Assembly: GCA_963725665.1 (NCBI GenBank)
Contig: CAVRZA010000001.1
Span: 160,001-224,000 of the forward strand
DNA: 64,000 bases
Source of the DNA: an uncultured Actinomycetes bacterium
GTDB taxonomy: Bacteria; Actinomycetota; Thermoleophilia; UBA2241
Direction of reading: 5' to 3'
Under the pieces are notes generated by a model. That model worked only from the letters and a program-made list of their open reading frames with translations, was not told the origin of the DNA and did no database searches. Position numbers and translations under genes: made by a program. Positions 1 through 64,000 of this stretch are shown piece by piece. Numbering within the stretch: position 1 is the first letter of the stretch; every line of letters begins with the position of its first letter.

Positions 1-52
1 CAAGGCGACGCTGGTCTGACGGGGGTTTGGGGGCCGACGGCCATGCCAACCG

Positions 53-1246
53 TCAGAATCTGGGCAGGATCTTGTAGACGGTGCCGCCGAGCGTCACCAC
101 GTAGAGCTCACCGCCGGCGTCCTGCCCGAACGACGATATGCCCGTGACCTTCTGGCTGATGGCCGTGCTCGTGGGCCTGCCGTCGGGGCCACGCATCTTC
201 CAGATGCGGCCCGTCGCGTAGTCGCCGTACAGGTAATAGCCGCGCAGGTAAGGGATGAGCGAGCCGCGGTACACGTAGCCGCCGGTCACCGCCTCACCGA
301 AGGTGTGGGAGTACTCGGCGACAGGGAACCTGAGCCGCGATCGGTCGATGGGCTGAGGCTTGTACACGTGCGAGCCCTCGTAGTAGCTCCAGCCGAAGTT
401 CACCCCCGGCGTGGCACCCGCGCGCAGGTAGTCGATCTCCTCCCAGCGATTCTGGCCGACGTCGCCGATCCACAGGTTGCCCTTGGTGCGGTCGAACGAG
501 AAGCGCCAGGGATTGCGCACACCGTACGCGTACATGATGGTGCGTACGGGGCTCACGTCGACGTTCATGCGCAGGATCTTGCCGAGCCTGCTCTTCCTGT
601 TCTGGGCACGTAGCTGCGGGTCGCCGGCGCTGCCCCCGTCGCCAAGGCCGATGTAGAGACGGCCGTTGGGTCCGAACTGCAACTGGCCGCCGTTGTGGTT
701 GGCGTACGGCTGCGCGACCTTGAGCAGCACGCGGCGAGTGCTCGGGTCGGCGCGGTCGGGATCGGTGGCGCTGACCTTGTACTCCACGACCCTGGTGTCG
801 CCCGCCAGGTTGGTGTAGTCGACGAAGAAGCGGCCGTTGGCGGCGTAGTCCGGATGGAACGCCATGGAGAGCAGCCCCTGCTCGCCGCCGGTCGAGACTT
901 GGCCGCCCAGGTCGAGGAAGGGTGTGGCGAGCAGTGCGCCGTCCTTGAAGATGAGGATACGACCGCCCTTCTCGACGATGAACAGACGCAGGGCGTCACC
1001 CGGCGGTGCGGTCACGTAGACGGGCTGGCTGAGGCCGGTGACCAGGGCGTGCAGCCTGATGCTGGTCGGCGTCGGAGAGGGAGACGGGCTGGGCGAGGGG
1101 GCAAGCGATGGAACCGCCGGCGAGGGCGACGGGCTCGCGGTGATACCATCGGCGCCCGCCGGGAAGGTCTCGAGGACGACGAGTGCGAGCACCGTCCCCA
1201 GCACCGCTGTGACGACGACTGCGAGCAGTGCCGGCCGTGCGCCCAT
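53..1246 (-). CDS. Secreted PQQ-dependent sugar dehydrogenase (glucose/sorbosone dehydrogenase family)
   Basis: Signal peptide and Ser/Pro linker; motifs EQGLLSMAFHP, NHNGGQLQFGP, LYIGLGDGG, GVRNPWRFSFD, DVGQNRWEEI. Confidence 0.92.
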   Translation of the reverse strand: MGARPALLAVVVTAVLGTVLALVVLETFPAGADGITASPSPSPAVPSLAPSPSPSPSPTPTSIRLHALVTGLSQPVYVTAPPGDALRLFIVEKGGRILIFKDGALLATPFLDLGGQVSTGGEQGLLSMAFHPDYAANGRFFVDYTNLAGDTRVVEYKVSATDPDRADPSTRRVLLKVAQPYANHNGGQLQFGPNGRLYIGLGDGGSAGDPQLRAQNRKSRLGKILRMNVDVSPVRTIMYAYGVRNPWRFSFDRTKGNLWIGDVGQNRWEEIDYLRAGATPGVNFGWSYYEGSHVYKPQPIDRSRLRFPVAEYSHTFGEAVTGGYVYRGSLIPYLRGYYLYGDYATGRIWKMRGPDGRPTSTAISQKVTGISSFGQDAGGELYVVTLGGTVYKILPRF

Positions 1247-1334
1247 GCCCGCGTCTTGCCCCGCCGAGCGCGCGGCCTAACGTCCCGGGCCAGGAAAGGA
1301 GGCTGCCGGCAGACCGACTGGGAAGCCGTCGCGG

Positions 1335-2237
1335 TGGCCCAACCAGTGCCTCGACCAGATCAAGTCGCGCGGCGTGTGCGACGAAGCGTGCTTCCCGCAC
1401 GCCACGGCGTTTCCGAACAACGACATCTGGTCCGGTCCGCCGGTGTGCAAGCTGTGTCCGAACCGCAACGCGCGGGCGGTCAAGATCACCAACCGGGTCC
1501 AGCTCGCTGATCCCACCGCCGCGAAGAACCACCTCAGCTCGATTGGACCCGTCGCGGGCTGCATCGATGTCTACCAGGACTTCTTCAGCTACGGCGGCGG
1601 CGTCTACCATCACGTCAGCGGCGGACTTGCCGGCGGGCACTGCATGGAGGTCATCGGCTACTCGGAGGCCGAGCAGTGCTGGATCGTGGAGAACTCCTGG
1701 GACACGACCTGGGGCGCGGGCGGCTTCGCGAAGATCGCCTACGACGACTTCAAGTTCAACGGTCAGTTCTATCCCATGAACGGCGCCACTGGGGTCGTGC
1801 TGCCGGCCACCGGCTTCCAGTCGCTCGGCGGCAAGCTCGGGTCCCGAGTCGCCGCAGGACGGAACAAGGACGGCCGCCTGGAGGTCTTCGCCCTCGGCAT
1901 GGACAACGCTCTGTGGCACATGTGGCAGGTCGCACCGAATGGCGGGTGGTCGGGCTGGGCCTCCCTCGGCGGAGCCCTCGCCGGCGACCCCTCCGTCGTC
2001 TCAAACGCGGACGGCCGTCTCGAGGTCTTCGCACGCGGGGCGAACAACGCGCTGCTTCACATCTGGCAGACGGCCCCCAACAACGGTTGGTCCACCTGGG
2101 CGTCGCTCGGTGGCGTCATCACGAGCAACCCGGGCTGTGGCCGCAACAAGGACGGTCGTGTCGAGGTCTTCGCGCGCGGTGCTGCGCTCAACCTCATCCA
2201 CACGTGGCAGACTGCTCCCAACAACGGCTGGAACTGA
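1335..2237 (+). pseudogene. 5'-truncated papain-like (C1A) cysteine peptidase fused to three PLL-like lectin beta-propeller repeats
   Basis: Frame reads [21 protein letters not shown]...[10 protein letters not shown]...WIVENSW (catalytic His and Asn present). No QxxCGSCW nucleophile region before the in-frame TAA at 1278-1280. C-terminus has three SLGG...NxDGRxEVFAxG...WQxAPN repeats. Confidence 0.75.
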
Positions 2238-2252
2238 ACATGACGGAGTCCA

Positions 2253-2288
2253 GGCGCCCCCTCCGGCCCACGCGTCGGAGGGGGCGCC
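2253..2288 (+). terminator. GC-rich stem-loop downstream of the peptidase-lectin gene
   Basis: 13-bp inverted repeat ggcgccccctccg / cggagggggcgcc; no U-tract. Confidence 0.5.
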
Positions 2289-2388
2289 CCGGGCGGAACG
2301 GGGATCGGTGCGGCCGAGGCTCGACTCTCGCTGGCGCGACGAGCGAGCGGGTGTCGCGCCACTCCCTGGATAAGATAGGAGGGCGAGA

Positions 2389-2693
2389 TTGCCGACAGCG
2401 AACGAAGATCGACTGACGGGCCGTGTGGGTTTGCCCATCCGCATCCTCCTCGAGTCCACGCCCGGCACGGGCGCGATCTGGTACCCCTCGTTGGCGCCAC
2501 CCGGGACTACGATCGACAGCCTCGACTCGATCCCCATCAGCCCGGGAATAGCGGCTCAGTGCACCAGGTCTTCCTGTTCCAGGCGGACGTGCCCGGCACC
2601 TACACGCTCGACTTCCAGTTGAAGCGCGAGTGGGAACCCGTCGTTCGGGGGGAACGACACGTTGTCATCCGGATTGACCCCGCGACCCCGTGA
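2389..2693 (+). pseudogene. Chagasin-like (I42) cysteine protease inhibitor with a 1-nt frameshift near 2551
   Basis: RBS aggaggg then TTG. Reads ILLESTPGTGAIW (cf. LxxNPTTGYxW); after the shift, GSVHQVFLFQADVPGTYTLDFQLKREWE (cf. G.GG...F.F.A...G...L.F...RPWE) to TGA at 2691-2693. Confidence 0.7.
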
Positions 2694-3087
2694 CGCGGTG
2701 AGCAAGAGTGGTCGCAGCCAGGTCCGCGCCTTGCATGAGGCCCGTTTGCTGGCCCCGCTCGGTGGGCGGAGAAGAGATGCGCCGACCCGTCGCTGTCAAC
2801 TAGGTTTAGATGCTTGGGAACACTAGGCAATAGCTTGCACCTTGCGGGGCAGAGTCAGAGCGGGCAGCCAGATGTCGATGAGGACTAGGTTTCTTTGCGG
2901 TCGCCAGCCGACTGACGGGCGGTGCCGGCTGGCGGCGAGGAGGCGCCGCACCCTTGAGCCGTCAGACGGGCACAGCGTCAGAAGCAGCGCACGAAGTTGC
3001 GCACGATGGTCGTGCAGAGAGGTACTGAGCCAGTCACGATCTCCACTCTCATCCGGCGCAGATACTGCTCGAAGCCGGGATTCTCGC
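2556..3087 (+). repeat. Degenerate direct repeat, copy 1 (segments 2556-2690 and 2874-3087)
   Basis: Aligns by eye with 12682-13025, e.g. tcagtgcaccaggtcttcctgttccag, gcacctacacgctcgacttccagttgaagcgcgagtgggaacccgtcgttcgg, gcagcgcacgaagttgcgcacgatggtcgtgcag. This copy has ~183 extra bp in the middle. Confidence 0.92.
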
Positions 3088-3700
3088 GACGCGCGTAGGC
3101 GAACCACTCCTCAATCAGCTCGTCGTCGACCTCGGGATGGAACTGCACCCCCCAGGCGCGCCGTCCGACCCTGAAGGCCTGCTGATCGCCGTTACGCCGG
3201 GCGAACAGCACGGCCTCCGAGGGAGCCTCGAAGGAGTCCGCATGCGACTGCAGCGTCGAGAAACGCCGCGGCAGCCCGGCGAAAAGCTCGTCATCGTCGG
3301 TGACGTCGATCGGCATCCAGCCCCGCTCGGGAGACTCGCGGTGGTACACGCGGCCCCCGGTGGCCGCAGCGAGCTGTTGCGCGCCGAGGCAGATGCCCAG
3401 CACCGGCACGTCGCGCTCGACCGCCTCATGCAGTATCCGGTGCTCGTCTGCAAGCCACGGGTACTTGTCATCGTCGTCGGTGTTCATGCCGCCACCCAGC
3501 AGCACGAGCCCGGACGACGACAGAAGCTCGGCGGACGTCGGCACAGGCTCACCCGCGCGGACGCGACGGACGACGTAACGAATCCCCTCGGCCTGTAGCA
3601 CCCTGCCGACGGTCCCGGGCAGGCCTTCGACCTCGTGTTGGAGGATGATGACCGGCCCGGAGTGGGTGGCGTCGCTTCGATCCACAGACATGCTAGTCAC
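2978..3700 (-). CDS. Type 1 glutamine amidotransferase-like protein
   Basis: PVLGICLGAQ nucleophile elbow and GVQFHPE His-Glu motif. Confidence 0.9.
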   Translation of the reverse strand: MTSMSVDRSDATHSGPVIILQHEVEGLPGTVGRVLQAEGIRYVVRRVRAGEPVPTSAELLSSSGLVLLGGGMNTDDDDKYPWLADEHRILHEAVERDVPVLGICLGAQQLAAATGGRVYHRESPERGWMPIDVTDDDELFAGLPRRFSTLQSHADSFEAPSEAVLFARRNGDQQAFRVGRRAWGVQFHPEVDDELIEEWFAYARRENPGFEQYLRRMRVEIVTGSVPLCTTIVRNFVRCF

Positions 3701-3757
3701 TATTCATGTACTGACGGAGGCTTTCGCCTCCTGTCGGGAAGAACCCTAGGCAGAACC

Positions 3758-4681
3758 TTACGAAATAGATAGGAATCGCCTGGGATTGTCGATCGTCATG
3801 ATGTCGACCACGTCTTGGGACAGACCGGAAGCGAGAAGCTTCGGCACAAAGACTTCTGTCAGGTACGTGAAGCCACGCCCGCCGAAGTAGCGAAGTTCAG
3901 GCATCTGGCCTACATCGTGAGATAGCAGCACCTGTCGCTCAAGGCCCTGCCCCGCAAGCTCCATGATGAGGTGCACGAGGCGGTCTTCGAGCTGCCCCAT
4001 CTGGAGCCCTATGTTGTCGAAAGCCACGTAGGCGCCGCGCCGCGCAATCGCCGTGCAGTACTCAAGATACGGCTGACTGTCGCAATGACCCACGCAGACC
4101 CGCTTAAGATCTACGCCTTCTTCCTCGAAGAGACCTAGCTGCTCTAGGCCGGCATCTGCAGACGTGGTATGCGTGGTGATCGGCAGGCCCGTGCGCACGT
4201 GAGCACGGGCGACTGCGCGATGGACGCGCTCTTCGAGGGGCGAAAGCCAGCCCTGGGCTGCTCCGATTTCGCCGATCACTCCTGGCCTGACCTCAGTCCC
4301 GTCCAAGCCGTGATCGATCTCCTCCACCAATTGCGCAGCGATTGAGGCGACAGAGCGTCTCGCTAGAACATCCTCGGGCGGATAGAAGGGCTCCATGTAC
4401 CAGCCACAGCCCATCACAATGAAGACTTCAGTTCTCTCAGCCAGCTGTCGCACGCGCAGCGGCTCTCGTCCGCAACCTCGCGGTGTCTGGTCCACCACGC
4501 AGCTGCCCCCGGCAGCCCGAAATGCTTGCAGTTCGCCCGCGAGTACTTCGTCGTCTGCCAGTTGCTGAAGAGAGCCATACCCATCGTTCTCCCACGCCGT
4601 GAGGAAGAGATGCTCGTGGGGGAGGGTGAATCCGATTTCCCGCGTATCGACCGGTCCCGTGACCGTCTGGACCTGACTCAT
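3758..4681 (-). CDS. Phosphotriesterase-family metallohydrolase (Php / PTE-like lactonase)
   Basis: VQTVTG, TLPHEHL, GVIGEIG, ITTHT, VGHCD, LLSHD, DNPRRFL. Confidence 0.92.
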   Translation of the reverse strand: MSQVQTVTGPVDTREIGFTLPHEHLFLTAWENDGYGSLQQLADDEVLAGELQAFRAAGGSCVVDQTPRGCGREPLRVRQLAERTEVFIVMGCGWYMEPFYPPEDVLARRSVASIAAQLVEEIDHGLDGTEVRPGVIGEIGAAQGWLSPLEERVHRAVARAHVRTGLPITTHTTSADAGLEQLGLFEEEGVDLKRVCVGHCDSQPYLEYCTAIARRGAYVAFDNIGLQMGQLEDRLVHLIMELAGQGLERQVLLSHDVGQMPELRYFGGRGFTYLTEVFVPKLLASGLSQDVVDIMTIDNPRRFLSIS

Positions 4682-5008
4682 TCTCTACGGGTCTCCGTCT
4701 GGGGCTCTTCGCTCACCAGAATGTTGTAAGGGGGCTAGTCCTCGTGGGAGAGTCTACATACTTTGACGGTCTTCGGTACGGGGCGGGTTCCGCCTCCGAT
4801 GTGCCAAGGACGCTTCCACAGGGCGGTCGGCAGGGGGTTACTCGCCGGATCGATTGATTTGTCCAAGAGCGCGAACGCCGCGGGCGCCATCGTTGTCACT
4901 CGCATCTCTTTTAGTGCGGCAATGCCGTCGGCTGAGGAGCTGAACTCCTTCCTGAGACGCGGCATCGTGATAGAACAGCCCAAGGGTAAGCCACAAAGGG
5001 AGTGAACC

Positions 5009-6667
5009 ATGTCAGAGAACGAGCACGATTTCCCGTTCGACTATCTCGGGAGGCCCTACACTCGTCGGCAAGTGCTCAAAGGGGCGCTGGTAGCCGGCGC
5101 AGGTGTAAGTCTGGGATCGCTTCTTGCGGCTTGTGGAGGCGGCACGACGACCACCACATCCGCCTCCTCCAGCGCCAGCCCCGGCTTCACCTCGGCGACT
5201 CCCAAGAAGGGCGGCACTCTCGTCTACGCCCGTCGTGCCGCCACTTTGACGCTCGACCCCCTGCAGAACCGCAACGGCAACGGCGACATCTTCGCGGCTG
5301 AGATCGTCTACAACGCTCTCGTCCGCCCCGACCCCAAGGGCTCCACCGCCCTCGTCGCCGGCCTTTCCGATCAGTGGACACTCTCCGCCGATCGCCTGGA
5401 CTACACCTTCCACATTCGGGACAACGCCCGCTTCTCCAACGGAGATCCCGTCACTGGCGACGACGTCAAGTTCTCTCTGGACCGTTTTGGCGACCCGAAG
5501 CTCAATGCCATCTACGGGGTGCTGGCCGTGGGCTACAAAGGCACCGAGGTGGTGGACAAGTCCACCGTCATCGTGCACCTAAGCAAGCCCGTATCGGCCT
5601 TCCTCTACAACATCAGCATCCTGCCGGCCTTCATCCTTCCTAAGAAGCTGGTCGAAGCGCAGGGCGAGAAGTTCTTCAAGAAGCCAGTCGGGACGGGGCC
5701 ATACGTCGTCAGCGAGTGGCTATCCGGTTCGCACATCACCTTCGTTCCCAACCAGTACTACTGGGAGTCCGGGAAGCCCTACCTCGACCAGATTCGTTTC
5801 GACTTCACCACCGACGACAACGCGCGGATGCTGGCGCTGCAGAGCGGGCAAGCGCAGGCAGCCGACGGGGTTCCCTTCTCGGAGATCAGCAGTCTGAAGA
5901 GCGACACCGCGGTCTACCTGCAGTTCACCACCGTGCCCTACTTCCAGGGGCTCTGGCTCAATCACAAACGGCCCCAGTTGGCCGACCTCAACGTGCGCCA
6001 GGCATTGCAGTATGCGGTTGACAAGGAGGCCATCAACAAGACGGTGTACGCCGGCACGGGGACCATCCCGAACAGTGTCTTGCCGGCGCTGCGTTATGAC
6101 GCCTCGCCGCAGCAGGTGCAGCCTTACCCCTACGATCTCACGAAGGCGAAGCAGTTGATGGCGCAGTCGGGGTACCCCAACGGCTTCAAGACGACGCTGC
6201 AGTACCCGTCTGGATTTGCCTACTACAATCGCTTGGCGCTCATCCTTCAGGCCGCGTGGCAGCAGATTGGCGTCAACGTCAAACTGATCCAGCAGGACCA
6301 GGGGACGACCTCGCAGCGCTTCTACCAGATGGACTACGACCTGACGTTCCCTTACGCCCAGTTCACAAGTGACGTGGTCGTACCGGACGAGTACATCTCC
6401 TTCATCTGTGATCCCACGAGTGGCACGAACGGCTTCTTCACTGGCTGGCACGACGATGCCATCTGGAAGAAGGTCCAGGAGTTCGAGAGTGCCGATGAGG
6501 CGGCGAGGGCGACTCTTTGGCCGCAGATACAGAAGGCCATGATGGAACAGACGCCTGTGGTCAACATCATGAATCTGCCTTTCATCCAGGCCTACGGGTC
6601 TAACGTCCGAGACCCGTACATCAATGCGCTCGGTGCTAACCGGCTCGAGGACACCTGGCTCGCTTAA
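5009..6667 (+). CDS. ABC transporter substrate-binding lipoprotein (family 5), probable Tat substrate
   Basis: TRRQVLK twin-arginine motif, LAAC lipobox, TLDP, FSNGDPVTGDDVKFSL, PVGTGPY, VRQALQYAVD. Confidence 0.93.
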   Translation: MSENEHDFPFDYLGRPYTRRQVLKGALVAGAGVSLGSLLAACGGGTTTTTSASSSASPGFTSATPKKGGTLVYARRAATLTLDPLQNRNGNGDIFAAEIVYNALVRPDPKGSTALVAGLSDQWTLSADRLDYTFHIRDNARFSNGDPVTGDDVKFSLDRFGDPKLNAIYGVLAVGYKGTEVVDKSTVIVHLSKPVSAFLYNISILPAFILPKKLVEAQGEKFFKKPVGTGPYVVSEWLSGSHITFVPNQYYWESGKPYLDQIRFDFTTDDNARMLALQSGQAQAADGVPFSEISSLKSDTAVYLQFTTVPYFQGLWLNHKRPQLADLNVRQALQYAVDKEAINKTVYAGTGTIPNSVLPALRYDASPQQVQPYPYDLTKAKQLMAQSGYPNGFKTTLQYPSGFAYYNRLALILQAAWQQIGVNVKLIQQDQGTTSQRFYQMDYDLTFPYAQFTSDVVVPDEYISFICDPTSGTNGFFTGWHDDAIWKKVQEFESADEAARATLWPQIQKAMMEQTPVVNIMNLPFIQAYGSNVRDPYINALGANRLEDTWLA

Positions 6668-6704
6668 GGACTGAGAGGCTTCGCCCGCTGGCTTCGGAGA
6701 ACAC

Positions 6705-7644
6705 GTGGCCTGGTATTTTCTGCGTCGGCTGATCGCGGCCGTGCCGGTCCTCATCGGCCTGTCGATCGCGGCCTTCCTGATCATCCATCTCGTGCCGGGT
6801 GATCCTGTGCAGCAGATGTTGGGCGCCCACGCCACTCCGGAAACGGTCGCTGTGGTGCGTCAGCAGCTCGGCCTCGATCGCCCCCTGCCGGAGCAGTACG
6901 CCAAGTTCGTGTCAGGCGCGGTCGTGGGCAACTTCGGTGAGTCGATCACCATGAGCCAGCCCGTCAGCACACTCATTGGGCAACGATCGTTCGCGACGTT
7001 CTGGTTGCTCCTCTATGGAGTGTTCGTCGCGCTGGTCATAGCCGTCCCCCTCGCCGTCTGGTCGGCGGTGCGGCGCGACAGGTGGGCAGACCAGGCAATT
7101 CGTCTCTTCAGCACCACCGCCTTCGGCATGCCCACCTTCTGGCTGGGGCTCGTTCTCGCCCTCATCTTCGGGCTCGAGTTGGACTGGCTGCCGGTGGGCG
7201 GCTACACCAATTCGTTTCCGGGGCTCTTCTACAGTCTCACCCTCCCGGCCATCACGCTGGGACTGTCCTTGACCGCCATCATCATCCGGACCTTGCGCTC
7301 AAGCCTGCTCGAATCACTGTCCAGCGATTACGTGGAAGCCGCTCGCGCTCGCGGTCTTTCGGAGCGGCGTGTTGTGCTGCGCTACGGGCTTCGGAACTCG
7401 TTGGGCGCGATGGTGACCGTCGTCGCCGTCAACATCGGCTACTTGATCGGCGGCACTGTCGTCATCGAGACCGTCTTCCAGATTCCGGGCCTCGGCTCCC
7501 TCCTGGTCCAGTCGGCGCTACAACGCGACTACACGCTCGTCACCGCCCTGACTCTTGTCGCGGGTGTCGCAGTCGTTGCGATCAGCCTTCGTTACCGATC
7601 TCATCTACGCCTTCCTCGACCCCAGAGTAAGGCTCAGCGGATGA
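6705..7644 (+). CDS. Opp/DppB-type ABC permease (1-nt insertion near 7590 makes it appear fused to the next gene)
   Basis: LVPGDP, GLDRPLPEQY, DYVEAARARGLS. The canonical end TDLIYAFLDPRVR-TGA lies in the shifted frame and stops at 7644. Confidence 0.85.
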
Positions 7645-8510
7645 CTGAGGTGCAAACGACAGTCAGGGCGCTTCCCGGCAGCTTTCGCATGGGCCGACTC
7701 GTTCAATCGACGGGTCTTTCGGCAACCATCGGCGGCCTTCTGCTGGTCATCATCGTGGCGGCTGCCCTCCTGGCGCCGGTGATCGCACCCTACCCACCGA
7801 ACAAACTGGACGTCCTGCACACACTGCAGGCCCCTTCCTGGGCCCATCTCATGGGCACCGACGACGTGGGCCGAGACGTCTTCTCGCGCGTCCTCTACGG
7901 GGTCCGTTTGGACCTGCTGGTGGTGCTCCTGGTGACGTATCTGCCGCTGCCGATCGGTGTGCTGCTTGGCGCGATTGCTGGCTATTTCCGCGGCCCTACC
8001 GACACCGTCATCAGCCGTCTGGTCGACGTTGTCATCGCATTCCCGTTCCTCGTCCTGGTGATAGCGGTCGTAGCAATCACGGGGCCCGGCCTTTGGGGTG
8101 CGGCAGTAGGTATCATCGTGGGTGGCTGGGCGATGTACGCGCGGCTGGCTCGCGGCGAGATGCTGGTCCTGCGAGAACAGCAATTCATGCTCGCGGCACG
8201 GTCGCTGGGCTACTCTCACACCCGGTCTATCGTGCGCCACGCCCTGCCCAACCTGCTTCGCTCAAGCATCGTCTTCTCCGCCGCTGACATTGTCATCAAT
8301 CTGCTGCTACTCGCCGGGCTCTCGTTCCTTGGCCTCGGTGTGCAGCCCCCGACGGCTGAGCTGGGGGCCATCGTCGCGTCGGGGCAGCCCTATCTGCTCA
8401 CCGCGTGGTGGATCGCGACTCTGCCTGGCCTTGTGCTGGTCCTCATTGGGCTTGCTGTCAGCATGGTGGGCGACGCGATCGGCGATCGCTGGGGTATGGG
8501 TAATGGCTGA
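7641..8510 (+). CDS. Opp/DppC-type ABC permease
   Basis: ATG overlaps the upstream TGA (ATGA); HLMGTDDVGRDVFSRVLYG, AARSLG, RHALPN, LSFLGLGVQPP. Confidence 0.88.
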   Translation: MTEVQTTVRALPGSFRMGRLVQSTGLSATIGGLLLVIIVAAALLAPVIAPYPPNKLDVLHTLQAPSWAHLMGTDDVGRDVFSRVLYGVRLDLLVVLLVTYLPLPIGVLLGAIAGYFRGPTDTVISRLVDVVIAFPFLVLVIAVVAITGPGLWGAAVGIIVGGWAMYARLARGEMLVLREQQFMLAARSLGYSHTRSIVRHALPNLLRSSIVFSAADIVINLLLLAGLSFLGLGVQPPTAELGAIVASGQPYLLTAWWIATLPGLVLVLIGLAVSMVGDAIGDRWGMGNG

Positions 8511-9519
8511 GCCTCTCCAGTCGCCTTCAGAGGCCGTACTTCTCGAGATCCGTGGCCTGCGCGTCTCCTTCAACCCCGGCGAGAGCCGCGTTGTCGCAGT
8601 CCACGACGTCGATCTGACCGTTGCTGCCGGCAAGACCTTGGGTCTTGTCGGGGAGTCCGGGTCGGGCAAGACAATGACTCTGCGCTCCGTCATCCGTCTC
8701 CTGCCGCGCGCGGCTGTCGTTGAGAGCGGTGAAGTGCTGTTCGAGGGGGTGGATGTCTTCGGTCTGCGCAGGGAGGATTTGCGGGAGCTTCGGGCGCGGG
8801 GGATCGGAACCGTATTTCAGGATCCGTACAGTTCGCTAAACCCAGTGGCGCGCATCGGAGAGCAGCTGGCAGAAGCGCTTCGCGTCAACCTTGGGCTGAC
8901 GCAACGAGAGGCCGAGCTACGAGCTATCGAGGCTTTGCGTCACGTGGGCATCCCTCAGGCAGAAAAGCGCTTCCGCTCCTACCCTCATGAACTGAGCGGA
9001 GGGATGCGTCAGAGGGTGATGTTTGCCATCGCCACGGCCGCTCGCCCTCGTCTGCTGCTTGCGGACGAACCAACGACTGCTCTCGATGTGACTACCCAGG
9101 CACAGATCCTCGCGCTTCTGGCCCGCCTGCGTGAGGAGACCGGCATGGCGACTGTGCTTGTGTCGCACGATTTCGGGGTTATTGCCCAAGCGTGCGACAC
9201 GGTCGCGGTCATGTACGCAGGCTACATAGTCGAGCGTGCACCCATTCGCGAGGCCTACCGGCGTCCCCATCATCCCTACACCCGGGGACTACTAGATTCG
9301 ATCCCGAGCATCATCCCGCCCTCCGGAGCTGAAGACGCTCGCCTCAGCACCATTCCGGGACAGCCCCCTGACCTGGCAGCCCTGCCTTCAGGCTGTCCCT
9401 TCCAGCCCCGTTGCCCTCATGCTCGTCCCGAATGCGAGGGAGTGGACATGAGACTCGAGCGCGTCGACGGCGACCACTTCACCGCCTGCCCCTTTGTCAG
9501 GAGTTGGGATGCCACCTGA
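8503..9519 (+). CDS. Opp/DppD-type ABC ATPase
   Basis: GESGSGKT, FQDPYSSLNP, LSGGMRQR, ADEPTTALD, HPYTRGLL, GCPFQPRC. Confidence 0.93.
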   Translation: MAEPLQSPSEAVLLEIRGLRVSFNPGESRVVAVHDVDLTVAAGKTLGLVGESGSGKTMTLRSVIRLLPRAAVVESGEVLFEGVDVFGLRREDLRELRARGIGTVFQDPYSSLNPVARIGEQLAEALRVNLGLTQREAELRAIEALRHVGIPQAEKRFRSYPHELSGGMRQRVMFAIATAARPRLLLADEPTTALDVTTQAQILALLARLREETGMATVLVSHDFGVIAQACDTVAVMYAGYIVERAPIREAYRRPHHPYTRGLLDSIPSIIPPSGAEDARLSTIPGQPPDLAALPSGCPFQPRCPHARPECEGVDMRLERVDGDHFTACPFVRSWDAT

Positions 9520-10456
9520 AGGCAGCGCAGAACCTCGTTTCGACGGGCCACGCGAAGAGCGGGGACCGTTGCTCGTGGTCAAGGGTCTGCGCAAGGAGTT
9601 CCTGCTGCGGCGGTCGGTAGGCGACTGGATCAAGCGAGCGCAGGCCGAGCGAGTGGCGGCAGTGCAGGATTTCTCGTTTGCCCTGCGGCGGGGTGAGACC
9701 CTGGGCATCGCCGGGGAGTCGGGCAGCGGCAAGACAACCGCAGTCCGCTGCCTCATCCGCCTGGTGGAACCCGATGCCGGCGAGATCTCTTTTGACGGCA
9801 TCGATGTGCGCACCGCCTCGGGCAGCGCATTGCGAGACGTGAGGCGCAGGATGCAGATGGTCTTTCAGGATCCCTACGCCTCCCTGAACCCACGTATGCG
9901 CGTCGGTGATGCGATAGTGGAAGCGGGGCGAGTGCACCATCGCCCTGGGAGCGAGGACACAAAGGCATTCCAGACAAGCCTGCTCGAGCTGGTCAACCTA
10001 CCATCGAGTGTCGCACAGAAACGTCCGCGCGAGCTGAGCGGCGGGCAGCGGCAGCGCATAGCCATAGCGCGAGCGCTTGCCGTCGGACCCGAGATACTGA
10101 TCGCGGACGAGGCTCTGAGCGCGCTCGACGTATCGGTCCAGGCGCAGTTGCTGAACCTCTTCCAGGACCTCAAGTCCGAGCTCGGCCTGACCATGATCTT
10201 CGTTGCGCACCAGCTCTCGATAATCGCCCAGACTGCTGATCAAGTGGCGATCATGTACCGGGGGGAAGTGGTCGAGCAGGGATCGGTCGGCGACATCTTC
10301 CGCGACCCTCAGCATCCCTACACGAGGTCGCTTCTGGCAGCCCACCCCCAGCCCGATCCCGACAAGCGACTTGCCGTTCGATTCGAGGACGACTGGACGA
10401 GACCGGCTTGGAAATTAGAGAAGACAAACGGCGCGAATGGCGGAGGCCTGCAGTGA
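9509..10456 (+). CDS. Opp/DppF-type ABC ATPase
   Basis: GESGSGKT, FQDPYASLNPR, LSGGQRQR, HPYTRSLL; RBS aggag before ATG at 9509. Confidence 0.92.
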   Translation: MPPEGSAEPRFDGPREERGPLLVVKGLRKEFLLRRSVGDWIKRAQAERVAAVQDFSFALRRGETLGIAGESGSGKTTAVRCLIRLVEPDAGEISFDGIDVRTASGSALRDVRRRMQMVFQDPYASLNPRMRVGDAIVEAGRVHHRPGSEDTKAFQTSLLELVNLPSSVAQKRPRELSGGQRQRIAIARALAVGPEILIADEALSALDVSVQAQLLNLFQDLKSELGLTMIFVAHQLSIIAQTADQVAIMYRGEVVEQGSVGDIFRDPQHPYTRSLLAAHPQPDPDKRLAVRFEDDWTRPAWKLEKTNGANGGGLQ

Positions 10457-11769
10457 GCGAAGACGTGAATCTCGACCAGGGTGTGTCAGAGCAACTGTAT
10501 GCTCGGGCTCTCAAGGTCATCCCCGCAGGTGTAAGCACCGACTACCGGCACGGAACCACCCCCACCTACTGGGCGGCGGCCAGCGGCTCCCACATGCGCG
10601 ACGTGGACGGCAATGACTACATCGACTACCTCTTGGGTCTCGGGCCTCACATTCTGGGGCACGCCCCGGATCCCGTTGTCCGCGCCGTGGCTGAATCCCT
10701 GGCTGACGGTCAGCTCTTCGCGGGCCAGCATCCCCGTGAGCTCGAGTTGGCCGAGCTGATCTGCAGCATAATCCCGAGCGCCGAACGCGTTCGCTTCTTG
10801 ATGACCGGAACCGAAGCTGTCGCGTTGGCGCTTCGCTTGGCTAGAGCGGCCACCGGTCGGCCCCTGATCGTCAAGTTCGAGGGCCACTACCACGGCTGGC
10901 AGGACGGCATCTTCGTCGGCTCCCATCCTGGTTACTACGGTCGAGGCTTCCCCGAGCAGAACGCAAAGTGGCCCGAATCAGGAGGCCAGCTCCCGAGCGC
11001 CTACGAGAATGTTGTCCTGCTTCCATGGAACGACGCTGCCGCGCTTGAGGCGTTCCTTGGCGCCCGCCTCGATGAAGTGGCCGGCGTCATCATGGAACCC
11101 GCCATGTGTAACTCCGCGGTGATCGAACCCAAGGACGGATATCTGGCCTCTGTTCGTAAGGCCTGCAATCGCTTCGGTTGCATCCTGATCTTTGACGAGA
11201 TCATCACTGGCTTCCGCGTGGGGCTCACGGGCGCCCAAGGGCACTACGGAGTCAGGCCGGACTTGACGACGTTCGGAAAGGCGATCGGGGGTGGATTCCC
11301 CATCTCATGTGTCGCCGGGCAGGCCGAAGTCATGGACCTTCTGGGGGATCCTCGGGTGACGAGAGATCATCCCTTGCCCATGCATGGGGGCACCTTCAAC
11401 AGCAACCTCCAGGCCGTGGTTGCGAGTCTCACCGCATTGCAGATCCTTCAGCGTCCCGAGACTTATCTACACCTGGACCACTTGGGCGCAACGCTTATGG
11501 AGGGGATGGATGAGCTCCTGACTGAGTCTGGAGTGCCACACGTCGTCCAGGGGTTCCCAACGGCCTTCTACGTCGACTTCAGCGACAGTGCTCCCCAGTC
11601 TCTTCGTGACATCGTGAGCCACGACCACCGCGCCTATCATGAGTTCGTGCGGAAGCTGAAGACGCGCGGTATCCTCACCCATCCGCGCGGCGTCTGGTAT
11701 CTGTCCACCGCGCATACCGAGGACGACATCGAGAGAACCCTGGATGCGTGTCGCGCTTCTCTCGCATGA
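10453..11769 (+). CDS. Class III PLP aminotransferase (GSA-aminomutase-like)
   Basis: DVDGNDYIDY, GTEA, KFEGHYHG, IFDEIITGFR, DLTTFGKAIGGG; GTG overlaps the upstream TGA. Confidence 0.9.
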   Translation: MSEDVNLDQGVSEQLYARALKVIPAGVSTDYRHGTTPTYWAAASGSHMRDVDGNDYIDYLLGLGPHILGHAPDPVVRAVAESLADGQLFAGQHPRELELAELICSIIPSAERVRFLMTGTEAVALALRLARAATGRPLIVKFEGHYHGWQDGIFVGSHPGYYGRGFPEQNAKWPESGGQLPSAYENVVLLPWNDAAALEAFLGARLDEVAGVIMEPAMCNSAVIEPKDGYLASVRKACNRFGCILIFDEIITGFRVGLTGAQGHYGVRPDLTTFGKAIGGGFPISCVAGQAEVMDLLGDPRVTRDHPLPMHGGTFNSNLQAVVASLTALQILQRPETYLHLDHLGATLMEGMDELLTESGVPHVVQGFPTAFYVDFSDSAPQSLRDIVSHDHRAYHEFVRKLKTRGILTHPRGVWYLSTAHTEDDIERTLDACRASLA

Positions 11770-12645
11770 GCGCCGAGGCCTCCGGTCTTGGCTCCTCCTT
11801 TGGAGCTCACGTATACCTTTGGGCCTCCGGTTCAAGCACCACGGAGCTTGACAGGGCGATTGGAGCAGCGGCGAGACTTGGCCTCGACTTCGTCCAGGTT
11901 TCGTTGTCGTCGCTTGACCTGGACCTGTCGGCTGTCAGGGCGTCGCTGGAGAGACACGGCATCGCATGTCTGAGCGGGCTGGCTGTTCCTCCTGGGGTGT
12001 GGTCGCTCCGCCGCGAGGGAGCCTTGCGCCGCTACCTCAAGGAGGCGCTAGAGGCCACGGCCAGACTCGACTGTGGAATCCTCAGCGGCGCACTCTATAC
12101 GCCAATGGGCGAGAAGAGCGACCCGAGCGAGCGACGAGGGGAGCTGAAGCTGCATCCGTGACGAACTGAAGCAGGCTGCTCAGTATGCTTCGACACTCGG
12201 TGTCAGGCTCGGGCTCGAACCCCTCAACCGCTATGAGACATCGCTGCTCAACACCTGTGAGCAGGTGTTGGACTTGATTGCCGAAGTAGACGAACCGAAC
12301 CTATTCGTCCACTTGGACACGTTCCACATGAACATCGAGGAGACGGACATCTACTCTGCCATCAGCCTCTCAAAAGGAAGACTCGGCTATGTGCAGCTTT
12401 CGGAATCGGATCGGGGCGTCCCCGGCGACGGTCATATCCACTGGGAGACCGTGTTCGAAGGGCTGCGTGATGCTGACTACCGGGGCCCACTTGCCTTTGA
12501 GTCATTCACCATCGACAACGCCGTTCTGGCAAAAGCGGCCTGTCTCTGGCGAGACGTCGTTGGCGACCCGGACTCGTTCGTCATACGCGGTCGTGCAAAG
12601 ATGCGTGCCATTGCCGAGAAGGTCGGGTACGAATTCCCGGAGTGA
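11766..12645 (+). CDS. D-psicose/D-tagatose 3-epimerase-like sugar isomerase (1-nt frameshift near 12153)
   Basis: Two frames join into one TIM-barrel protein with GLEPLNRYETSLLNT, HLDTFHMNIEE, ESDRGVPGDGHIHW, AFESF. Confidence 0.85.
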
Positions 12646-12681
12646 CTCTCTCCGGCTAGGTGGCTGTCTTGGTTCAGATAG

Positions 12682-13025
12682 TCAGTGCACCAGGTCTTCC
12701 TGTTCCAGCGGATCTGCCCGGCACCTACACGCTCGACTTCCAGTTGAAGCGCGAGTGGGAACCCGTCGTTCGGAGGAACGACACGTGGTCATCCAGATCG
12801 ACCCCGCGACGCCGTCGATGAGGACGAGGCGTCTTCGCGGTCGCCAGCCGACTTACGGGCGGTGCCGGTAGGCCCGAGGGGGCGCCGGACCCTTGAGCCG
12901 TCAGGCGGGCAGAGCGCCAGAGGCAGCGCACGAAGTTGCGCACGATGGTCGTGCAGGAGAGACACTGAGCCGCCAACGATCCGCACTCTATCCGGCGCAG
13001 ATCGTGCTCGAAGCGGGATTCTCGC
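12682..13025 (+). repeat. Degenerate direct repeat, copy 2 (decayed 3' ends of the chagasin and GATase genes)
   Basis: Collinear with 2556-2690 plus 2874-3087. Minus-strand translation contains CTTIVRNFVRC, as at the GATase C-terminus. Confidence 0.92.
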
Positions 13026-13106
13026 CCCTCCAAGGGCCGGGGAACGCCTCGCTGAGGTGTAGGGTTCGGAGCGAGACCTACAACGTGGACTGCCGTGTAG
13101 GGGGGA

Positions 13107-14384
13107 ATGGCCAGCCCTTTTGCGGCGAGTAGCGGAGGTAAGGGCACGGGCGAGCAGGTGGACGTTGTTGTGATCGGCGCCGGGCAGGCGGGGCTGGCCA
13201 CAAGCCACGAGCTGACCCGGGCCGGCGTCGAGCACCTGGTTCTTGAGCGTAGGCGCATTGGCGAGACGTGGCGAGGCCGCTGGGAGAGCTTCTGCCTGGT
13301 CACACCCAACTGGAGCGTGCAGCTCCCAGGGCGCGGCTACGACGGTGACGACCCAGACGGCTACATGCCCCGGGACGAGATCGTCGCCTACCTCGAGCGC
13401 TATGCGGCCACCTTCACGGCGCCGGTCCGCGAGGGGGTCGAGGTGAAGTCGCTCAGACGGCTCGCGGGCGAGGACGGCTATCTCCTCGATGCCTCAGGCG
13501 GTCCGCTTGAGGCACGGACCGTTGTCGTGGCTACCGGCGCTTATCAGAAGCCCCATCGCCCGGTTGGGGCCTCGTCCCTTCCTGCGGGACTCCTCCAGAT
13601 CGACGTCGAGGAGTACCGCTCGCCCACGTCGCTGCCGGAGGGCAAGGTGCTCGTCGTGGGCAGCGGGCAGTCGGGCTGCCAGCTTGCTGAGGAACTGCAC
13701 GAGTCTGGGCGCGAGGTGTACCTGTCCTGCGGTCGTGCGCCCTGGGTCCCGCGACGGCTGGGCGGTCGCGATATCGTGTGGTGGCTCGTCGAGTCGGGGA
13801 TCTTCGACCAGCCCGTTGATTCCCTGCAGTCGCCGACCGCGAGACTCATCTCAAACCCGCTCGCAACTGGCCACGGCGGCGGCCACGATCTGCACCTGCG
13901 CACACTTCAGGCGATGGGGGTCACGCTCACCGGACACTTCCTAGACGCGACGGGGCGCGAGGCGAGGTTCGCGCCGGATCTGGCGGAGAGCCTCGCCTGG
14001 GGGGACGCGCGCTACCGCGAGTTCATGGACGTCTTCCGCAAGCTCGCGGCGGAGCGCGGTCTCGAGCCGCCGGAGGTCAGCGAGCCCGGTCCCTTCGACG
14101 CTCGAGCGCCCGAACGACTCGACCTCTCCGGCCTCGGCGCCGTGATCTTCGCCGGCGGCTTCCGCCCCGACTACCGCTCCTGGCTCCCGTGGACAGACGC
14201 GTTCGACGACCTCGGCTTTCCCCTGCAGCGAGACGGCGTGAGCACCAACATCCCCGGGCTGTACTTTGTCGGCGTCCACTTCCTGCGAAAGCGCAAATCA
14301 TCGCTGCTGTACGGCGTAGGAGAAGATGCCCATATCGTCGCGGACACGATTGCCGACCGCATGAGGAGGGCTCACACGGCCTAG
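13107..14384 (+). CDS. FAD/NAD(P)-dependent flavoprotein monooxygenase-like oxidoreductase
   Basis: VIGAGQAGL, WRGRWESFCLVTPNW, VVATG, VVGSGQSG, PGLYFVG...GVGEDA. Confidence 0.88.
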   Translation: MASPFAASSGGKGTGEQVDVVVIGAGQAGLATSHELTRAGVEHLVLERRRIGETWRGRWESFCLVTPNWSVQLPGRGYDGDDPDGYMPRDEIVAYLERYAATFTAPVREGVEVKSLRRLAGEDGYLLDASGGPLEARTVVVATGAYQKPHRPVGASSLPAGLLQIDVEEYRSPTSLPEGKVLVVGSGQSGCQLAEELHESGREVYLSCGRAPWVPRRLGGRDIVWWLVESGIFDQPVDSLQSPTARLISNPLATGHGGGHDLHLRTLQAMGVTLTGHFLDATGREARFAPDLAESLAWGDARYREFMDVFRKLAAERGLEPPEVSEPGPFDARAPERLDLSGLGAVIFAGGFRPDYRSWLPWTDAFDDLGFPLQRDGVSTNIPGLYFVGVHFLRKRKSSLLYGVGEDAHIVADTIADRMRRAHTA

Positions 14385-14461
14385 TCCAAGGCCGTGCAAA
14401 GCGCGTCCATTCACTTTCCTGCCGGACGCTTCACCCCAAGGGAGAATCCTGCTGCCCAGGT

Positions 14462-14493
14462 CGTTGCCGGCCCTAACGTTGCCGGCCCTAACG
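14462..14493. repeat. 15-bp tandem duplication
   Basis: cgttgccggccctaa twice, plus cg, between convergent genes. Confidence 0.8.
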
Positions 14494-14514
14494 AAGGCCC
14501 GCCCGACAGCCCGC

Positions 14515-16491
14515 CTAGTGATCGGTGCTGCTGACCCCCGCCGGCGCGGCTCGCTTCGACGCCTTCTTGCGCCCCTCTGCGCTCAAGACAGCCTTGCGCA
14601 TGCGGATCGACGCCGGCGTGACCTCGACGAGCTCGTCGGCGGCGATCCACTCCAAGGCCGACTCAAGCGTGACGGGACGCGGGACCTTGAGGCCGGCGTC
14701 GATCTCCTTGGTCGACTGCCGGTAGTTGCCCATCTGCTTCTTCTTGGTCGGGTTGCAGAGCATGTCGTCCCCGCGTGAGTTCTCGCCCACGATCATGCCC
14801 TCGTAGACGCGGTCCATGGGCGAGATGAAGAGACTGGCCCGGTTCTGCAGGTTCTCGAGCGAGTACGAGGCCGCCTCCCCCGCCGCCTGGCTCACCAGTG
14901 AACCACGGCTGCGGGCTGGCAGCTCGCCGCGCCAGGGACCGTAGCCGACGAAGCGCGCCGCCATCACGCCGAGACCCCTCGTTTCGGTGAGGAAGTCGGA
15001 GCGGTAGCCGATGAGGCCGCGCGTCGATATGCGGAACTCGAGGCGCATGATGCCGGTGCCAGTGGCCTGCGCCCCCACGAGCTCGCCCTTGCGCAGCGAG
15101 AGCTCCTGGATGACCGTGCCCTGGTACTCTTCGGGCACGTCGATGACGAGCTGCTCCATCGGCTCGAGCAGCCTGTCGTGCGCATCGCGGTGGGTGATCA
15201 CCTCTGGGCGCGAGACGCAGAGCTCGATGCCCTCGCGGCGCATCTCCTCGATGAGGATCGCCAGGTGCAGCTCGCCGCGGCCCGACACCTTGACGCCGTC
15301 GGGGCGCCCCAGGTCTTCGACGCGGAGGGCGACGTTGACGCGCACTTCTCGCGCGAGCCGCTCCTTGATCTGGCGCAACGTCACGGCGCGGCCGTCCTCA
15401 CCCGCGAAGGGGCCGTTGTTGACGAGGAAGAGCATGGCCACCGTGGGCTCCTCGATCTCGAGCGGCGGCAGGGCAGCGTGTTCGAGATCGATGGCCGAGA
15501 GCGTGTCGCCGATCGTGATCTCGTGGGGGCCGGCGAGCCAGACGACGTCGCCGGCCGCGACCTCCTCGACCTCGCGACGCTCGAGACCACGCGTCACCCA
15601 CAGGTGGGACGAGCGCGCCGGCTCGCTGCCGGCGACCTCCCAACCCGCCTCGGGGTCGCCGAGGTCGAGCCGGCGCGTCGTCGTGCGCCGCAGCTCGTCG
15701 CCCACCCGGTGTGTGCCCTGCAGCACGCGGCCGCAGCCGATGCGCCCGATGTAGTCGCTCCAGGCGAGCGTCGAGACCTGCATGAGGAAGGGCGCGTCGC
15801 GCTCGACCTCAGGCGCCGGCACCTTGGCGACGATCGTTTCGAAGAGGTCCTTCATGCCGGCGCCGGCGAGCTCGGCGAGCACCTCCGGTGAGAGCGCGCC
15901 GAGCTCGCCGGCGCGCTCGTGCTCGGCGCGGTCGATCTCCTCGCGCCGGTACTCGTCGAGGTCGGCGACGATCCACCCCTCGAGGCCCGAGCCGTAGAGC
16001 ACGGGGAAGTCGAGCTGCTCGTCGTCGGCGCCCAGCTCGACGAAGAGGTCGAAGGTCTTGTCGAGGGCGCCCGACGGGTCGGCATTGGGCCGGTCGGCCT
16101 TGTTGACGACCACGATCGGCCGCAAGCCGAGGCGCAGCGCGCGCATGAGCACGTAGCGCGTCTGCGGCATCGGCCCTTCGTTGGCGTCGACGAGCAGCAG
16201 CACCGAGTCGACCATGCTCAGCACGCGCTCGACCTCGCCTGAGAAGTCGGCGTGGCCGGGCGTGTCGATGATATTGATGAGGTAGTCCTGCCACTCGACC
16301 GTGCAGTGCTTGGAGCGGATCGTGATGCCGCGCTCGCGCTCGAGATCGGCCGTGTCCATGACGCGCTCCTCGACGAGGGCGTTCTCGCGGAAGACGCGCG
16401 TGGCGCGGAAGATCGCGTCGATGAGCGTCGTCTTGCCGTGATCGATGTGGGCGATGATGGCCAGGTTGCGGATCTTCTCGCTGGGGTGCAC
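14515..16491 (-). CDS. typA: Translational GTPase TypA/BipA
   Basis: [79 protein letters not shown]; likely GTG start at 16491. Confidence 0.95.
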
Positions 16492-16615
16492 GGGGTTCGC
16501 AGCCTCTCTGGGTCGGCGATGGAGGCCTGATGCACGGGGGAGGCCTTGCGTCCAGTGTACACGGCGCGCAGCGGCGACTCCCACGTCACTGGCTCCGAAT
16601 CCGGTGAGCCAGCGG

Positions 16616-17536
16616 CTAGTGCGCGAAGGTCAGGGGGACGACGATGACGTTGATGCGCGATCCGTCGGCCATGGAGGTCTCGTAGGCCACCAGCCGGCCG
16701 CGCTCCCCCCTGCGGCGTGAACGACAGGCGCAGGCGGAACGTGCCTCGCGTTCCGCTCCCCGAAGTCGCCATCACCCGCTGCTTGACCAGCTTCGTGCCG
16801 CCTGGCGTCTGCACCTGAAGCCAGAAGACGGCCTCGAACGTGTTGGCGGTGCCCCAGACGAGCAAGGGACTCTTCACCGTCTCGCCGACGGTCGGCGACT
16901 CGACGAAGATGGCCGGCGTGAACTCCTCGAAGGAGGCGCGGCTCACCGGCTTCGTGAAGTCGATGCCGCTGCCCTCTACGGCCAGCGGGTCGCCGTTCTG
17001 CAGGAAGCGCACGCGGCTCGCCAGTTGCTTTCCTATAGTGAGACAGCGAGTGGTCTGCTTTGGCTGACAGAGATTGACATCTACCATGCTGAACTGGGTG
17101 GCCGTGTAGGTGAGCTGCGCGAGGCGCTGCAGGGTGCGTTGCACGCCGCCGGCCACCAAGCCCCCGCCCACATCGACCACAGCGGTGCCGCCGTTCATGC
17201 TGACGCCGAGAATGCCAAGGTCGCCGGGGACGGCCGAAGAGAGGCCCGCCGCCTGCTCGACGGCGGTCGGTCCCGCCAGGAGCTGCCTGAGAGCCGCGAC
17301 CGCCACCCCTTGCGTCTGCGGCACGCTGCGGTGAGCGGCCGCCACCTTGCCGTCGCGCAGGAAGTACACGGAGAGCTGCGTGGTCGGCGTGGACGTGACG
17401 CGGTCGTCGGTGAGCCGGAGGGGGTGATGGTGGCGCTCGGCGACGGCGAGGCGGTGCCGCCACAGGCGGCCGCGATCGCCATCAGCATCGCGGCCGCAGC
17501 CACGAGTGCACAGGCCCGGAGCCGACTGCCATTCAC
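16616..17536 (-). CDS. GerMN-domain plus Gmad2 Ig-like lipoprotein (frameshifts near 17394 and in the G6 run at 16705-16710; in-frame insert at ~17021-17088)
   Basis: AAAC lipobox; VYFLRDG...ALRQLLAGPT...LAQLTYTATQF (GerMN); IFVESP...GTANTFEA...SGSGTRGTF...VAYETSMADGS (Gmad2). Confidence 0.8.
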
Positions 17537-17710
17537 GGTGCACCTTCCCCAGTCTCGAGGGCATGCCCGACAATCTCAAGCATACCCAGTGGGACGTCCT
17601 GGCATGATGGTGCGACCGTGCCGTGCCCGCAGATTCGGGCAAGGCTAGCGGCGAGCCGTCGGTCTGAGTACAAGCGCGGCCGTGTGGCCGCCTGTGCTAC
17701 AGTGCTGAGC

Positions 17711-18616
17711 GTGGATCGTCGTCTCCTACCGCTCGTCCTCGCCGCCCCGCTGGCGCTGGCGCTGCTCGCTACGGCCTGCGCCGCGCCGGCGCCGGGGACG
17801 TTCGGACCCTCCGCGGTGGGGGCGGCGACGGTGCAGAGCGACTGGCAGCACACGCTGCAGGTGGTGGCCAATGTCAGGGCGAAGCCGCCGAGCCTTCCCG
17901 TCGTGTACCTGCTCGGCGGGTCCGTGGCCCGGGAGTGCATCATCAGCGAGGCCAGCTGGGCGGCGGCGGTGCGGGAGGCAGGCGGGCCCGCCGCCCTCAC
18001 CTACGATCTGGCGTCCGGCGACCGCAGCGCCGCCGAGGACCTGACGCTGGTGCGGGAGTTGCCCCGCGTGCCCGCCATCGTCCTCATCAGCGTGAACGTG
18101 GGCCGCTTCACGCGAGCGCCGTCCGCGCCGAGCATCAGGCTGCCGGCGCCGTCCTCGCGGTTGCCCGCCTGGCGGCAGCACCGCTACTCCAACCCGCTCA
18201 GCCCATCGGCGAAGAAGGCGCAGGTCACGACATGGATGCAGCGCCGCTACCCGCTGTTCGTGCGCTACTACTCGTTCAACCTCGGCAGGCTCGAGCAGCT
18301 CATTAAGGCCTGCCAGGCGAAGGGTCTCCGACCGGTGCTGCTCGACCTGCCACGCAACCGCGAGATCATCGGCGCGGCGATGGATGCTCCCGTGACCCGC
18401 TACCACCGTAGCTGCCAAGCCCTGGCCGACAAGTACGGTATCCCGTGGGTCAACCTCGTAGCGGCCGCCAAGCTCGCCAACCGCGACTTCCGCGATCTCT
18501 GGCATCTCATCGGGACGGGCCGCGCGAAGTGGCAGTCGCTGCTCGCTGCGAAGACCGCTGCCCTCCTCGACAAGTACGGGATGGGCTCCTCGCCCACGCG
18601 CACGGCGTCGCCGTAG
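17711..18616 (+). CDS. Putative lipoprotein with SGNH-hydrolase-like motifs
   Basis: LATAC lipobox, VYLLGGS and FRDLWHL (DxxH). Extended -10 tgctacagt sits 7 nt before GTG 17711, suggesting a leaderless start. Confidence 0.55.
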   Translation: MDRRLLPLVLAAPLALALLATACAAPAPGTFGPSAVGAATVQSDWQHTLQVVANVRAKPPSLPVVYLLGGSVARECIISEASWAAAVREAGGPAALTYDLASGDRSAAEDLTLVRELPRVPAIVLISVNVGRFTRAPSAPSIRLPAPSSRLPAWRQHRYSNPLSPSAKKAQVTTWMQRRYPLFVRYYSFNLGRLEQLIKACQAKGLRPVLLDLPRNREIIGAAMDAPVTRYHRSCQALADKYGIPWVNLVAAAKLANRDFRDLWHLIGTGRAKWQSLLAAKTAALLDKYGMGSSPTRTASP

Positions 18617-18655
18617 TCCCCGACCGTCACGCCGCGCACCGCTGCACCGGGATCC

Positions 18656-19135
18656 TCAAGCCGCAGCAGCCGTCGCCAGTGATCCACTCGATTCCAGGGA
18701 CTTCTTCAGGGCTCTTACGGTCCTTCTTCGCTCCCCCCGGCCGATGATGATGACCATCGGCCTCATCACCCGGAAGATGCCGTGCAACTCCGACTCTGCG
18801 ACGTGATGCACCGCGGTGCCCTCAGGGACCGGCACGAACTCGTACCGCAGACGCGCCTCGACGACTGGGCTGCGAAACCAGCGCAGCGTCTCCTCGAAGA
18901 CAACCCGTGATGGCCTCTCAAACTCGACGATCTGGCCGCGAAAGGTCCCCATTCTGCCTTGATCGATGAACGTTGTGCCCAAACCCACGGGCCCATTGGA
19001 TGTCTGGCTGCTCCTCTTGAACACACCGGTGCGGGGCATCCAGTCCGAATAGTGCGACAGGTCGATCGCTCGCTCGAACACCTGCTCGACTGGACGCTCG
19101 ATGACTTCATCGACCTCTACTCTCACTGCGCTCAT
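18656..19135 (-). CDS. SRPBCC/START-domain protein
   Basis: VIERPVEQVF...W.P...GPVGLGTTF...IVEFERPSRVVF...LKKSLE; RBS aaggag. Confidence 0.85.
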   Translation of the reverse strand: MSAVRVEVDEVIERPVEQVFERAIDLSHYSDWMPRTGVFKRSSQTSNGPVGLGTTFIDQGRMGTFRGQIVEFERPSRVVFEETLRWFRSPVVEARLRYEFVPVPEGTAVHHVAESELHGIFRVMRPMVIIIGRGERRRTVRALKKSLESSGSLATAAAA

Positions 19136-19451
19136 CGTTGACTCCTTGCTTGGTTCACGTCCATTGACAATCTCCCCGTATGCCCCTGCACTCGTCATTC
19201 AACGCTGTTTCAGCGACTCGCGGACGACCCATGCGGCAATGATTCGATCCGCCCCAGGACTTGGCTGAGACGCAGCAGATGAGCCGCGAGGGCGGGGCAA
19301 CAGCTGAGGCGACGAGCCCCTGGGGGCGAGCTCAGGCAACCCTTCAGCCTATCGAGACAGGCTCACGGGTTCACCGCTCCCACACAACTGACAAGGGAAT
19401 GCGACCGGGCGGGTATCGCATGCAAGGCGCTTCGGTCAGAATAGAGCCAGG

Positions 19452-20006
19452 ATGAGTCGCAGCAGGTCGAACAAGCGGCAGCCGTCCGGGCAGGCTCCCG
19501 GCCGGACATCGCGTCCTCAGCCGGGCGCCCGCGCGATCCGCACCATCAGCTTGCTGGTGCTCGTGTGCGTGGTCTCCGTTGTGGCTTTGCTGATGGTCAT
19601 CTCGCTCGTCGGGTTCGTGGTCAGGCCCGACCCAGCGGTGAGGGCGGGTCCCATGTACGTGACGCTCACGCTTACCACGGGCGCCGCGCTGCTCATGCTG
19701 GTCCTGGCGCTCAACGCCTCGTTCCTGCCCTTCATGTCCCGCCAACGGGTGTCCGACCTGCAGCTCGTCATGCTGGCGATGGCCGTCACTGGTGTCGTGA
19801 CCGGCCTGTTGACCGTCGGAGGAGAGGCCAACGCCTTCGTCAAGCGCCTCATCCTCGGCGGCATCGCGTTCATATTCATCACGATGCAGAACGCCCGTCT
19901 GGCTCGGGCCCGCGAGGCGGGCCCTGCGGGGCAAGCAGGGCAACCTACTCCGCAGGTGCAGCCGCACCCCCGGAGCCGACAGCGGCGCGGAGGGCGGAAG
20001 CAGTGA
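19452..20006 (+). CDS. Hypothetical membrane protein (~4 TM)
   Basis: Four hydrophobic segments, genome-typical codon use. Confidence 0.7.
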   Translation: MSRSRSNKRQPSGQAPGRTSRPQPGARAIRTISLLVLVCVVSVVALLMVISLVGFVVRPDPAVRAGPMYVTLTLTTGAALLMLVLALNASFLPFMSRQRVSDLQLVMLAMAVTGVVTGLLTVGGEANAFVKRLILGGIAFIFITMQNARLARAREAGPAGQAGQPTPQVQPHPRSRQRRGGRKQ

Positions 20007-20037
20007 CCGGGCATGCGACGTCACCGGGCTGCAAGAC

Positions 20038-20412
20038 TTGAGCGAACCTGGCTCTCCGAACCCGATGGATCACTCCGCCTCGGCCCGCAAGCTGATCTCG
20101 ACGGCGCCGTGGACGTTCTTCGGGGTGCCGGGCTGCAGTGCCTTGGACGACCTCGACGCGCAGGTGGCGTTCCTGGGCGTGCCCTTTGACGCCGGGACTC
20201 CCCAGCCCGGTATCCCCACCGGCCAGGCGGCCGGGCCCAGCGCCGCACGTCTCGCTTCCCGGGACCAGTTCTCCTATGGCGACAGCGGATCGCTGGGGTG
20301 GTACGACGTCGAGACCGACCGCGATCGCCTCGTCGGGGTGACGATGGCCGACGTCGGCGATGTCACGATCCAGGGGGCCCAGCTCGAGTCCAACTTCAGC
20401 CGCATGACCGCG
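20038..20412 (+). pseudogene. Agmatinase/ureohydrolase N-terminal fragment
   Basis: TFFGVP...VAFLGVPFDAGT...G..AGPSAAR...ADVGDV. Ends before the GGDH and DAHxD metal motifs, running into antisense livF. Confidence 0.8.
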
Positions 20413-21041
20413 GTGACATTGGCGTTCTGCTCGACGAGCAGGATGGTCGTTCCCTGAGCGTTGATCTCCCTGACGATGTCGAAGATCCTCTCGACCAACA
20501 TCGGGGCGAGCCCCATCGAGGGTTCGTCGAGCATGAGGAGCCGGGGCCCTGCCATGAGTGCGCGACCCATGGCAAGCATCTGCTGCTCGCCGCCCGAGAG
20601 CGTTCCGCCGGCCTGGGACACGCGCTCGTGGAGGGCCGGGAAGAGGTCGTAGACGCGGTCGAAATCTGCCCTCAGATCCTGGCGCCGACGCGCGAAAGCA
20701 CCCATCTCGAGGTTCTCCCTCACGGTCATCCGCGGGAAGATCTTGCGCCCTTCGGGAGCCTGGGAGAGCCCGAGCGTGACGACCTCACAGGGCGGCACGG
20801 TGGTGAGATCGCGGCCCAAGTACACGACTCTGCCGGACCGCGGCCGTTGCAGTCCGGAGATCGCGTTGAGCATGGTGCTCTTGCCGGCGCCGTTCGCGCC
20901 GATCAGGGTGACGATCTCGCCGCTCCTGATCTGCAGGGAGACGCCCTTCAGCGCCTCGATGTTGCCGTAGAACACATGGATATCTTGCACGTCGAGCATG
21001 AGCTCGGCGGTCGTGGGCGCCTGTGCCGCGGTGGCCTCCAT
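20413..21041 (-). pseudogene. livF: LivF-type ABC ATPase lacking its normal C-terminus
   Basis: GANGAGKST, PEGRKIFPRMTVRENL, LSGGEQQML, LDEPSMGLAP, ILLVEQNA; homology then stops (no AL...R.YVLE.G segment). Confidence 0.85.
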
Positions 21042-21866
21042 CTACGCGCCCTTCCCCAGGTAGGCCTCGATCACTTTGGGGTCGCTGCGCACCTTGGCGG
21101 GTGAGCCTTCGGCGATCTTCTCACCGTGGTCTAACACGACGATGCGGTCAGAGGTGCCCATGACCACCTTCATGTCGTGCTCGATGAGAATGATGGTCAT
21201 GCCTTCGTCTCGTATCCGCCGGATGAGGCGCATGAGGTCGGCCGTCTCCTGGGGGTTCATGCCCGCCGCCGGCTCGTCGAGGAAGAGCAGCGTCGGCTCG
21301 GTGGCCAGAGCGCGCGCGATCTCCAGGCGGCGCTGCGACCCGTAGGGCAGGTTCTTGGCCAGTTCGCCGGTGCGGTCTCCAAGGCCCACGTACGCGAGGA
21401 GAGCCCGACTCTTGTCGCGCACGTCTTTCTCCTCACGAACCGCGCGGCGTGTGCGCAAGATGACGCTGAGCACGTTGCCATGCGTGCGGCAATGCTGTCC
21501 GACCATGACGTTCTCCAGCGCCGTCATCTCGTTGAAGAGGCGGATGTTCTGGAAGGTGCGCGCCACGCCCAGTCTGGTCACCTTGGACGGGAGCAATCCG
21601 GCTATGTCGCGATCCATGAAACGGATCGATCCCGAGGTGGGTGGATAGACGCCCGTGATCGCGTTGAAGAGGGTGGTCTTGCCGGCGCCGTTGGGGCCGA
21701 TCAGCCCCACGATCTCGTTCTGGTCGGCGTGGAAGTCGACGTTGCTCACGGCCACCAGGCCGCCGAACGCCTTGACGAGCTGCCTGGTCTCGACCACGCG
21801 CCTGGCGGGCGGCATCGCCTGTGCGCGCGGGAGTGGACTGCCGCCGGTCACGTCAGTGGGCGGCAT
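21042..21866 (-). CDS. livG: Branched-chain amino acid ABC ATPase
   Basis: [53 protein letters not shown]. Confidence 0.93.
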
Positions 21867-23001
21867 CTGACCACTCCTGTCGTTCGTGGTCGGCCTCGGC
21901 TCTGCTGCTGGGGCGCATCTCGAGCGCCACGCGCATGGAGCCCAGCAGACCCTGCGGGCGGAACACCATGAGCAGCACGAGGACCAGTCCGAGGGCGATG
22001 CCGCGCAACTCCGGGTGCACCTGAACGAAGGGGAAGTCGCGCAGCCACTCCTGGAGAGCGATCCAGATGGTCGCACCCAGGACCGGACCCGCGATGTTGC
22101 CCATGCCGCCGAGGACCACCAGGCTCAAGATGAGGAACGACTCCATGAGGATGAAGCTGCTCGGCGAGATGTAGTTGAGGTAGTGGCCGAAGAAGACGCC
22201 CATCATTCCGGCGAAGAAAGCGCCGGTCGCGTAGGACAGCAGCTTGTAGCGGGAAGTGTGGATGCCCATGGCCTCGGCCGCCACCTCGTCCTCGCGGATG
22301 GCCGTCCACGCTCGGCCGATGCGGGAGCGGACGATGCGCGAGATCGTCCAGAGCGATATCACGGCCAGCCCGAGGCCGAGGAAGTACAGACTCGTCTGCG
22401 CCTGGAACTGGAAGCCGAAGAAGGCAGGCTTGGGGATCCCGGGGATCCCCGAGGGACCGCGCGTGAGCCCGACCCAGTTGCTGGCGACGATGCGGATGAT
22501 CTCCCCGAAGCCCAGCGTCATGATGGCCAGATAGTCTCCGCGGACGCGGAGTGTCGGGTACCCGAGGATGGCGCCCGCAGCCGCAGCCAACAGGCCGCCC
22601 ACCAGGAGGTTCACCCACATCAGCCACCAGTACTGGTCGATGTCGACCCCGTACTTCACCAGCAAGACGTTGTGGAAGATGATGGCCGTGTAGTAGGCGC
22701 CGATGGCGTAGAAGGCCACATAGCCGAGGTCCAGAAGTCCGGTGAACCCGACGACGATGTTAAGGCCCGAGGCGAGCACCACGTAGATCACCACTACAGT
22801 CATGAGGGTGATCCAGCGGTCGGATTCGACCACGAACGGCAGGACGATCGCAAGAGCGAGGAGCCCCACGATGAAGGCCCGCTGCCTGCGGGTCGGTCCC
22901 CCGATCAGGGCGGACGCGATGGGGTTGAGCTTGGTCGTGAACAGGCCGCCCGCGTCGGTCTCCTCGTCGAGGGCGCTCGACCTGTGCCTCCGGCCGAACA
23001 T
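21853..23001 (-). CDS. livM: Branched-chain amino acid ABC permease
   Basis: [51 protein letters not shown]. Confidence 0.93.
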
Positions 23002-23002
23002 C

Positions 23003-23941
23003 CTACGCCTTTTGGGCGATCGTGGACCCGAGCAGACCCGAGGGCCGGAACGAGAGGATGAAGATCAGGATGACGAACGCGAACGCATCGCGGTACTGCG
23101 ACCCCAGCGGAAGGTAGGCCGAGCCGAGCGCCTCGATGACGCCCAGGGTCAGCCCGCCCAGAAAGGCCCCCGGGATGTTGCCGATGCCACCCAAGACGGC
23201 GGCGATGAACGCCTTGAGGCCGGGATTGAAGCCCATCAGCGGCCAGGCCGCGTTGTAGACCCCGCCGTAGAGGCCACCGGCGAGCGCGCCCAGCGCCGAT
23301 CCGATGAGGAACGTGATGGCGATCACCCTATTGACGTTGACCCCCATGAGGGCGGAGGTGCGCTTGTCCTGGGCGGAGGCGCGCATCGCGCGCCCCACGC
23401 GGGTCCGGCGGACGAACATCGTGAGCAGGAGCATGACCACGACCGTGACGCCGACCACGAAGAGCTGGAAGTGAGTGATCTGGATGCCCCCGAGCACGAT
23501 GGAATTGGGCTCACCGGCAGCATTTGAGAACAGCGGGATCGTGGGGAACGCGACCTGCTGCGATCCGAAGATCGCCTGAGCCACGTTCTGTAGCAGCACT
23601 GAGACGCCGATCGCGGAGATGAGCGCCGCCAGTCTGGGAGCGTTGCGCAGCGGACGGTAGGCGAGGCGCTCGATGACCACGCCCATGAGCCCCACGGCCG
23701 CCATGGCGATCAGGATGGCCAGGAAGAAGTTGAGGTGAGGCATGTTCACCGTGTGGCCGAACAGGGCGATGTCGGGGGACATCATCATGATGGTGATGAA
23801 CGCCCCGAACATGAAGAGCTCGCCGAAGGCGAAGTTGATGAGCTCGATGATGCCGTACACCATCGTGTAGGCCACCGCGATGAGCGCGTAGAGACAGCCG
23901 ATCATGAGGCCGTTGACGAGCTGTTGGCCGATTGAACTCAT
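23003..23941 (-). CDS. livH: Branched-chain amino acid ABC permease
   Basis: QQLVNGL, YTMVYGIIELINFA, GRAMRA, KAFIAAVLGGIG, RPSGLLG. Confidence 0.93.
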   Translation of the reverse strand: MSSIGQQLVNGLMIGCLYALIAVAYTMVYGIIELINFAFGELFMFGAFITIMMMSPDIALFGHTVNMPHLNFFLAILIAMAAVGLMGVVIERLAYRPLRNAPRLAALISAIGVSVLLQNVAQAIFGSQQVAFPTIPLFSNAAGEPNSIVLGGIQITHFQLFVVGVTVVVMLLLTMFVRRTRVGRAMRASAQDKRTSALMGVNVNRVIAITFLIGSALGALAGGLYGGVYNAAWPLMGFNPGLKAFIAAVLGGIGNIPGAFLGGLTLGVIEALGSAYLPLGSQYRDAFAFVILIFILSFRPSGLLGSTIAQKA

Positions 23942-23981
23942 GGCGACTCGAGGTCCCTCGCCTGCTCCAGTGAAGAAGGTC

Positions 23982-24017
23982 AGGGAGGGGCGAGAGCAGT
24001 CGCTCTCGCCCCTCCCT
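23982..24017 (-). terminator. 16-bp stem-loop between the binding-protein gene and livH (mRNA-stabilising or partial terminator)
   Basis: agggaggggcgagagc-agtc-gctctcgcccctccct. Confidence 0.65.
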
Positions 24018-24040
24018 CAACGACGGTGCAGGACGGCCTG

Positions 24041-25222
24041 CTACTGCGCAGGTTGCTGCGGCGCCGTGACGAGATGGCCGCCCTGCACGACGACGAGGGC
24101 CAGTGGCTTGACCACGTCGCCGTTCTCATCGAACGTGATGGGGCCAGAGATGCCCTGGTAGGTGCCGATGGTGCCGAGCGCGTCGTTGATCGCGGTGCGG
24201 TCGTTCTTGCCCGCGTTCTTGGCTGCCGTGGCGGCAAGCATGACGACGTCGTACGAGTTGGCCGCGAACCAGTCTGGATTCGCGCCGTTGTACTTGGCCT
24301 TGTAGGCGGCGACGAACTTCTGCACGGCCGGATCGTTCTTCGAGTAGTCGAAGAAGGTCGAGACGAGCATGCCCTCGACGGCGGCGCCGCCGAGCTTGGG
24401 CAGCACGTCGGAGGCGTAGCCGTCAGAGCCGAGGAGCTGCACGTCGAGGCCCAGCTCTCTCGCCTGGCGCGCGATCTTGGAGCCTTCCGGATAGTACCCG
24501 GACATGAAGAGCAGCTCGGGAGAGGCGGCCTTGATCTTGGTGAGCTGGGCCTTGAAGTCGGTATCCCCGCCGGCGTACTGCTGCTTTGCCACGACCTTGC
24601 CGCCGGCGGCTGTGAGCCCGGACGCATAGGCATCGGCCAGGCCGCGCCCGTAGTCGGAGTTGTCGTAGATGATGGCCACGTTCTTCTTGCTCAGGGTCTC
24701 CACGCTGTACTTGGCGAGACCCTGGCCCTGAAAGGAGTCGGTCATACAGATGCGCCAGACGAAGTTGCCGAGCGTGGAGATGTCGGGGTTGGTGGCCGAC
24801 GGCGAGATCATCGGCAGGCCGGCGGCCTGATACTTGGCGCCGGCCGCGATCGTCGCGCCCGAGAACATGTGGCCGTCGACCACGACAATGCTCGTGTCGT
24901 CAATGAACTTCTGCGCCACGAGAACGGCTTGCTGGGGGTCGGCCAGATCGTCACCGATGACGTAGGAGGCCTGGCCACCGTTCACGCCGCCGGCTGCGTT
25001 CAGCTCTTCGACGGCGATCTCGGCACCCTGCTTGTGCGAGGTGCCGTAGGCGGCGTACTGACCTGTCATAGGGCCGGCCGCGCCGAACTTGAACGCGGTG
25101 GCACTGGGGCTGCTGGACGAGCTGCTGCTGCCGCCGCCGCAGCCCGCGACGGTGAGAAGCGCGAGCGCCGCCGCCAAAAGGGTGGCAAGAACGAGTGCCG
25201 GCTTGGAGTGGGTCCTGTTCAA
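24041..25222 (-). CDS. Branched-chain amino acid ABC substrate-binding lipoprotein (LivJ/LivK family)
   Basis: VAGC lipobox, GPMTGQYAAYG, ISPSATNP, DNSDYGRGLA, DFKAQLTKIK, GISGPITFDENGD. Confidence 0.92.
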   Translation of the reverse strand: MNRTHSKPALVLATLLAAALALLTVAGCGGGSSSSSSSPSATAFKFGAAGPMTGQYAAYGTSHKQGAEIAVEELNAAGGVNGGQASYVIGDDLADPQQAVLVAQKFIDDTSIVVVDGHMFSGATIAAGAKYQAAGLPMISPSATNPDISTLGNFVWRICMTDSFQGQGLAKYSVETLSKKNVAIIYDNSDYGRGLADAYASGLTAAGGKVVAKQQYAGGDTDFKAQLTKIKAASPELLFMSGYYPEGSKIARQARELGLDVQLLGSDGYASDVLPKLGGAAVEGMLVSTFFDYSKNDPAVQKFVAAYKAKYNGANPDWFAANSYDVVMLAATAAKNAGKNDRTAINDALGTIGTYQGISGPITFDENGDVVKPLALVVVQGGHLVTAPQQPAQ

Positions 25223-25388
25223 TGTACCTCCCCTGGATGCTTGACGAGCCGTAATGACGCCGCTGCGCAGGCAAGATGCGCGTAGCCCCGGAGTTGTTCG
25301 GCAGTCTAAGAGGCGCGTGTGACAGCGTCAAGGAGGCGCGCCAGCGCGAGGCGCCGTGCGCACCGCCGCGTCACGAACCGAGCGGCAC

Positions 25389-25838
25389 TCACCGAAGGCC
25401 GCGAACCGTCATGACCGGCACCTTGCTGGTGCGCTTCAGGCGTCGGGCGGTCGAGCCCGCGACGAGGTCGTGCAGGCGACCTCCGCCATCATCGGGCATG
25501 ACGATGCACTCGGCCTCTATCTCGGCCGCGACTTCCTCGAGCAACCGGACCGGGTCCTCGGGACTGCATCTCGCGTCGGCATCCACGCCGGCAAGCCGGA
25601 TGCGCATGACCTCGTGCCTCAGGTCCTGCGCTGTCTGCTCTTCCCACTCCCTCAGCCAGCGTCTTTCGTCGATCCAGCCGAGGAGGAACGGCGCCTTGCT
25701 GAGGTCCGGCGGCCGCTCGTGCGTGCACACGACGGCGACGTCGCAGTCGCCTTGCCCTTTCGCGAGGGCGATCGCTTTTGCGGAGGCCGCCCTGGCTCTT
25801 GGAGATCCGTCGTAGCCGACGACCACGTGGCGTGACAC
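25389..25838 (-). CDS. Universal stress protein (UspA family)
   Basis: VVVGYDGSPRARAA...GSTARRL...VPVMTV. Confidence 0.8.
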   Translation of the reverse strand: MSRHVVVGYDGSPRARAASAKAIALAKGQGDCDVAVVCTHERPPDLSKAPFLLGWIDERRWLREWEEQTAQDLRHEVMRIRLAGVDADARCSPEDPVRLLEEVAAEIEAECIVMPDDGGGRLHDLVAGSTARRLKRTSKVPVMTVRGLR

Positions 25839-25965
25839 TAGGCACTGCCGTCCGTGTCCCTGCTTCTCATAGTCGAGCCGTCCGTGGGTACGCAGCCTGG
25901 ATCGCCGACTGCCACCCACGAGTGGGTTTCCCCGCCGCGCGGGGTTCGACACCGCGCGGCAGTGT

Positions 25966-27279
25966 CTACCAGAGGGTCATCGATTCCAGGAACAGCCGGC
26001 GCAGATCGTCGGCGCTGGCGGGGCGCGGCGAGAGCTTGGTGACGGTGTGCTGGGGTAGGGTGCCGGCCACGAGCTGGTCGAGGTGCTGAGGGCCGTAGCC
26101 CACGGCCGCCAGGCCGTTCGGCAGGCCGGCCCTCCTCATCAGCGCGATGAGGGCGTCTGCCAGCAGGTCGCCGACCTCGCCCGCGGTGGCCTCGGCTGCG
26201 TTGAGACCCATGAGGCCGGCCGCGTTGCGGTGGCGCTCCGGATCGGCCGTCGCCGTGAAGCGGAAGACGGCCGGAGCGTTGAGCGCCACCGACATCCCGT
26301 GCGGGATGAGGGGATGCGACGGCGGATACCCTTCGGCGACGAAGTCGTACGCCATGCCGGAGACCGGGTACGACATGGCGTGCGCCAGATGGGTGCCGGC
26401 GTTGCCGAAACCGATGCCGGCGAAGGTCGCGGCCAGCAACATGGCGCCGCGAGCTTCCTCGTCAGCGCCGTCGTCGAGCACCCGGCCGAGATTGCCGGCA
26501 GCCATCTGGACGGCGCGCGAGGCCCAGATGTCGCTGATGGGGTTCGCGCCCTGGTACGCCGGCCGCTCTCCCGGGTCTCCCGGTGCCGGCCGGCGAGTGT
26601 ACGGCAACGCAGTGAGCGACTCGAGCGCGTGGCAGAGTACGTCGAGGCCGCTGCACGCCGCCACCATCTTCGGCAAGCCGCGCGTGTTGAAGGGGTCGAT
26701 GATGCCCAGCGCCGGGCGCGCGGCGCGCTGCCGTATGGCGGTCTTGGCGTGCAGCGCCGGCAGATCGAAGACGATCACCCCCGTCGTCTCGCTCCCTGTC
26801 CCGGCCGTGGTGGGGATGGCGATCAGGGGAGCCATTCTGCCGGGCACTGGGCGCCCCTCGCCTATCGGCGGGTTCACGTAGGCGAGGAAGTCCGCCGGGC
26901 AGGAGGCGTACAGGTCGGCCGCCTTGGCGGTATCGATGCTCGACCCGCCGCCGACGGCCACGTAACCGTCGAAGTGGCCGTCGACGGCGAACCGAACGGC
27001 CTCCTTCAGGGAGGAGTCGGTCGGCTCGACGCGCGCCCGGTCGAACAAGACGGCGTCGACGCCGGACTGCCGCAAGGCGTCGAGGGTCACGACGACGGGC
27101 TCGCTGTCCGCCAGGTATGGGTCGGTCACGACCATGACGCGGCGTCCGCCCATCTGGCGCATGTCGTGCCCCACCTCACGGGTCACGCCCGGCCCGAACT
27201 TGATGCTGGAGGTGTCCATGGAGAACGCTGTCTCGAACGCCAAGCCCGACCCTTCCCCACGCCTATCGATAACGTTCAT
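25966..27279 (-). CDS. Hydroxyacid-oxoacid transhydrogenase-like iron-containing ADH
   Basis: GGGSSIDTAKAA, PTTAGTGSETTG, SGLDVLCHALES, RPAYQGANPISD, FGNAGTHLAHAMSYPVSG, IPHGMSV. Confidence 0.9.
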   Translation of the reverse strand: MNVIDRRGEGSGLAFETAFSMDTSSIKFGPGVTREVGHDMRQMGGRRVMVVTDPYLADSEPVVVTLDALRQSGVDAVLFDRARVEPTDSSLKEAVRFAVDGHFDGYVAVGGGSSIDTAKAADLYASCPADFLAYVNPPIGEGRPVPGRMAPLIAIPTTAGTGSETTGVIVFDLPALHAKTAIRQRAARPALGIIDPFNTRGLPKMVAACSGLDVLCHALESLTALPYTRRPAPGDPGERPAYQGANPISDIWASRAVQMAAGNLGRVLDDGADEEARGAMLLAATFAGIGFGNAGTHLAHAMSYPVSGMAYDFVAEGYPPSHPLIPHGMSVALNAPAVFRFTATADPERHRNAAGLMGLNAAEATAGEVGDLLADALIALMRRAGLPNGLAAVGYGPQHLDQLVAGTLPQHTVTKLSPRPASADDLRRLFLESMTLW

Positions 27280-27713
27280 CCGCAGACTAGCACCTCGCGA
27301 CGCGTCTGCGGTCTTCGAACACGCTGGGCCGCGATGGGGGAATGGCGTGCGCAGGGCATGCGGCACAACGAGGCGGCGATGTGAGCTCGGCGTCGCGGGG
27401 AACGGCCGAGCTCAGCTCGAGACTTGTCACGCGGCCCGGCGGGGATCAGGGGTTCGGCTTCCCCGGTCACGTGGCAACGCGCGGCGAGTGTTGTTTCCTG
27501 CACGTTTGGCGGCTAAAGTGTGCAGAAGCGGGCAGGTCGACGAACGGCGAGATCGACCGGGGCGGCGTTTCACGGGGGAATCGTGGGTTCCCAGACGCTC
27601 CATCGCTCATCGTCGGTGGCCGGAGCCACGCCGGTGGTGGCTTCCCGAACAAGCGCGCAGAGGGTGCGCGACTCACCGCCGGCTCGAGACGATCGCGATG
27701 ACGAAGTGAGCGG

Positions 27714-28733
27714 GTGATGAACAGGGCGGTCAGCCTGGTACGGCGCGCGACGGTCGTCGCGGTGATCGCAGTCGCGCTTGTGGCGGCGGGCTGCGCGGGC
27801 TCGAACGAGCCCGCGCAGCCCGCCTCGGCTTCGCCCGCCGCCTCGGTCTCGCCCGCCGCCACGTCCGCCTGGGACCAGGTCGACGACTTCCTCTACCAGC
27901 TCCAGAACATCGACCTGGCCAAGGTCGGGCGCACCAAGTTCGACCTGGTCATCACCGACTACTCCGAGAACGGGCACGAGAAGACACGCTTCACCGCCCA
28001 GCAGATCGACGCCCTCAAGCACAGCCCGGGCGGCCCCAAGTTGGTCCTCGCCTACATGAGCATCGGCGAGGCCGAGACATACCGCTGGTACTGGAAGAAG
28101 AGCTGGGACGCGAACCTCGACGGCAAGCCCGACGCAGGGGCTCCCTCCTGGCTCGGGACCAGCAACCCGGACTGGCTCGACAACTACAAGGTGCGCTTCT
28201 GGGACCCGCGTTGGCAGCGCATCATCTACGGCTCGCCGAACAGCTACCTCGACAAGATCCTGGCCGACGGCTACGACGGCGTCTACCTCGACATCATCGA
28301 CGCCTACTGGTACTGGAGCCCGCAGGGCGAGGGCAAGCCGGTGCGCAAGACCGCCGCGCGCGACATGGTGGAGTTCGTCAAGGCTCTCGCCCACTACGCC
28401 CGTGTCGTAAAGGGTCGGCCCGACTTCGGCATCTTCCCCCAGAACGCCGCCGAGCTCGGCAAGTACCCGGATTACATGGCGGTGGTGACGGGCCTCGGCC
28501 AGGAGGACACCTGGTACAACGACAACGCTAAGTCGCCGTGGACGGCCGAGACGGTGCCGTGGCTCGAGCGCTTCGTGAGCGCCGGCAAGCTGGTGCTCTG
28601 CACCGACTATTGCCGGCGCCCGGAGCTGATCGACGACTTCTACGCCAAGGCGCAGGCGATCGGCGCCGTGCCCTACGCCGCCCGCCGCGACCTCGACAAG
28701 ATGACGATCAACCCCGGGCACCAGCCGGACTAA
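27714..28733 (+). CDS. MJ1477/TM1410-type glycoside hydrolase lipoprotein (GH114/GH166-like)
   Basis: AAGC lipobox, YQLQN, FDLVITD, LAYMSIGEAETYRWYW, GYDGVYLDIIDAY, QNA. Confidence 0.88.
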   Translation: MMNRAVSLVRRATVVAVIAVALVAAGCAGSNEPAQPASASPAASVSPAATSAWDQVDDFLYQLQNIDLAKVGRTKFDLVITDYSENGHEKTRFTAQQIDALKHSPGGPKLVLAYMSIGEAETYRWYWKKSWDANLDGKPDAGAPSWLGTSNPDWLDNYKVRFWDPRWQRIIYGSPNSYLDKILADGYDGVYLDIIDAYWYWSPQGEGKPVRKTAARDMVEFVKALAHYARVVKGRPDFGIFPQNAAELGKYPDYMAVVTGLGQEDTWYNDNAKSPWTAETVPWLERFVSAGKLVLCTDYCRRPELIDDFYAKAQAIGAVPYAARRDLDKMTINPGHQPD

Positions 28734-29014
28734 GGCGGGAGATAGTTCGGGCCTGGGCAGCTTGCTCAACGCGCATGGCGCGCGCGACGTGTCGCGCGAG
28801 ACGCCCCCGCATATCGGTGCGCGGACATCGGTCGAGTGAAGCTACTGCCACGAAGCGACGACGGTGTCGACGCGAGCGAAGACCGTTGCCACCTGCGAGA
28901 ATGACGGTCATGGTCTTGCTGAGGCGGCCGCAAGCGGTCAAGGTGATGGGGACGCCGGTGCGCCTGCGATGGACCAGCAGCCATGGGCGAACCCGCTGAG
29001 GAGACGAGGCAGAC

Positions 29015-30700
<1,686 letters not shown>

Positions 30701-30772
30701 CGACGACGGCAGGCTGAGCTAGCGCCCACTTGACCAGACTGACGGCGCGGCAACAAAGATCGCCGCGTGGTC

Positions 30773-31435
30773 CTACGCGCTGCGCTGCGCTCTGACCTTG
30801 GTGACGAGGTCCTCGACCAGGCGTACAGCGCCGACCGCGTCCGGCGAGTAGCCGTCCGCTCCATACTCCGTGGCGAGCTTCTCTCTCACCGGAGCGCCGC
30901 CGACGATGACCGCCGCGGGGACTCCGGCCTGCTGGGCCAGCTCCACCAGGTCCTTGAGCAACGGCATGGTGCTCGAGAGCAAGGCAGAGGCGGCGATGAT
31001 CTCGGCCTGCGTCTCGCGCTGCTTGTCGACGAACGCCTGCAGCGGCACGTCGATGCCCAGGTCGATCACCTCGAACCCGGCCACCTCGAGCATCAGCTTC
31101 ACGACGTTCTTGCCGATCTCGTGGATGTCGCCCTTGACGGTGCCGAGGACCACCAGGCCGCGCGTCGTGCTCTGCTCGCGGGTCAGGTAGGGTCTCACGA
31201 CCTCGATCGCCTTGGTGAAGATGTCGGCGGAGACGAGCAGCTCGGGCAGGAAGAACTCGCCGCGCTCGAAGCGCTCGCCGGCCTCGGTGATCGCCGGTGT
31301 GAGGCCCGCCTCGATCACCTCCGGTGGCGGCGTGCCGCCGTCGAGCGCCTTTTGCGTGATATCGAGGACCGTCGCCTCGTCGAGATCGAGGAGGGCGGCC
31401 CTAAGCTGACTGTAGCTCTCGGTGCTGCTAGACAT
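30773..31435 (-). CDS. Corrinoid (cobalamin-binding) protein of a methyltransferase system
   Basis: Cap domain (GERFERGEFFLPELL), GTVKGDIHEIGKN (DxHxxG), DLGIDVP, VGGAP, GADGY. Confidence 0.93.
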   Translation of the reverse strand: MSSSTESYSQLRAALLDLDEATVLDITQKALDGGTPPPEVIEAGLTPAITEAGERFERGEFFLPELLVSADIFTKAIEVVRPYLTREQSTTRGLVVLGTVKGDIHEIGKNVVKLMLEVAGFEVIDLGIDVPLQAFVDKQRETQAEIIAASALLSSTMPLLKDLVELAQQAGVPAAVIVGGAPVREKLATEYGADGYSPDAVGAVRLVEDLVTKVRAQRSA

Positions 31436-31454
31436 ACCTGTCCCTTCCTGGTCT

Positions 31455-32537
31455 TCAGCGGGCGAGGCTGCGCGTTGACGAAAGTCGCCGCGGCTCGGTC
31501 TTCATGCCGGCGGCCTCCTTGGAGGCGTCGACCATCGCGACGGCGTTGATGAACGAACCGTTCTGCGGGAACTCACAGCCGGGGCCGAGGATGAACCCGG
31601 TGGGGCCCAAGTCGGCGATCATCTGCTTGCTCTCGGCGACCACCTGGTCGTAGGTGCGCTGCGTCCCCAGCGGCGTGGGCTCCCAGACGCCGTTCAGGCA
31701 GACGCTGCCGTACTTGGCCTTGAACTCGCGCCAATCCGTCGTGCCCTTGGGGAGGCTCCAGAGGCAGTACGCGTCGAAGTCCCCCAGCGCGAAGGCGGCG
31801 TCCACGTAGGGGTTGGGGTCGCAGTCGTGCACCAACAGGTAGGCGCCCTTCTCGCGGATCGCGCGGTGCAGCCGCCGCAGGCAGTCGCCCTCGAGGTCGA
31901 GCCACATCTTCTCACTCATCAGGGAGGCGTTGCCGTAATCGTGGCAGAGCATGATCCAGCGCACGCCGTGGTCGATGACCTGGCGGCAGAACTCGATCTC
32001 CATGTCGGTCACGGCCTCGAGTCCGGCGCGCACGTCGTCGGGGTGGCGCACGCAGTCCATAAGGAGCTGCTGCATGCCGCGCATCTCTCCGAGCGTGACG
32101 AACGGCTCGATCGAGAGCGTGCGCGGCAGGATCTCGTCGCCGGCCAGCTCGGCGATGATCTCGGTCCCCTTGATCTGCTCGCGGAAGCGCGGCGCCTCCA
32201 TCAGGTCGATGGGCTGCAGCTTGTGGTAGTCGTCCGGCGACTTGAGGATGTACTTCTCGGGGTCGGGGAAGGGCGGCTCTTCTTTGAGGTAGATGAGCGG
32301 CTGGCCCCAGGCCTCGGCGAGGACGCACGTGTCGAAGTAGACACCCACGCCGTCGTCGCCGATCAGGTCGTGCCAGGCGAGGTCGGTGAGCGCGCAGAGC
32401 TCGCCGTTGGTGACCATCTCCTGGTAGGTGATGCCGAGCGCGCGCCGGTTGATGCCGCCCTGCTCGCAGAAGACCGGCACGCGGTCGACCTCCTTGCACC
32501 GGAAGGCGGCCTCCATCCGCTCTCGGGACGTCATCAT
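31455..32537 (-). CDS. Uroporphyrinogen decarboxylase/MtaA-CmuA-family putative methyltransferase
   Basis: MTSRERM..AF....VDRVPV, EAWG, HxC (VHDC) and C-terminal ILGPGCE Zn-ligand pattern; co-oriented with the corrinoid protein. Confidence 0.85.
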   Translation of the reverse strand: MMTSRERMEAAFRCKEVDRVPVFCEQGGINRRALGITYQEMVTNGELCALTDLAWHDLIGDDGVGVYFDTCVLAEAWGQPLIYLKEEPPFPDPEKYILKSPDDYHKLQPIDLMEAPRFREQIKGTEIIAELAGDEILPRTLSIEPFVTLGEMRGMQQLLMDCVRHPDDVRAGLEAVTDMEIEFCRQVIDHGVRWIMLCHDYGNASLMSEKMWLDLEGDCLRRLHRAIREKGAYLLVHDCDPNPYVDAAFALGDFDAYCLWSLPKGTTDWREFKAKYGSVCLNGVWEPTPLGTQRTYDQVVAESKQMIADLGPTGFILGPGCEFPQNGSFINAVAMVDASKEAAGMKTEPRRLSSTRSLAR

Positions 32538-32670
32538 GAGGGCGCTCCTTTCTGGGACGCTGGACGTCCCTGATGCGTGTGGCTGTCACGTGCCCGCCGA
32601 GGGTGTTTCTCCGCCCCCGGGGCGTTCCACGGTGTCGCGACGAGAGCGCCGTCACGGGGCGGCAGTTGAC

Positions 32671-32687
32671 TGATTGTCAGACAATCA
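32671..32687. promoter_or_regulatory. Putative GntR/FadR operator
   Basis: Perfect palindrome TGATTGTC-A-GACAATCA between the divergent methyltransferase and GntR genes. Confidence 0.7.
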
Positions 32688-32709
32688 CGCGCGTGAGATA
32701 GTGTCAAGC

Positions 32710-33426
32710 ATGACGACTCCCGACCAGATGCGGCAGGCGGGTCACCACGACAGCGGCATGCTGCCGCTGCGTGCCATCGACCGCCGGTCCCTCGCCGACG
32801 AGGTCGCCGAGCGCGTGCGCGAAGCCGTGCTTGCCGGCGCCCTGCGCGCCGGTGAGCGAGTGTCGGACAGCCGTCTGGCGCAGGAGCTTGGCGTCGGGCG
32901 CAGCACCATGCGCGAGGCCTTCCGCATCCTGCTCTCCGAGGGCCTGCTGGAATCGAGGGGTCACGGTGTGCGCATCGCCCAGCTCACCGTCGATGACGTG
33001 CAAGACACCTTCGAGTTGCGGCTGGCGGTCGAGTGCCGCGCGGCTCGCATGGTTGCCGAGCGGCGTGATCCCGAGGACATCGCCGAGCTGAGGGCGATCG
33101 TGGATGAGTACGCACGAGCCGTCGCGGAGGATGACGCGCCGACCGTCGTGCAACTCGACCTGCGCTTTCACGAGACTCTCTGCCGCCTGAGCGGGAGCCG
33201 TCGCCTGCACGAGGCGTTCACTCGCGACGTCGTCAAGATGCTCGTCCTGCTGCAGGTCGACCACGACATCTACCAGCCACTCTCAGACTGGACGGACGAG
33301 CTGCCGCGGATCTTCGCCGCCATCGAGAGCGGTGACGCCGACGCCGCGGGAGCGGCCATCGAGGCGCACATCGAGGGTTCGCGTCACGCACTGGTCGACT
33401 TGGCCAGACAGCAGCGGCTCGCCTAG
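32710..33426 (+). CDS. GntR/FadR-family transcriptional regulator
   Basis: LADEVAERVREAVLAG.L..GER, LAQELGVGRSTMREA, FCD domain (DLRFHETL...SGS). Confidence 0.92.
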   Translation: MTTPDQMRQAGHHDSGMLPLRAIDRRSLADEVAERVREAVLAGALRAGERVSDSRLAQELGVGRSTMREAFRILLSEGLLESRGHGVRIAQLTVDDVQDTFELRLAVECRAARMVAERRDPEDIAELRAIVDEYARAVAEDDAPTVVQLDLRFHETLCRLSGSRRLHEAFTRDVVKMLVLLQVDHDIYQPLSDWTDELPRIFAAIESGDADAAGAAIEAHIEGSRHALVDLARQQRLA

Positions 33427-33472
33427 CTTGCGGCGATCCGGCCGGCCGGCCGGGCTGCGGCGGTGAACTCGG

Positions 33473-34216
33473 TTAGCGTTGGCGGAAGCGGCAGCCGTCG
33501 AGGTCGCAGCTCTCGCAGAGGTGCAACCTGGGGTCGCCCGACGTCGCTTCTGAGACCAGCGGCAGCCAGCAGCTGAAGGTCTTGAGCGGGCGCATGGTGC
33601 CGGCTGCGTCGAGGCTCACGCCGATAGCGGCCGCATCGACGCAGGCGAACAGCTCGTGCTGGAGGGGCGGCGGCAGGGTGCCGACAGCCGGCACCAGAGG
33701 CGCGCCCACGTAAAGGCCTGAGCGGGCGGCGACACGAGCCACGTGCCGCCAGCCGAGCATCTCTAGCGATTCCAGCGCCGCCAGCACGACCGCGTCGAAC
33801 ACCCAGGCGTCGAGCGGCCCGGACGCCGCCGAGAGCTCCGCTCCGGCGGCGTCGGGGCCCGCGCCCATGGTGCAGACCAGGGCGGCCAGGGCGCGCGGTG
33901 TGGCACCGACGGCCTGGACGCCGAACGAGAGCGAGCGGCCGCCGGCCAGCGTGAGACGCTCGCCGGCGGCCGCATCGACGGCGTGCAGGGCGACGGCGTA
34001 ACGGGGCTGAGCGCTCGAGGGTAATAGCGGGGTCACGGCTGCGATACGATCGCGCAGCATGGCACGGGAGCGCGCGCTATCTCCGCCGGCCATCCGCACG
34101 ACGTCGGCGGCGTCAAACGATAACTCCACGACCGACACCTCGACGAGCGTCGTAGTGCCGTCGACGTCCAAGTGGGCGCCGAGCTCCGGCGCCTTCCCGG
34201 TCGGTCCGCTACTCAC
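33473..34216 (-). CDS. Protein resembling a stand-alone B12 methionine synthase activation domain (divergent)
   Basis: ALVCTMG...DA....ALE...Q.ELF...DAAAIGVSL...GTMRPLKTFS and C-terminal CxxC...CxFR; located in the corrinoid locus; RBS aaggaggg. Confidence 0.65.
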   Translation of the reverse strand: MSSGPTGKAPELGAHLDVDGTTTLVEVSVVELSFDAADVVRMAGGDSARSRAMLRDRIAAVTPLLPSSAQPRYAVALHAVDAAAGERLTLAGGRSLSFGVQAVGATPRALAALVCTMGAGPDAAGAELSAASGPLDAWVFDAVVLAALESLEMLGWRHVARVAARSGLYVGAPLVPAVGTLPPPLQHELFACVDAAAIGVSLDAAGTMRPLKTFSCWLPLVSEATSGDPRLHLCESCDLDGCRFRQR

Positions 34217-34423
34217 GCTGCCCTCCTTTGACGACAAGGTCAACGGCCTACGCGAAGCGTACGCCACGCGGCCCGCGCTCCGAAAGGACGCTCGTGCAGG
34301 CTCTGCTGCGGGCAGGAGCCGCCTCGCCGTAGTGCTCTCGGGGCTGCGCTGTTGCTGGGTCCCTGACCGCAGGGCGCGGGCCTCGCATCCGTTGCCCGTC
34401 GTGATATAGGCATTTCATATCTC

Positions 34424-34437
34424 GCTCTATATAGAGC
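34424..34437. promoter_or_regulatory. Palindrome in an AT-rich promoter-like region
   Basis: gctctatatagagc, perfect 14-bp palindrome. Confidence 0.4.
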
Positions 34438-34507
34438 CGGTTCCTGGTATGTCGCTTTGAACTAACTGGATCCTTGGTCACGTCGATCGTCGACGCCGAG
34501 AGGAGAG

Positions 34508-34780
34508 ATGACTATGACTGAAGTCATCGCCGACCCCTCAACGGGGACGAACGTCGTCACGGACCCCTCGACTGGGCTGCGGATGGTCGAGCTCAGTCAC
34601 GTCTGGGGTCACGGCGTTCCATCTCCGCCCGGAGAGACGGACGTCAGGATGGTCCGTGCCGTCAAGCACGTGCAGCACGGGTCCTATCGCGCCGGGCCCG
34701 ATCGAGTCGAGTTCCATGCGGGCACCCGCTCGTTCCTCCCTGCTCCGTGCAGAGTGTGGGGCGAGTCAGATCGAAGCTAA
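34508..34780 (+). pseudogene. Cyclase/kynurenine-formamidase-family N-terminal fragment
   Basis: Strong RBS; MVELSHVWGHGVPSPPG matches the family N-terminus. HxGTHxDxP motif is not intact (HAGTR) and the ORF stops at 90 aa. Confidence 0.55.
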
Positions 34781-34993
34781 CCGTTGAGGCGGACGCCGGC
34801 CGTTGCGCGTTCGCCGAGTCCACCGGGCAGCGTCCGGGGTCGGCATGGGCCGCGACGAGCTCGCGTCGTGTTGCCGCCGCACGCTCCGGTGGCCGCTCCC
34901 GGCGTCCGGGGCGTACGATTCCACTGTCGGCGCGGCCGGGCGAACCACGAGAACGGCGGGCCGCGGCGATGAGGATCCTTCGAGAAGGAAGAG

Positions 34994-36409
34994 GTGAGGC
35001 AGGTGAGTGACGACGGTCTCGAGCAGATCATCGGCGAGCTCTACCCGTATGCGAAGGCGACGACGGCCTATCACTGCGTGCCGGCCGAGCCGGTCGACCG
35101 CGCGGCGATCCTGGCCGAGATCGCCGACATGGCGCACGCCGAGGACGCCCGGGGCGACAAGGGCACGGTGTCAGGGAGCCTCTACTGCGGCGACCACGAC
35201 CACTACCACTTCCTCGGCGAGGTCTTCGACCTCTACTCGCACGCCAACGTGCTGCAGCGCGACATGTACCCGAGCGCCACCAAGTTCGAGGGCGAGATCA
35301 TCGCCATGACCTCCGACCTGCTGCACGGGACGGGTATCGGCGTCGTCACGGGCGGCGGATCGGAGAGCCTCATCACCGCGCTGTACTCCTACCGCGAGGA
35401 TGCGCGCGAGACGCGCGACGTCACCCGCCCGAACGTCGTCATGCCGGTGACTGGCCACGTGGCACTCGACAAGGGCGCGCACTGGCTGGGCGTCGAGATG
35501 CGCCACGCGCCCCTCACCGACGGCTACGTCGCCGACGTCGCCGCGATGGCCGGGCTCATCGACGACCAGACCATCGCCCTCGTCGGCAGCGCGGCCAACT
35601 ACGCGCACGGCCTCATCGACCCCATCGAGGAGATCGCGTCGCTCGCCCAGTCGCACGACATCGGTCTGCACGTCGACGGCTGTCTCGGCGGCTGGCTGCT
35701 GCCGTGGGTCGAGCGTCTCGGGTACGACGTACCGCTCTGGGACTTCCGCGTGCCGGGCGTCACGTCGATCTCGGCCGACACGCACAAGTACGGCTACGCT
35801 CTCAAGGGCTCGAGCGTGCTGCTGTACCGGGACAAGGACCTGCGCAAGCACCAGTACTTCACCTACCCGGACTGGCCCGGCGGTCTCTACGTGTCGCCGG
35901 GCTTCGCCGGCTCGCGCAGCGGCGGCATCCTCTCCTCCACCTGGGCCGCCCTTGTGGCGACGGGGGAGTCGGGCTATCTCGCTGCGGCCGACGCCATCAT
36001 GCGCACCGCCGCGACTATCCGCGACGGCATCCGCGACGGCATCCCCGAGCTCGAGGTCATGGGCGACCCCACGTTCCTCATCGCGTTCAAGGCGGCCGGT
36101 GACCTCGACATCTACCTCGTCAACGACTCGCTCATCGCCCAGGGCTGGCGGATGATCGCCCTGCAGATGCCGCCGGCGCTGCACTTCTGCGTCACGCGGC
36201 CCAACACCGCGCCGGGCCTGGCCGAGTCGTTCCTCGAGGCGCTGCGCGTGGCGGTCGGGTACGCCGCGGAGCACAAGGGCCAGAAAGCCAAGTCGGGCGT
36301 GGTGTACGGCTTCGGCGGCACGCCCTTCGGCAATGAAATGGTGAAGTTCGCGATGGTGCGCTTCCTCGACGCGATGCACGAGGTCGCTCCCGACGCCCCG
36401 GCGTCCTGA
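34994..36409 (+). CDS. Sphingosine-1-phosphate-lyase-like PLP enzyme
   Basis: VSGSLY, HANVLQRDMYPSATKFEGEIIAM, HGLIDPIEEI, LHVDGCLGG, SISADTHKYGY (PLP Lys), WPGGLYVSPGFAGSRSGG. Confidence 0.85.
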   Translation: MRQVSDDGLEQIIGELYPYAKATTAYHCVPAEPVDRAAILAEIADMAHAEDARGDKGTVSGSLYCGDHDHYHFLGEVFDLYSHANVLQRDMYPSATKFEGEIIAMTSDLLHGTGIGVVTGGGSESLITALYSYREDARETRDVTRPNVVMPVTGHVALDKGAHWLGVEMRHAPLTDGYVADVAAMAGLIDDQTIALVGSAANYAHGLIDPIEEIASLAQSHDIGLHVDGCLGGWLLPWVERLGYDVPLWDFRVPGVTSISADTHKYGYALKGSSVLLYRDKDLRKHQYFTYPDWPGGLYVSPGFAGSRSGGILSSTWAALVATGESGYLAAADAIMRTAATIRDGIRDGIPELEVMGDPTFLIAFKAAGDLDIYLVNDSLIAQGWRMIALQMPPALHFCVTRPNTAPGLAESFLEALRVAVGYAAEHKGQKAKSGVVYGFGGTPFGNEMVKFAMVRFLDAMHEVAPDAPAS

Positions 36410-36410
36410 C

Positions 36411-38027
36411 ATGGGTGATCGCTGGATCCTGGCCATCGACCACGGCAACGGCAGCTCGAAGGTCGCCGTGTGCTCGCTCGAGGGCGAGGTGCTCGCGACC
36501 GGTCTGCGCCCCGTCCACGTGCACGTGGGGTTCGACGGTTCGGCGACGCAGGACGCCGTCGAATGGTGGGTCGCGCTGCGCGAAGCGGCGCGCGAGGCGA
36601 TTGAGCGCGCCGGAGCCGGCCGCGACGAGCTGCACGCGGTCGCGATCACAGGACAGTGGGCTTCGTCCGTGCCCGTCGGCGCCGACGGTCAGCCGGTGGG
36701 CGAGGTGTTGCTGTGGTCTGACACACGCGCGCGCGACCTCGCGCGCGAGGTCATCGGGGGGCCGGTCACCGTGGGCGGCTTCGCGCCGCACAAGGTGCTG
36801 CCGTTCGTTCGCATCACCGGCGGGGCGCCGTCGCCGAGCGGCGCCGACCCCACCGGCCACTCGCTGCTGCTGCGCGAGCGGCTCACCGAGGTCTACGCGA
36901 AGACCGCCCTGATCCTGGAGCCGGTCGACTACCTCGGGCTGAGGTTCACCGGCCGGTCAGCCGCGACGCCCGCGTCGATGATCGCCTCATGGATCACCGA
37001 CAACCGTCCCGGCGCACCGCTGGGCTACGTCGGCTCGCTCGTCGCGAAGACGCGGCGAGACCCGGCGCGCCTGCCCGAGCTCATCCCGACCGGCTCCGTG
37101 CTCGGCCCGCTGCTGCCCGAGGTCGCGTCAGAGCTCGGCGTCGCGCCGGGGGCGCCGGTCGTCTGCGGTATCCCCGACCTGCATGCCGCCGTTGTGGGCT
37201 CGGGAGCCGTCGCGCCGTTCGAGACTCACATCGCGGTGTCCACCACGTCGTGGATCGGCGCCCGCGTGCCGTTCAAGCGCACCGACATCCTGCATCAGAT
37301 CGCGACCGTCCCGGGTCTCGACCCCGCGCACCCTATCGTGGCGAACAACCAGGAGACCGGCGGGGCCTCGCTGCGCTGGCTGCGCGAGCAGATCGTCGCG
37401 CCCAACGACGACCTGCCCGGCGGCGGCAGCGGCATCGGGGCGAGTGGTGCGGCCGGGGAGACGCTCTCGCCGACGTTCGACGACCTTATCCGCCTTGCGG
37501 AGCGTGCCCCGGCGGGCTGCGAAGGGCTGCTGTTCATGCCGTGGCTCGACGGCGAACGATGCCCGGCAGAGGACAAGGTCGTGCGTGCGGGGTGGCTGAA
37601 CGCGTCGTTGCGCACCGATCGCGCGATGCTGGTGCGCTCGGTGCTCGAGGGCGTGGCCTACAACTCGCGGTGGCTGCTCGACGCCTATGAGAAGTACCTC
37701 AAGCAGCCCGTCCCCAAGCTGCGCATCCTCGGGGGCGGCGCGCAGAGCGATCTGTGGTGCCAGATCTACGCCGACATCCTCGGACGCCCGGTCCAGCAGG
37801 TGGCCGACCCCCGGCACGCGCAGTTGCGCGGCGTCGCCCTGTGGGCGCGAGTCTGCCTGGGCGAGCTCACCCTGGAGGACGTGCCCGCCTTCGTGCCCGT
37901 CCCCGCGACGTTCGCACCGTCAGCCGACACGCGGGCATACGCCGAGGGATACGCGGAGTACCGCAAGCTCTTCGGCAAGCTCAAAGGGCTCTACCACCGG
38001 CTGAACTCGAGGAAGGTGAGGTCGTGA
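36411..38027 (+). CDS. FGGY-family carbohydrate kinase (xylulokinase-like)
   Basis: LAIDHGNGSSKVA, QDAVEWW, ITGQW, LWSDTR, LLFMPWLDGERCP, RSVLEGVAY, GGGAQSDLWCQIYADIL. Confidence 0.9.
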   Translation: MGDRWILAIDHGNGSSKVAVCSLEGEVLATGLRPVHVHVGFDGSATQDAVEWWVALREAAREAIERAGAGRDELHAVAITGQWASSVPVGADGQPVGEVLLWSDTRARDLAREVIGGPVTVGGFAPHKVLPFVRITGGAPSPSGADPTGHSLLLRERLTEVYAKTALILEPVDYLGLRFTGRSAATPASMIASWITDNRPGAPLGYVGSLVAKTRRDPARLPELIPTGSVLGPLLPEVASELGVAPGAPVVCGIPDLHAAVVGSGAVAPFETHIAVSTTSWIGARVPFKRTDILHQIATVPGLDPAHPIVANNQETGGASLRWLREQIVAPNDDLPGGGSGIGASGAAGETLSPTFDDLIRLAERAPAGCEGLLFMPWLDGERCPAEDKVVRAGWLNASLRTDRAMLVRSVLEGVAYNSRWLLDAYEKYLKQPVPKLRILGGGAQSDLWCQIYADILGRPVQQVADPRHAQLRGVALWARVCLGELTLEDVPAFVPVPATFAPSADTRAYAEGYAEYRKLFGKLKGLYHRLNSRKVRS

Positions 38028-39313
38028 ACGATCGCTACCGCGTCTACGGCTACCGCTGGGTGGTCCTGGCGGTCTTCATGCTCGTCAACCTCACGATCCA
38101 GGTGCTGTGGATCAGCTACGCGCCGATCAACAGCCTCGCCTCGAAGTACTACGGCGTCTCCGACCTGGCGATCGGCGCCCTGGCGATGTCGTTCATGGTC
38201 GTCTTCATCCCGATGGCGCTTCCGGCCGCCTGGGTGATCGACACGCGGGGCTTTCGCCGGGCCGTCGGCGTGGGCGTCGTGCTGATGTCCGTCTTCGGCG
38301 TCGCCCGCGGGCTGGCCGGGACGAGCTACACGCTGGTGCTGCTCAGCACCCTCGGCATCGCCGTCGCCCAGCCGTTCCTGCTGGACGCGTGGACCAAGGT
38401 ACCGGCCAACTGGTTCGCGCCGCGCGAGCGTGCGACGGCCGTAGGCCTGATCACGCTCGCCAGCATGCTCGGGATCGCGGTCGGCATGGTGCTCTCGCCG
38501 ATCCTCGCCGACGCGATGTCGATCGCCTCCCTGCAGCTCATCTACGGCGGGCTGGCGGCCGCCTCGGCGGTCGCGTTCCTCGCGCTGGCGCGCGAGCACC
38601 CGGCGACGCCGCCGTGCCCTCCCGAGATGGAGGAACGAGCGCTGATGCTCGACGGCCTGCGGCACGCGCTCAGGGTGAGGCCGTTCCTGGTCATGCTGGG
38701 TGTCGCCTTCATCGTCATGAGCGCCTTCAACGGCGTGACGACCTGGGTCGAGGAGATCATCCACCCTCGCGGCTTCAGCACCAACGACGCCGGCGTCATG
38801 GGCGCCCTGATGTTGCTGGCTGGGATCATCGGGGCGGTCGTCCTCTCGGCTCTCTCGGATCGCCGAGGCAAGCGCGTCCGCTTCATGGTGATCGCCCTGG
38901 TGGCCGCCATACCGGGGATCCTCGGTGTCGCGTTCGTATCGTCCGCGCTGCTTCTCTACGCCTTCGCCGCGCTCCTCGGCTTCTTCCTCGTCGCCGTGCT
39001 GCCGATCGGCATGCAGTACGCCGCGGAGATCACCAACCCCACGCCCGAGGGCACGTCCAATGGGCTCATCCAGCTCTGCGGGCAGGCTTCGGTGGTCTCC
39101 GTCTACATCATGGCCGCGTTGCGCACGTCGAACGGCTCGTTCACGGTGTCGCTCCTGTTGCTGGCGGGCCTGCTCGCCGCCTGCGCCCTGGCGCTGTCGC
39201 GCCTCAAGGATGCAGGGCTTGTGGTCGCGCCCGCCACCGTTGCGACTGTCGCCGCCGGAGGGCTGCGCGAGGAGCTTGCTGGGACGGTCCCGCCGGCGTC
39301 AGCCGGCGACTGA
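38024..39313 (+). CDS. MFS transporter (FLVCR/SLC49-like pattern)
   Basis: Y.YRWVVL, W.SYAPI, AQPFLL...KVPANWF...ERATA, EITNPTPEGTSNG; ~12 TM; GTGA overlap with the kinase. Confidence 0.85.
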   Translation: MNDRYRVYGYRWVVLAVFMLVNLTIQVLWISYAPINSLASKYYGVSDLAIGALAMSFMVVFIPMALPAAWVIDTRGFRRAVGVGVVLMSVFGVARGLAGTSYTLVLLSTLGIAVAQPFLLDAWTKVPANWFAPRERATAVGLITLASMLGIAVGMVLSPILADAMSIASLQLIYGGLAAASAVAFLALAREHPATPPCPPEMEERALMLDGLRHALRVRPFLVMLGVAFIVMSAFNGVTTWVEEIIHPRGFSTNDAGVMGALMLLAGIIGAVVLSALSDRRGKRVRFMVIALVAAIPGILGVAFVSSALLLYAFAALLGFFLVAVLPIGMQYAAEITNPTPEGTSNGLIQLCGQASVVSVYIMAALRTSNGSFTVSLLLLAGLLAACALALSRLKDAGLVVAPATVATVAAGGLREELAGTVPPASAGD

Positions 39314-39440
39314 CCCGCAAGGGAGTCGGTCTACCTCACCGGGGGTGTAGGCTGTAGGCGCCGGCTGGGCCGGCCTCGTGTGCTCACGACCCCGTCGCGT
39401 GCCGCGCGACGGTCGCAACACCGTTTGGGAGGAGATCCGG

Positions 39441-41033
39441 ATGGCGACGATCGTCGCGGACAGTGCGCTGCAGGAACGACAGTGGTCGTCGAGGGTGGGC
39501 TCGGCCATGCTCGCGCGCCTGGCGGCGCGCGCGGCCGTGGCCGAGCCCACCGAGACGATGCCCGTCGAGATGCCCTTCACCGGCGAGACGCTCGGCGAGG
39601 TGCCCGAGGGGCGGGCCGCCGACGTCGAGCAGGCCGCCGGCGCCGCGCGCGCGGCGCAGGCGGCCTGGGCGCAGCGGCCCGCCGCAGAGCGTGCCGCCAT
39701 CTTCCTGCGCTTCCACGACCTGCTCATCGACAACGCGCACGAGGTCCTCGATCTCATCCAGCTCGAGAACGGCAAGGCCCGCCGCCACGCCTTCGAGGAG
39801 GTCCTCGACGTCGCCATCCAGGCGCGCTACTACGCGCATACGGCCGAGGACTTCCTGCGCCCGCGCCGCCGCCAGGGCGCGCTACCGGTGCTCACCAAGA
39901 CCTTCGAGTTGCACCATCCCCGCGGCGTCATCGGGATGATCTCTCCGTGGAACTACCCTCTCATTCTGACCATCGGTGACGCCGTCCCCGCGCTGCTCGC
40001 CGGCAACGGGGTCATCCTCAAGCCCGACGCGCAGACGCCGTTCGTGGCACTCTGGGGAGTCGCGCTGCTCGTCGAGGCCGGCCTGCCGCGCGAGCTGCTG
40101 CAGGTGGTCACCGGTCGCGGCTCCGAGCTGGGCGGGCCGATCATTGAGGCGACCGACTACCTCATGTTCACGGGCTCGACGGACACCGGCAAGAGGGTGG
40201 CGGCAAAGGCGGCGTCACAGCTCAAGGACTACGCCATGGAGCTGGGCGGCAAGAACCCGCTCCTGGTCCTGCCCGACGCGGGCCTCGGCGCCGCCACAGC
40301 GGGCGCCGTGCGCGGCATCTGCTCGAACAGTGGCGAGCTCTGCGTCGGCATCGAGCGGCTCTACGTGCACGACGCCGTCTATGACGCCTTCGTCCCGAAG
40401 CTCGCTCAGGCCATGCGTGAGGTGCGCCTCGGCGCGGGACTCGACTTCAGCGCGGACATGGGCTCGCTGATCAGCGCCCAGCAGCTCGCCACGATCGAGG
40501 CGCACGTGGATGACGCCGTAGGAAAGGGGGCCGAGGTGCTGGCGGGCGGGCGCGCCCGCCCCGACCTCGGCCCCTACTTCTACGAGCCGACGTTGCTCGT
40601 CGGTGTCACCGAGGACATGGCCGTGTGCCGCGCCGAGACGTTCGGCCCTGTGGCCGCGGTCTACCGCTGCACGTCGGTCGACGAGATGGTGGCGCGCGCC
40701 AACGACACCGCGTATGGCCTCAACGCCAGCGTCTGGACGCGCGATGCGCGCACAGGCCTGGAGGTCGCCGAGCGTCTGCAGGCGGGCACCGTCAATGTCA
40801 ACGAGGCCTACGCGGCAAGCTGGGCCTCGGCCAGCCCGATGGGCGGCTTCAAGGAGTCGGGGATGGGGCGGCGTCACGGCGCTACCGGCATCCTGAAGTA
40901 CACCGAGGCGCAGACCGTGGCGACGCAGAGGCTGCTCGCCATCGACACGCCGCCGTTCCTCAAGCACGAGCAGTACGCGACCGTGATGAGTCTGGCGATG
41001 CGCGTGCTCAAGCGCACGCCCGGCATCCAGTGA
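39441..41033 (+). CDS. NAD(P)-dependent aldehyde dehydrogenase (GabD2-like)
   Basis: ISPWNYP, FTGST, MELGGKNP, GELCVG (catalytic Cys), ETFGPV, GGFKESG. Confidence 0.93.
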   Translation: MATIVADSALQERQWSSRVGSAMLARLAARAAVAEPTETMPVEMPFTGETLGEVPEGRAADVEQAAGAARAAQAAWAQRPAAERAAIFLRFHDLLIDNAHEVLDLIQLENGKARRHAFEEVLDVAIQARYYAHTAEDFLRPRRRQGALPVLTKTFELHHPRGVIGMISPWNYPLILTIGDAVPALLAGNGVILKPDAQTPFVALWGVALLVEAGLPRELLQVVTGRGSELGGPIIEATDYLMFTGSTDTGKRVAAKAASQLKDYAMELGGKNPLLVLPDAGLGAATAGAVRGICSNSGELCVGIERLYVHDAVYDAFVPKLAQAMREVRLGAGLDFSADMGSLISAQQLATIEAHVDDAVGKGAEVLAGGRARPDLGPYFYEPTLLVGVTEDMAVCRAETFGPVAAVYRCTSVDEMVARANDTAYGLNASVWTRDARTGLEVAERLQAGTVNVNEAYAASWASASPMGGFKESGMGRRHGATGILKYTEAQTVATQRLLAIDTPPFLKHEQYATVMSLAMRVLKRTPGIQ

Positions 41034-41099
41034 GCGGGGGCATCCGATGAGGACTGGAAAGGCAGGGAGGACACCGAGACCGACGGGGCGGGTGGCGCC

Positions 41100-41957
41100 A
41101 TGACCCTCGTTGCGACCAAGCACGTGCTCGTCACCGGCGGAGCCTCGGGCATCGGGCGCGGCCTCGTGCTGCGCTGCGCCGCGCTGGGTGCGGCGGTGAG
41201 CATCCTCGACCTCGACGAGGGCGGCGCCGAGCGGGCGGCCGCCGAGGCGGCCGCCCTCGGCGCCGCCCAGGCCGCCGGCTACGCCTGCGACGTGAGCGAC
41301 CGCGGCCAGGTGGCCGCAGTCGCCGAGCGGGTGCGAGCCGAGCTCGGGCCGGTCGACATCCTGGTCAACAACGCCGGTGTCGTCAGTGGCCAGTCGCTCC
41401 TCGACCTGAGCGACGAGCGCATCGAGAAGACGTTTGGCGTCAACACCCTGGCCCTGTTCTGGGTGACGCGCGCCTTCTTGCCGGCCATGGTCGCTCGCGA
41501 CAGCGGCCACGTCGTCGTGGTGGCGTCGGCGGCGGGCCTCATCGGCTCGCCTCGCGAGACCGACTACGCGGCCAGCAAGCACGCCGCCGTCGGCTTCACT
41601 GAGGCGCTGCGCTTCGAGCTGCGGCGCAGCGCCCCGCACGTGCGCACCACCGTCGTCTGCCCCTTCTACATCGACACGGGCATGTTCGCCGGCGTCAAGA
41701 CGCGCTTCCCGCTGCTGCTGCCGATCCTGCGCGAGGACGACGTCGTCGAAGCGGTCTTGCACGCCATCCAGCGCGACCGGCCCGTGGTGCAGATGCCGTT
41801 CATGGTGCGCACGCTGCCGGCGATGCGCCTGCTGCCGACCTGGGCCTTCGACCGCTTGGCCGACTTCTTCGGCGTCACCGCTGCCATGGACGAGTTCACC
41901 GGGCGCGGGCCGGCGGCGCCGGCGACGTCGCCCGAGCCGGCCGGGCAGGTGGAGTAG
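41100..41957 (+). CDS. Short-chain dehydrogenase/reductase (retinol dehydrogenase / 17b-HSD11-like)
   Basis: TGGASGIG, CDVSD, LVNNAGV, DYAASK, CPFYIDTGMF. Confidence 0.92.
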   Translation: MTLVATKHVLVTGGASGIGRGLVLRCAALGAAVSILDLDEGGAERAAAEAAALGAAQAAGYACDVSDRGQVAAVAERVRAELGPVDILVNNAGVVSGQSLLDLSDERIEKTFGVNTLALFWVTRAFLPAMVARDSGHVVVVASAAGLIGSPRETDYAASKHAAVGFTEALRFELRRSAPHVRTTVVCPFYIDTGMFAGVKTRFPLLLPILREDDVVEAVLHAIQRDRPVVQMPFMVRTLPAMRLLPTWAFDRLADFFGVTAAMDEFTGRGPAAPATSPEPAGQVE

Positions 41958-42168
41958 GGCCTCTGGCTACACCACACGCTGACTGCGCCTGAGCGGCCCC
42001 TCGCCGGAGGTAGAGACCGTCCGGTCGCTACCCCCACGGAGGCTCGCTGGCGGGGCGCAGAATCCTCCTGCAGACGACCGTGAGTTCCTACGTCCGGTGG
42101 ACGCGCTGAGCCTCGCGCCTCCCCTAAGCTGTGTCACAGGTCACGGAGACACGCACGAGGAGGACATC

Positions 42169-42766
42169 ATGAGCTCGATCGCGACCACGCAGGGAGAGGC
42201 CGGTCGCAGCCTCGACATCGGCCTGGCCTTCAAGCGGGCCTGGGGATTGTTCGTCAAGGACATCGCCCCGCTGCTCATCGGGGCGCTCATCGCCGGAGTG
42301 CTCAGCATCCTGACAGTCGGCATCCTGGCCGGCCCGCTGTTCGCCGGCCTGTACGGCATGGTGATCGGCCGCGTCAGGGACGGACGGCCGGCGCACGTGG
42401 GCGACGTCTTCGCCGGCCTGGGGCGCTTCTGGTCGTACTTCGCCGCCGCGCTCGTGCTGGTGATCCTCATCGGCCTGGCGTCGCTGACCATCGTCGGCGG
42501 CTTCTTGCTGGCCACCATCTGGATCTACGTGTTCCCGCTCATGGTGGACCGCCGCATGGGCCTGGGCGAGGCCATGAGCACCAGCAAGGACATGGTCATG
42601 AAGTCGGGCTTCTGGGAGCACCTGGCGCTCGTCCTCGATCGGTTTCGTCATCGCCGCCGTGGCCAACGGCGCGCTGGCGATCGTCGCCACGCCGTTCCTG
42701 GTCGTGCTCGTCTCGGCGGCCTACTTCGTGGCCGACGACAACGAGGCGACGCTCGCGAAAGCCTGA
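42169..42766 (+). CDS. Hypothetical membrane protein (1-nt frameshift near 42637)
   Basis: RBS gaggagga; hydrophobic helices continue in the shifted frame to TGA at 42766. Confidence 0.7.
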
Positions 42767-42789
42767 CACCGACGAGGTGACATCGGATG

Positions 42790-42825
42790 ACGACGCGCGG
42801 GCCGCTAAAGCGGCCCGCGCGTCGT
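42790..42825 (+). terminator. Intrinsic terminator-like hairpin
   Basis: acgacgcgcgggccgc-taaa-gcggcccgcgcgtcgt followed by tt. Confidence 0.65.
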
Positions 42826-42879
42826 TTCCGCTACCTCATGCTAGGCTGGGCGCGACTCTGGCAAGGCAGGAGGTCCCAC

Positions 42880-43826
<947 letters not shown>

Positions 43827-43830
<4 letters not shown>

Positions 43831-45429
43831 GCGCCTTCGCCGGCATCGGCCCCCTCGTACGGCTTGCCCTGCGCCGCGACCGCATCATGGTGGCCGCGTG
43901 GATCGCGGCCTTCGCGGTGGTCGCGGCGTTCTCGGCCTCGGCCACGGTCGACCTCTACCCGTCGTTGGCTTCGCGGATCGAAGCGGCCTACGCGATCAAC
44001 CGCTCCCAGGCGTTGGTAGCCCTGTACGGACGGGTCTACGACCCGTCCTCCACGGGCGCTCTCGCCATGATCAAGACCGGGGGGCTGGGGGCGGTGTTCG
44101 TCGCGATGCTGACGGTCGTCCTCGTGGTGCGCCACACTCGCGCCGACGAGGAATCGGGGCGGCTCGAGCTCGCCGGCGGCACGGCCATGGGCCGCCGTGC
44201 CCCGCTGGGCGCCGCCCTCGTCGCCGCCGTGATCACGAACCTCGTGCTGGCTGTGGTAACCGCGGGCGCTCTGGCTGCCACCGGGCTCCCCGTCGACGGC
44301 TCGCTTGCGTTCGGCCTCGCCTGGGCCGGCGTGGGGCTCGCGTTCGCCGCGATCGCTGCCGTCGCCGCCCAGGTGACCACCAGCGCACGGACCGCCACCG
44401 CGCTCTCGGCCGCGATCCTGGCCATCGTGTACGTTCTGCGCGCCGGGGGCGACACCGCGAGCGAGGGCGGCCCCCGCTGGCTGAGCTGGCTGTCGCCGAT
44501 CGGCTGGGCCCAGCAGTTCCGGCCCTACGCGGGGAACCGCTGGTGGGTGCTGCTCATCACCCTCGGCTTCGCCGTCGCGGTCGCGGGCATCGCGTTCGCA
44601 CTGGCGGCGCGGCGCGACCTCGGCGCCGGCCTGCTGGCCACGCGAAGCGGACCGGCGAGCGCGAGCGGGCTGCTGCGCAGCCCGCTCGCGCTCGCCTGGC
44701 GGCTCCACCGCGGCGCACTCCTCGGCTGGGCCGTCGCCTTCGGTCTGGTCGGCGTGCTGCTCGGCGGCCTGGCGTCGAACGTGGGGGAGTTCCTCAACAA
44801 CCCCAACGCGCGCGACTTCATCACGAAGCTCGGCGGCGAGAAGGCACTCAGCGACGCCTTCCTGGCGGTGGAGCTCGGCTTCGCCGGCGTGATCGCGTCG
44901 GCCTACGGCATCCAGGTCGTGATGCGCTTGCGGTCCGAGGAGACGGGCCTACATGCCGAGCCCGTGCTCGCCACGGCTGTCGGCCGCGTCCGCTGGGCGC
45001 TGAGCCACATCCTCGTCGCGATCGTCGGCACCACGCTGCTGCTGGCGCTCGTCGGCACCGGTGCCGGCCTCGCCCGCGGCGCCCAGGCGGGCGACATGAG
45101 CCAAGCCGGTCCCGTGTTCACGGCGGCCCTCGTGCAGCTACCCGCGGTGTGGGTCCTCGCAGCCATCGTCGTGGCCGCCTTCGGTCTGGCTCCCCGGTTG
45201 ATCGCGGTCGGCTGGGTGGCGCTGGCCGGCTTCGTCGTGCTCGGTGAGCTGGGACCCTTGCTGGACCTCGACCAGTGGGTCCTGGACCTCTCTCCCTTCG
45301 CCCACGTGCCCAAGCTCCCCGGCGGGACGTTCAGCGCCACGCCGATTGCTCGCGCTGACCGCGGTCGCCGCGCTGCTCGGAGCCGCCGGTCTCGCCGGGC
45401 TCCGCCGCCGCGACATCGCAAGCTCCTAG
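43827..45429 (+). CDS. ABC exporter permease (actinobacterial antibiotic-exporter type; frameshift near 45345)
   Basis: [35 protein letters not shown]; terminal RRRDI lies in the shifted frame. Confidence 0.85.
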
Positions 45430-45465
45430 GGTCTGGACGGCGTCAAGAGGTCTGACTCAGAACAG

Positions 45466-46257
45466 CTAGAGTGGCAAACGCGCCGCTGCCGGATGCAGCA
45501 GGCTTTGGACCTGCGGCGCGTAGAGACGCTCGACCGCGGTCCTGCGCATGCCCAGGGCCCGCAGCTCCTCGGCGATCGGGTGGTCTCCCAGGTCGCAGGA
45601 CGCGCCTCCTCTGAAGCGGGCGATGCTCAGCTCGCCCTCTGCCTGGATCCGTGTGCGCAGAAGCTGACCGTCCTTGACCGTGTAGCTGAACAGGTCCAAG
45701 GATCTCGCTCTGGTCGCCGACTTGGCGACTTCCAGGGTGGCGATGGCCTTGCCGTCGGCCCGGAGCCGGCAGCGGCGTGCCCGGCCTGTCTCCTCGAAGC
45801 TGATCTCGGCGACGAACTTGGGATATCCCCAGATCTCGACCCCGAAGACATAGGCCTCCTGCGTCGTCACGGGCAGATGATGGACGTAGAGACCGAAGCG
45901 CTCGAACCTGTCCGGGGCAAGCAGGGGCAGCGCTGGGATGTTGCGAGCGGGTTCGTAGAGAACCGGCACCATGATCCCGAACTCGTTGTAGGGCTCCACA
46001 TCCGCGATGCGGCGGTACTCCATGGCCGCCATCGATACGATGCCTGTTCCCGGTACGAGCTCGGCTGGCTTGAGCCTGTCGCTGGGCAGCAGCTTGCGGA
46101 GCGCCGCGGCAGGTGCGGGGAAGTGGGCCATCATCGCAGACCACTCGTAGTAGCGGACAGGAAGCCCGATACGAGCTCCAGTGGAGAGCTCCATCTCTTC
46201 GACCCTCACACCGGCAAAGTCCTCGAGTGTGGCGAGGCCGGCAGCAGCGATGCTCAT
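45466..46257 (-). CDS. Acetoacetate decarboxylase-like (ADC superfamily) protein
   Basis: LPVRYY, EY...DVEPYNE, LPVT, GVEIWGYPK (Schiff-base Lys). Confidence 0.8.
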   Translation of the reverse strand: MSIAAAGLATLEDFAGVRVEEMELSTGARIGLPVRYYEWSAMMAHFPAPAAALRKLLPSDRLKPAELVPGTGIVSMAAMEYRRIADVEPYNEFGIMVPVLYEPARNIPALPLLAPDRFERFGLYVHHLPVTTQEAYVFGVEIWGYPKFVAEISFEETGRARRCRLRADGKAIATLEVAKSATRARSLDLFSYTVKDGQLLRTRIQAEGELSIARFRGGASCDLGDHPIAEELRALGMRRTAVERLYAPQVQSLLHPAAARLPL

Positions 46258-46434
46258 GGCCCTCCCTCCGTGACGCTTCCAGGAAGCCGTCAGCGTGTCC
46301 GCCGGCTTCCGCGGTTATACGCACCTCCAACTGTACAGCGACACTGACGGCTTTCCACTTCTGGCCCCGTCTCGAGCCGGTGTAGCATGCCTCACCGACG
46401 GCAGCCGCCGGCCACGCAGGGTCGAGGAGGTCAC

Positions 46435-47229
46435 ATGGCACCCACCAACGAGACCATCGCGCTCATGGGCAAGCGCTGTTCCACGCGCTCGTATGCGCCG
46501 ACGCCGATCAGCGACGACGAGAAGCGCACGATTCTGCACACGGCGATGCGCGCCCCCACGGCCGGCAACCTGATGCTGTACTCGATCATCGAGATCGACG
46601 ACCAAGCGCTCAGGGACCGCTTGGCCGAGACGTGCGACCACCAGCCGTTCATCGCCAGGGCGCCCTGGCTGCTGCTCTTCGCCGCCGACGCGCAGAAGTG
46701 GATGGACCTGTTCGGCGTCGCCGGTGTGGAGCGCCTCGAGGGCGTGCGTCGGGAGGTCACTCCGGGTCTCGGCTGGCTCATCCTCGCCTGCTGTGACGCG
46801 CTGATCGCGGCGCAAAACGCGGTCATCGCGGCCGAGTCGCTCGGCATCGGCTCGTGCTACATCGGCGATATCCTGGAGCTGGGCGAGACGCACGCCGAGC
46901 TGCTGGACCTGCCGCGGTACACGTTCCCCGTCACGATGCTGTGCTTCGGCAGGCCGAAGGGCCGGCGACACGTCGTCGAGCGCTACGAGAAGCACATGGT
47001 CCACAGGAACGCGTACCGTCGCTTGAACGCCGCCGAGCTGCGCGAGGTCTCGGACGACCTCGACCGGCTCTACGGCGCGCACGGCTTTGGTGGCTTTGAG
47101 AACTACGCCCAGGAGGCCTACGCGGGCAAGGTTGCAGCTGACTTCGCCCTTGAGGCCGACCGCTCGGTGGCCTGGTGGCTCGAGCGTTGGATGGGAGGGC
47201 GCAGCGCCATTCGCCCCGAGCGGTCCTAG
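46435..47229 (+). CDS. Nitroreductase (NfsA/Frp-like)
   Basis: RCSTRSY, APTAGNLMLYSII, DALIAAQNAVIAAESLGIGSCYIG. Confidence 0.9.
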   Translation: MAPTNETIALMGKRCSTRSYAPTPISDDEKRTILHTAMRAPTAGNLMLYSIIEIDDQALRDRLAETCDHQPFIARAPWLLLFAADAQKWMDLFGVAGVERLEGVRREVTPGLGWLILACCDALIAAQNAVIAAESLGIGSCYIGDILELGETHAELLDLPRYTFPVTMLCFGRPKGRRHVVERYEKHMVHRNAYRRLNAAELREVSDDLDRLYGAHGFGGFENYAQEAYAGKVAADFALEADRSVAWWLERWMGGRSAIRPERS

Positions 47230-47639
47230 GCGCGCCCGATAGCGAGGGGCACCCCGGTGAGCCCTAGGTGGTAATCGGTCGACCAGATCGTCCGTACATG
47301 ATGCGCTGTGCTGACGTAGAGGCCAACGGCGTCGGTCATGGTGAGGTCCCGGTCTGAGAAGCGCCGCAGCAGGCGGACGCCTGCGGCCTGCTCCTCGGGG
47401 CCGACGGCGAGCACTTGCAGCGGTGTCATGGCCTCGATCATTGCCAGGAACTGCAACGCCCGGGTCCGGTCGTAGCGTCGGAGGAACCAGCCGTGACCCT
47501 CAGCGACCACGAGGGTCGTCGTGAGCAGAACGGGCGGCTGGCCGAACAACCGCCGAAAGAGCGGATGATACGAATCCGAGCCGTCGGTGAACGCGATCAG
47601 CGCCGAGGTGTCGACGTAGGCGTCAGCCCTTGTGGCCAT
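47226..47639 (-). CDS. vapC: PIN-domain toxin
   Basis: AYVDTSALIA, VVAE, TMTDAV, WSTDYH acidic PIN residues. Confidence 0.88.
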   Translation of the reverse strand: MATRADAYVDTSALIAFTDGSDSYHPLFRRLFGQPPVLLTTTLVVAEGHGWFLRRYDRTRALQFLAMIEAMTPLQVLAVGPEEQAAGVRLLRRFSDRDLTMTDAVGLYVSTAHHVRTIWSTDYHLGLTGVPLAIGRA

Positions 47640-47847
47640 ACACCACGTCGTCGATGCCGTGACTCGAGGCCGTGTCGCCGCTCTCGACCATGCCGGCGTA
47701 GTGCATCCACGGCTGCGAGCCGTCGGCGGGCAGCGCGGTGCGCAGAGCTCGCCTCATGAACTCCGCGAGGGAGATGCCGAGGCGCGCCGCCTCAGCCTTC
47801 GCGGCGTCGTAGTCGTTTCTAGAGAGGCTGATCTGGGTGCGAATCAT
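47623..47847 (-). CDS. Ribbon-helix-helix (CopG-like) antitoxin
   Basis: MIRTQISL...AARLGISLAEFMRRAL; 74 aa; overlaps the toxin start. Confidence 0.82.
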   Translation of the reverse strand: MIRTQISLSRNDYDAAKAEAARLGISLAEFMRRALRTALPADGSQPWMHYAGMVESGDTASSHGIDDVVYGHKG

Positions 47848-47881
47848 GATAACAGTGTACGGGAATCTGTTATCAGTGCAA
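47847..47881 (-). promoter_or_regulatory. Leaderless sigma70-type promoter overlapped by an operator inverted repeat
   Basis: TTGCAC-16nt-TACACT-6nt-ATG on the minus strand; TGATAACAG-N11-CTGTTATCA at 47847-47875. Confidence 0.72.
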
Positions 47882-48038
47882 CGTTTCTCAGTCATGACGT
47901 GATGGTAGGCGGGTCTGATGCGGCGGCCAAGACGCCCGCAGGCCGAGCAGGGGTCACAAATGTCGGGCGGCTCGTAGCGGCGCCATCGTTGAGGCCTGGT
48001 GGCGCTTACAGGAGAGTGGCGCCGACTGTGGTCGCGGT

Positions 48039-50291
48039 CTAGGTTCCCTCCACGTTCGACAGCACGCGCTCGAAGCGCGCCAGCGCGTCGTCTATGACCT
48101 CGTCGGTGTCGGCCATGGAGGTGTACATCCGCGAGCCGGCAAGGGTGATGATGCCGCTCGCCGTGTAGGCCGCGCCCATCTCCTCCAGCATGTGCTTGCG
48201 CGTGCTGAGCTCCTTGAGCAGTCGCACCGGATGGTGCAGGTCGAGGAGCATGACGCCCGAGGTCTCGAGGTGCACGATCGAGCCTTGGTTGTAGGCGACG
48301 TAGGGCAGGCCGAGGCGGTCGATGATCGCCTGAAGACCCTTGGTCAGGCGGTCGCCGGCGCGGCCGGCTATGACCGGTGCATTGGTGCGTTCCATCTCCA
48401 GCAACGCGAAGTAGCCGGCCGCGCACGAGAGAGGGTTCGCCGACAGCGTCCCACCGATGTAGGCGCGCTCGCCGCTCTTGCCGCCGATGCCCGAGGCGAA
48501 GGTCATCATCACGTCGGTGCGACCTCCTACACCGCCGGCCATCGGGTAGCCGCCGCTGATGCACTTGCCGAACACGGTGAGGTCGGGCTTGACGCCGAAG
48601 TAGCCCTGAGCGCCGCCGAGCCCCAGTCTGAAACCGGTGACGACCTCGTCGAAGACGAGCAGCGCGCCGAACTCGTCGCAGAGCTCGCGCACGCGCGCGT
48701 TGCAGTCGAAGGGCACCGGCCGCGTGCCGCTCTCGGGACCGACCGGCTCGACGATGACTGCGGCGGTGCCGCCCAGCATCCGGTTCTCGATGAGCTTGCG
48801 GCGCAGCGCCTTGAGGTCGTTGGGGTAGACCTCGCGGGTACGCAAGGTCGCGCCCAGCGGGATGCCTTTGGCCTCGAAGCGCCACGTGCCCGGGACGTGC
48901 AGCCCGTAGACCATCTGGTCGCTCCAGCCGTGGTAGGCGCCGCCCATCTTGATGACGTACTTCCTCTTCGTGAACGTGCGCGCCGCGCGGATGGCGGCCA
49001 TCGCGGCCTCGGTGCCCGAGCCCAGCATACGGAACATCTCGATCGAGGGCATGAAACGGCCGACCAGCTCGGCGAGCTTGAGCTCGTACTCGTGGAACAG
49101 GCCGGTCACCGGCCCGCACTGCTGGAGGAGCTCGATGACCCGGTCTCGCACGGGCGCGTAGTTGCTGCCCAGCACGGTCGCTCCGCCGGCTTGCAGGAAG
49201 TCGATGTAGCGGTTGCCGTCGACGTCCCAGAGGAAGGCGCCGTCGGCCCTTTCGACGGCGAGCGGGAACGGGTGGTTGAAGGCGAGGTTGTGCTGCACCC
49301 CCCCAGGGATGAGCTCCCTCGCCTCGTCTGTGAGCTGCTTGCTGCGCGCACACTTCGTCTCGAAGTAGTCGAGGTACTCCTCCATGGCCGCCGGCCGTAT
49401 GCGGCGCAGCGGCCGGCTCACCAGCGCGTCCAGCTTGGCGTAGACCGCGTCGACATCGAGGTACTCGCTGATCGCATACTGCCGGGTGGTGGGCGCGTCC
49501 TGCGGAGGCTGGTCGGCGACAGCGGCGGCGGGCGCGCTCCGCGCGCCCGCCGCCGCCTCATCGGCCGGCGGCTTCGCATGGGCGACCTCGCCTGCCGCTG
49601 CGGCCTCGGCCGCCTCTTCGACCTGCGTCGCGAGCTTGCGCTCGTCGGCGCGTAGCATGCTGAAGACGATCTCGCGGATGGGCAGCGGGATCACTTCGGT
49701 CTTCTGTCCGGCCATGAGCGTGAGGAGGTAGTCGAGCGCCACCTTCTCGAGCAACGCCATGTTGCGCACCGCATGCTCGGCGTCGGTGCCGAGCACGAGC
49801 ACCCCGTGGCTGCCCAGCAGAAAGGCGTTGTCGCCGCCACGGATCGCGCGCTTGACCCTGTTCTTGAGGAACGACGTCCCCGACGGCGCGTACGGCACGA
49901 TGCGCACGCCGCGGCCAAGGTAGCGGACCTGCTCGTCGAAGAGCGCCGGGATGGGCTTGCCCATGAGTCCCAGGGCGCTCGCGTAGGGCTGGTGGGTGTG
50001 GATGATGGCGTTCACGTCGGCCCGCTGCTCGTACACGGCCGCGTGCATGCCGGCCTCGATAGAGGCCTTCTTGGTGCCCAGCAGCTGATGCAGCCGGTAA
50101 TCGAGGACGCAGATGTCGTCGGGCTGCATCTTGTCGTAGTCGTAGCTGCTCGGCGTTATGGCGAGCAGCTCGCGGCCGAGCACGCGCGCGGAGACGTTAC
50201 CTTCGGTCGCCTTGAGGTAGCCGCGCTCGAGCAGGGTCCGGCACATCGAAACGACGAGTTCCCGTGTGTTGTCGAACTGGCCCATGACCAT
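48039..50291 (-). CDS. Fusion of a class II aldolase/adducin domain and a class III aminotransferase
   Basis: N-term GNVS, TPS, SIEAGMH, IIHTH, GSHG; Ala/Pro/Glu linker; C-term DVDGNRYIDF, SGTEA, YHG, FDEVVTGFR, FGKCISGG. Confidence 0.88.
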   Translation of the reverse strand: MVMGQFDNTRELVVSMCRTLLERGYLKATEGNVSARVLGRELLAITPSSYDYDKMQPDDICVLDYRLHQLLGTKKASIEAGMHAAVYEQRADVNAIIHTHQPYASALGLMGKPIPALFDEQVRYLGRGVRIVPYAPSGTSFLKNRVKRAIRGGDNAFLLGSHGVLVLGTDAEHAVRNMALLEKVALDYLLTLMAGQKTEVIPLPIREIVFSMLRADERKLATQVEEAAEAAAAGEVAHAKPPADEAAAGARSAPAAAVADQPPQDAPTTRQYAISEYLDVDAVYAKLDALVSRPLRRIRPAAMEEYLDYFETKCARSKQLTDEARELIPGGVQHNLAFNHPFPLAVERADGAFLWDVDGNRYIDFLQAGGATVLGSNYAPVRDRVIELLQQCGPVTGLFHEYELKLAELVGRFMPSIEMFRMLGSGTEAAMAAIRAARTFTKRKYVIKMGGAYHGWSDQMVYGLHVPGTWRFEAKGIPLGATLRTREVYPNDLKALRRKLIENRMLGGTAAVIVEPVGPESGTRPVPFDCNARVRELCDEFGALLVFDEVVTGFRLGLGGAQGYFGVKPDLTVFGKCISGGYPMAGGVGGRTDVMMTFASGIGGKSGERAYIGGTLSANPLSCAAGYFALLEMERTNAPVIAGRAGDRLTKGLQAIIDRLGLPYVAYNQGSIVHLETSGVMLLDLHHPVRLLKELSTRKHMLEEMGAAYTASGIITLAGSRMYTSMADTDEVIDDALARFERVLSNVEGT

Positions 50292-50342
50292 CGATTCTAT
50301 CTTCGTCGCAAGGCGTTTGCCGTCAGGGGTGCACCCAACTGC

Positions 50343-50570
50343 TCAGCTGCTGACCCGAGCCCAGAGCTGTCCCCACGTGGTGTTGAAGGTGTCGCCGTGG
50401 GAGAGGTCCCCGGTCTCGTAGCCGAGCTTGAACCAGCGCATCCGCTGCTGCGAGGTACCGTGCGTGAAGGAGTCGGGCACCACGTAGCCTTGCGCCTCCA
50501 TCTGCAGGCGGTCATCGCCGATGGCGTTGGCCGCTCGTAGAGCCTCCTCCACGTCGCCGGGCTCAACGAA
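50343..50570 (-). pseudogene. C-terminal remnant of a YpfJ-like neutral zinc metallopeptidase
   Basis: [21 protein letters not shown]...[21 protein letters not shown]...DTF; the HExxH-containing part is absent. Confidence 0.8.
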
Positions 50571-50765
50571 CCGCGATGCCCGCGCCACTGCATCGCTCAT
50601 CCCTTCGCTACGGCCTCTCGAATGTCGGTCCCGGATTCTAGCCAGGGCACAGCGGCGGGGGTACCGTGGCTCTTCCGGCCCCGACGGGCGTAAGCTGGCC
50701 CGGTTCGGGAAAGCGTGGGGTGGACGGCGTGTGATCGGCACAGCGGCGATCGGCAGTGTGGCGCG

Positions 50766-51419
50766 GTGAGCTTCGAGGCGGTGATCTTCGATCTCGACGG
50801 CACGCTGGCGGACACCCTCGAGGACATCGCCGACGCGATGAACCGTGTGCTGCGCCGCGAGCGGCGTGTGGGGCACGATTACGCCGCCTACAGGTACCTG
50901 GTCGGCAAGGGGATGCGCAATCTGGTGACCCAGGCGCTGCCCGCGGACGACCGGACCGACGAGACGATCGAACGCTGCCTGGTCGAACTGCTCGCCGACT
51001 ACTCCGAGCACGTCCTCGACAAGACGCGTCTCTACGACGGCGTCGCGGAGCTGCTGGCCGGCCTGCGCGGCGCCGGCGTCAGACTGGCCGTCCTCTCCAA
51101 CAAGGTCGACGGGCTCACCCGGCGCATCGTCGCTGGCCTGACCGAGCCCGGCACCTTCGCTGTCGTCGTGGGCGCTCAGCCCGATCTGCCGCTGAAGCCA
51201 GATCCAACCGCGGCCCTGCTGGTGAGCGCCAACCTGGGCACGCCGCCGGAGGCCATCGCCTACGTTGGGGACTCGGGCGTCGACATGCGCACCGCCACGG
51301 CGGCGGGCATGCTGCCCGTGGGCGCGTCGTGGGGCTTCCGCACCAAGGACGAGCTGGTCGAGAACGGCGCGCGCGCCGTTCTCGACCAGCCTCTGGAACT
51401 GCTCACCCTCAGGCTGTGA
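50766..51419 (+). CDS. HAD-superfamily phosphatase (phosphoglycolate phosphatase-like)
   Basis: [26 protein letters not shown]. Confidence 0.92.
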
Positions 51420-51434
51420 GGCCTGTGCCGGTGG

Positions 51435-51698
51435 TTACTCTGCGAACGCCTCGTCGGCGTAGCAGAAGCGCCAGTCCTCGTCGGGCTGGAACGAGCGGAT
51501 AACGGGGTGTCCGGTCGCGCGCGCGTGCTTGGTCGCGTGCTTGCCGATCGACTGGTCGCAACAGCCGACGTGGCCGCAGGTCAGGCACTTGCGCAGGTGG
51601 AACCACGCTTGCCCCATGGCCAGACACTCCTCGCACCCGGTCGTCGCCGCCTCGGGCTCGGGCACGGGTACGGAGCGCATGTGCTCGCACTCGCTCAT
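51435..51698 (-). CDS. UBP-type zinc-finger protein
   Basis: CEH, GCEECL, HLRKCLTCGHVGCCD, HATKH, WRFCYAD. Confidence 0.92.
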   Translation of the reverse strand: MSECEHMRSVPVPEPEAATTGCEECLAMGQAWFHLRKCLTCGHVGCCDQSIGKHATKHARATGHPVIRSFQPDEDWRFCYADEAFAE

Positions 51699-52657
51699 GT
51701 TCGCTCCTCTCCGCTCCGTCTGGTCACCTGTTCATCGCCGCGCGGGGCAGGTGCGGGCAGCTCGTACTCGTGCGCCGGCGCGTCCCAGCCCCCGAGGTCG
51801 AGGGCCAGGGCGTAGACGCTGTTGAGGAAGTCCAGGAGGGTGCGGCGCGGATCTGGGCTCTCGCGCACCGCGTCGTATGGCAGCAGCCACATGCCCATCT
51901 CCTCGACCCACCCTGCGCGGGCGGGCTCAATGGGCGCCGTCTCGCAGCCCGCAGGACGCGGGACCAGGTAGCCATAGAGGGCGGGCTGTGGCGCGTTGTC
52001 GTCGCCCGGCCAGAAGCCGGCGTTGAGGTGCTCCGCGTCGAGGTCGTAGCGCATGATGTAACCGCGGTCTTGCGGCGGTTCCACCTTGCGGCCGTTGAAC
52101 AGCAGCACGGTGAGGTCGAACGAGCCCCACCAGAACTGCACGCCGCTGCGTCCGAAGAACGGTGCGCGGAACTCCTCGAGCACGCCCTGGACGGAGGCGA
52201 GCACGCTGAGGAACCGATGCGCTTGCGCGGTGTCGAAGGCGCAGTCGTGACGGTTGCGCGAGAAGTGAGTCGTGTCGGCAGACTCCTGCGGCTTCTCCCA
52301 GATGTCGAGGGCGAGGCCGAGGTCGCTGAGCGCTTGCCCCAGGTCGTCCCAGACATCGGCCACGCAGCGGCCGTCATGCAACGGAACGCTTCGCTCCCGT
52401 CCGTCGCTGACGCGCACGCGCAGGGCAGCGTCGTGGACGTCGATGGCCATATCGACGAGCCCGTCATGCCAGGGCATGGCGCCCGTGGTGAGACCTCGGG
52501 CGTCGACGCGGAGGCTCGCGTTCAGCCATTCAGGCTGCGACGGCGCCAGCGCAAGCCGCGCCTTGCCCAGCATCTGCGCGTACATGTGCAGCGTCTTCTT
52601 GGTGGCCGCCCACTCCGGGTAGGGAAGTGCCGGCCACGCGGTGGTGTCAGTGCCCAT
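51695..52657 (-). CDS. DUF5996-like conserved protein
   Basis: WPALPY..W..T..TLH...Q..GK.RL, QFWWGSFDL, GFWPG, DP...LLDFLNS.Y. Confidence 0.75.
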   Translation of the reverse strand: MGTDTTAWPALPYPEWAATKKTLHMYAQMLGKARLALAPSQPEWLNASLRVDARGLTTGAMPWHDGLVDMAIDVHDAALRVRVSDGRERSVPLHDGRCVADVWDDLGQALSDLGLALDIWEKPQESADTTHFSRNRHDCAFDTAQAHRFLSVLASVQGVLEEFRAPFFGRSGVQFWWGSFDLTVLLFNGRKVEPPQDRGYIMRYDLDAEHLNAGFWPGDDNAPQPALYGYLVPRPAGCETAPIEPARAGWVEEMGMWLLPYDAVRESPDPRRTLLDFLNSVYALALDLGGWDAPAHEYELPAPAPRGDEQVTRRSGEERT

Positions 52658-52676
52658 GATCGTCCTTCCAGCTGCT

Positions 52677-53486
52677 TCAGGCGAGCGCGCCGGCCTCGCG
52701 CAGCAGTCCGAGGAACGCCGGCATGAGGGCGGGGTGCGCGGCGACCACCGCGGGACCCCGCCCGTGCGCCGGCTGCGGAAACGCGACCTCAGCGCCGGCC
52801 TCGCGCGCGATGACGCCGCCGGCCGCGTAGTCCCACGGCGAGAGGTCGAGCTCCCAGTAGGCGTCGAGATGACCGGCGGCGATGTGGCAGAGATCGAGCG
52901 CGGCCGACCCGCCGCGACGCATGTCGCGCACGCGGCCGAGGACCGTCGCCGTGGCGAGGCCCTGCAGCTCGCGCTGCGACGCGTCGTAGGAGAAGCCGGT
53001 GGCGACCAGAGCCTGCGAGAGGTCGGTCTGTTCTCGCGCCCTGATCGGCCGACCGTCGCAGCGCGCGCCGAGACCGCTGATCGCCTGGTAGAGGTGTCCC
53101 GCGCTCGAGTCGTAGACGACGCCGACGCGCGGCTGCCCGTCGATCTCGACGCCGATCGACACGGCGAAGGCCGGGTAGCCGTACACGTAGTTGGTGGTGC
53201 CGTCCAGTGGGTCGATGACCCAACGCACACCGGTCGAGCTCTCGCTCCGCGAGCCCTCCTCGGCAAAGACGGCATCGCCTGGTCGCAGATCGGCCAGCCG
53301 CCCCACGATCAGGCGTTCCGCCTCGTGGTCGATGTGGCTGACCATGTCGGTGGGCGACGACTTCGTCTCGACGCGGAGGGTGGACTCCAGGCCCTCCGTA
53401 TGGAGCCGCCCCGCGTCCTCGGCCAGGTCGGTCGCCAGCGCGAGCAGCTCACCAAGTTCAGGCGGCGCGTCGCCCCAGCGAGCCAT
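52677..53486 (-). CDS. Inositol monophosphatase family protein
   Basis: KSSPTDMV, AEEG, WVIDPLDGTTNY, GSAALDLC, WDYAAG. Confidence 0.93.
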   Translation of the reverse strand: MARWGDAPPELGELLALATDLAEDAGRLHTEGLESTLRVETKSSPTDMVSHIDHEAERLIVGRLADLRPGDAVFAEEGSRSESSTGVRWVIDPLDGTTNYVYGYPAFAVSIGVEIDGQPRVGVVYDSSAGHLYQAISGLGARCDGRPIRAREQTDLSQALVATGFSYDASQRELQGLATATVLGRVRDMRRGGSAALDLCHIAAGHLDAYWELDLSPWDYAAGGVIAREAGAEVAFPQPAHGRGPAVVAAHPALMPAFLGLLREAGALA

Positions 53487-53530
53487 GCTCTCGTTGCGAG
53501 CGGCCCGCCGATCGCCGCCTTCTCGTTCTA

Positions 53531-54985
53531 TCACAGGAACCCGCGCAGCTTCTGCGCCGCCAGGTTCGCCAGCCGGAGCTCGATGGGAAACCCGAAGGAG
53601 CGGTTCTTCCAGCGATAGCGTGCGGCCTTGTTCATGACGCCGTAGGCGGCCTTGAACGCGGCGCCGTGCTCGTCGACGCGCGACTGAGGGTAGAACGCGT
53701 ACCTGGTCACGGCCGAGATCGTGCGCAGCTTCTCGACATAGGCCCTGGTATGCCAGGGCGGCTCGAAATGGAACACCTCGATCTCGCCCCACTCCTCCAG
53801 TGACCGCGGCGGCGTGAACTCGGGAGGGAGCGTCTCGAGCAGAGGGCTTGGGAAAGGCGTGTAGAGGAAGATGCCGTAGTGCTGCGTGCGCGGGTTGGTC
53901 TCGCCCATCCGGTCCATCAAGTCGAACGTCTTCTCCATGTCCTCATACGTCTCTCCGGGAAGACCGCTGAGCCACGAGACGAAGGGATCGATCGACGGTG
54001 CCCAGTCGTGCAGCTTTCTCACCGACGTGAGGATCTGCTCCGCCGTGACGTCTTTGCACACGAGCTCCTGCAGGCGCTCGGCGCCGCTCTCGCCGCCGAA
54101 ATCGAGCTCTCTGCAGCCTGCTCGCTCCAGCAGGCTCACGAACTCCTCGTCGTACCGGGCGAGGTAGTCGAAGCGGCAGTTCGCCCGCCAGGCGACTTTG
54201 ACGTCGCGATGCAGGATCTCTTTGCAGATCGCCTCGACGCGCTTGCGATCGACGAAGAAGTTGTCGTCGACAGGGTCGATGATCTTCACGTGCGGGAAGC
54301 GCTCCAGCACGTACGCCATCTCGTCGACGACGCGCTGCGGGCTCTTGCCCCGCCAGCGGCGCTTGTTGAAGCCGGTGTTGTAGCAGAAGCCGCATCTGCT
54401 GGGGCAGCCGCGACTCGTCTGGAGGTGGGCGCGACCGGCCTGCAGGGTCGGGTAGCTCTCCAGCCGCAGCAATTCGTAGGGCAGCTCGATCGGGATGCCG
54501 TCGAGGTCGATTAGGTCGGCGTCGGGAGTGCTCGAGATCGCCCCGTCGTTCTTGAAGGTCACACCGTTCACGTCGTCGAGCGGCTCACCGGCGGCGAGCC
54601 TGTCGGCCAGGGGGCCGACGACAGGCTCGCCCTCACCGCGGACCACGACGTCGACGAGCTCGCTGGCGGCGGTCTGCTCGGGAAGCAGCGTGGGATGCAC
54701 GCCGCCCCAGACGATGGGAACGCGGGGCCGCTCGGCGCGCACCTTCTTCGCGAACTCGCGCCCGTAGCGGATCTGTGGGCCGCTCATACAGGTCACGCCG
54801 ACGAACACGGGATCGCCGAGGTCGAGGCCGCGGGAGTCTTCGAGCCGCATGTCGACGATGCGTACCGCGTAGCCGGCGTGCCGGAGCGCGCTCGCCACGT
54901 AGAGTAGCTGGAGAGGGACCTGCGGGTCCGGGGCTCTGTGTCTGCCCGGGAAGACGAGCAGGACTTCGTTGCGCGGACTTCTCAC
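53531..54985 (-). CDS. B12-binding radical SAM protein (1 of 3)
   Basis: PLQLLYVAS, WGGVHPT, GEGE, SRGCPSRCGFC, DDNF, GGESG. Confidence 0.9.
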   Translation of the reverse strand: MRSPRNEVLLVFPGRHRAPDPQVPLQLLYVASALRHAGYAVRIVDMRLEDSRGLDLGDPVFVGVTCMSGPQIRYGREFAKKVRAERPRVPIVWGGVHPTLLPEQTAASELVDVVVRGEGEPVVGPLADRLAAGEPLDDVNGVTFKNDGAISSTPDADLIDLDGIPIELPYELLRLESYPTLQAGRAHLQTSRGCPSRCGFCYNTGFNKRRWRGKSPQRVVDEMAYVLERFPHVKIIDPVDDNFFVDRKRVEAICKEILHRDVKVAWRANCRFDYLARYDEEFVSLLERAGCRELDFGGESGAERLQELVCKDVTAEQILTSVRKLHDWAPSIDPFVSWLSGLPGETYEDMEKTFDLMDRMGETNPRTQHYGIFLYTPFPSPLLETLPPEFTPPRSLEEWGEIEVFHFEPPWHTRAYVEKLRTISAVTRYAFYPQSRVDEHGAAFKAAYGVMNKAARYRWKNRSFGFPIELRLANLAAQKLRGFL

Positions 54986-55024
54986 GACGAGACGCTCTCC
55001 CGACCGTTCGCTTTCGAGTAGTCT

Positions 55025-56461
55025 ATGACACGTAATCACCGTGTGGACGTCGCGATGTCAGCGACGGGTGTCGAGAGTCGACACTCGGCCGTCTCGAGTC
55101 AAACGGTCCGGCCGGTCGAGGAGAGGAACATCTTGCCCAGGGTAGCCTTGGTGTTTCCCTATTTCCGCACCAGAGCGCCGACCGAGGTGCTGTTCCCTCC
55201 GCTCGGCGTGGCCACTCTCGCCGCCCAGCTGCGCAAGCTCGCGATCGAGACGCGGGTCTTCGACTGCACGTTCGGCACGTTTGAACGCCTCCGCGCCGAC
55301 CTGCTCGGCTACGAGCCCGACATCGTGGGCGTCTCAACGATGGTCAGCCTGACGCGCAACACGCTGCGCGTCGCCGAGATGGTCAGGGAGAGCCTCCCGC
55401 GCAGCCTGCTCGTCGCCGGCGGCCCCCTGCCCACCGTGTTCCCCCGCCGCTACACGGGACGGTTCGACGCGGTCTTTCGCGGAGAGGCCGACGTGAGCTT
55501 CCCCCGCTTCTGCTGGGACTATTTGGGGCAGCGCGCCGAGCGCGGGGCGCTCGGCGCGCTGCCCCTCGACGTCTATGACGGCCTGTTCGTGCCGAATCAT
55601 GGCCTGATGGTCGACAACCCGACCGTGCACCACGGCGAGGGTGAGCTGGAGTCGTTTCCGTTGCCCGACCGCAGCGACTTCGACCACGCCGCCTATCAGG
55701 AGGCGTGGCTGCGGGCGACGGGGTCGAAGGTCACGTCGATCATCGTCACTCTCGGTTGTCCTTTCGGCTGCGACTTCTGCTCGAAGCCCGTCTTCGGCAG
55801 TCTCGTCCGTCGCCGGAGTCTCGACGCCGTCTTCGCCGAGATCGAGCAGCTCCACGACCTCGGCTACGACGGCCTGTGGATCGCCGACGACACCTTCACG
55901 TTGAGTCGGCCCCATCTCGAGGAGTTCTGCCGGCGCATGGTCGAGCGGCAGGCGGTGCACCGGGGGATGAGCTGGAGCTGCCTTTCGCGTGTGGACGGGA
56001 TCGACGCTGCGACGGCGCGCGACATGAAAGAGGCGGGTTGCCGGAGAGTCTATCTCGGCCTCGAGTCGGGCAGCCAGGCGACGCTCGACTTGATGAAGAA
56101 GCAGGTCGCGGTCGAAGAGGGGATCCGGGCGGTCCACCTCTACCGCGAGGCGGGCATCGAGGTCGCCGGCTTCTTCATCGTCGGCTACCCGGGGGAGTCC
56201 GTCTCTTCGATCGAGGAGACCCTCAGGCTCGCGTTGACGCTGCCGCTCGACGAGATCTCGTTCAACGTCCCCTATCCGTTGCCGGGCTCGCGGCTGTTCG
56301 AGCGGCTCGGGAGCCCCGACGAGGGCCGGGACTGGGAAAGCGAGAACGAGGTCACCTTCGTCTATCCCTCGGAGATCGACGAAGCGTGGCTGCGCCGCCG
56401 CATCGAGGAGACCGTGGAGGCTTTCGCGCAGAAGCGGCAGCCGGCGGCGGTCCGCGGTTGA
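55025..56461 (+). CDS. B12-binding radical SAM protein (2 of 3); true start may be TTG at 55133
   Basis: FPPLGVATLAA, AGGPLPT, GEAD, GCPFGCDFC, ADDTF, GLESG, FIVGYPGE. Confidence 0.9.
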   Translation: MTRNHRVDVAMSATGVESRHSAVSSQTVRPVEERNILPRVALVFPYFRTRAPTEVLFPPLGVATLAAQLRKLAIETRVFDCTFGTFERLRADLLGYEPDIVGVSTMVSLTRNTLRVAEMVRESLPRSLLVAGGPLPTVFPRRYTGRFDAVFRGEADVSFPRFCWDYLGQRAERGALGALPLDVYDGLFVPNHGLMVDNPTVHHGEGELESFPLPDRSDFDHAAYQEAWLRATGSKVTSIIVTLGCPFGCDFCSKPVFGSLVRRRSLDAVFAEIEQLHDLGYDGLWIADDTFTLSRPHLEEFCRRMVERQAVHRGMSWSCLSRVDGIDAATARDMKEAGCRRVYLGLESGSQATLDLMKKQVAVEEGIRAVHLYREAGIEVAGFFIVGYPGESVSSIEETLRLALTLPLDEISFNVPYPLPGSRLFERLGSPDEGRDWESENEVTFVYPSEIDEAWLRRRIEETVEAFAQKRQPAAVRG

Positions 56462-56470
56462 TCGCTGCTC

Positions 56471-57859
56471 CTACCGTAGGCGCCTGAGCAGCCTGTCGGT
56501 GGGTCTCTCGAAGGCTCTGAGCACGGCGGGAGCGGCTCTGCCGCAGCGCCGCTTGATCTCGAACTGCGCGCGACCCTTCAGCATCGCGAAGCGCATCTTC
56601 GTCGCCGAGACGTCGGCGTCGAAGGTGAGCGTGTGATCCAGGAGAAGCCCGCCGTGCTGCCGCCAGGCGCGCGTGCGCCGGGGGCCGATCCTGTCGAGGA
56701 GCGGTGTTCCGGGGAGCGGATAGGGCATGGTGAGGCCCAGGTAGTCCAGCGGCAGCGACCCGGCGAAGCGCAGGGTGTCGAGCACGGTGTCGTCGCTGTC
56801 GCCGGGGTAGAAGAGGATGAAGAACGCCCCTACCTGCAGGCCCGCGCGATGGGCCGCCTCGACGGCGCTCCTCGCCTGATCCGTCGTGATCTGCTTCTTC
56901 ATGAGCCTCAGGACCTCATCGTTGCCGGACTCGATCCCGAAGAAGATCCTGAAGCAGCCCGCGTCTCTCATCGCGCGGGCCGTCTCATCGTCGAGCGAGT
57001 CGACGCGGCCGAGGCATTCCCATGAGAAGCGCAGCCGGCGGCGGGTGATCTCGTCGCAGATCGAGATCACCCGCCGCCGGTTCAGCGTGAACACGTCGTC
57101 GGCGAACGAGATGCGGTCGTAGCCGAGAGCGAGGGCCTCCTCGATCTCGTCGACCACGTTCCCCGGCGACCGTTCGCGGTAGGAATCGCCGAAGACGACG
57201 TTGCTGCAGAACTCGCACTCGTACGGGCAGCCGCGCGTGCTCATGAGCGTGGTGATCGCGTAGCTGTCTCTGCGTCTGCCGTGGTCGATGTAGCGCTGGT
57301 TGGGGAGGAGCTCGCGGGCGGGGAAGGGGATGCGGTCGAGGTCGCGCGCGAGCGGGCGCGGGGGGGCGGGCACGCCCGCCGCGTCGGGCGCGGAGGTTCC
57401 CTGCTCGCCGGCGTCGTCTCTCCGCTGGCGGCAGACGACGCCGGGTATCTCTTTCATGTCGCCGCCGCTCGCGAATGCGGCGACGATCTCACGTATCGTC
57501 TCCTCCCCCTCGCCGCGAACGACGACGTCGAAGTGATCCCTGAAGGCCTCGGGGTCGCACGTCGGCAGCGGACCGCCTGCCACCAGCAGCCGGCAGTGGC
57601 CGCGCAGGCGGTCGGCGAACCAGAGGCAGTCGTCCAGTAGCGTGACCATGCAGGAGATGCCGACGATCTCCGCCCGCGCCGTCAGGGCCTCGGCAAGGGC
57701 CTCGTCCCTGCGCATGAACGTGCAGTCGAGCACCTGCACGGTGTGCCCGGCCTCCTTGAGGCTCGCCGCGAGGTAGGCCACGCCGAGCGGGGGGAACCGG
57801 AACCGTGAGCGGTCTCGCCGCGGGCGAAAGAACGGGTAGATGAGCAGGACGGAGGTCAT
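56471..57859 (-). CDS. B12-binding radical SAM protein (3 of 3)
   Basis: FPPLGVAYLAA, AGGPLPT, GEGE, RGCPYECEFC, ADDVF, GIESG. Confidence 0.9.
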   Translation of the reverse strand: MTSVLLIYPFFRPRRDRSRFRFPPLGVAYLAASLKEAGHTVQVLDCTFMRRDEALAEALTARAEIVGISCMVTLLDDCLWFADRLRGHCRLLVAGGPLPTCDPEAFRDHFDVVVRGEGEETIREIVAAFASGGDMKEIPGVVCRQRRDDAGEQGTSAPDAAGVPAPPRPLARDLDRIPFPARELLPNQRYIDHGRRRDSYAITTLMSTRGCPYECEFCSNVVFGDSYRERSPGNVVDEIEEALALGYDRISFADDVFTLNRRRVISICDEITRRRLRFSWECLGRVDSLDDETARAMRDAGCFRIFFGIESGNDEVLRLMKKQITTDQARSAVEAAHRAGLQVGAFFILFYPGDSDDTVLDTLRFAGSLPLDYLGLTMPYPLPGTPLLDRIGPRRTRAWRQHGGLLLDHTLTFDADVSATKMRFAMLKGRAQFEIKRRCGRAAPAVLRAFERPTDRLLRRLR

Positions 57860-57923
57860 CGGCTCGCTGCGGTCATCGGGCCCGCGCGAAGACCATCCCT
57901 CTCGTTCATGCGCATCCCCTCGT

Positions 57924-58760
57924 TCATCCCGTCCTCTCGATCCGCATGTCGTAGCCGAACCGCTCTAGGGTCGGCGCGAAGGAGTAGCCGAAGCCCGACC
58001 ACGCCACGCGAGAGCCGATGAGCTCTCTACCCCGGTCGAGTCGCGCGCCGTCGACCTGCCCGAGCGAGAAGGCGACGCCGCGTGTGGCGCTGACGAACGA
58101 AGCCCGCGCGGCCGTGACCTGGTTCCAGGTGCCGATCTCGTCACCTTGAAGCGCGACTCCGTCGGCATCCTCGTAGCGGTCGAAGTGCCGCGCCCCCTGC
58201 TCGTTCATCACGATCACCTCGGTGACGCCGTGGAGGGGCGCGTCGGGTGGCCGAAGCGAGACGCCGACGCGCCTCTCGTCGGCATGCACGACGTAGACCA
58301 TCGTCAGCGTAGCGACCCTCTCGGCCTCCTCGAAGGTCGTCGCCCAGCCGAACGTGCGGCGCAGGGCGTTGGACGTCGCGGTCAGCGGGCCCCGCAGCAC
58401 CGGCGAGCGGCGGTGCAGCGCCGCTAGAGCGTTCTTGGCCGCGTAGAGCGACCGGGGACTCAAGGGTGTGCCGCCGGGCCCGGCCAGACGTTCGACGAGG
58501 TTCATGTCGAAGGCGGCCGTCACGACGCGGTCTCCGTCCACGAGTTGTGAGGTCAGTTCGACCGCTCCCGGAAAGATCGTCTGGATGCCACGCTTGAGGA
58601 CGGGGACGCCGAACCCGACGCCCTCTTCCGCCAGCTCCTCTGCCCGGTCGAGCAGCAGGAGCCCCTTCTGCAGTCGTCGCGTCGGGTAGCCCCCGCCTCC
58701 ACCAGATCGGTCGCCGATCGTCAGCGCGAGGCCGTCGCGCAGAGGGATGTTCAGCTCCAC
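57924..58760 (-). CDS. Hypothetical protein
   Basis: Genome-typical codon use from GTG 58760 (RBS gaggag); overlaps the upstream GT gene end; no motif recognised. Confidence 0.65.
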   Translation of the reverse strand: MELNIPLRDGLALTIGDRSGGGGGYPTRRLQKGLLLLDRAEELAEEGVGFGVPVLKRGIQTIFPGAVELTSQLVDGDRVVTAAFDMNLVERLAGPGGTPLSPRSLYAAKNALAALHRRSPVLRGPLTATSNALRRTFGWATTFEEAERVATLTMVYVVHADERRVGVSLRPPDAPLHGVTEVIVMNEQGARHFDRYEDADGVALQGDEIGTWNQVTAARASFVSATRGVAFSLGQVDGARLDRGRELIGSRVAWSGFGYSFAPTLERFGYDMRIERTG

Positions 58761-60187
58761 CGCATTGTCTCCTCGCGCGCATCCCCCGCTGGAACCGGAT
58801 GCTCGACGGCTCGGGGCGTCCATCTCCTCAGGCAGGTGAAGACGATCCACCACCCGACGACCTGCCAGGCGACTACGACAGCCGCCTTGGCAAGCAGGAG
58901 GCCGTGGCTGTGGCGCACGGCGAACGGCAGCGTCTGCTGCATGACATCGGGAAACGCGACCCACAGGAGGTGCAGTGGTGAGGTGTTGAAGAGGGTGAAC
59001 ACGAGAGGCAGCACCCAGAGGGCGGTCAGGGCGCGACGGTCGAGGGCGCCCATCGAGGTCAGTATGACGGCCATTGGCAGCACCAGGACGACGTTCGTCT
59101 CGGCGAGCCAGGTCCGCGTGAGAAAGACGATCAGGGTGAACGCAAGGCTCATTCTCAGCAGGTCCTCGAGGCCGCCGTCGCCGCGCTTGAGCGCCAGGAT
59201 GCCCAACGCCAGGGCGGCGATCCAGACGAGGCCCAGGAGCCACCATCTGCCCTGCATGAGGAGCGGGTCGCGGAAGACCCTGATGACCGTCGTGTACGAC
59301 ATCGCCCCGCGCAGGACGAAGTGGGCGTTGAGATCCTGCGAGAACGGGGCCCGGCTCCATCCGAAGACGAAGAACGGGGCCACGTAGAACGCGAACACCC
59401 CGCCGATGAACAGCGCCGAGTAGCGGATCGCGCTGCGCCAGGATACGCCGACGAGACGGATGAGCGCGGCGGGCAGAAGCGATAGAGCGGTAGGCTTGAA
59501 GCATACGGCCAGGGCCAGCACGAGGGCCGAGCCGTCTCGTCGCCGCGCTGAGAGAAGAGCGAGAGCCGCAAGGGAGAACAGCGCGACGACGGCGTCGATC
59601 TGACCCCAGGCGGCGCCGAAGTAGAGAAGGCACGGGTTCAAGAGCATGAGCGTCCACGCCTTGCGTGACGCCGCGCGTGGGGCGCCGAGGTTCTCGAGGA
59701 TCGCCCCGACCAGGTAGGCGAGGCCGATGGTGGCCGCGATCACGGGGATCTTGATGGCGAGGTTGTAGACGAGGAGGTTGTGGGCGAGCGCGTAGGAGCC
59801 CCGATACACGAGGCCCAAGGCCAGCGGCCATGGGGGTGGGTACCCCACCGCCGACGGCACGTCGAAGAACATGTGGTGGAACACCCGGTTGAGGTTGTGG
59901 GCCACGTACGGGTCGTGTCCGGTGCCGACCAGGTAGCCCGTGGCCATGAAGACGCGCGTGTCGGTGGAGTGCCCGAAGAAGACCCCGAGCGCGAGCTGTA
60001 GCGCGATGCTGAGGATGAGGATCCGGCGGTCGGGCGTCGCGAAGCGCTTCCAGCCGCCGGCGCCAGCGTGAACGACGGGCGCGACGGCCGCCCCATCCGC
60101 GGCGGCTGCTTGAGGCCTGGTCTGCCCCTGGGTGCCCACCGTCACATCCCCGAGGCTGGACCAGGACAGCCCATCATCCCGCGACAC
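58751..60187 (-). CDS. GT-C superfamily polytopic glycosyltransferase (GT87/DUF2029/PIG-M-like)
   Basis: GH..D, YPPPWPL, IKIP, LLNP...AWGQIDA, AVCFKP; many TM helices. Confidence 0.72.
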   Translation of the reverse strand: MSRDDGLSWSSLGDVTVGTQGQTRPQAAAADGAAVAPVVHAGAGGWKRFATPDRRILILSIALQLALGVFFGHSTDTRVFMATGYLVGTGHDPYVAHNLNRVFHHMFFDVPSAVGYPPPWPLALGLVYRGSYALAHNLLVYNLAIKIPVIAATIGLAYLVGAILENLGAPRAASRKAWTLMLLNPCLLYFGAAWGQIDAVVALFSLAALALLSARRRDGSALVLALAVCFKPTALSLLPAALIRLVGVSWRSAIRYSALFIGGVFAFYVAPFFVFGWSRAPFSQDLNAHFVLRGAMSYTTVIRVFRDPLLMQGRWWLLGLVWIAALALGILALKRGDGGLEDLLRMSLAFTLIVFLTRTWLAETNVVLVLPMAVILTSMGALDRRALTALWVLPLVFTLFNTSPLHLLWVAFPDVMQQTLPFAVRHSHGLLLAKAAVVVAWQVVGWWIVFTCLRRWTPRAVEHPVPAGDAREETMRWS

Positions 60188-60200
60188 ATGCTCGCGCTGA

Positions 60201-60677
60201 CTAGGTACGCACGTAGACGACGAAGTAGACGGCCACGCCCAGGGCTGTGCCGAGCATGTAGAGCAGATAGGCGAGGCGCATGAAGGTCTTGTACCGGGTC
60301 AGGCTTTGACCCTTCGCCTCGAGCTGGTTGGCGCGGATCACGATGAACACTCCCAGCGCGACGCCGATCGCCCCGACGACGGCGTGGATCGTCGTGAGGG
60401 CGTACGTCTCCTTGCCCAGAGCGGCGGGGATCTCGGGGAGCACGTAGAGGACGAAGAACCTGATCATCCAGACGACCACGGGGATGAGGTTCAGACACAC
60501 GGCCGCCGTCTGTACCCAGCGATGCGCGCCATAGCGGCGGGCGACAGCGAGGCGCCAGCCGACCGTGAGCGCCGCCGCCGCCACCAGCGTGATGACGAGC
60601 GACAGGTCGGAGCCCAGGGTGCCGTGCGCCCCCAGAAACCCGGAACCTTCCAGGAATGCGATCATCGATGCCCCCAT
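60201..60677 (-). CDS. DUF420-like membrane protein
   Basis: Four TM helices with conserved His (AHRWVQ, TIHAVVG). Confidence 0.65.
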   Translation of the reverse strand: MGASMIAFLEGSGFLGAHGTLGSDLSLVITLVAAAALTVGWRLAVARRYGAHRWVQTAAVCLNLIPVVVWMIRFFVLYVLPEIPAALGKETYALTTIHAVVGAIGVALGVFIVIRANQLEAKGQSLTRYKTFMRLAYLLYMLGTALGVAVYFVVYVRT

Positions 60678-60843
60678 TCACTGCGCTGTTGGGTTGCCGA
60701 CGCCCGCCTCTGCACTACGCGCGTGCGGCGAGCCTAGCTGGACCGTCCGGTCCAAGCAATGTCATGGGGACCACCCGATGGGACTGTCCCGGTCGGTAGA
60801 ATGACTGGACACACCTCACTTCGTGACACCAAGGGAGTCGGAC

Positions 60844-61830
60844 ATGGTCGCTCGCAGGTTGGGACGCACGGAGATCGAGGTCTCGCCCATCGGCCTCGGC
60901 TGCTGGCAGTTCTCGCAGGGCAAGGGCTTCACGGGGGCCATGTGGTCGGTCCTCGACCAGGCGACCATGGACTCGATCGTGGGGGCGGCGATCCAGGGAG
61001 GCGTCACCTGGTTCGACACGGCGCAGGCATACGGGAACGGACGGTCGGAGCGCGCCCTGGGCACGGCGCTCCATGATCTGGGTGTGCGGCCGGGGGAGGT
61101 CGTGATCGCCACCAAGTGGCTGCCGATCCTCAAGACTGCAGCCAACATCACGCGCACCATCGACACGAGACTCAGTTGCCTGGGCGGGTACCCCATCGAC
61201 CTCTTTCAGATCCACATCCCATGGAGCATCTCGTCGATCGGGGCGCAGATCGGAGAGATGGCGAAGCTGGCGCGTGCCGGCAAGATCCGCGCCTTCGGTG
61301 TGAGCAACTTCTCGGTCGCCCAGATGACGAAGGCGAGCGCGGCTGCGGCGGCGGAGGGCATGACGCTCGCCTCGAACCAGGTGCCCATCAGCGCCCTGGA
61401 CAGGCGGATCGAACGGAACGGAGTGCTCGACATGGCGAGGAGGTCGGGGGTGACGCTCATCGCCTACTCGCCGCTGGCTCAAGGACTCCTCACGGGGAAG
61501 TTCCACGAGGATCCGCGGCTCGTGAGCTTCCTTCCGACTGGGCGCAGATCGCGCCTGAGCCCGGCGAGCCGAGCGTTCACGACAGAGAACCTTCGTCGCA
61601 CGGCGCCGCTGATCGAGGCGCTGCGTGCCATCGCGGCGTCGCATGGCGTCACTCCTTCTCAGGTGGCCCTGTCCTGGCTGATCCGCTTCTACGGGGATAC
61701 TGTCGTGGCTATCCCCGGCGCGTCGCGACCGAACCACGCCAGCGAGAGCGCGGCCGCAATGGATCTCGAGCTCACTGAGAACGAGATGGCGCGCATCGAC
61801 GAGGTCTCGGCGCGCGTGGCCAGGTTCTAG
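60844..61830 (+). CDS. Aldo/keto reductase
   Basis: IGLGCWQ, FDTAQAYG, IATK, IDLFQIH, GVSNF, AYSPLAQGLLTGK, IPGA. Confidence 0.93.
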   Translation: MVARRLGRTEIEVSPIGLGCWQFSQGKGFTGAMWSVLDQATMDSIVGAAIQGGVTWFDTAQAYGNGRSERALGTALHDLGVRPGEVVIATKWLPILKTAANITRTIDTRLSCLGGYPIDLFQIHIPWSISSIGAQIGEMAKLARAGKIRAFGVSNFSVAQMTKASAAAAAEGMTLASNQVPISALDRRIERNGVLDMARRSGVTLIAYSPLAQGLLTGKFHEDPRLVSFLPTGRRSRLSPASRAFTTENLRRTAPLIEALRAIAASHGVTPSQVALSWLIRFYGDTVVAIPGASRPNHASESAAAMDLELTENEMARIDEVSARVARF

Positions 61831-61832
61831 TC

Positions 61833-61873
61833 GGTCGCGGCGGGCGGCGCTCAAGGCGCCGCCCGCCGCGACC
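61833..61873 (+). terminator. 18-bp perfect stem-loop after the aldo/keto reductase
   Basis: ggtcgcggcgggcggcgc-tcaag-gcgccgcccgccgcgacc. Confidence 0.65.
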
Positions 61874-61967
61874 CCAGCGACACGCCGCCGACGTGCGGGG
61901 CCGACGCCCCGCGTGACCCTGTATGCTGCGCACGACCTATCGGGGCCACGGGCTGGAGGGTGAGGAC

Positions 61968-62483
61968 ATGAAGGCCGTCGTCGTCTACGAGTCCCTGTGG
62001 GGGAACACCGCGGCCGTCGCGCGCGCCATCGCGCAGGGCCTCGGGCCCGACGCGAGGGCGCTCAACACGGCCGAGGCCGACGATGCCGCCCTTGCCGGCG
62101 TCGATCTCATCGTCGCCGGCGCGCCAGTGTTTGGCTTCAAGCTCTCGTCGGAGAAGATGCGCGCCGCGATCCGGGCCAACCCGGGCAAGGCGCCGGCCCC
62201 ACCCGACCTGTCGCACCCGCCGCTGCGAGCGTGGCTCGACGCCTTGCCCGCCGGGCGCGGCCGTTCTGCTGCCTTCGACACACAGGTGCGCGGCCCGTTC
62301 GGGAGCGGCGCGCCGGAGATCGCCCAGGCGCTCGAGCGAGCCGGCTACCGCACGCTGGCCGAGCCGGTCGGCTTCGTGCTGAAGGGCAGGTACGGGCCGC
62401 TGCGCAAGGGCGAGCTCGAGCGCGCGCGGCAGTGGGGGGCGGACCTGAGGGCGGCGATGGAGCGTGCGCCGACCGAAGGCTAG
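61968..62483 (+). CDS. Flavodoxin-like protein
   Basis: VVYESLWGNT, LIVAGAP, AAFDT, GPL..GELERA..W. Confidence 0.88.
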   Translation: MKAVVVYESLWGNTAAVARAIAQGLGPDARALNTAEADDAALAGVDLIVAGAPVFGFKLSSEKMRAAIRANPGKAPAPPDLSHPPLRAWLDALPAGRGRSAAFDTQVRGPFGSGAPEIAQALERAGYRTLAEPVGFVLKGRYGPLRKGELERARQWGADLRAAMERAPTEG

Positions 62484-62589
62484 GCGCTGGCTCCAAGCCT
62501 TGCAGGCGCGAGCTCGGTCACCGGGTGGAGAAGACAAGCGCGCGCCCTGTGGGCTCGTCAGGAGGCTCGGGACGGCGCGTCTCTCGCGA

Positions 62590-63067
62590 TCAGACTGGTG
62601 CAGCCACCGGCGCGACCACTGTGGTCTCGGCCAGCAGCTTCAGGTTCTCGAGGCTGTCCTCGAAGTCCCGGCGGGTGCGCTTCTCGACGAAGCAGGCGGT
62701 CGGCCACCTTGCCGAGCACGCTTCCGGGAAGCGCGTAGTCGAACTCCGTCGTGATCTCCGTGCCCTCGTCGCGCGGCTCGTGATGGCAGGTCAGCCAGCC
62801 CCAGGTCGCTCCTTCGAACTGCCAGCGCCAGTCGGTGCTGCCGTCCGGGTTGTGCCGCTCCTCGACCGTGCGGTCGATGACGCGCAGCCGCACGCCCATC
62901 ATCAACTGAGTGAACTCCGCCTTCGTCCCCGGCCCTCCGTCGCCGAACACCCTCACGGGGTCGCTCATTCCCACCCAGAACTCGGACCAGCGGTGGGGGT
63001 CCCTCACGATGGTGTCGATGGCGTCGACGGGCGCGTGGATAAGGAGGGTGTGCTTGAGATGAGCCAT
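62590..63067 (-). CDS. SRPBCC-domain protein (1-nt frameshift near 62692)
   Basis: IHAPVD, YALPGSVLGKVADRL, then in the shifted frame FVEKRTRRDFEDSLENLKLLAE. Confidence 0.8.
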
Positions 63068-63260
63068 GAGCACCTCCTCTCGTGGCCGTTCCCTTGCAGG
63101 GTGCGCCGCCGCTCCCGAGCCTCCTGCACCCAACCTACTCCTCTCAGACTAGTAGTCAACGTTGGGGCGCCGACGCGGTCACGCCAAGGCTCCCTGCGCA
63201 GCGCCGCTCCGGCGCTCAGGCGGCGAGGGGTGGAGCCGGCCTGCGCATTCCTGAGCCGCT

Positions 63261-64000
63261 TCAGTCTTCATCGGTGCCAGATCGTTCCTTGTCGCCTGAC
63301 CCCTCCTCGTTGTCGCCGAACGGCGGGAGGGACGGCTTGCCGGCGATGAGGTCGTAGAACCAGAGCCTGAAGCGCTGGAACCGCGCGCGCCCACGCAGCT
63401 CCCGGGCCTGGGCGCGCGCCAGCTTCTCCGGCTTGCCGGCGTAGCGGGCGCGCGCCCAGGGCGAGCCCGGCCGCGCCAGGCGCACGGCGCCCACCAGTGC
63501 GACGACCGGCACCCAGATGCCGATGAAGCCGGTCCAGAGCTTGCCCTTGAAGACCGCTATCGCCGCGCAGACCAGGTTCAGCACCTCGAGGATCGTGCCC
63601 GGCAAGACGAAGAAGTCGCCGAGTTTGCTGCCCACGATGGGAGGCCCAACGAGCAGGAAGAGCAGGCCGGCCGCCGCGACGACGACCACGGCGTCGACGG
63701 AGAGCCGCCCCTGCTCCTCCCAGTAGACGTCCTCCAGGTGCAGGATGAGGGCGAACTCGTCGAGCGTCAGGGCGACGCCGGCGCCGAACGCGAAGGCGAG
63801 GAACTGCAGGACGAGGCCGGTCGGAGAGAGCGCGAACGTGAGCAGTCCCGTTGTGACCATGATGATCACACCGAAGACCATGTGGTGGATGTGCGTCCCG
63901 CCGGGCGTGATGTCGCGGAACCACCAGCTCACCTTGGCCCTGATGAGGCGGGTGTTGGCGCGGACGAGAAGGAAGGTGACGAGGAGGCCCAGGGTGAAGG
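63261..64000 (-). CDS. Conserved actinobacterial integral membrane protein (5' end outside the window)
   Basis: TRLIRA, GGTHIHHMVFG, LTLDEFALILHLEDVYW...GRLSVDAV, RLARPGSPWAR. Confidence 0.8.
   Translation of the reverse strand, partial: FTLGLLVTFLLVRANTRLIRAKVSWWFRDITPGGTHIHHMVFGVIIMVTTGLLTFALSPTGLVLQFLAFAFGAGVALTLDEFALILHLEDVYWEEQGRLSVDAVVVVAAAGLLFLLVGPPIVGSKLGDFFVLPGTILEVLNLVCAAIAVFKGKLWTGFIGIWVPVVALVGAVRLARPGSPWARARYAGKPEKLARAQARELRGRARFQRFRLWFYDLIAGKPSLPPFGDNEEGSGDKERSGTDED

Follow-up and report, generated by a model that had tools for sequence, protein, structure and literature searches.

The window analysed here, i.e. the whole stretch of 64,000 nucleotides, harbours a cluster of five predicted genes (Table 1). 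A sequence-only reading of this DNA had described them as co-oriented and the first three as tightly coupled, and the open reading frame (ORF) calls place all five at the same positions and on the same strand. The kinase start lies 1 nt past the lyase stop codon and the GTG start of the MFS gene overlaps the kinase TGA (GTGA); gaps of 64 nt and 66 nt separate MFS from ALDH and ALDH from SDR. Two longer mechanical ORFs (37754-39313 and 38107-39357) were rejected as MFS gene models. The MFS_1 match comes from 38024-39313 only, and no such match was obtained with the ORF 38107-39357. The lyase GTG start is preceded by the ribosome-binding site GGAAGAGG. For the region 5' of the lyase, an Rfam search returned no family and a consensus scan found no sigma-70-like promoter.

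Table 1. Features of the window: positions, strands and supporting evidence.
Feature	Position	Strand	Remarks
Region 5' of lyase, 726 nt	34268..34993	.	sequence
S1P-lyase-family PLP enzyme	34994..36409	+	471 aa; soluble form, without N-terminal membrane anchor
Divergent FGGY-family kinase, proposed amino-diol kinase	36411..38027	+	538 aa; FGGY_N + FGGY_C
FLVCR-like MFS transporter, probable amino alcohol importer	38024..39313	+	429 aa; MFS_1 1.7e-40
NAD(P)-dependent aldehyde dehydrogenase (ALDH), GabD2 type	39378..41033	+	Aldedh 474 bits
Classical short-chain dehydrogenase/reductase (SDR)	41100..41957	+	adh_short 182 bits
Nitroreductase-family gene	46387..47229	+	Pfam; travels with cluster
Class II aldolase / HemL-like class III aminotransferase fusion	48039..50291	-	Pfam
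HAD phosphatase, phosphoglycolate-phosphatase-like	50715..51419	+	HAD_2

The lyase matches Pyridoxal_deC in Pfam, and the previously noted motifs HVDGCLGG, ADTHKYGY and WPGGLYVSPGFAGSRSGG are all found in its translation. In phmmer searches of the PDB it scored 438.4 bits against the S1P lyase of B. pseudomallei (5k1r) and 425.1 bits against Symbiobacterium StSPL (3mad), as compared to about 81 bits against glutamate decarboxylase and MfnA. The MfnA and GAD models gave 200 (cut-off 299) and 121 (cut-off 380). With 438 versus about 81 bits, the PLP enzyme groups with the S1P lyases and not with the amino-acid decarboxylases, as had been supposed. The StSPL residues holding PLP and the phosphate of phosphoethanolamine are listed in PMC10243590. 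Equivalents of Y105, N126, K317, S353, K311, H310 and D274 of StSPL are invariant in 69/69 lyase orthologues, and an H129-to-Gln change is common to the window lyase and the B. pseudomallei enzyme. Since the phosphate/PLP site is invariant, the substrate should carry the group -CH(NH2)-CH2-O-phosphate. A free imported amino alcohol could gain such a phosphate from a kinase only. The closest characterised lyase is slow on S1P (kcat 0.015 per s, KM 48 uM; PMC5234717), and the native substrate of this lyase subfamily is not necessarily S1P.

The FGGY kinase matches none of the named kinase subfamilies. Its best NCBIfam model, XylB, gives 176.8 bits, the cut-off being 380.25, and the best solved structure reaches 97.7 bits. 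JGI pipelines annotate the protein as xylulokinase, and the Atlas neighbours of its homologue P0022 are xylulokinase-family clusters. No DAGK-type kinase turned up when 53 ORFs of the window were scanned with Pfam. Those FGGY kinases that have been characterised use sugars and polyols that are soluble and C3-C7 in size, ketoses being normal substrates; we know of no member acting on a lipid or an amino acid.

To survey the neighbourhood of the kinase, bacterial and archaeal genomes were sampled at one per species. A relative of the kinase is encoded by 273 stretches, the best 80 of which were inspected. In 78 of the 80 loci the kinase is directly preceded by the lyase in the same orientation, that is, in 78/78 with room for it; the remaining two have merely 53 and 119 nt of contig 5' of the kinase. 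The median gap between the two genes is 1 nt (68/77 gaps are in the range of -10 to +25 nt), and gaps of 1 nt indicate coupling of both genes. The identity of the lyase to its window counterpart co-varies with that of the kinase (r=0.86, n=78). Adjacency is kept down to 55% kinase identity, and the same order is found in P0271, the kinase part of which is merely 43% identical. An adjacency recurring in 78/80 related loci is more than chance, and the pairing of kinase and lyase is strongly conserved. The view of all five genes as one conserved operon did not hold, as MFS, ALDH and SDR genes occur near the pair in 15/80 loci only. What is conserved, then, is the pair of lyase and kinase.

Order and strand of MFS, ALDH and SDR vary among these 15 loci. 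The pair is accompanied by the FLVCR-like MFS in the window and in 12 loci, by the ALDH in 12/80 (either side, either strand) and by the SDR in 7/80. The ALDH passes the GabD2-type succinic-semialdehyde dehydrogenase model NF006916 (763.7, cut-off 521) and does not resemble a fatty-aldehyde enzyme. The closest solved structures to the SDR are 17-beta-HSD11 (160.7 bits) and HSD13 (150.9 bits). Of the full catabolic route suggested before, the lyase family, the kinase pairing and the FLVCR-like MFS are supported; a conserved operon of five genes and an ALDH of fatty-aldehyde type are not. Six of the 80 loci, all among the 9 with 45-51% GC, have in place of these genes an amino-acid-type permease of the APC family, encoded upstream in the same orientation, and 5/6 of the low-GC loci with this permease carry a second kind of SDR. 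In L005, L010, L014 and L016 the lyase is flanked by a divergent gene for a DeoR-family regulator (GlpR/AgaR/SrlR-like); such regulators usually respond to phosphorylated sugars or polyols. TetR-type regulators, which often bind hydrophobic ligands, adjoin the pair in 4 loci. In L005, L007, L010, L014, L016 and L068 an orthologue of the nitroreductase (66-79% identity) follows the kinase at a distance of 6-8 kb. About 26 loci have the pair behind prfB-ftsE-ftsX-(peptidases)-smpB, and there transporter, ALDH and regulator are all absent nearby. Neither xylose isomerase or sugar transporter genes nor ceramidase or glycosidase genes recur near the pair in the loci surveyed. An amidase is near the pair in L051 only.

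The sole strong solved relatives of the window MFS are the choline/ethanolamine transporters FLVCR1 (134.9 bits) and FLVCR2 (124 bits) of the SLC49 family; the next family scores 25 bits. The FLVCR-like character recognised earlier is supported, and four of the five residues of the ligand pocket are kept: in 13/13 orthologues the equivalents of FLVCR1 W125, Q214, F348 and Q471 are retained and Y349 is replaced by Asn. This Asn may provide room for an extra hydroxyl group. In contrast to the FLVCRs, the window protein is bacterial and without the eukaryotic N-terminal extension. Carboxylates are not accepted by the FLVCR pocket, as shown for betaine (PMC11168923). The MFS is a probable importer of the amino alcohol.

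Located 10 kb downstream of the pair, the fusion gene encodes a class II aldolase domain (residues 12-185) and a HemL-like class III aminotransferase domain (residues 340-659). It was absent from the sequence-only reading. The aldolase domain scores 84 bits against fuculose-phosphate aldolases, and at least 119 other clusters combine the two domains; apart from the window, 2/80 loci (L010, L068) have the fusion no more than 10 kb from the pair. Among 72,556 plasmids, the two best matches of the kinase (38% and 30% identity) come from Burkholderia ambifaria and Butyrivibrio fibrisolvens, and both adjoin a class II aldolase and a class III aminotransferase orthologous to the fusion protein. The aminotransferases of these triads are 66.7% and 57.5% identical to the window domain, and no other plasmid has a close relative of this domain, all further matches being at 37% or less. 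The triads differ from the window in lacking an S1P-lyase-type gene and in the low identity of their kinases. Across three phyla, the kinase clade is thus tied to enzymes that handle amines and cleave C-C bonds, and the fusion protein seems to be part of the metabolism served by the pair, probably as a second branch. The triad hosts are associated with plant material (rumen, rhizosphere). The Butyrivibrio triad includes a GtrA-family gene, a family linked to cell-surface glycan synthesis. As the B. ambifaria ALDH is 30% identical to the window ALDH and the B. ambifaria SDR has no match to the window SDR, these steps are analogous at best. Membership of the HAD phosphatase, which is divergent from the fusion gene (TIGR01449 117.1 bits, below the cut-off of 180), is uncertain. 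A literature search for a paper on the plasmid kinase/aldolase/aminotransferase triads found none.

From the gene families, the conserved catalytic and head-group residues, the pairing and the contexts, we infer the order of kinase and lyase, the phosphorylated position, the substrates and products, and the roles of MFS, ALDH, SDR and fusion protein. We tentatively favour, at somewhat less than even confidence, a phosphorylate-then-cleave route which would convert a hydrophilic 2-amino-1,3-diol to phosphoethanolamine and an aldehyde. Its core would be a two-gene, translationally coupled module acting on the head group CH2OH-CH(NH2)-CH(OH)-R. The FGGY kinase would phosphorylate the hydroxymethyl adjoining the amine carbon; the PLP enzyme would then form the external aldimine and cleave the C2-C3 bond by retro-aldol reaction, yielding phosphoethanolamine and R-CHO. 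In the window and its closest relatives the MFS would import the free amino alcohol, the ALDH would oxidise the aldehyde, and the SDR would reduce it or prepare the substrate. The fusion protein probably provides an alternative means of splitting such phosphate esters, by transamination at C2 to a ketose 1-phosphate and cleavage to DHAP and an aldehyde. In our view the substrate is most likely not a C18 lipid base but a small amino-polyol that dissolves in water and resembles serinol or a 2-amino-2-deoxy-alditol; of the two options considered before, the context leans towards the hydrophilic amino-polyol. This is favoured by the lyase family with its intact site, the conserved pairing, the twofold recruitment of amine-type transporters (MFS, APC permease), the DeoR regulators, the MFS, ALDH and SDR kept nearby, the plasmid triads, the known FGGY substrates and the slow S1P turnover of the closest characterised lyase. 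Against it stand the rarity of the fusion near the pair, the at best analogous B. ambifaria steps and the succinic-semialdehyde-type ALDH, succinic semialdehyde being a product for which no proposed substrate accounts. Moreover, we know of no small 2-amino-1,3-diol that is an abundant natural nutrient in soil, peat or lakes.

Other observations that weigh against an amino-diol speak for long-chain bases, an unlikely but serious alternative. Here the kinase would phosphorylate sphinganine, sphingosine or phytosphingosine from eukaryotic or Bacteroidota lipids, the lyase would release phosphoethanolamine and a fatty (or 2-hydroxy fatty) aldehyde, and ALDH and SDR would process the latter. The closest characterised lyases cleave C18 S1P, and the B. 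pseudomallei enzyme has the same H129-to-Gln change; the SDR resembles lipid-acting 17-beta-HSD11/13. The TetR-type regulators likewise count against the amino-diol. A membrane-partitioning base needs no transporter, and most loci have none; the 3,4-diol of phytosphingosine would suit the aminotransferase and aldolase branch, and the triad hosts live with plant material. However, no lipid-acting FGGY kinase is known to us, the ALDH is of GabD2 type, and ceramidase or glycosidase genes do not recur near the pair, the one amidase in L051 aside. DeoR regulators, the low-GC APC permease and the FLVCR-like pocket for small amino alcohols suggest soluble substrates. Rather improbable, in both its versions taken together, is an anabolic or salvage role, in which a phosphorylated ketose would be converted by an aminotransferase (e.g. 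the fused one) to a 2-amino-alditol 1-phosphate and cleaved to supply the cell with phosphoethanolamine, or in which an endogenous amino-polyol phosphate would be recycled. The about 26 loci with housekeeping surroundings, which also count against the amino-diol route, suit a housekeeping or anabolic role as well as a catabolic one, and the pair is kept in low-GC loci; ketoses are the usual FGGY substrates, and the GtrA-family gene and the HAD phosphatase beside the fusion gene fit. Yet importer-type transporters, ALDH, SDR and substrate-responsive regulators have been recruited repeatedly, bacteria usually make phosphatidylethanolamine without free phosphoethanolamine, and the 10-kb flanks of 78/80 loci lack the aminotransferase in question.

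Slightly less credence is due to hydroxy-amino acid chemistry, with phosphorylation of serine, 4-hydroxythreonine or similar and decarboxylation or cleavage by the lyase-like enzyme (e.g. phosphoserine to phosphoethanolamine). The group II decarboxylase fold with its Pyridoxal_deC match, a phosphate pocket that would accommodate a -CH2-O-phosphate side chain, and an ALDH suited to acid-aldehydes agree with this, but true decarboxylases score five-fold below S1P lyases, the MfnA and GAD models stay far under their cut-offs, we know of no FGGY amino-acid kinase, and the FLVCR pocket rejects carboxylates. That an ordinary pentulose kinase stands beside an orphan lyase by descent only, each serving an unrelated pathway, is very improbable: the xylulokinase annotations would fit, but the adjacency persists to 55% kinase identity and in P0271 with all other neighbours changing, the 1-nt gaps indicate coupling, the XylB score is under half of its cut-off, and neither xylose isomerase nor sugar transporter recurs nearby.

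The amino-diol route can be compared to known systems. With the S1P lyases (SGPL1, yeast Dpl1p, StSPL, Burkholderia S1PL2021) the window enzyme shares the family, the PLP lysine, PLP-phosphate contacts and substrate-phosphate residues; the expected chemistry, retro-aldol cleavage to phosphoethanolamine, would be the same. It differs in lacking a membrane anchor and in always being followed by an FGGY kinase; no kinase is found within 7 kb of the three plasmid-borne lyase homologues that were inspected (31-38% identity). It occurs in uncultured actinobacteria that live freely in soils and lakes and not in pathogens, and a host signalling lipid is an improbable substrate. Eukaryotic sphingoid-base degradation, with its DAGK-fold sphingosine kinase, S1P lyase and fatty aldehyde dehydrogenase, follows the same logic of C1-OH phosphorylation, C2-C3 cleavage and aldehyde oxidation, but the window has an FGGY kinase and a GabD2-type ALDH and adds an importer and sugar-phosphate-type regulators. 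L-fucose and L-rhamnose catabolism combines an FGGY kinase (FucK/RhaB), a class II aldolase (FucA/RhaD) and a lactaldehyde dehydrogenase or reductase; common to both are the FGGY-made 1-phosphate, C-C cleavage to a small phosphate ester and an aldehyde, and an ALDH or reductase, whereas the window substrate would bear an amine instead of a keto group at C2, PLP-dependent cleavage would occur one bond earlier, and the product would be phosphoethanolamine instead of DHAP. Kinase and PLP phospho-lyase routes are known for ethanolamine, 1-amino-2-propanol and 5-hydroxylysine. There, too, phosphorylation activates an amino alcohol and a PLP enzyme acts on the phosphate ester, but the kinases are APH/choline-kinase-like and the class III enzymes eliminate phosphate without C-C cleavage. 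A description of the present system was not found in the literature, and the pair in many uncultured actinobacteria points to an undescribed route of amino-alcohol breakdown.

The lyase, an S1P-lyase-family PLP enzyme, and the divergent FGGY kinase that follows it are encoded as a conserved pair. One genome per species (185,579 species) was scanned with an alignment of 19 kinases. Kinase relatives were encoded in 273 stretches, the best 80 of which were analysed (55-85% identity). All of these best 80 of 273 loci are MAGs or uncultured records; 71/80 carry an actinobacterial taxon, among them 17 Thermoleophilia and 14 Nanopelagicales or Nanopelagicaceae, and the remainder are labelled 'uncultured bacterium' (8/80) or Deltaproteobacteria (1/80). 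Searched by tblastn with the window proteins, the lyase is found immediately upstream of the kinase on the same strand in 78/80 loci. Since the contigs of the other two loci, L055 and L063, end 53 and 119 nt ahead of the kinase and thus run out of upstream sequence, the pair is present in 78/78 informative loci. Lyase stop and kinase start lie a median of 1 nt apart (n=77), and the distance is within -10 to +25 nt in 68/77; the sole long spacer, 1,025 nt, is that of locus L050 (8984-10010). Moreover, the identities of lyase and kinase to their window counterparts co-vary (r=0.86, n=78). The sequence-only reading had linked the kinase to the lyase, and the objection that such a pairing might not recur in other genomes falls away.

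Several sequences join the two proteins in one frame. Read-through ORFs of 1064 and 1068 aa extend from lyase into kinase in two loci (L022:6914-10105, L045:8450-11653), and a third locus reads through as well, with a frameshifted lyase C-terminus (L032:8414-11608); these are either real fusions or assembly indel errors. In the 990-aa database protein P0271, a kinase part (43% identical) comes after a lyase part (50%), and because the sequence between them is scrambled it was not counted as a fusion and is read as adjacency in a more distant lineage. All of these were dropped as fusion evidence for coupling, as indel errors or pseudogenes are possible, and kept as evidence of adjacency only. 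From the side of the lyase, the survey covered plasmids, on which three S1P-lyase-like genes were inspected (about 34-38% identity). An FGGY kinase was not found within 7 kb of these genes, the neighbours of which are amino-acid-type genes or serC plus a polyketide synthase; the pairing thus belongs to this actinobacterial clade. A search of representative proteins with the lyase gave at least 150 matches, all unnamed and lacking gene context. In L047, another Pyridoxal_deC-type gene, comparable to the lyase in size (464 aa; 16369-17763, minus strand), lies 5 kb downstream of the pair.

Features of the window discussed in the text
Feature	Position	Strand	Remark
ABC transporter, peptide/nickel type, with the aminotransferase and two short ORFs after it	5009-12645		SBP_bac_5, 601-aa double permease, ATPase
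Class III aminotransferase, HemL/GntE-like	10408-11769		after the ABC transporter
Corrinoid-binding protein and MtaA/CmuA-family methyltransferase	30773-32537	-	adjoining genes
GntR/FCD regulator	32674-33426		corrinoid gene pair just upstream
Lyase	34994-36409	+	ORF
FGGY kinase	36411-38027	+	ORF; start 1 nt past lyase stop
MFS transporter	38024-39313	+	ORF; GTG start overlapping kinase TGA
ALDH	39378-41033	+	ORF
SDR	41100-41957	+	ORF
Genes downstream of SDR	42097-47639		
Aldolase/aminotransferase fusion	48039-50291	-	750 aa; opposite strand, 10 kb downstream
B12-binding radical SAM gene	53531-55039	-	
B12-binding radical SAM gene	55025-56461	+	
B12-binding radical SAM gene	56471-57859	-	

In the window, the five co-oriented genes described earlier do lie on one strand at the coordinates first assigned to them. 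The MFS frame matches MFS_1 (Pfam, 1.7e-40); an overlapping ORF, 38107-39357, was rejected as the MFS gene on account of zero Pfam matches. The DNA of the window has 62-72% G+C, and the closest homologues are found in Thermoleophilia MAGs. Rfam yielded zero families over the whole window at the gathering threshold and a single chance-level match (E=0.7) in 901 nt around the lyase start. For 33400-42900, the consensus scan gave zero promoters and only as many terminator-like sites as chance would yield (2 against 1.8 expected). Downstream of the SDR gene follow a 227-aa protein without family, shared with locus L005 only, a DrrA-like ABC ATPase, a 542-aa permease, an acetoacetate-decarboxylase-family gene, a nitroreductase which recurs in 6 loci, and a PIN-domain gene. 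Ahead of the GntR/FCD regulator, the corrinoid-binding protein (closest models MtbC/MtgC-type, below cut-off) and its methyltransferase neighbour look like a two-gene corrinoid methyl-transfer system, beside which no substrate-specific methyltransferase was seen. The three B12-binding radical SAM genes are consecutive.

Concerning the surroundings of the pair in other genomes, flank genes were called by a codon-position GC rule, as high-GC DNA otherwise yields antisense ORFs, and lyase, kinase and MFS counts were taken from tblastn; protein cluster 0 merges lyase, kinase and some MFS genes. Orthologues of the window's MFS, ALDH and SDR lie near the pair in 12, 12 and 7 of the 80 loci, respectively. 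At least one of them is present in 15/80, all with a kinase at least 74% identical, and they occupy either side and either strand of the pair; such persistent proximity in the face of rearrangement speaks for a common function. The operon proposed from the sequence alone thus stands as far as its five genes are present in the window, but the unit conserved across genomes is the pair, and the five-gene operon is one among the various contexts in which this two-gene core occurs. A DeoR-family regulator is divergent from the lyase in 4 of those 15 loci; the best models for these regulators are GlpR, AgaR and SrlR, all below cut-off. In a second setting, seen in approximately 26 loci, the pair directly follows prfB, ftsE, ftsX, M23 and S41 peptidases and smpB (for instance in L039, L054 and L070, upstream 6-8 kb), with a TetR regulator in between in four and a transporter or ALDH in none. 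Nine loci have 45-51% G+C. An APC-family permease is encoded upstream on the same strand in 6/9, and a different SDR is divergent from the lyase in five of these six permease loci and in L058, which is without permease. Further variants are an amidase-signature enzyme directly ahead of the lyase (L051), another APC permease (L061), and acetolactate decarboxylase plus SDR (L053, L057). In L047, L051, L061 and L065, a sulfatase-type-domain protein of 680-690 aa, which we take to be the size of LtaS or phosphoethanolamine-transferase-like proteins, is encoded upstream of the pair on the same strand; ahead of it lies an unassigned protein of 483-523 aa in L047, L051 and L065, not in L061.

A fold-type I PLP enzyme, the lyase resembles S1P lyases more than group II decarboxylases. 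By phmmer against all PDB chains, it scores 438.4 bits to the Burkholderia pseudomallei S1P lyase (5k1r), 425.1 bits to Symbiobacterium StSPL (3mad), and 327, 320 and 186 bits to the yeast, human and Legionella S1P lyases, as against approximately 81 bits to glutamate decarboxylase (GAD) and MfnA. Since these S1P-lyase scores are far higher and the NCBIfam models of MfnA and GAD stay under cut-off, the grouping with S1P lyases suggested by the motifs holds and a placement among amino-acid decarboxylases fails. A structural review (PMC10243590) lists Y105, N126, K317 and S353, and also H129 and A103, as phosphate or phosphoethanolamine contacts of StSPL, and K311, H310, D274, G168/T169 and S353 as its PLP lysine and PLP contacts. 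Window positions were read from the printed part of the alignment, in which the chain index equals native StSPL numbering + 1, anchored on K311, H310 and D274. Accordingly numbered, Y105, N126, K317 and S353 correspond to Y64, N85, K271 and S307, K311, H310 and D274 to K265, H264 and D228, and G168/T169 to G122/S123. H129 is replaced by Gln88, the same change as in the active B. pseudomallei enzyme, and A103 by Ser62. Within the alignment as printed, all these positions are invariant in 69/69 sequences, which comprise the window and the 68 loci covered to 90% or more; two of the positions show Ser/Thr exchange only. The lyase N-terminus corresponds approximately to StSPL residue 48 and is without membrane anchor. 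Cleavage of sphingosine or sphinganine 1-phosphate to phosphoethanolamine and a fatty aldehyde is the activity of the family (EC 4.1.2.27 type), which the window lyase may share. The B. pseudomallei enzyme (PMC5234717) turns over S1P at only 0.015 per s, so that S1P may not necessarily be the native substrate of this lyase subfamily.

The kinase has both FGGY domains (Pfam, FGGY_N 74.4 bits and FGGY_C 84.7 bits) and falls outside the named subfamilies. Its best NCBIfam model, XylB, reaches 176.8 against a cut-off of 380.25, the other eleven FGGY models score lower, and all 12 listed remain below their own cut-offs, which places the protein outside xylulokinase, gluconokinase, glycerol kinase, ribulokinase, AI-2 kinase, fuculokinase and rhamnulokinase. 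The top solved structure scores 97.7 bits. D10, D256 (in GIPDLHAA) and G441-G443-A444, presumably the catalytic aspartate and the GGGA-type nucleotide motif of solved kinases, are invariant in 19/19 kinase sequences. The best 120 protein clusters are 73-86% identical; the few with a taxon name are labelled Thermoleophilia, Nanopelagicales, Frankiales and Limnocylindria, and many are annotated as xylulokinase by JGI. The Atlas neighbours of P0022, a database homologue of the kinase, are xylulokinase-family clusters only. This is the only FGGY kinase in the window, and a DAGK catalytic domain is absent among the 53 window ORFs scanned (Pfam).

Among solved structures, the MFS protein has strong matches only to FLVCR1 (134.9 bits) and FLVCR2 (124 bits), no other family scoring above 25 bits, in line with its earlier FLVCR-like label. 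In the printed alignment, FLVCR1 W125, Q214, F348 and Q471 correspond to W29, Q116, F235 and Q354 and Y349 to Asn236, so that 4/5 pocket residues are kept, in 13/13 orthologues. We therefore describe it as a putative FLVCR (SLC49)-like transporter. In FLVCR1, ethanolamine and choline are bound at these residues through their amine and hydroxyl groups; betaine, with its carboxylate, is neither bound nor transported (PMC11168923). The ALDH scores above the cut-off of NF006916 (763.7 against 521), which predicts a GabD2-type succinic-semialdehyde dehydrogenase; its solved relatives are generic. The SDR is nearest, among solved structures, to 17-beta-HSD11 and HSD13.

A component missed by the sequence-only reading is the fusion of a class II aldolase with a HemL-like class III aminotransferase. 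Among 72,556 plasmids, the two best matches of the kinase are in Burkholderia ambifaria (38% identity) and Butyrivibrio fibrisolvens (30%), and in both records genes for a class II aldolase and a class III aminotransferase come after the kinase. Compared with the corresponding domains of the window's fusion, identity is 66.7% and 57.5% for the two aminotransferases and 39.6% and 34.3% for the two aldolases. In the reverse plasmid search with the aminotransferase domain these two records alone exceed 40%; all others are hemL-type and do not go beyond 37%. In B. ambifaria the cluster further includes an SDR, an ALDH and a nearby MFS; its ALDH and SDR were rejected as orthologues of the window's, with 30% identity and zero match, respectively. 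Loci L010 and L068 have the fusion no more than 10 kb from the pair, and at least 119 further clusters, 70-86% identical (70-80% where the alignment spans the full length), contain both of its domains. Contigs with the fusion match kinase contigs in length at 650,236, 1,410,412, 25,598, 225,196 and 48,382 bp, a sign that these five carry both. Elsewhere in the window, the HemL/GntE-like aminotransferase is 33% identical to the fusion's aminotransferase domain. Two short ORFs follow it. The match of the second is confined to the C-terminal portion of a xylose-isomerase-like TIM barrel, so the two may be a split gene.

Taken together, the pair may serve the breakdown of an amino-diol. With its phosphoethanolamine pocket intact, the lyase would need a substrate of the form R-CH(OH)-CH(NH2)-CH2-O-phosphate. 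A cation-type importer would bring in the unphosphorylated compound, so that a kinase step would have to precede the lyase, and the coupled FGGY gene would be the only candidate for it. The aminotransferase/aldolase pair would need two steps for the same result and would give DHAP in place of phosphoethanolamine. The proposed pathway would be an amine counterpart of fucose and rhamnose breakdown, which runs from an FGGY kinase through cleavage to an aldehyde dehydrogenase or reductase.

As to the nature of R, the substrate may be soluble and short, for which the known substrate range of the FGGY family, the DeoR regulators, the APC permease and the small-ligand FLVCR pocket speak. Alternatively, it may be a lipid, that is a long-chain base, as the characterised relatives of the lyase, the lipid-like SDR and the frequent absence of a transporter suggest; the 3,4-diol of phytosphingosine would also fit the aldolase branch. 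We tentatively propose, at somewhat less than even probability, a widespread uncharacterised actinobacterial pathway with relatives in up to 273 species genomes, mostly of uncultured soil, peat and lake lineages. Its FGGY kinase, the first kinase of non-DAGK type to act on sphingoid-type 2-amino-1,3-diol head groups, would feed an S1P-lyase-type enzyme, bacterial 'S1P lyases' would be amino-polyol-phosphate lyases in origin, and a parallel aminotransferase/class II aldolase branch would take the same phosphate esters to DHAP.

In the literature searched, which lies largely outside subscription journals, we found no description of an S1P-lyase/FGGY pairing, nor, in the literature searched, of serinol catabolism via phosphoethanolamine or of the kinase/aldolase/aminotransferase triad. 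Among the matches listed for bacterial sphingosine kinases, lyases and operons, the titles and abstract openings mention no such pairing. If true, the proposal would add a new catabolic route, widen the substrates of both FGGY kinases and S1P-lyase-family enzymes by a new class, and give a function to a gene pair of many uncultured Actinomycetota, low-GC lake lineages included. It would point to an unrecognised amino-alcohol nutrient pool in soil and fresh water, and the kinase would be useful for making amino-diol phosphates. Bacterial S1P-lyase homologues, now mainly seen as tools against host sphingolipids, would have to be read differently: in origin, they would be lyases for the amino-polyol phosphates of ordinary nutrients, not host-directed effectors.
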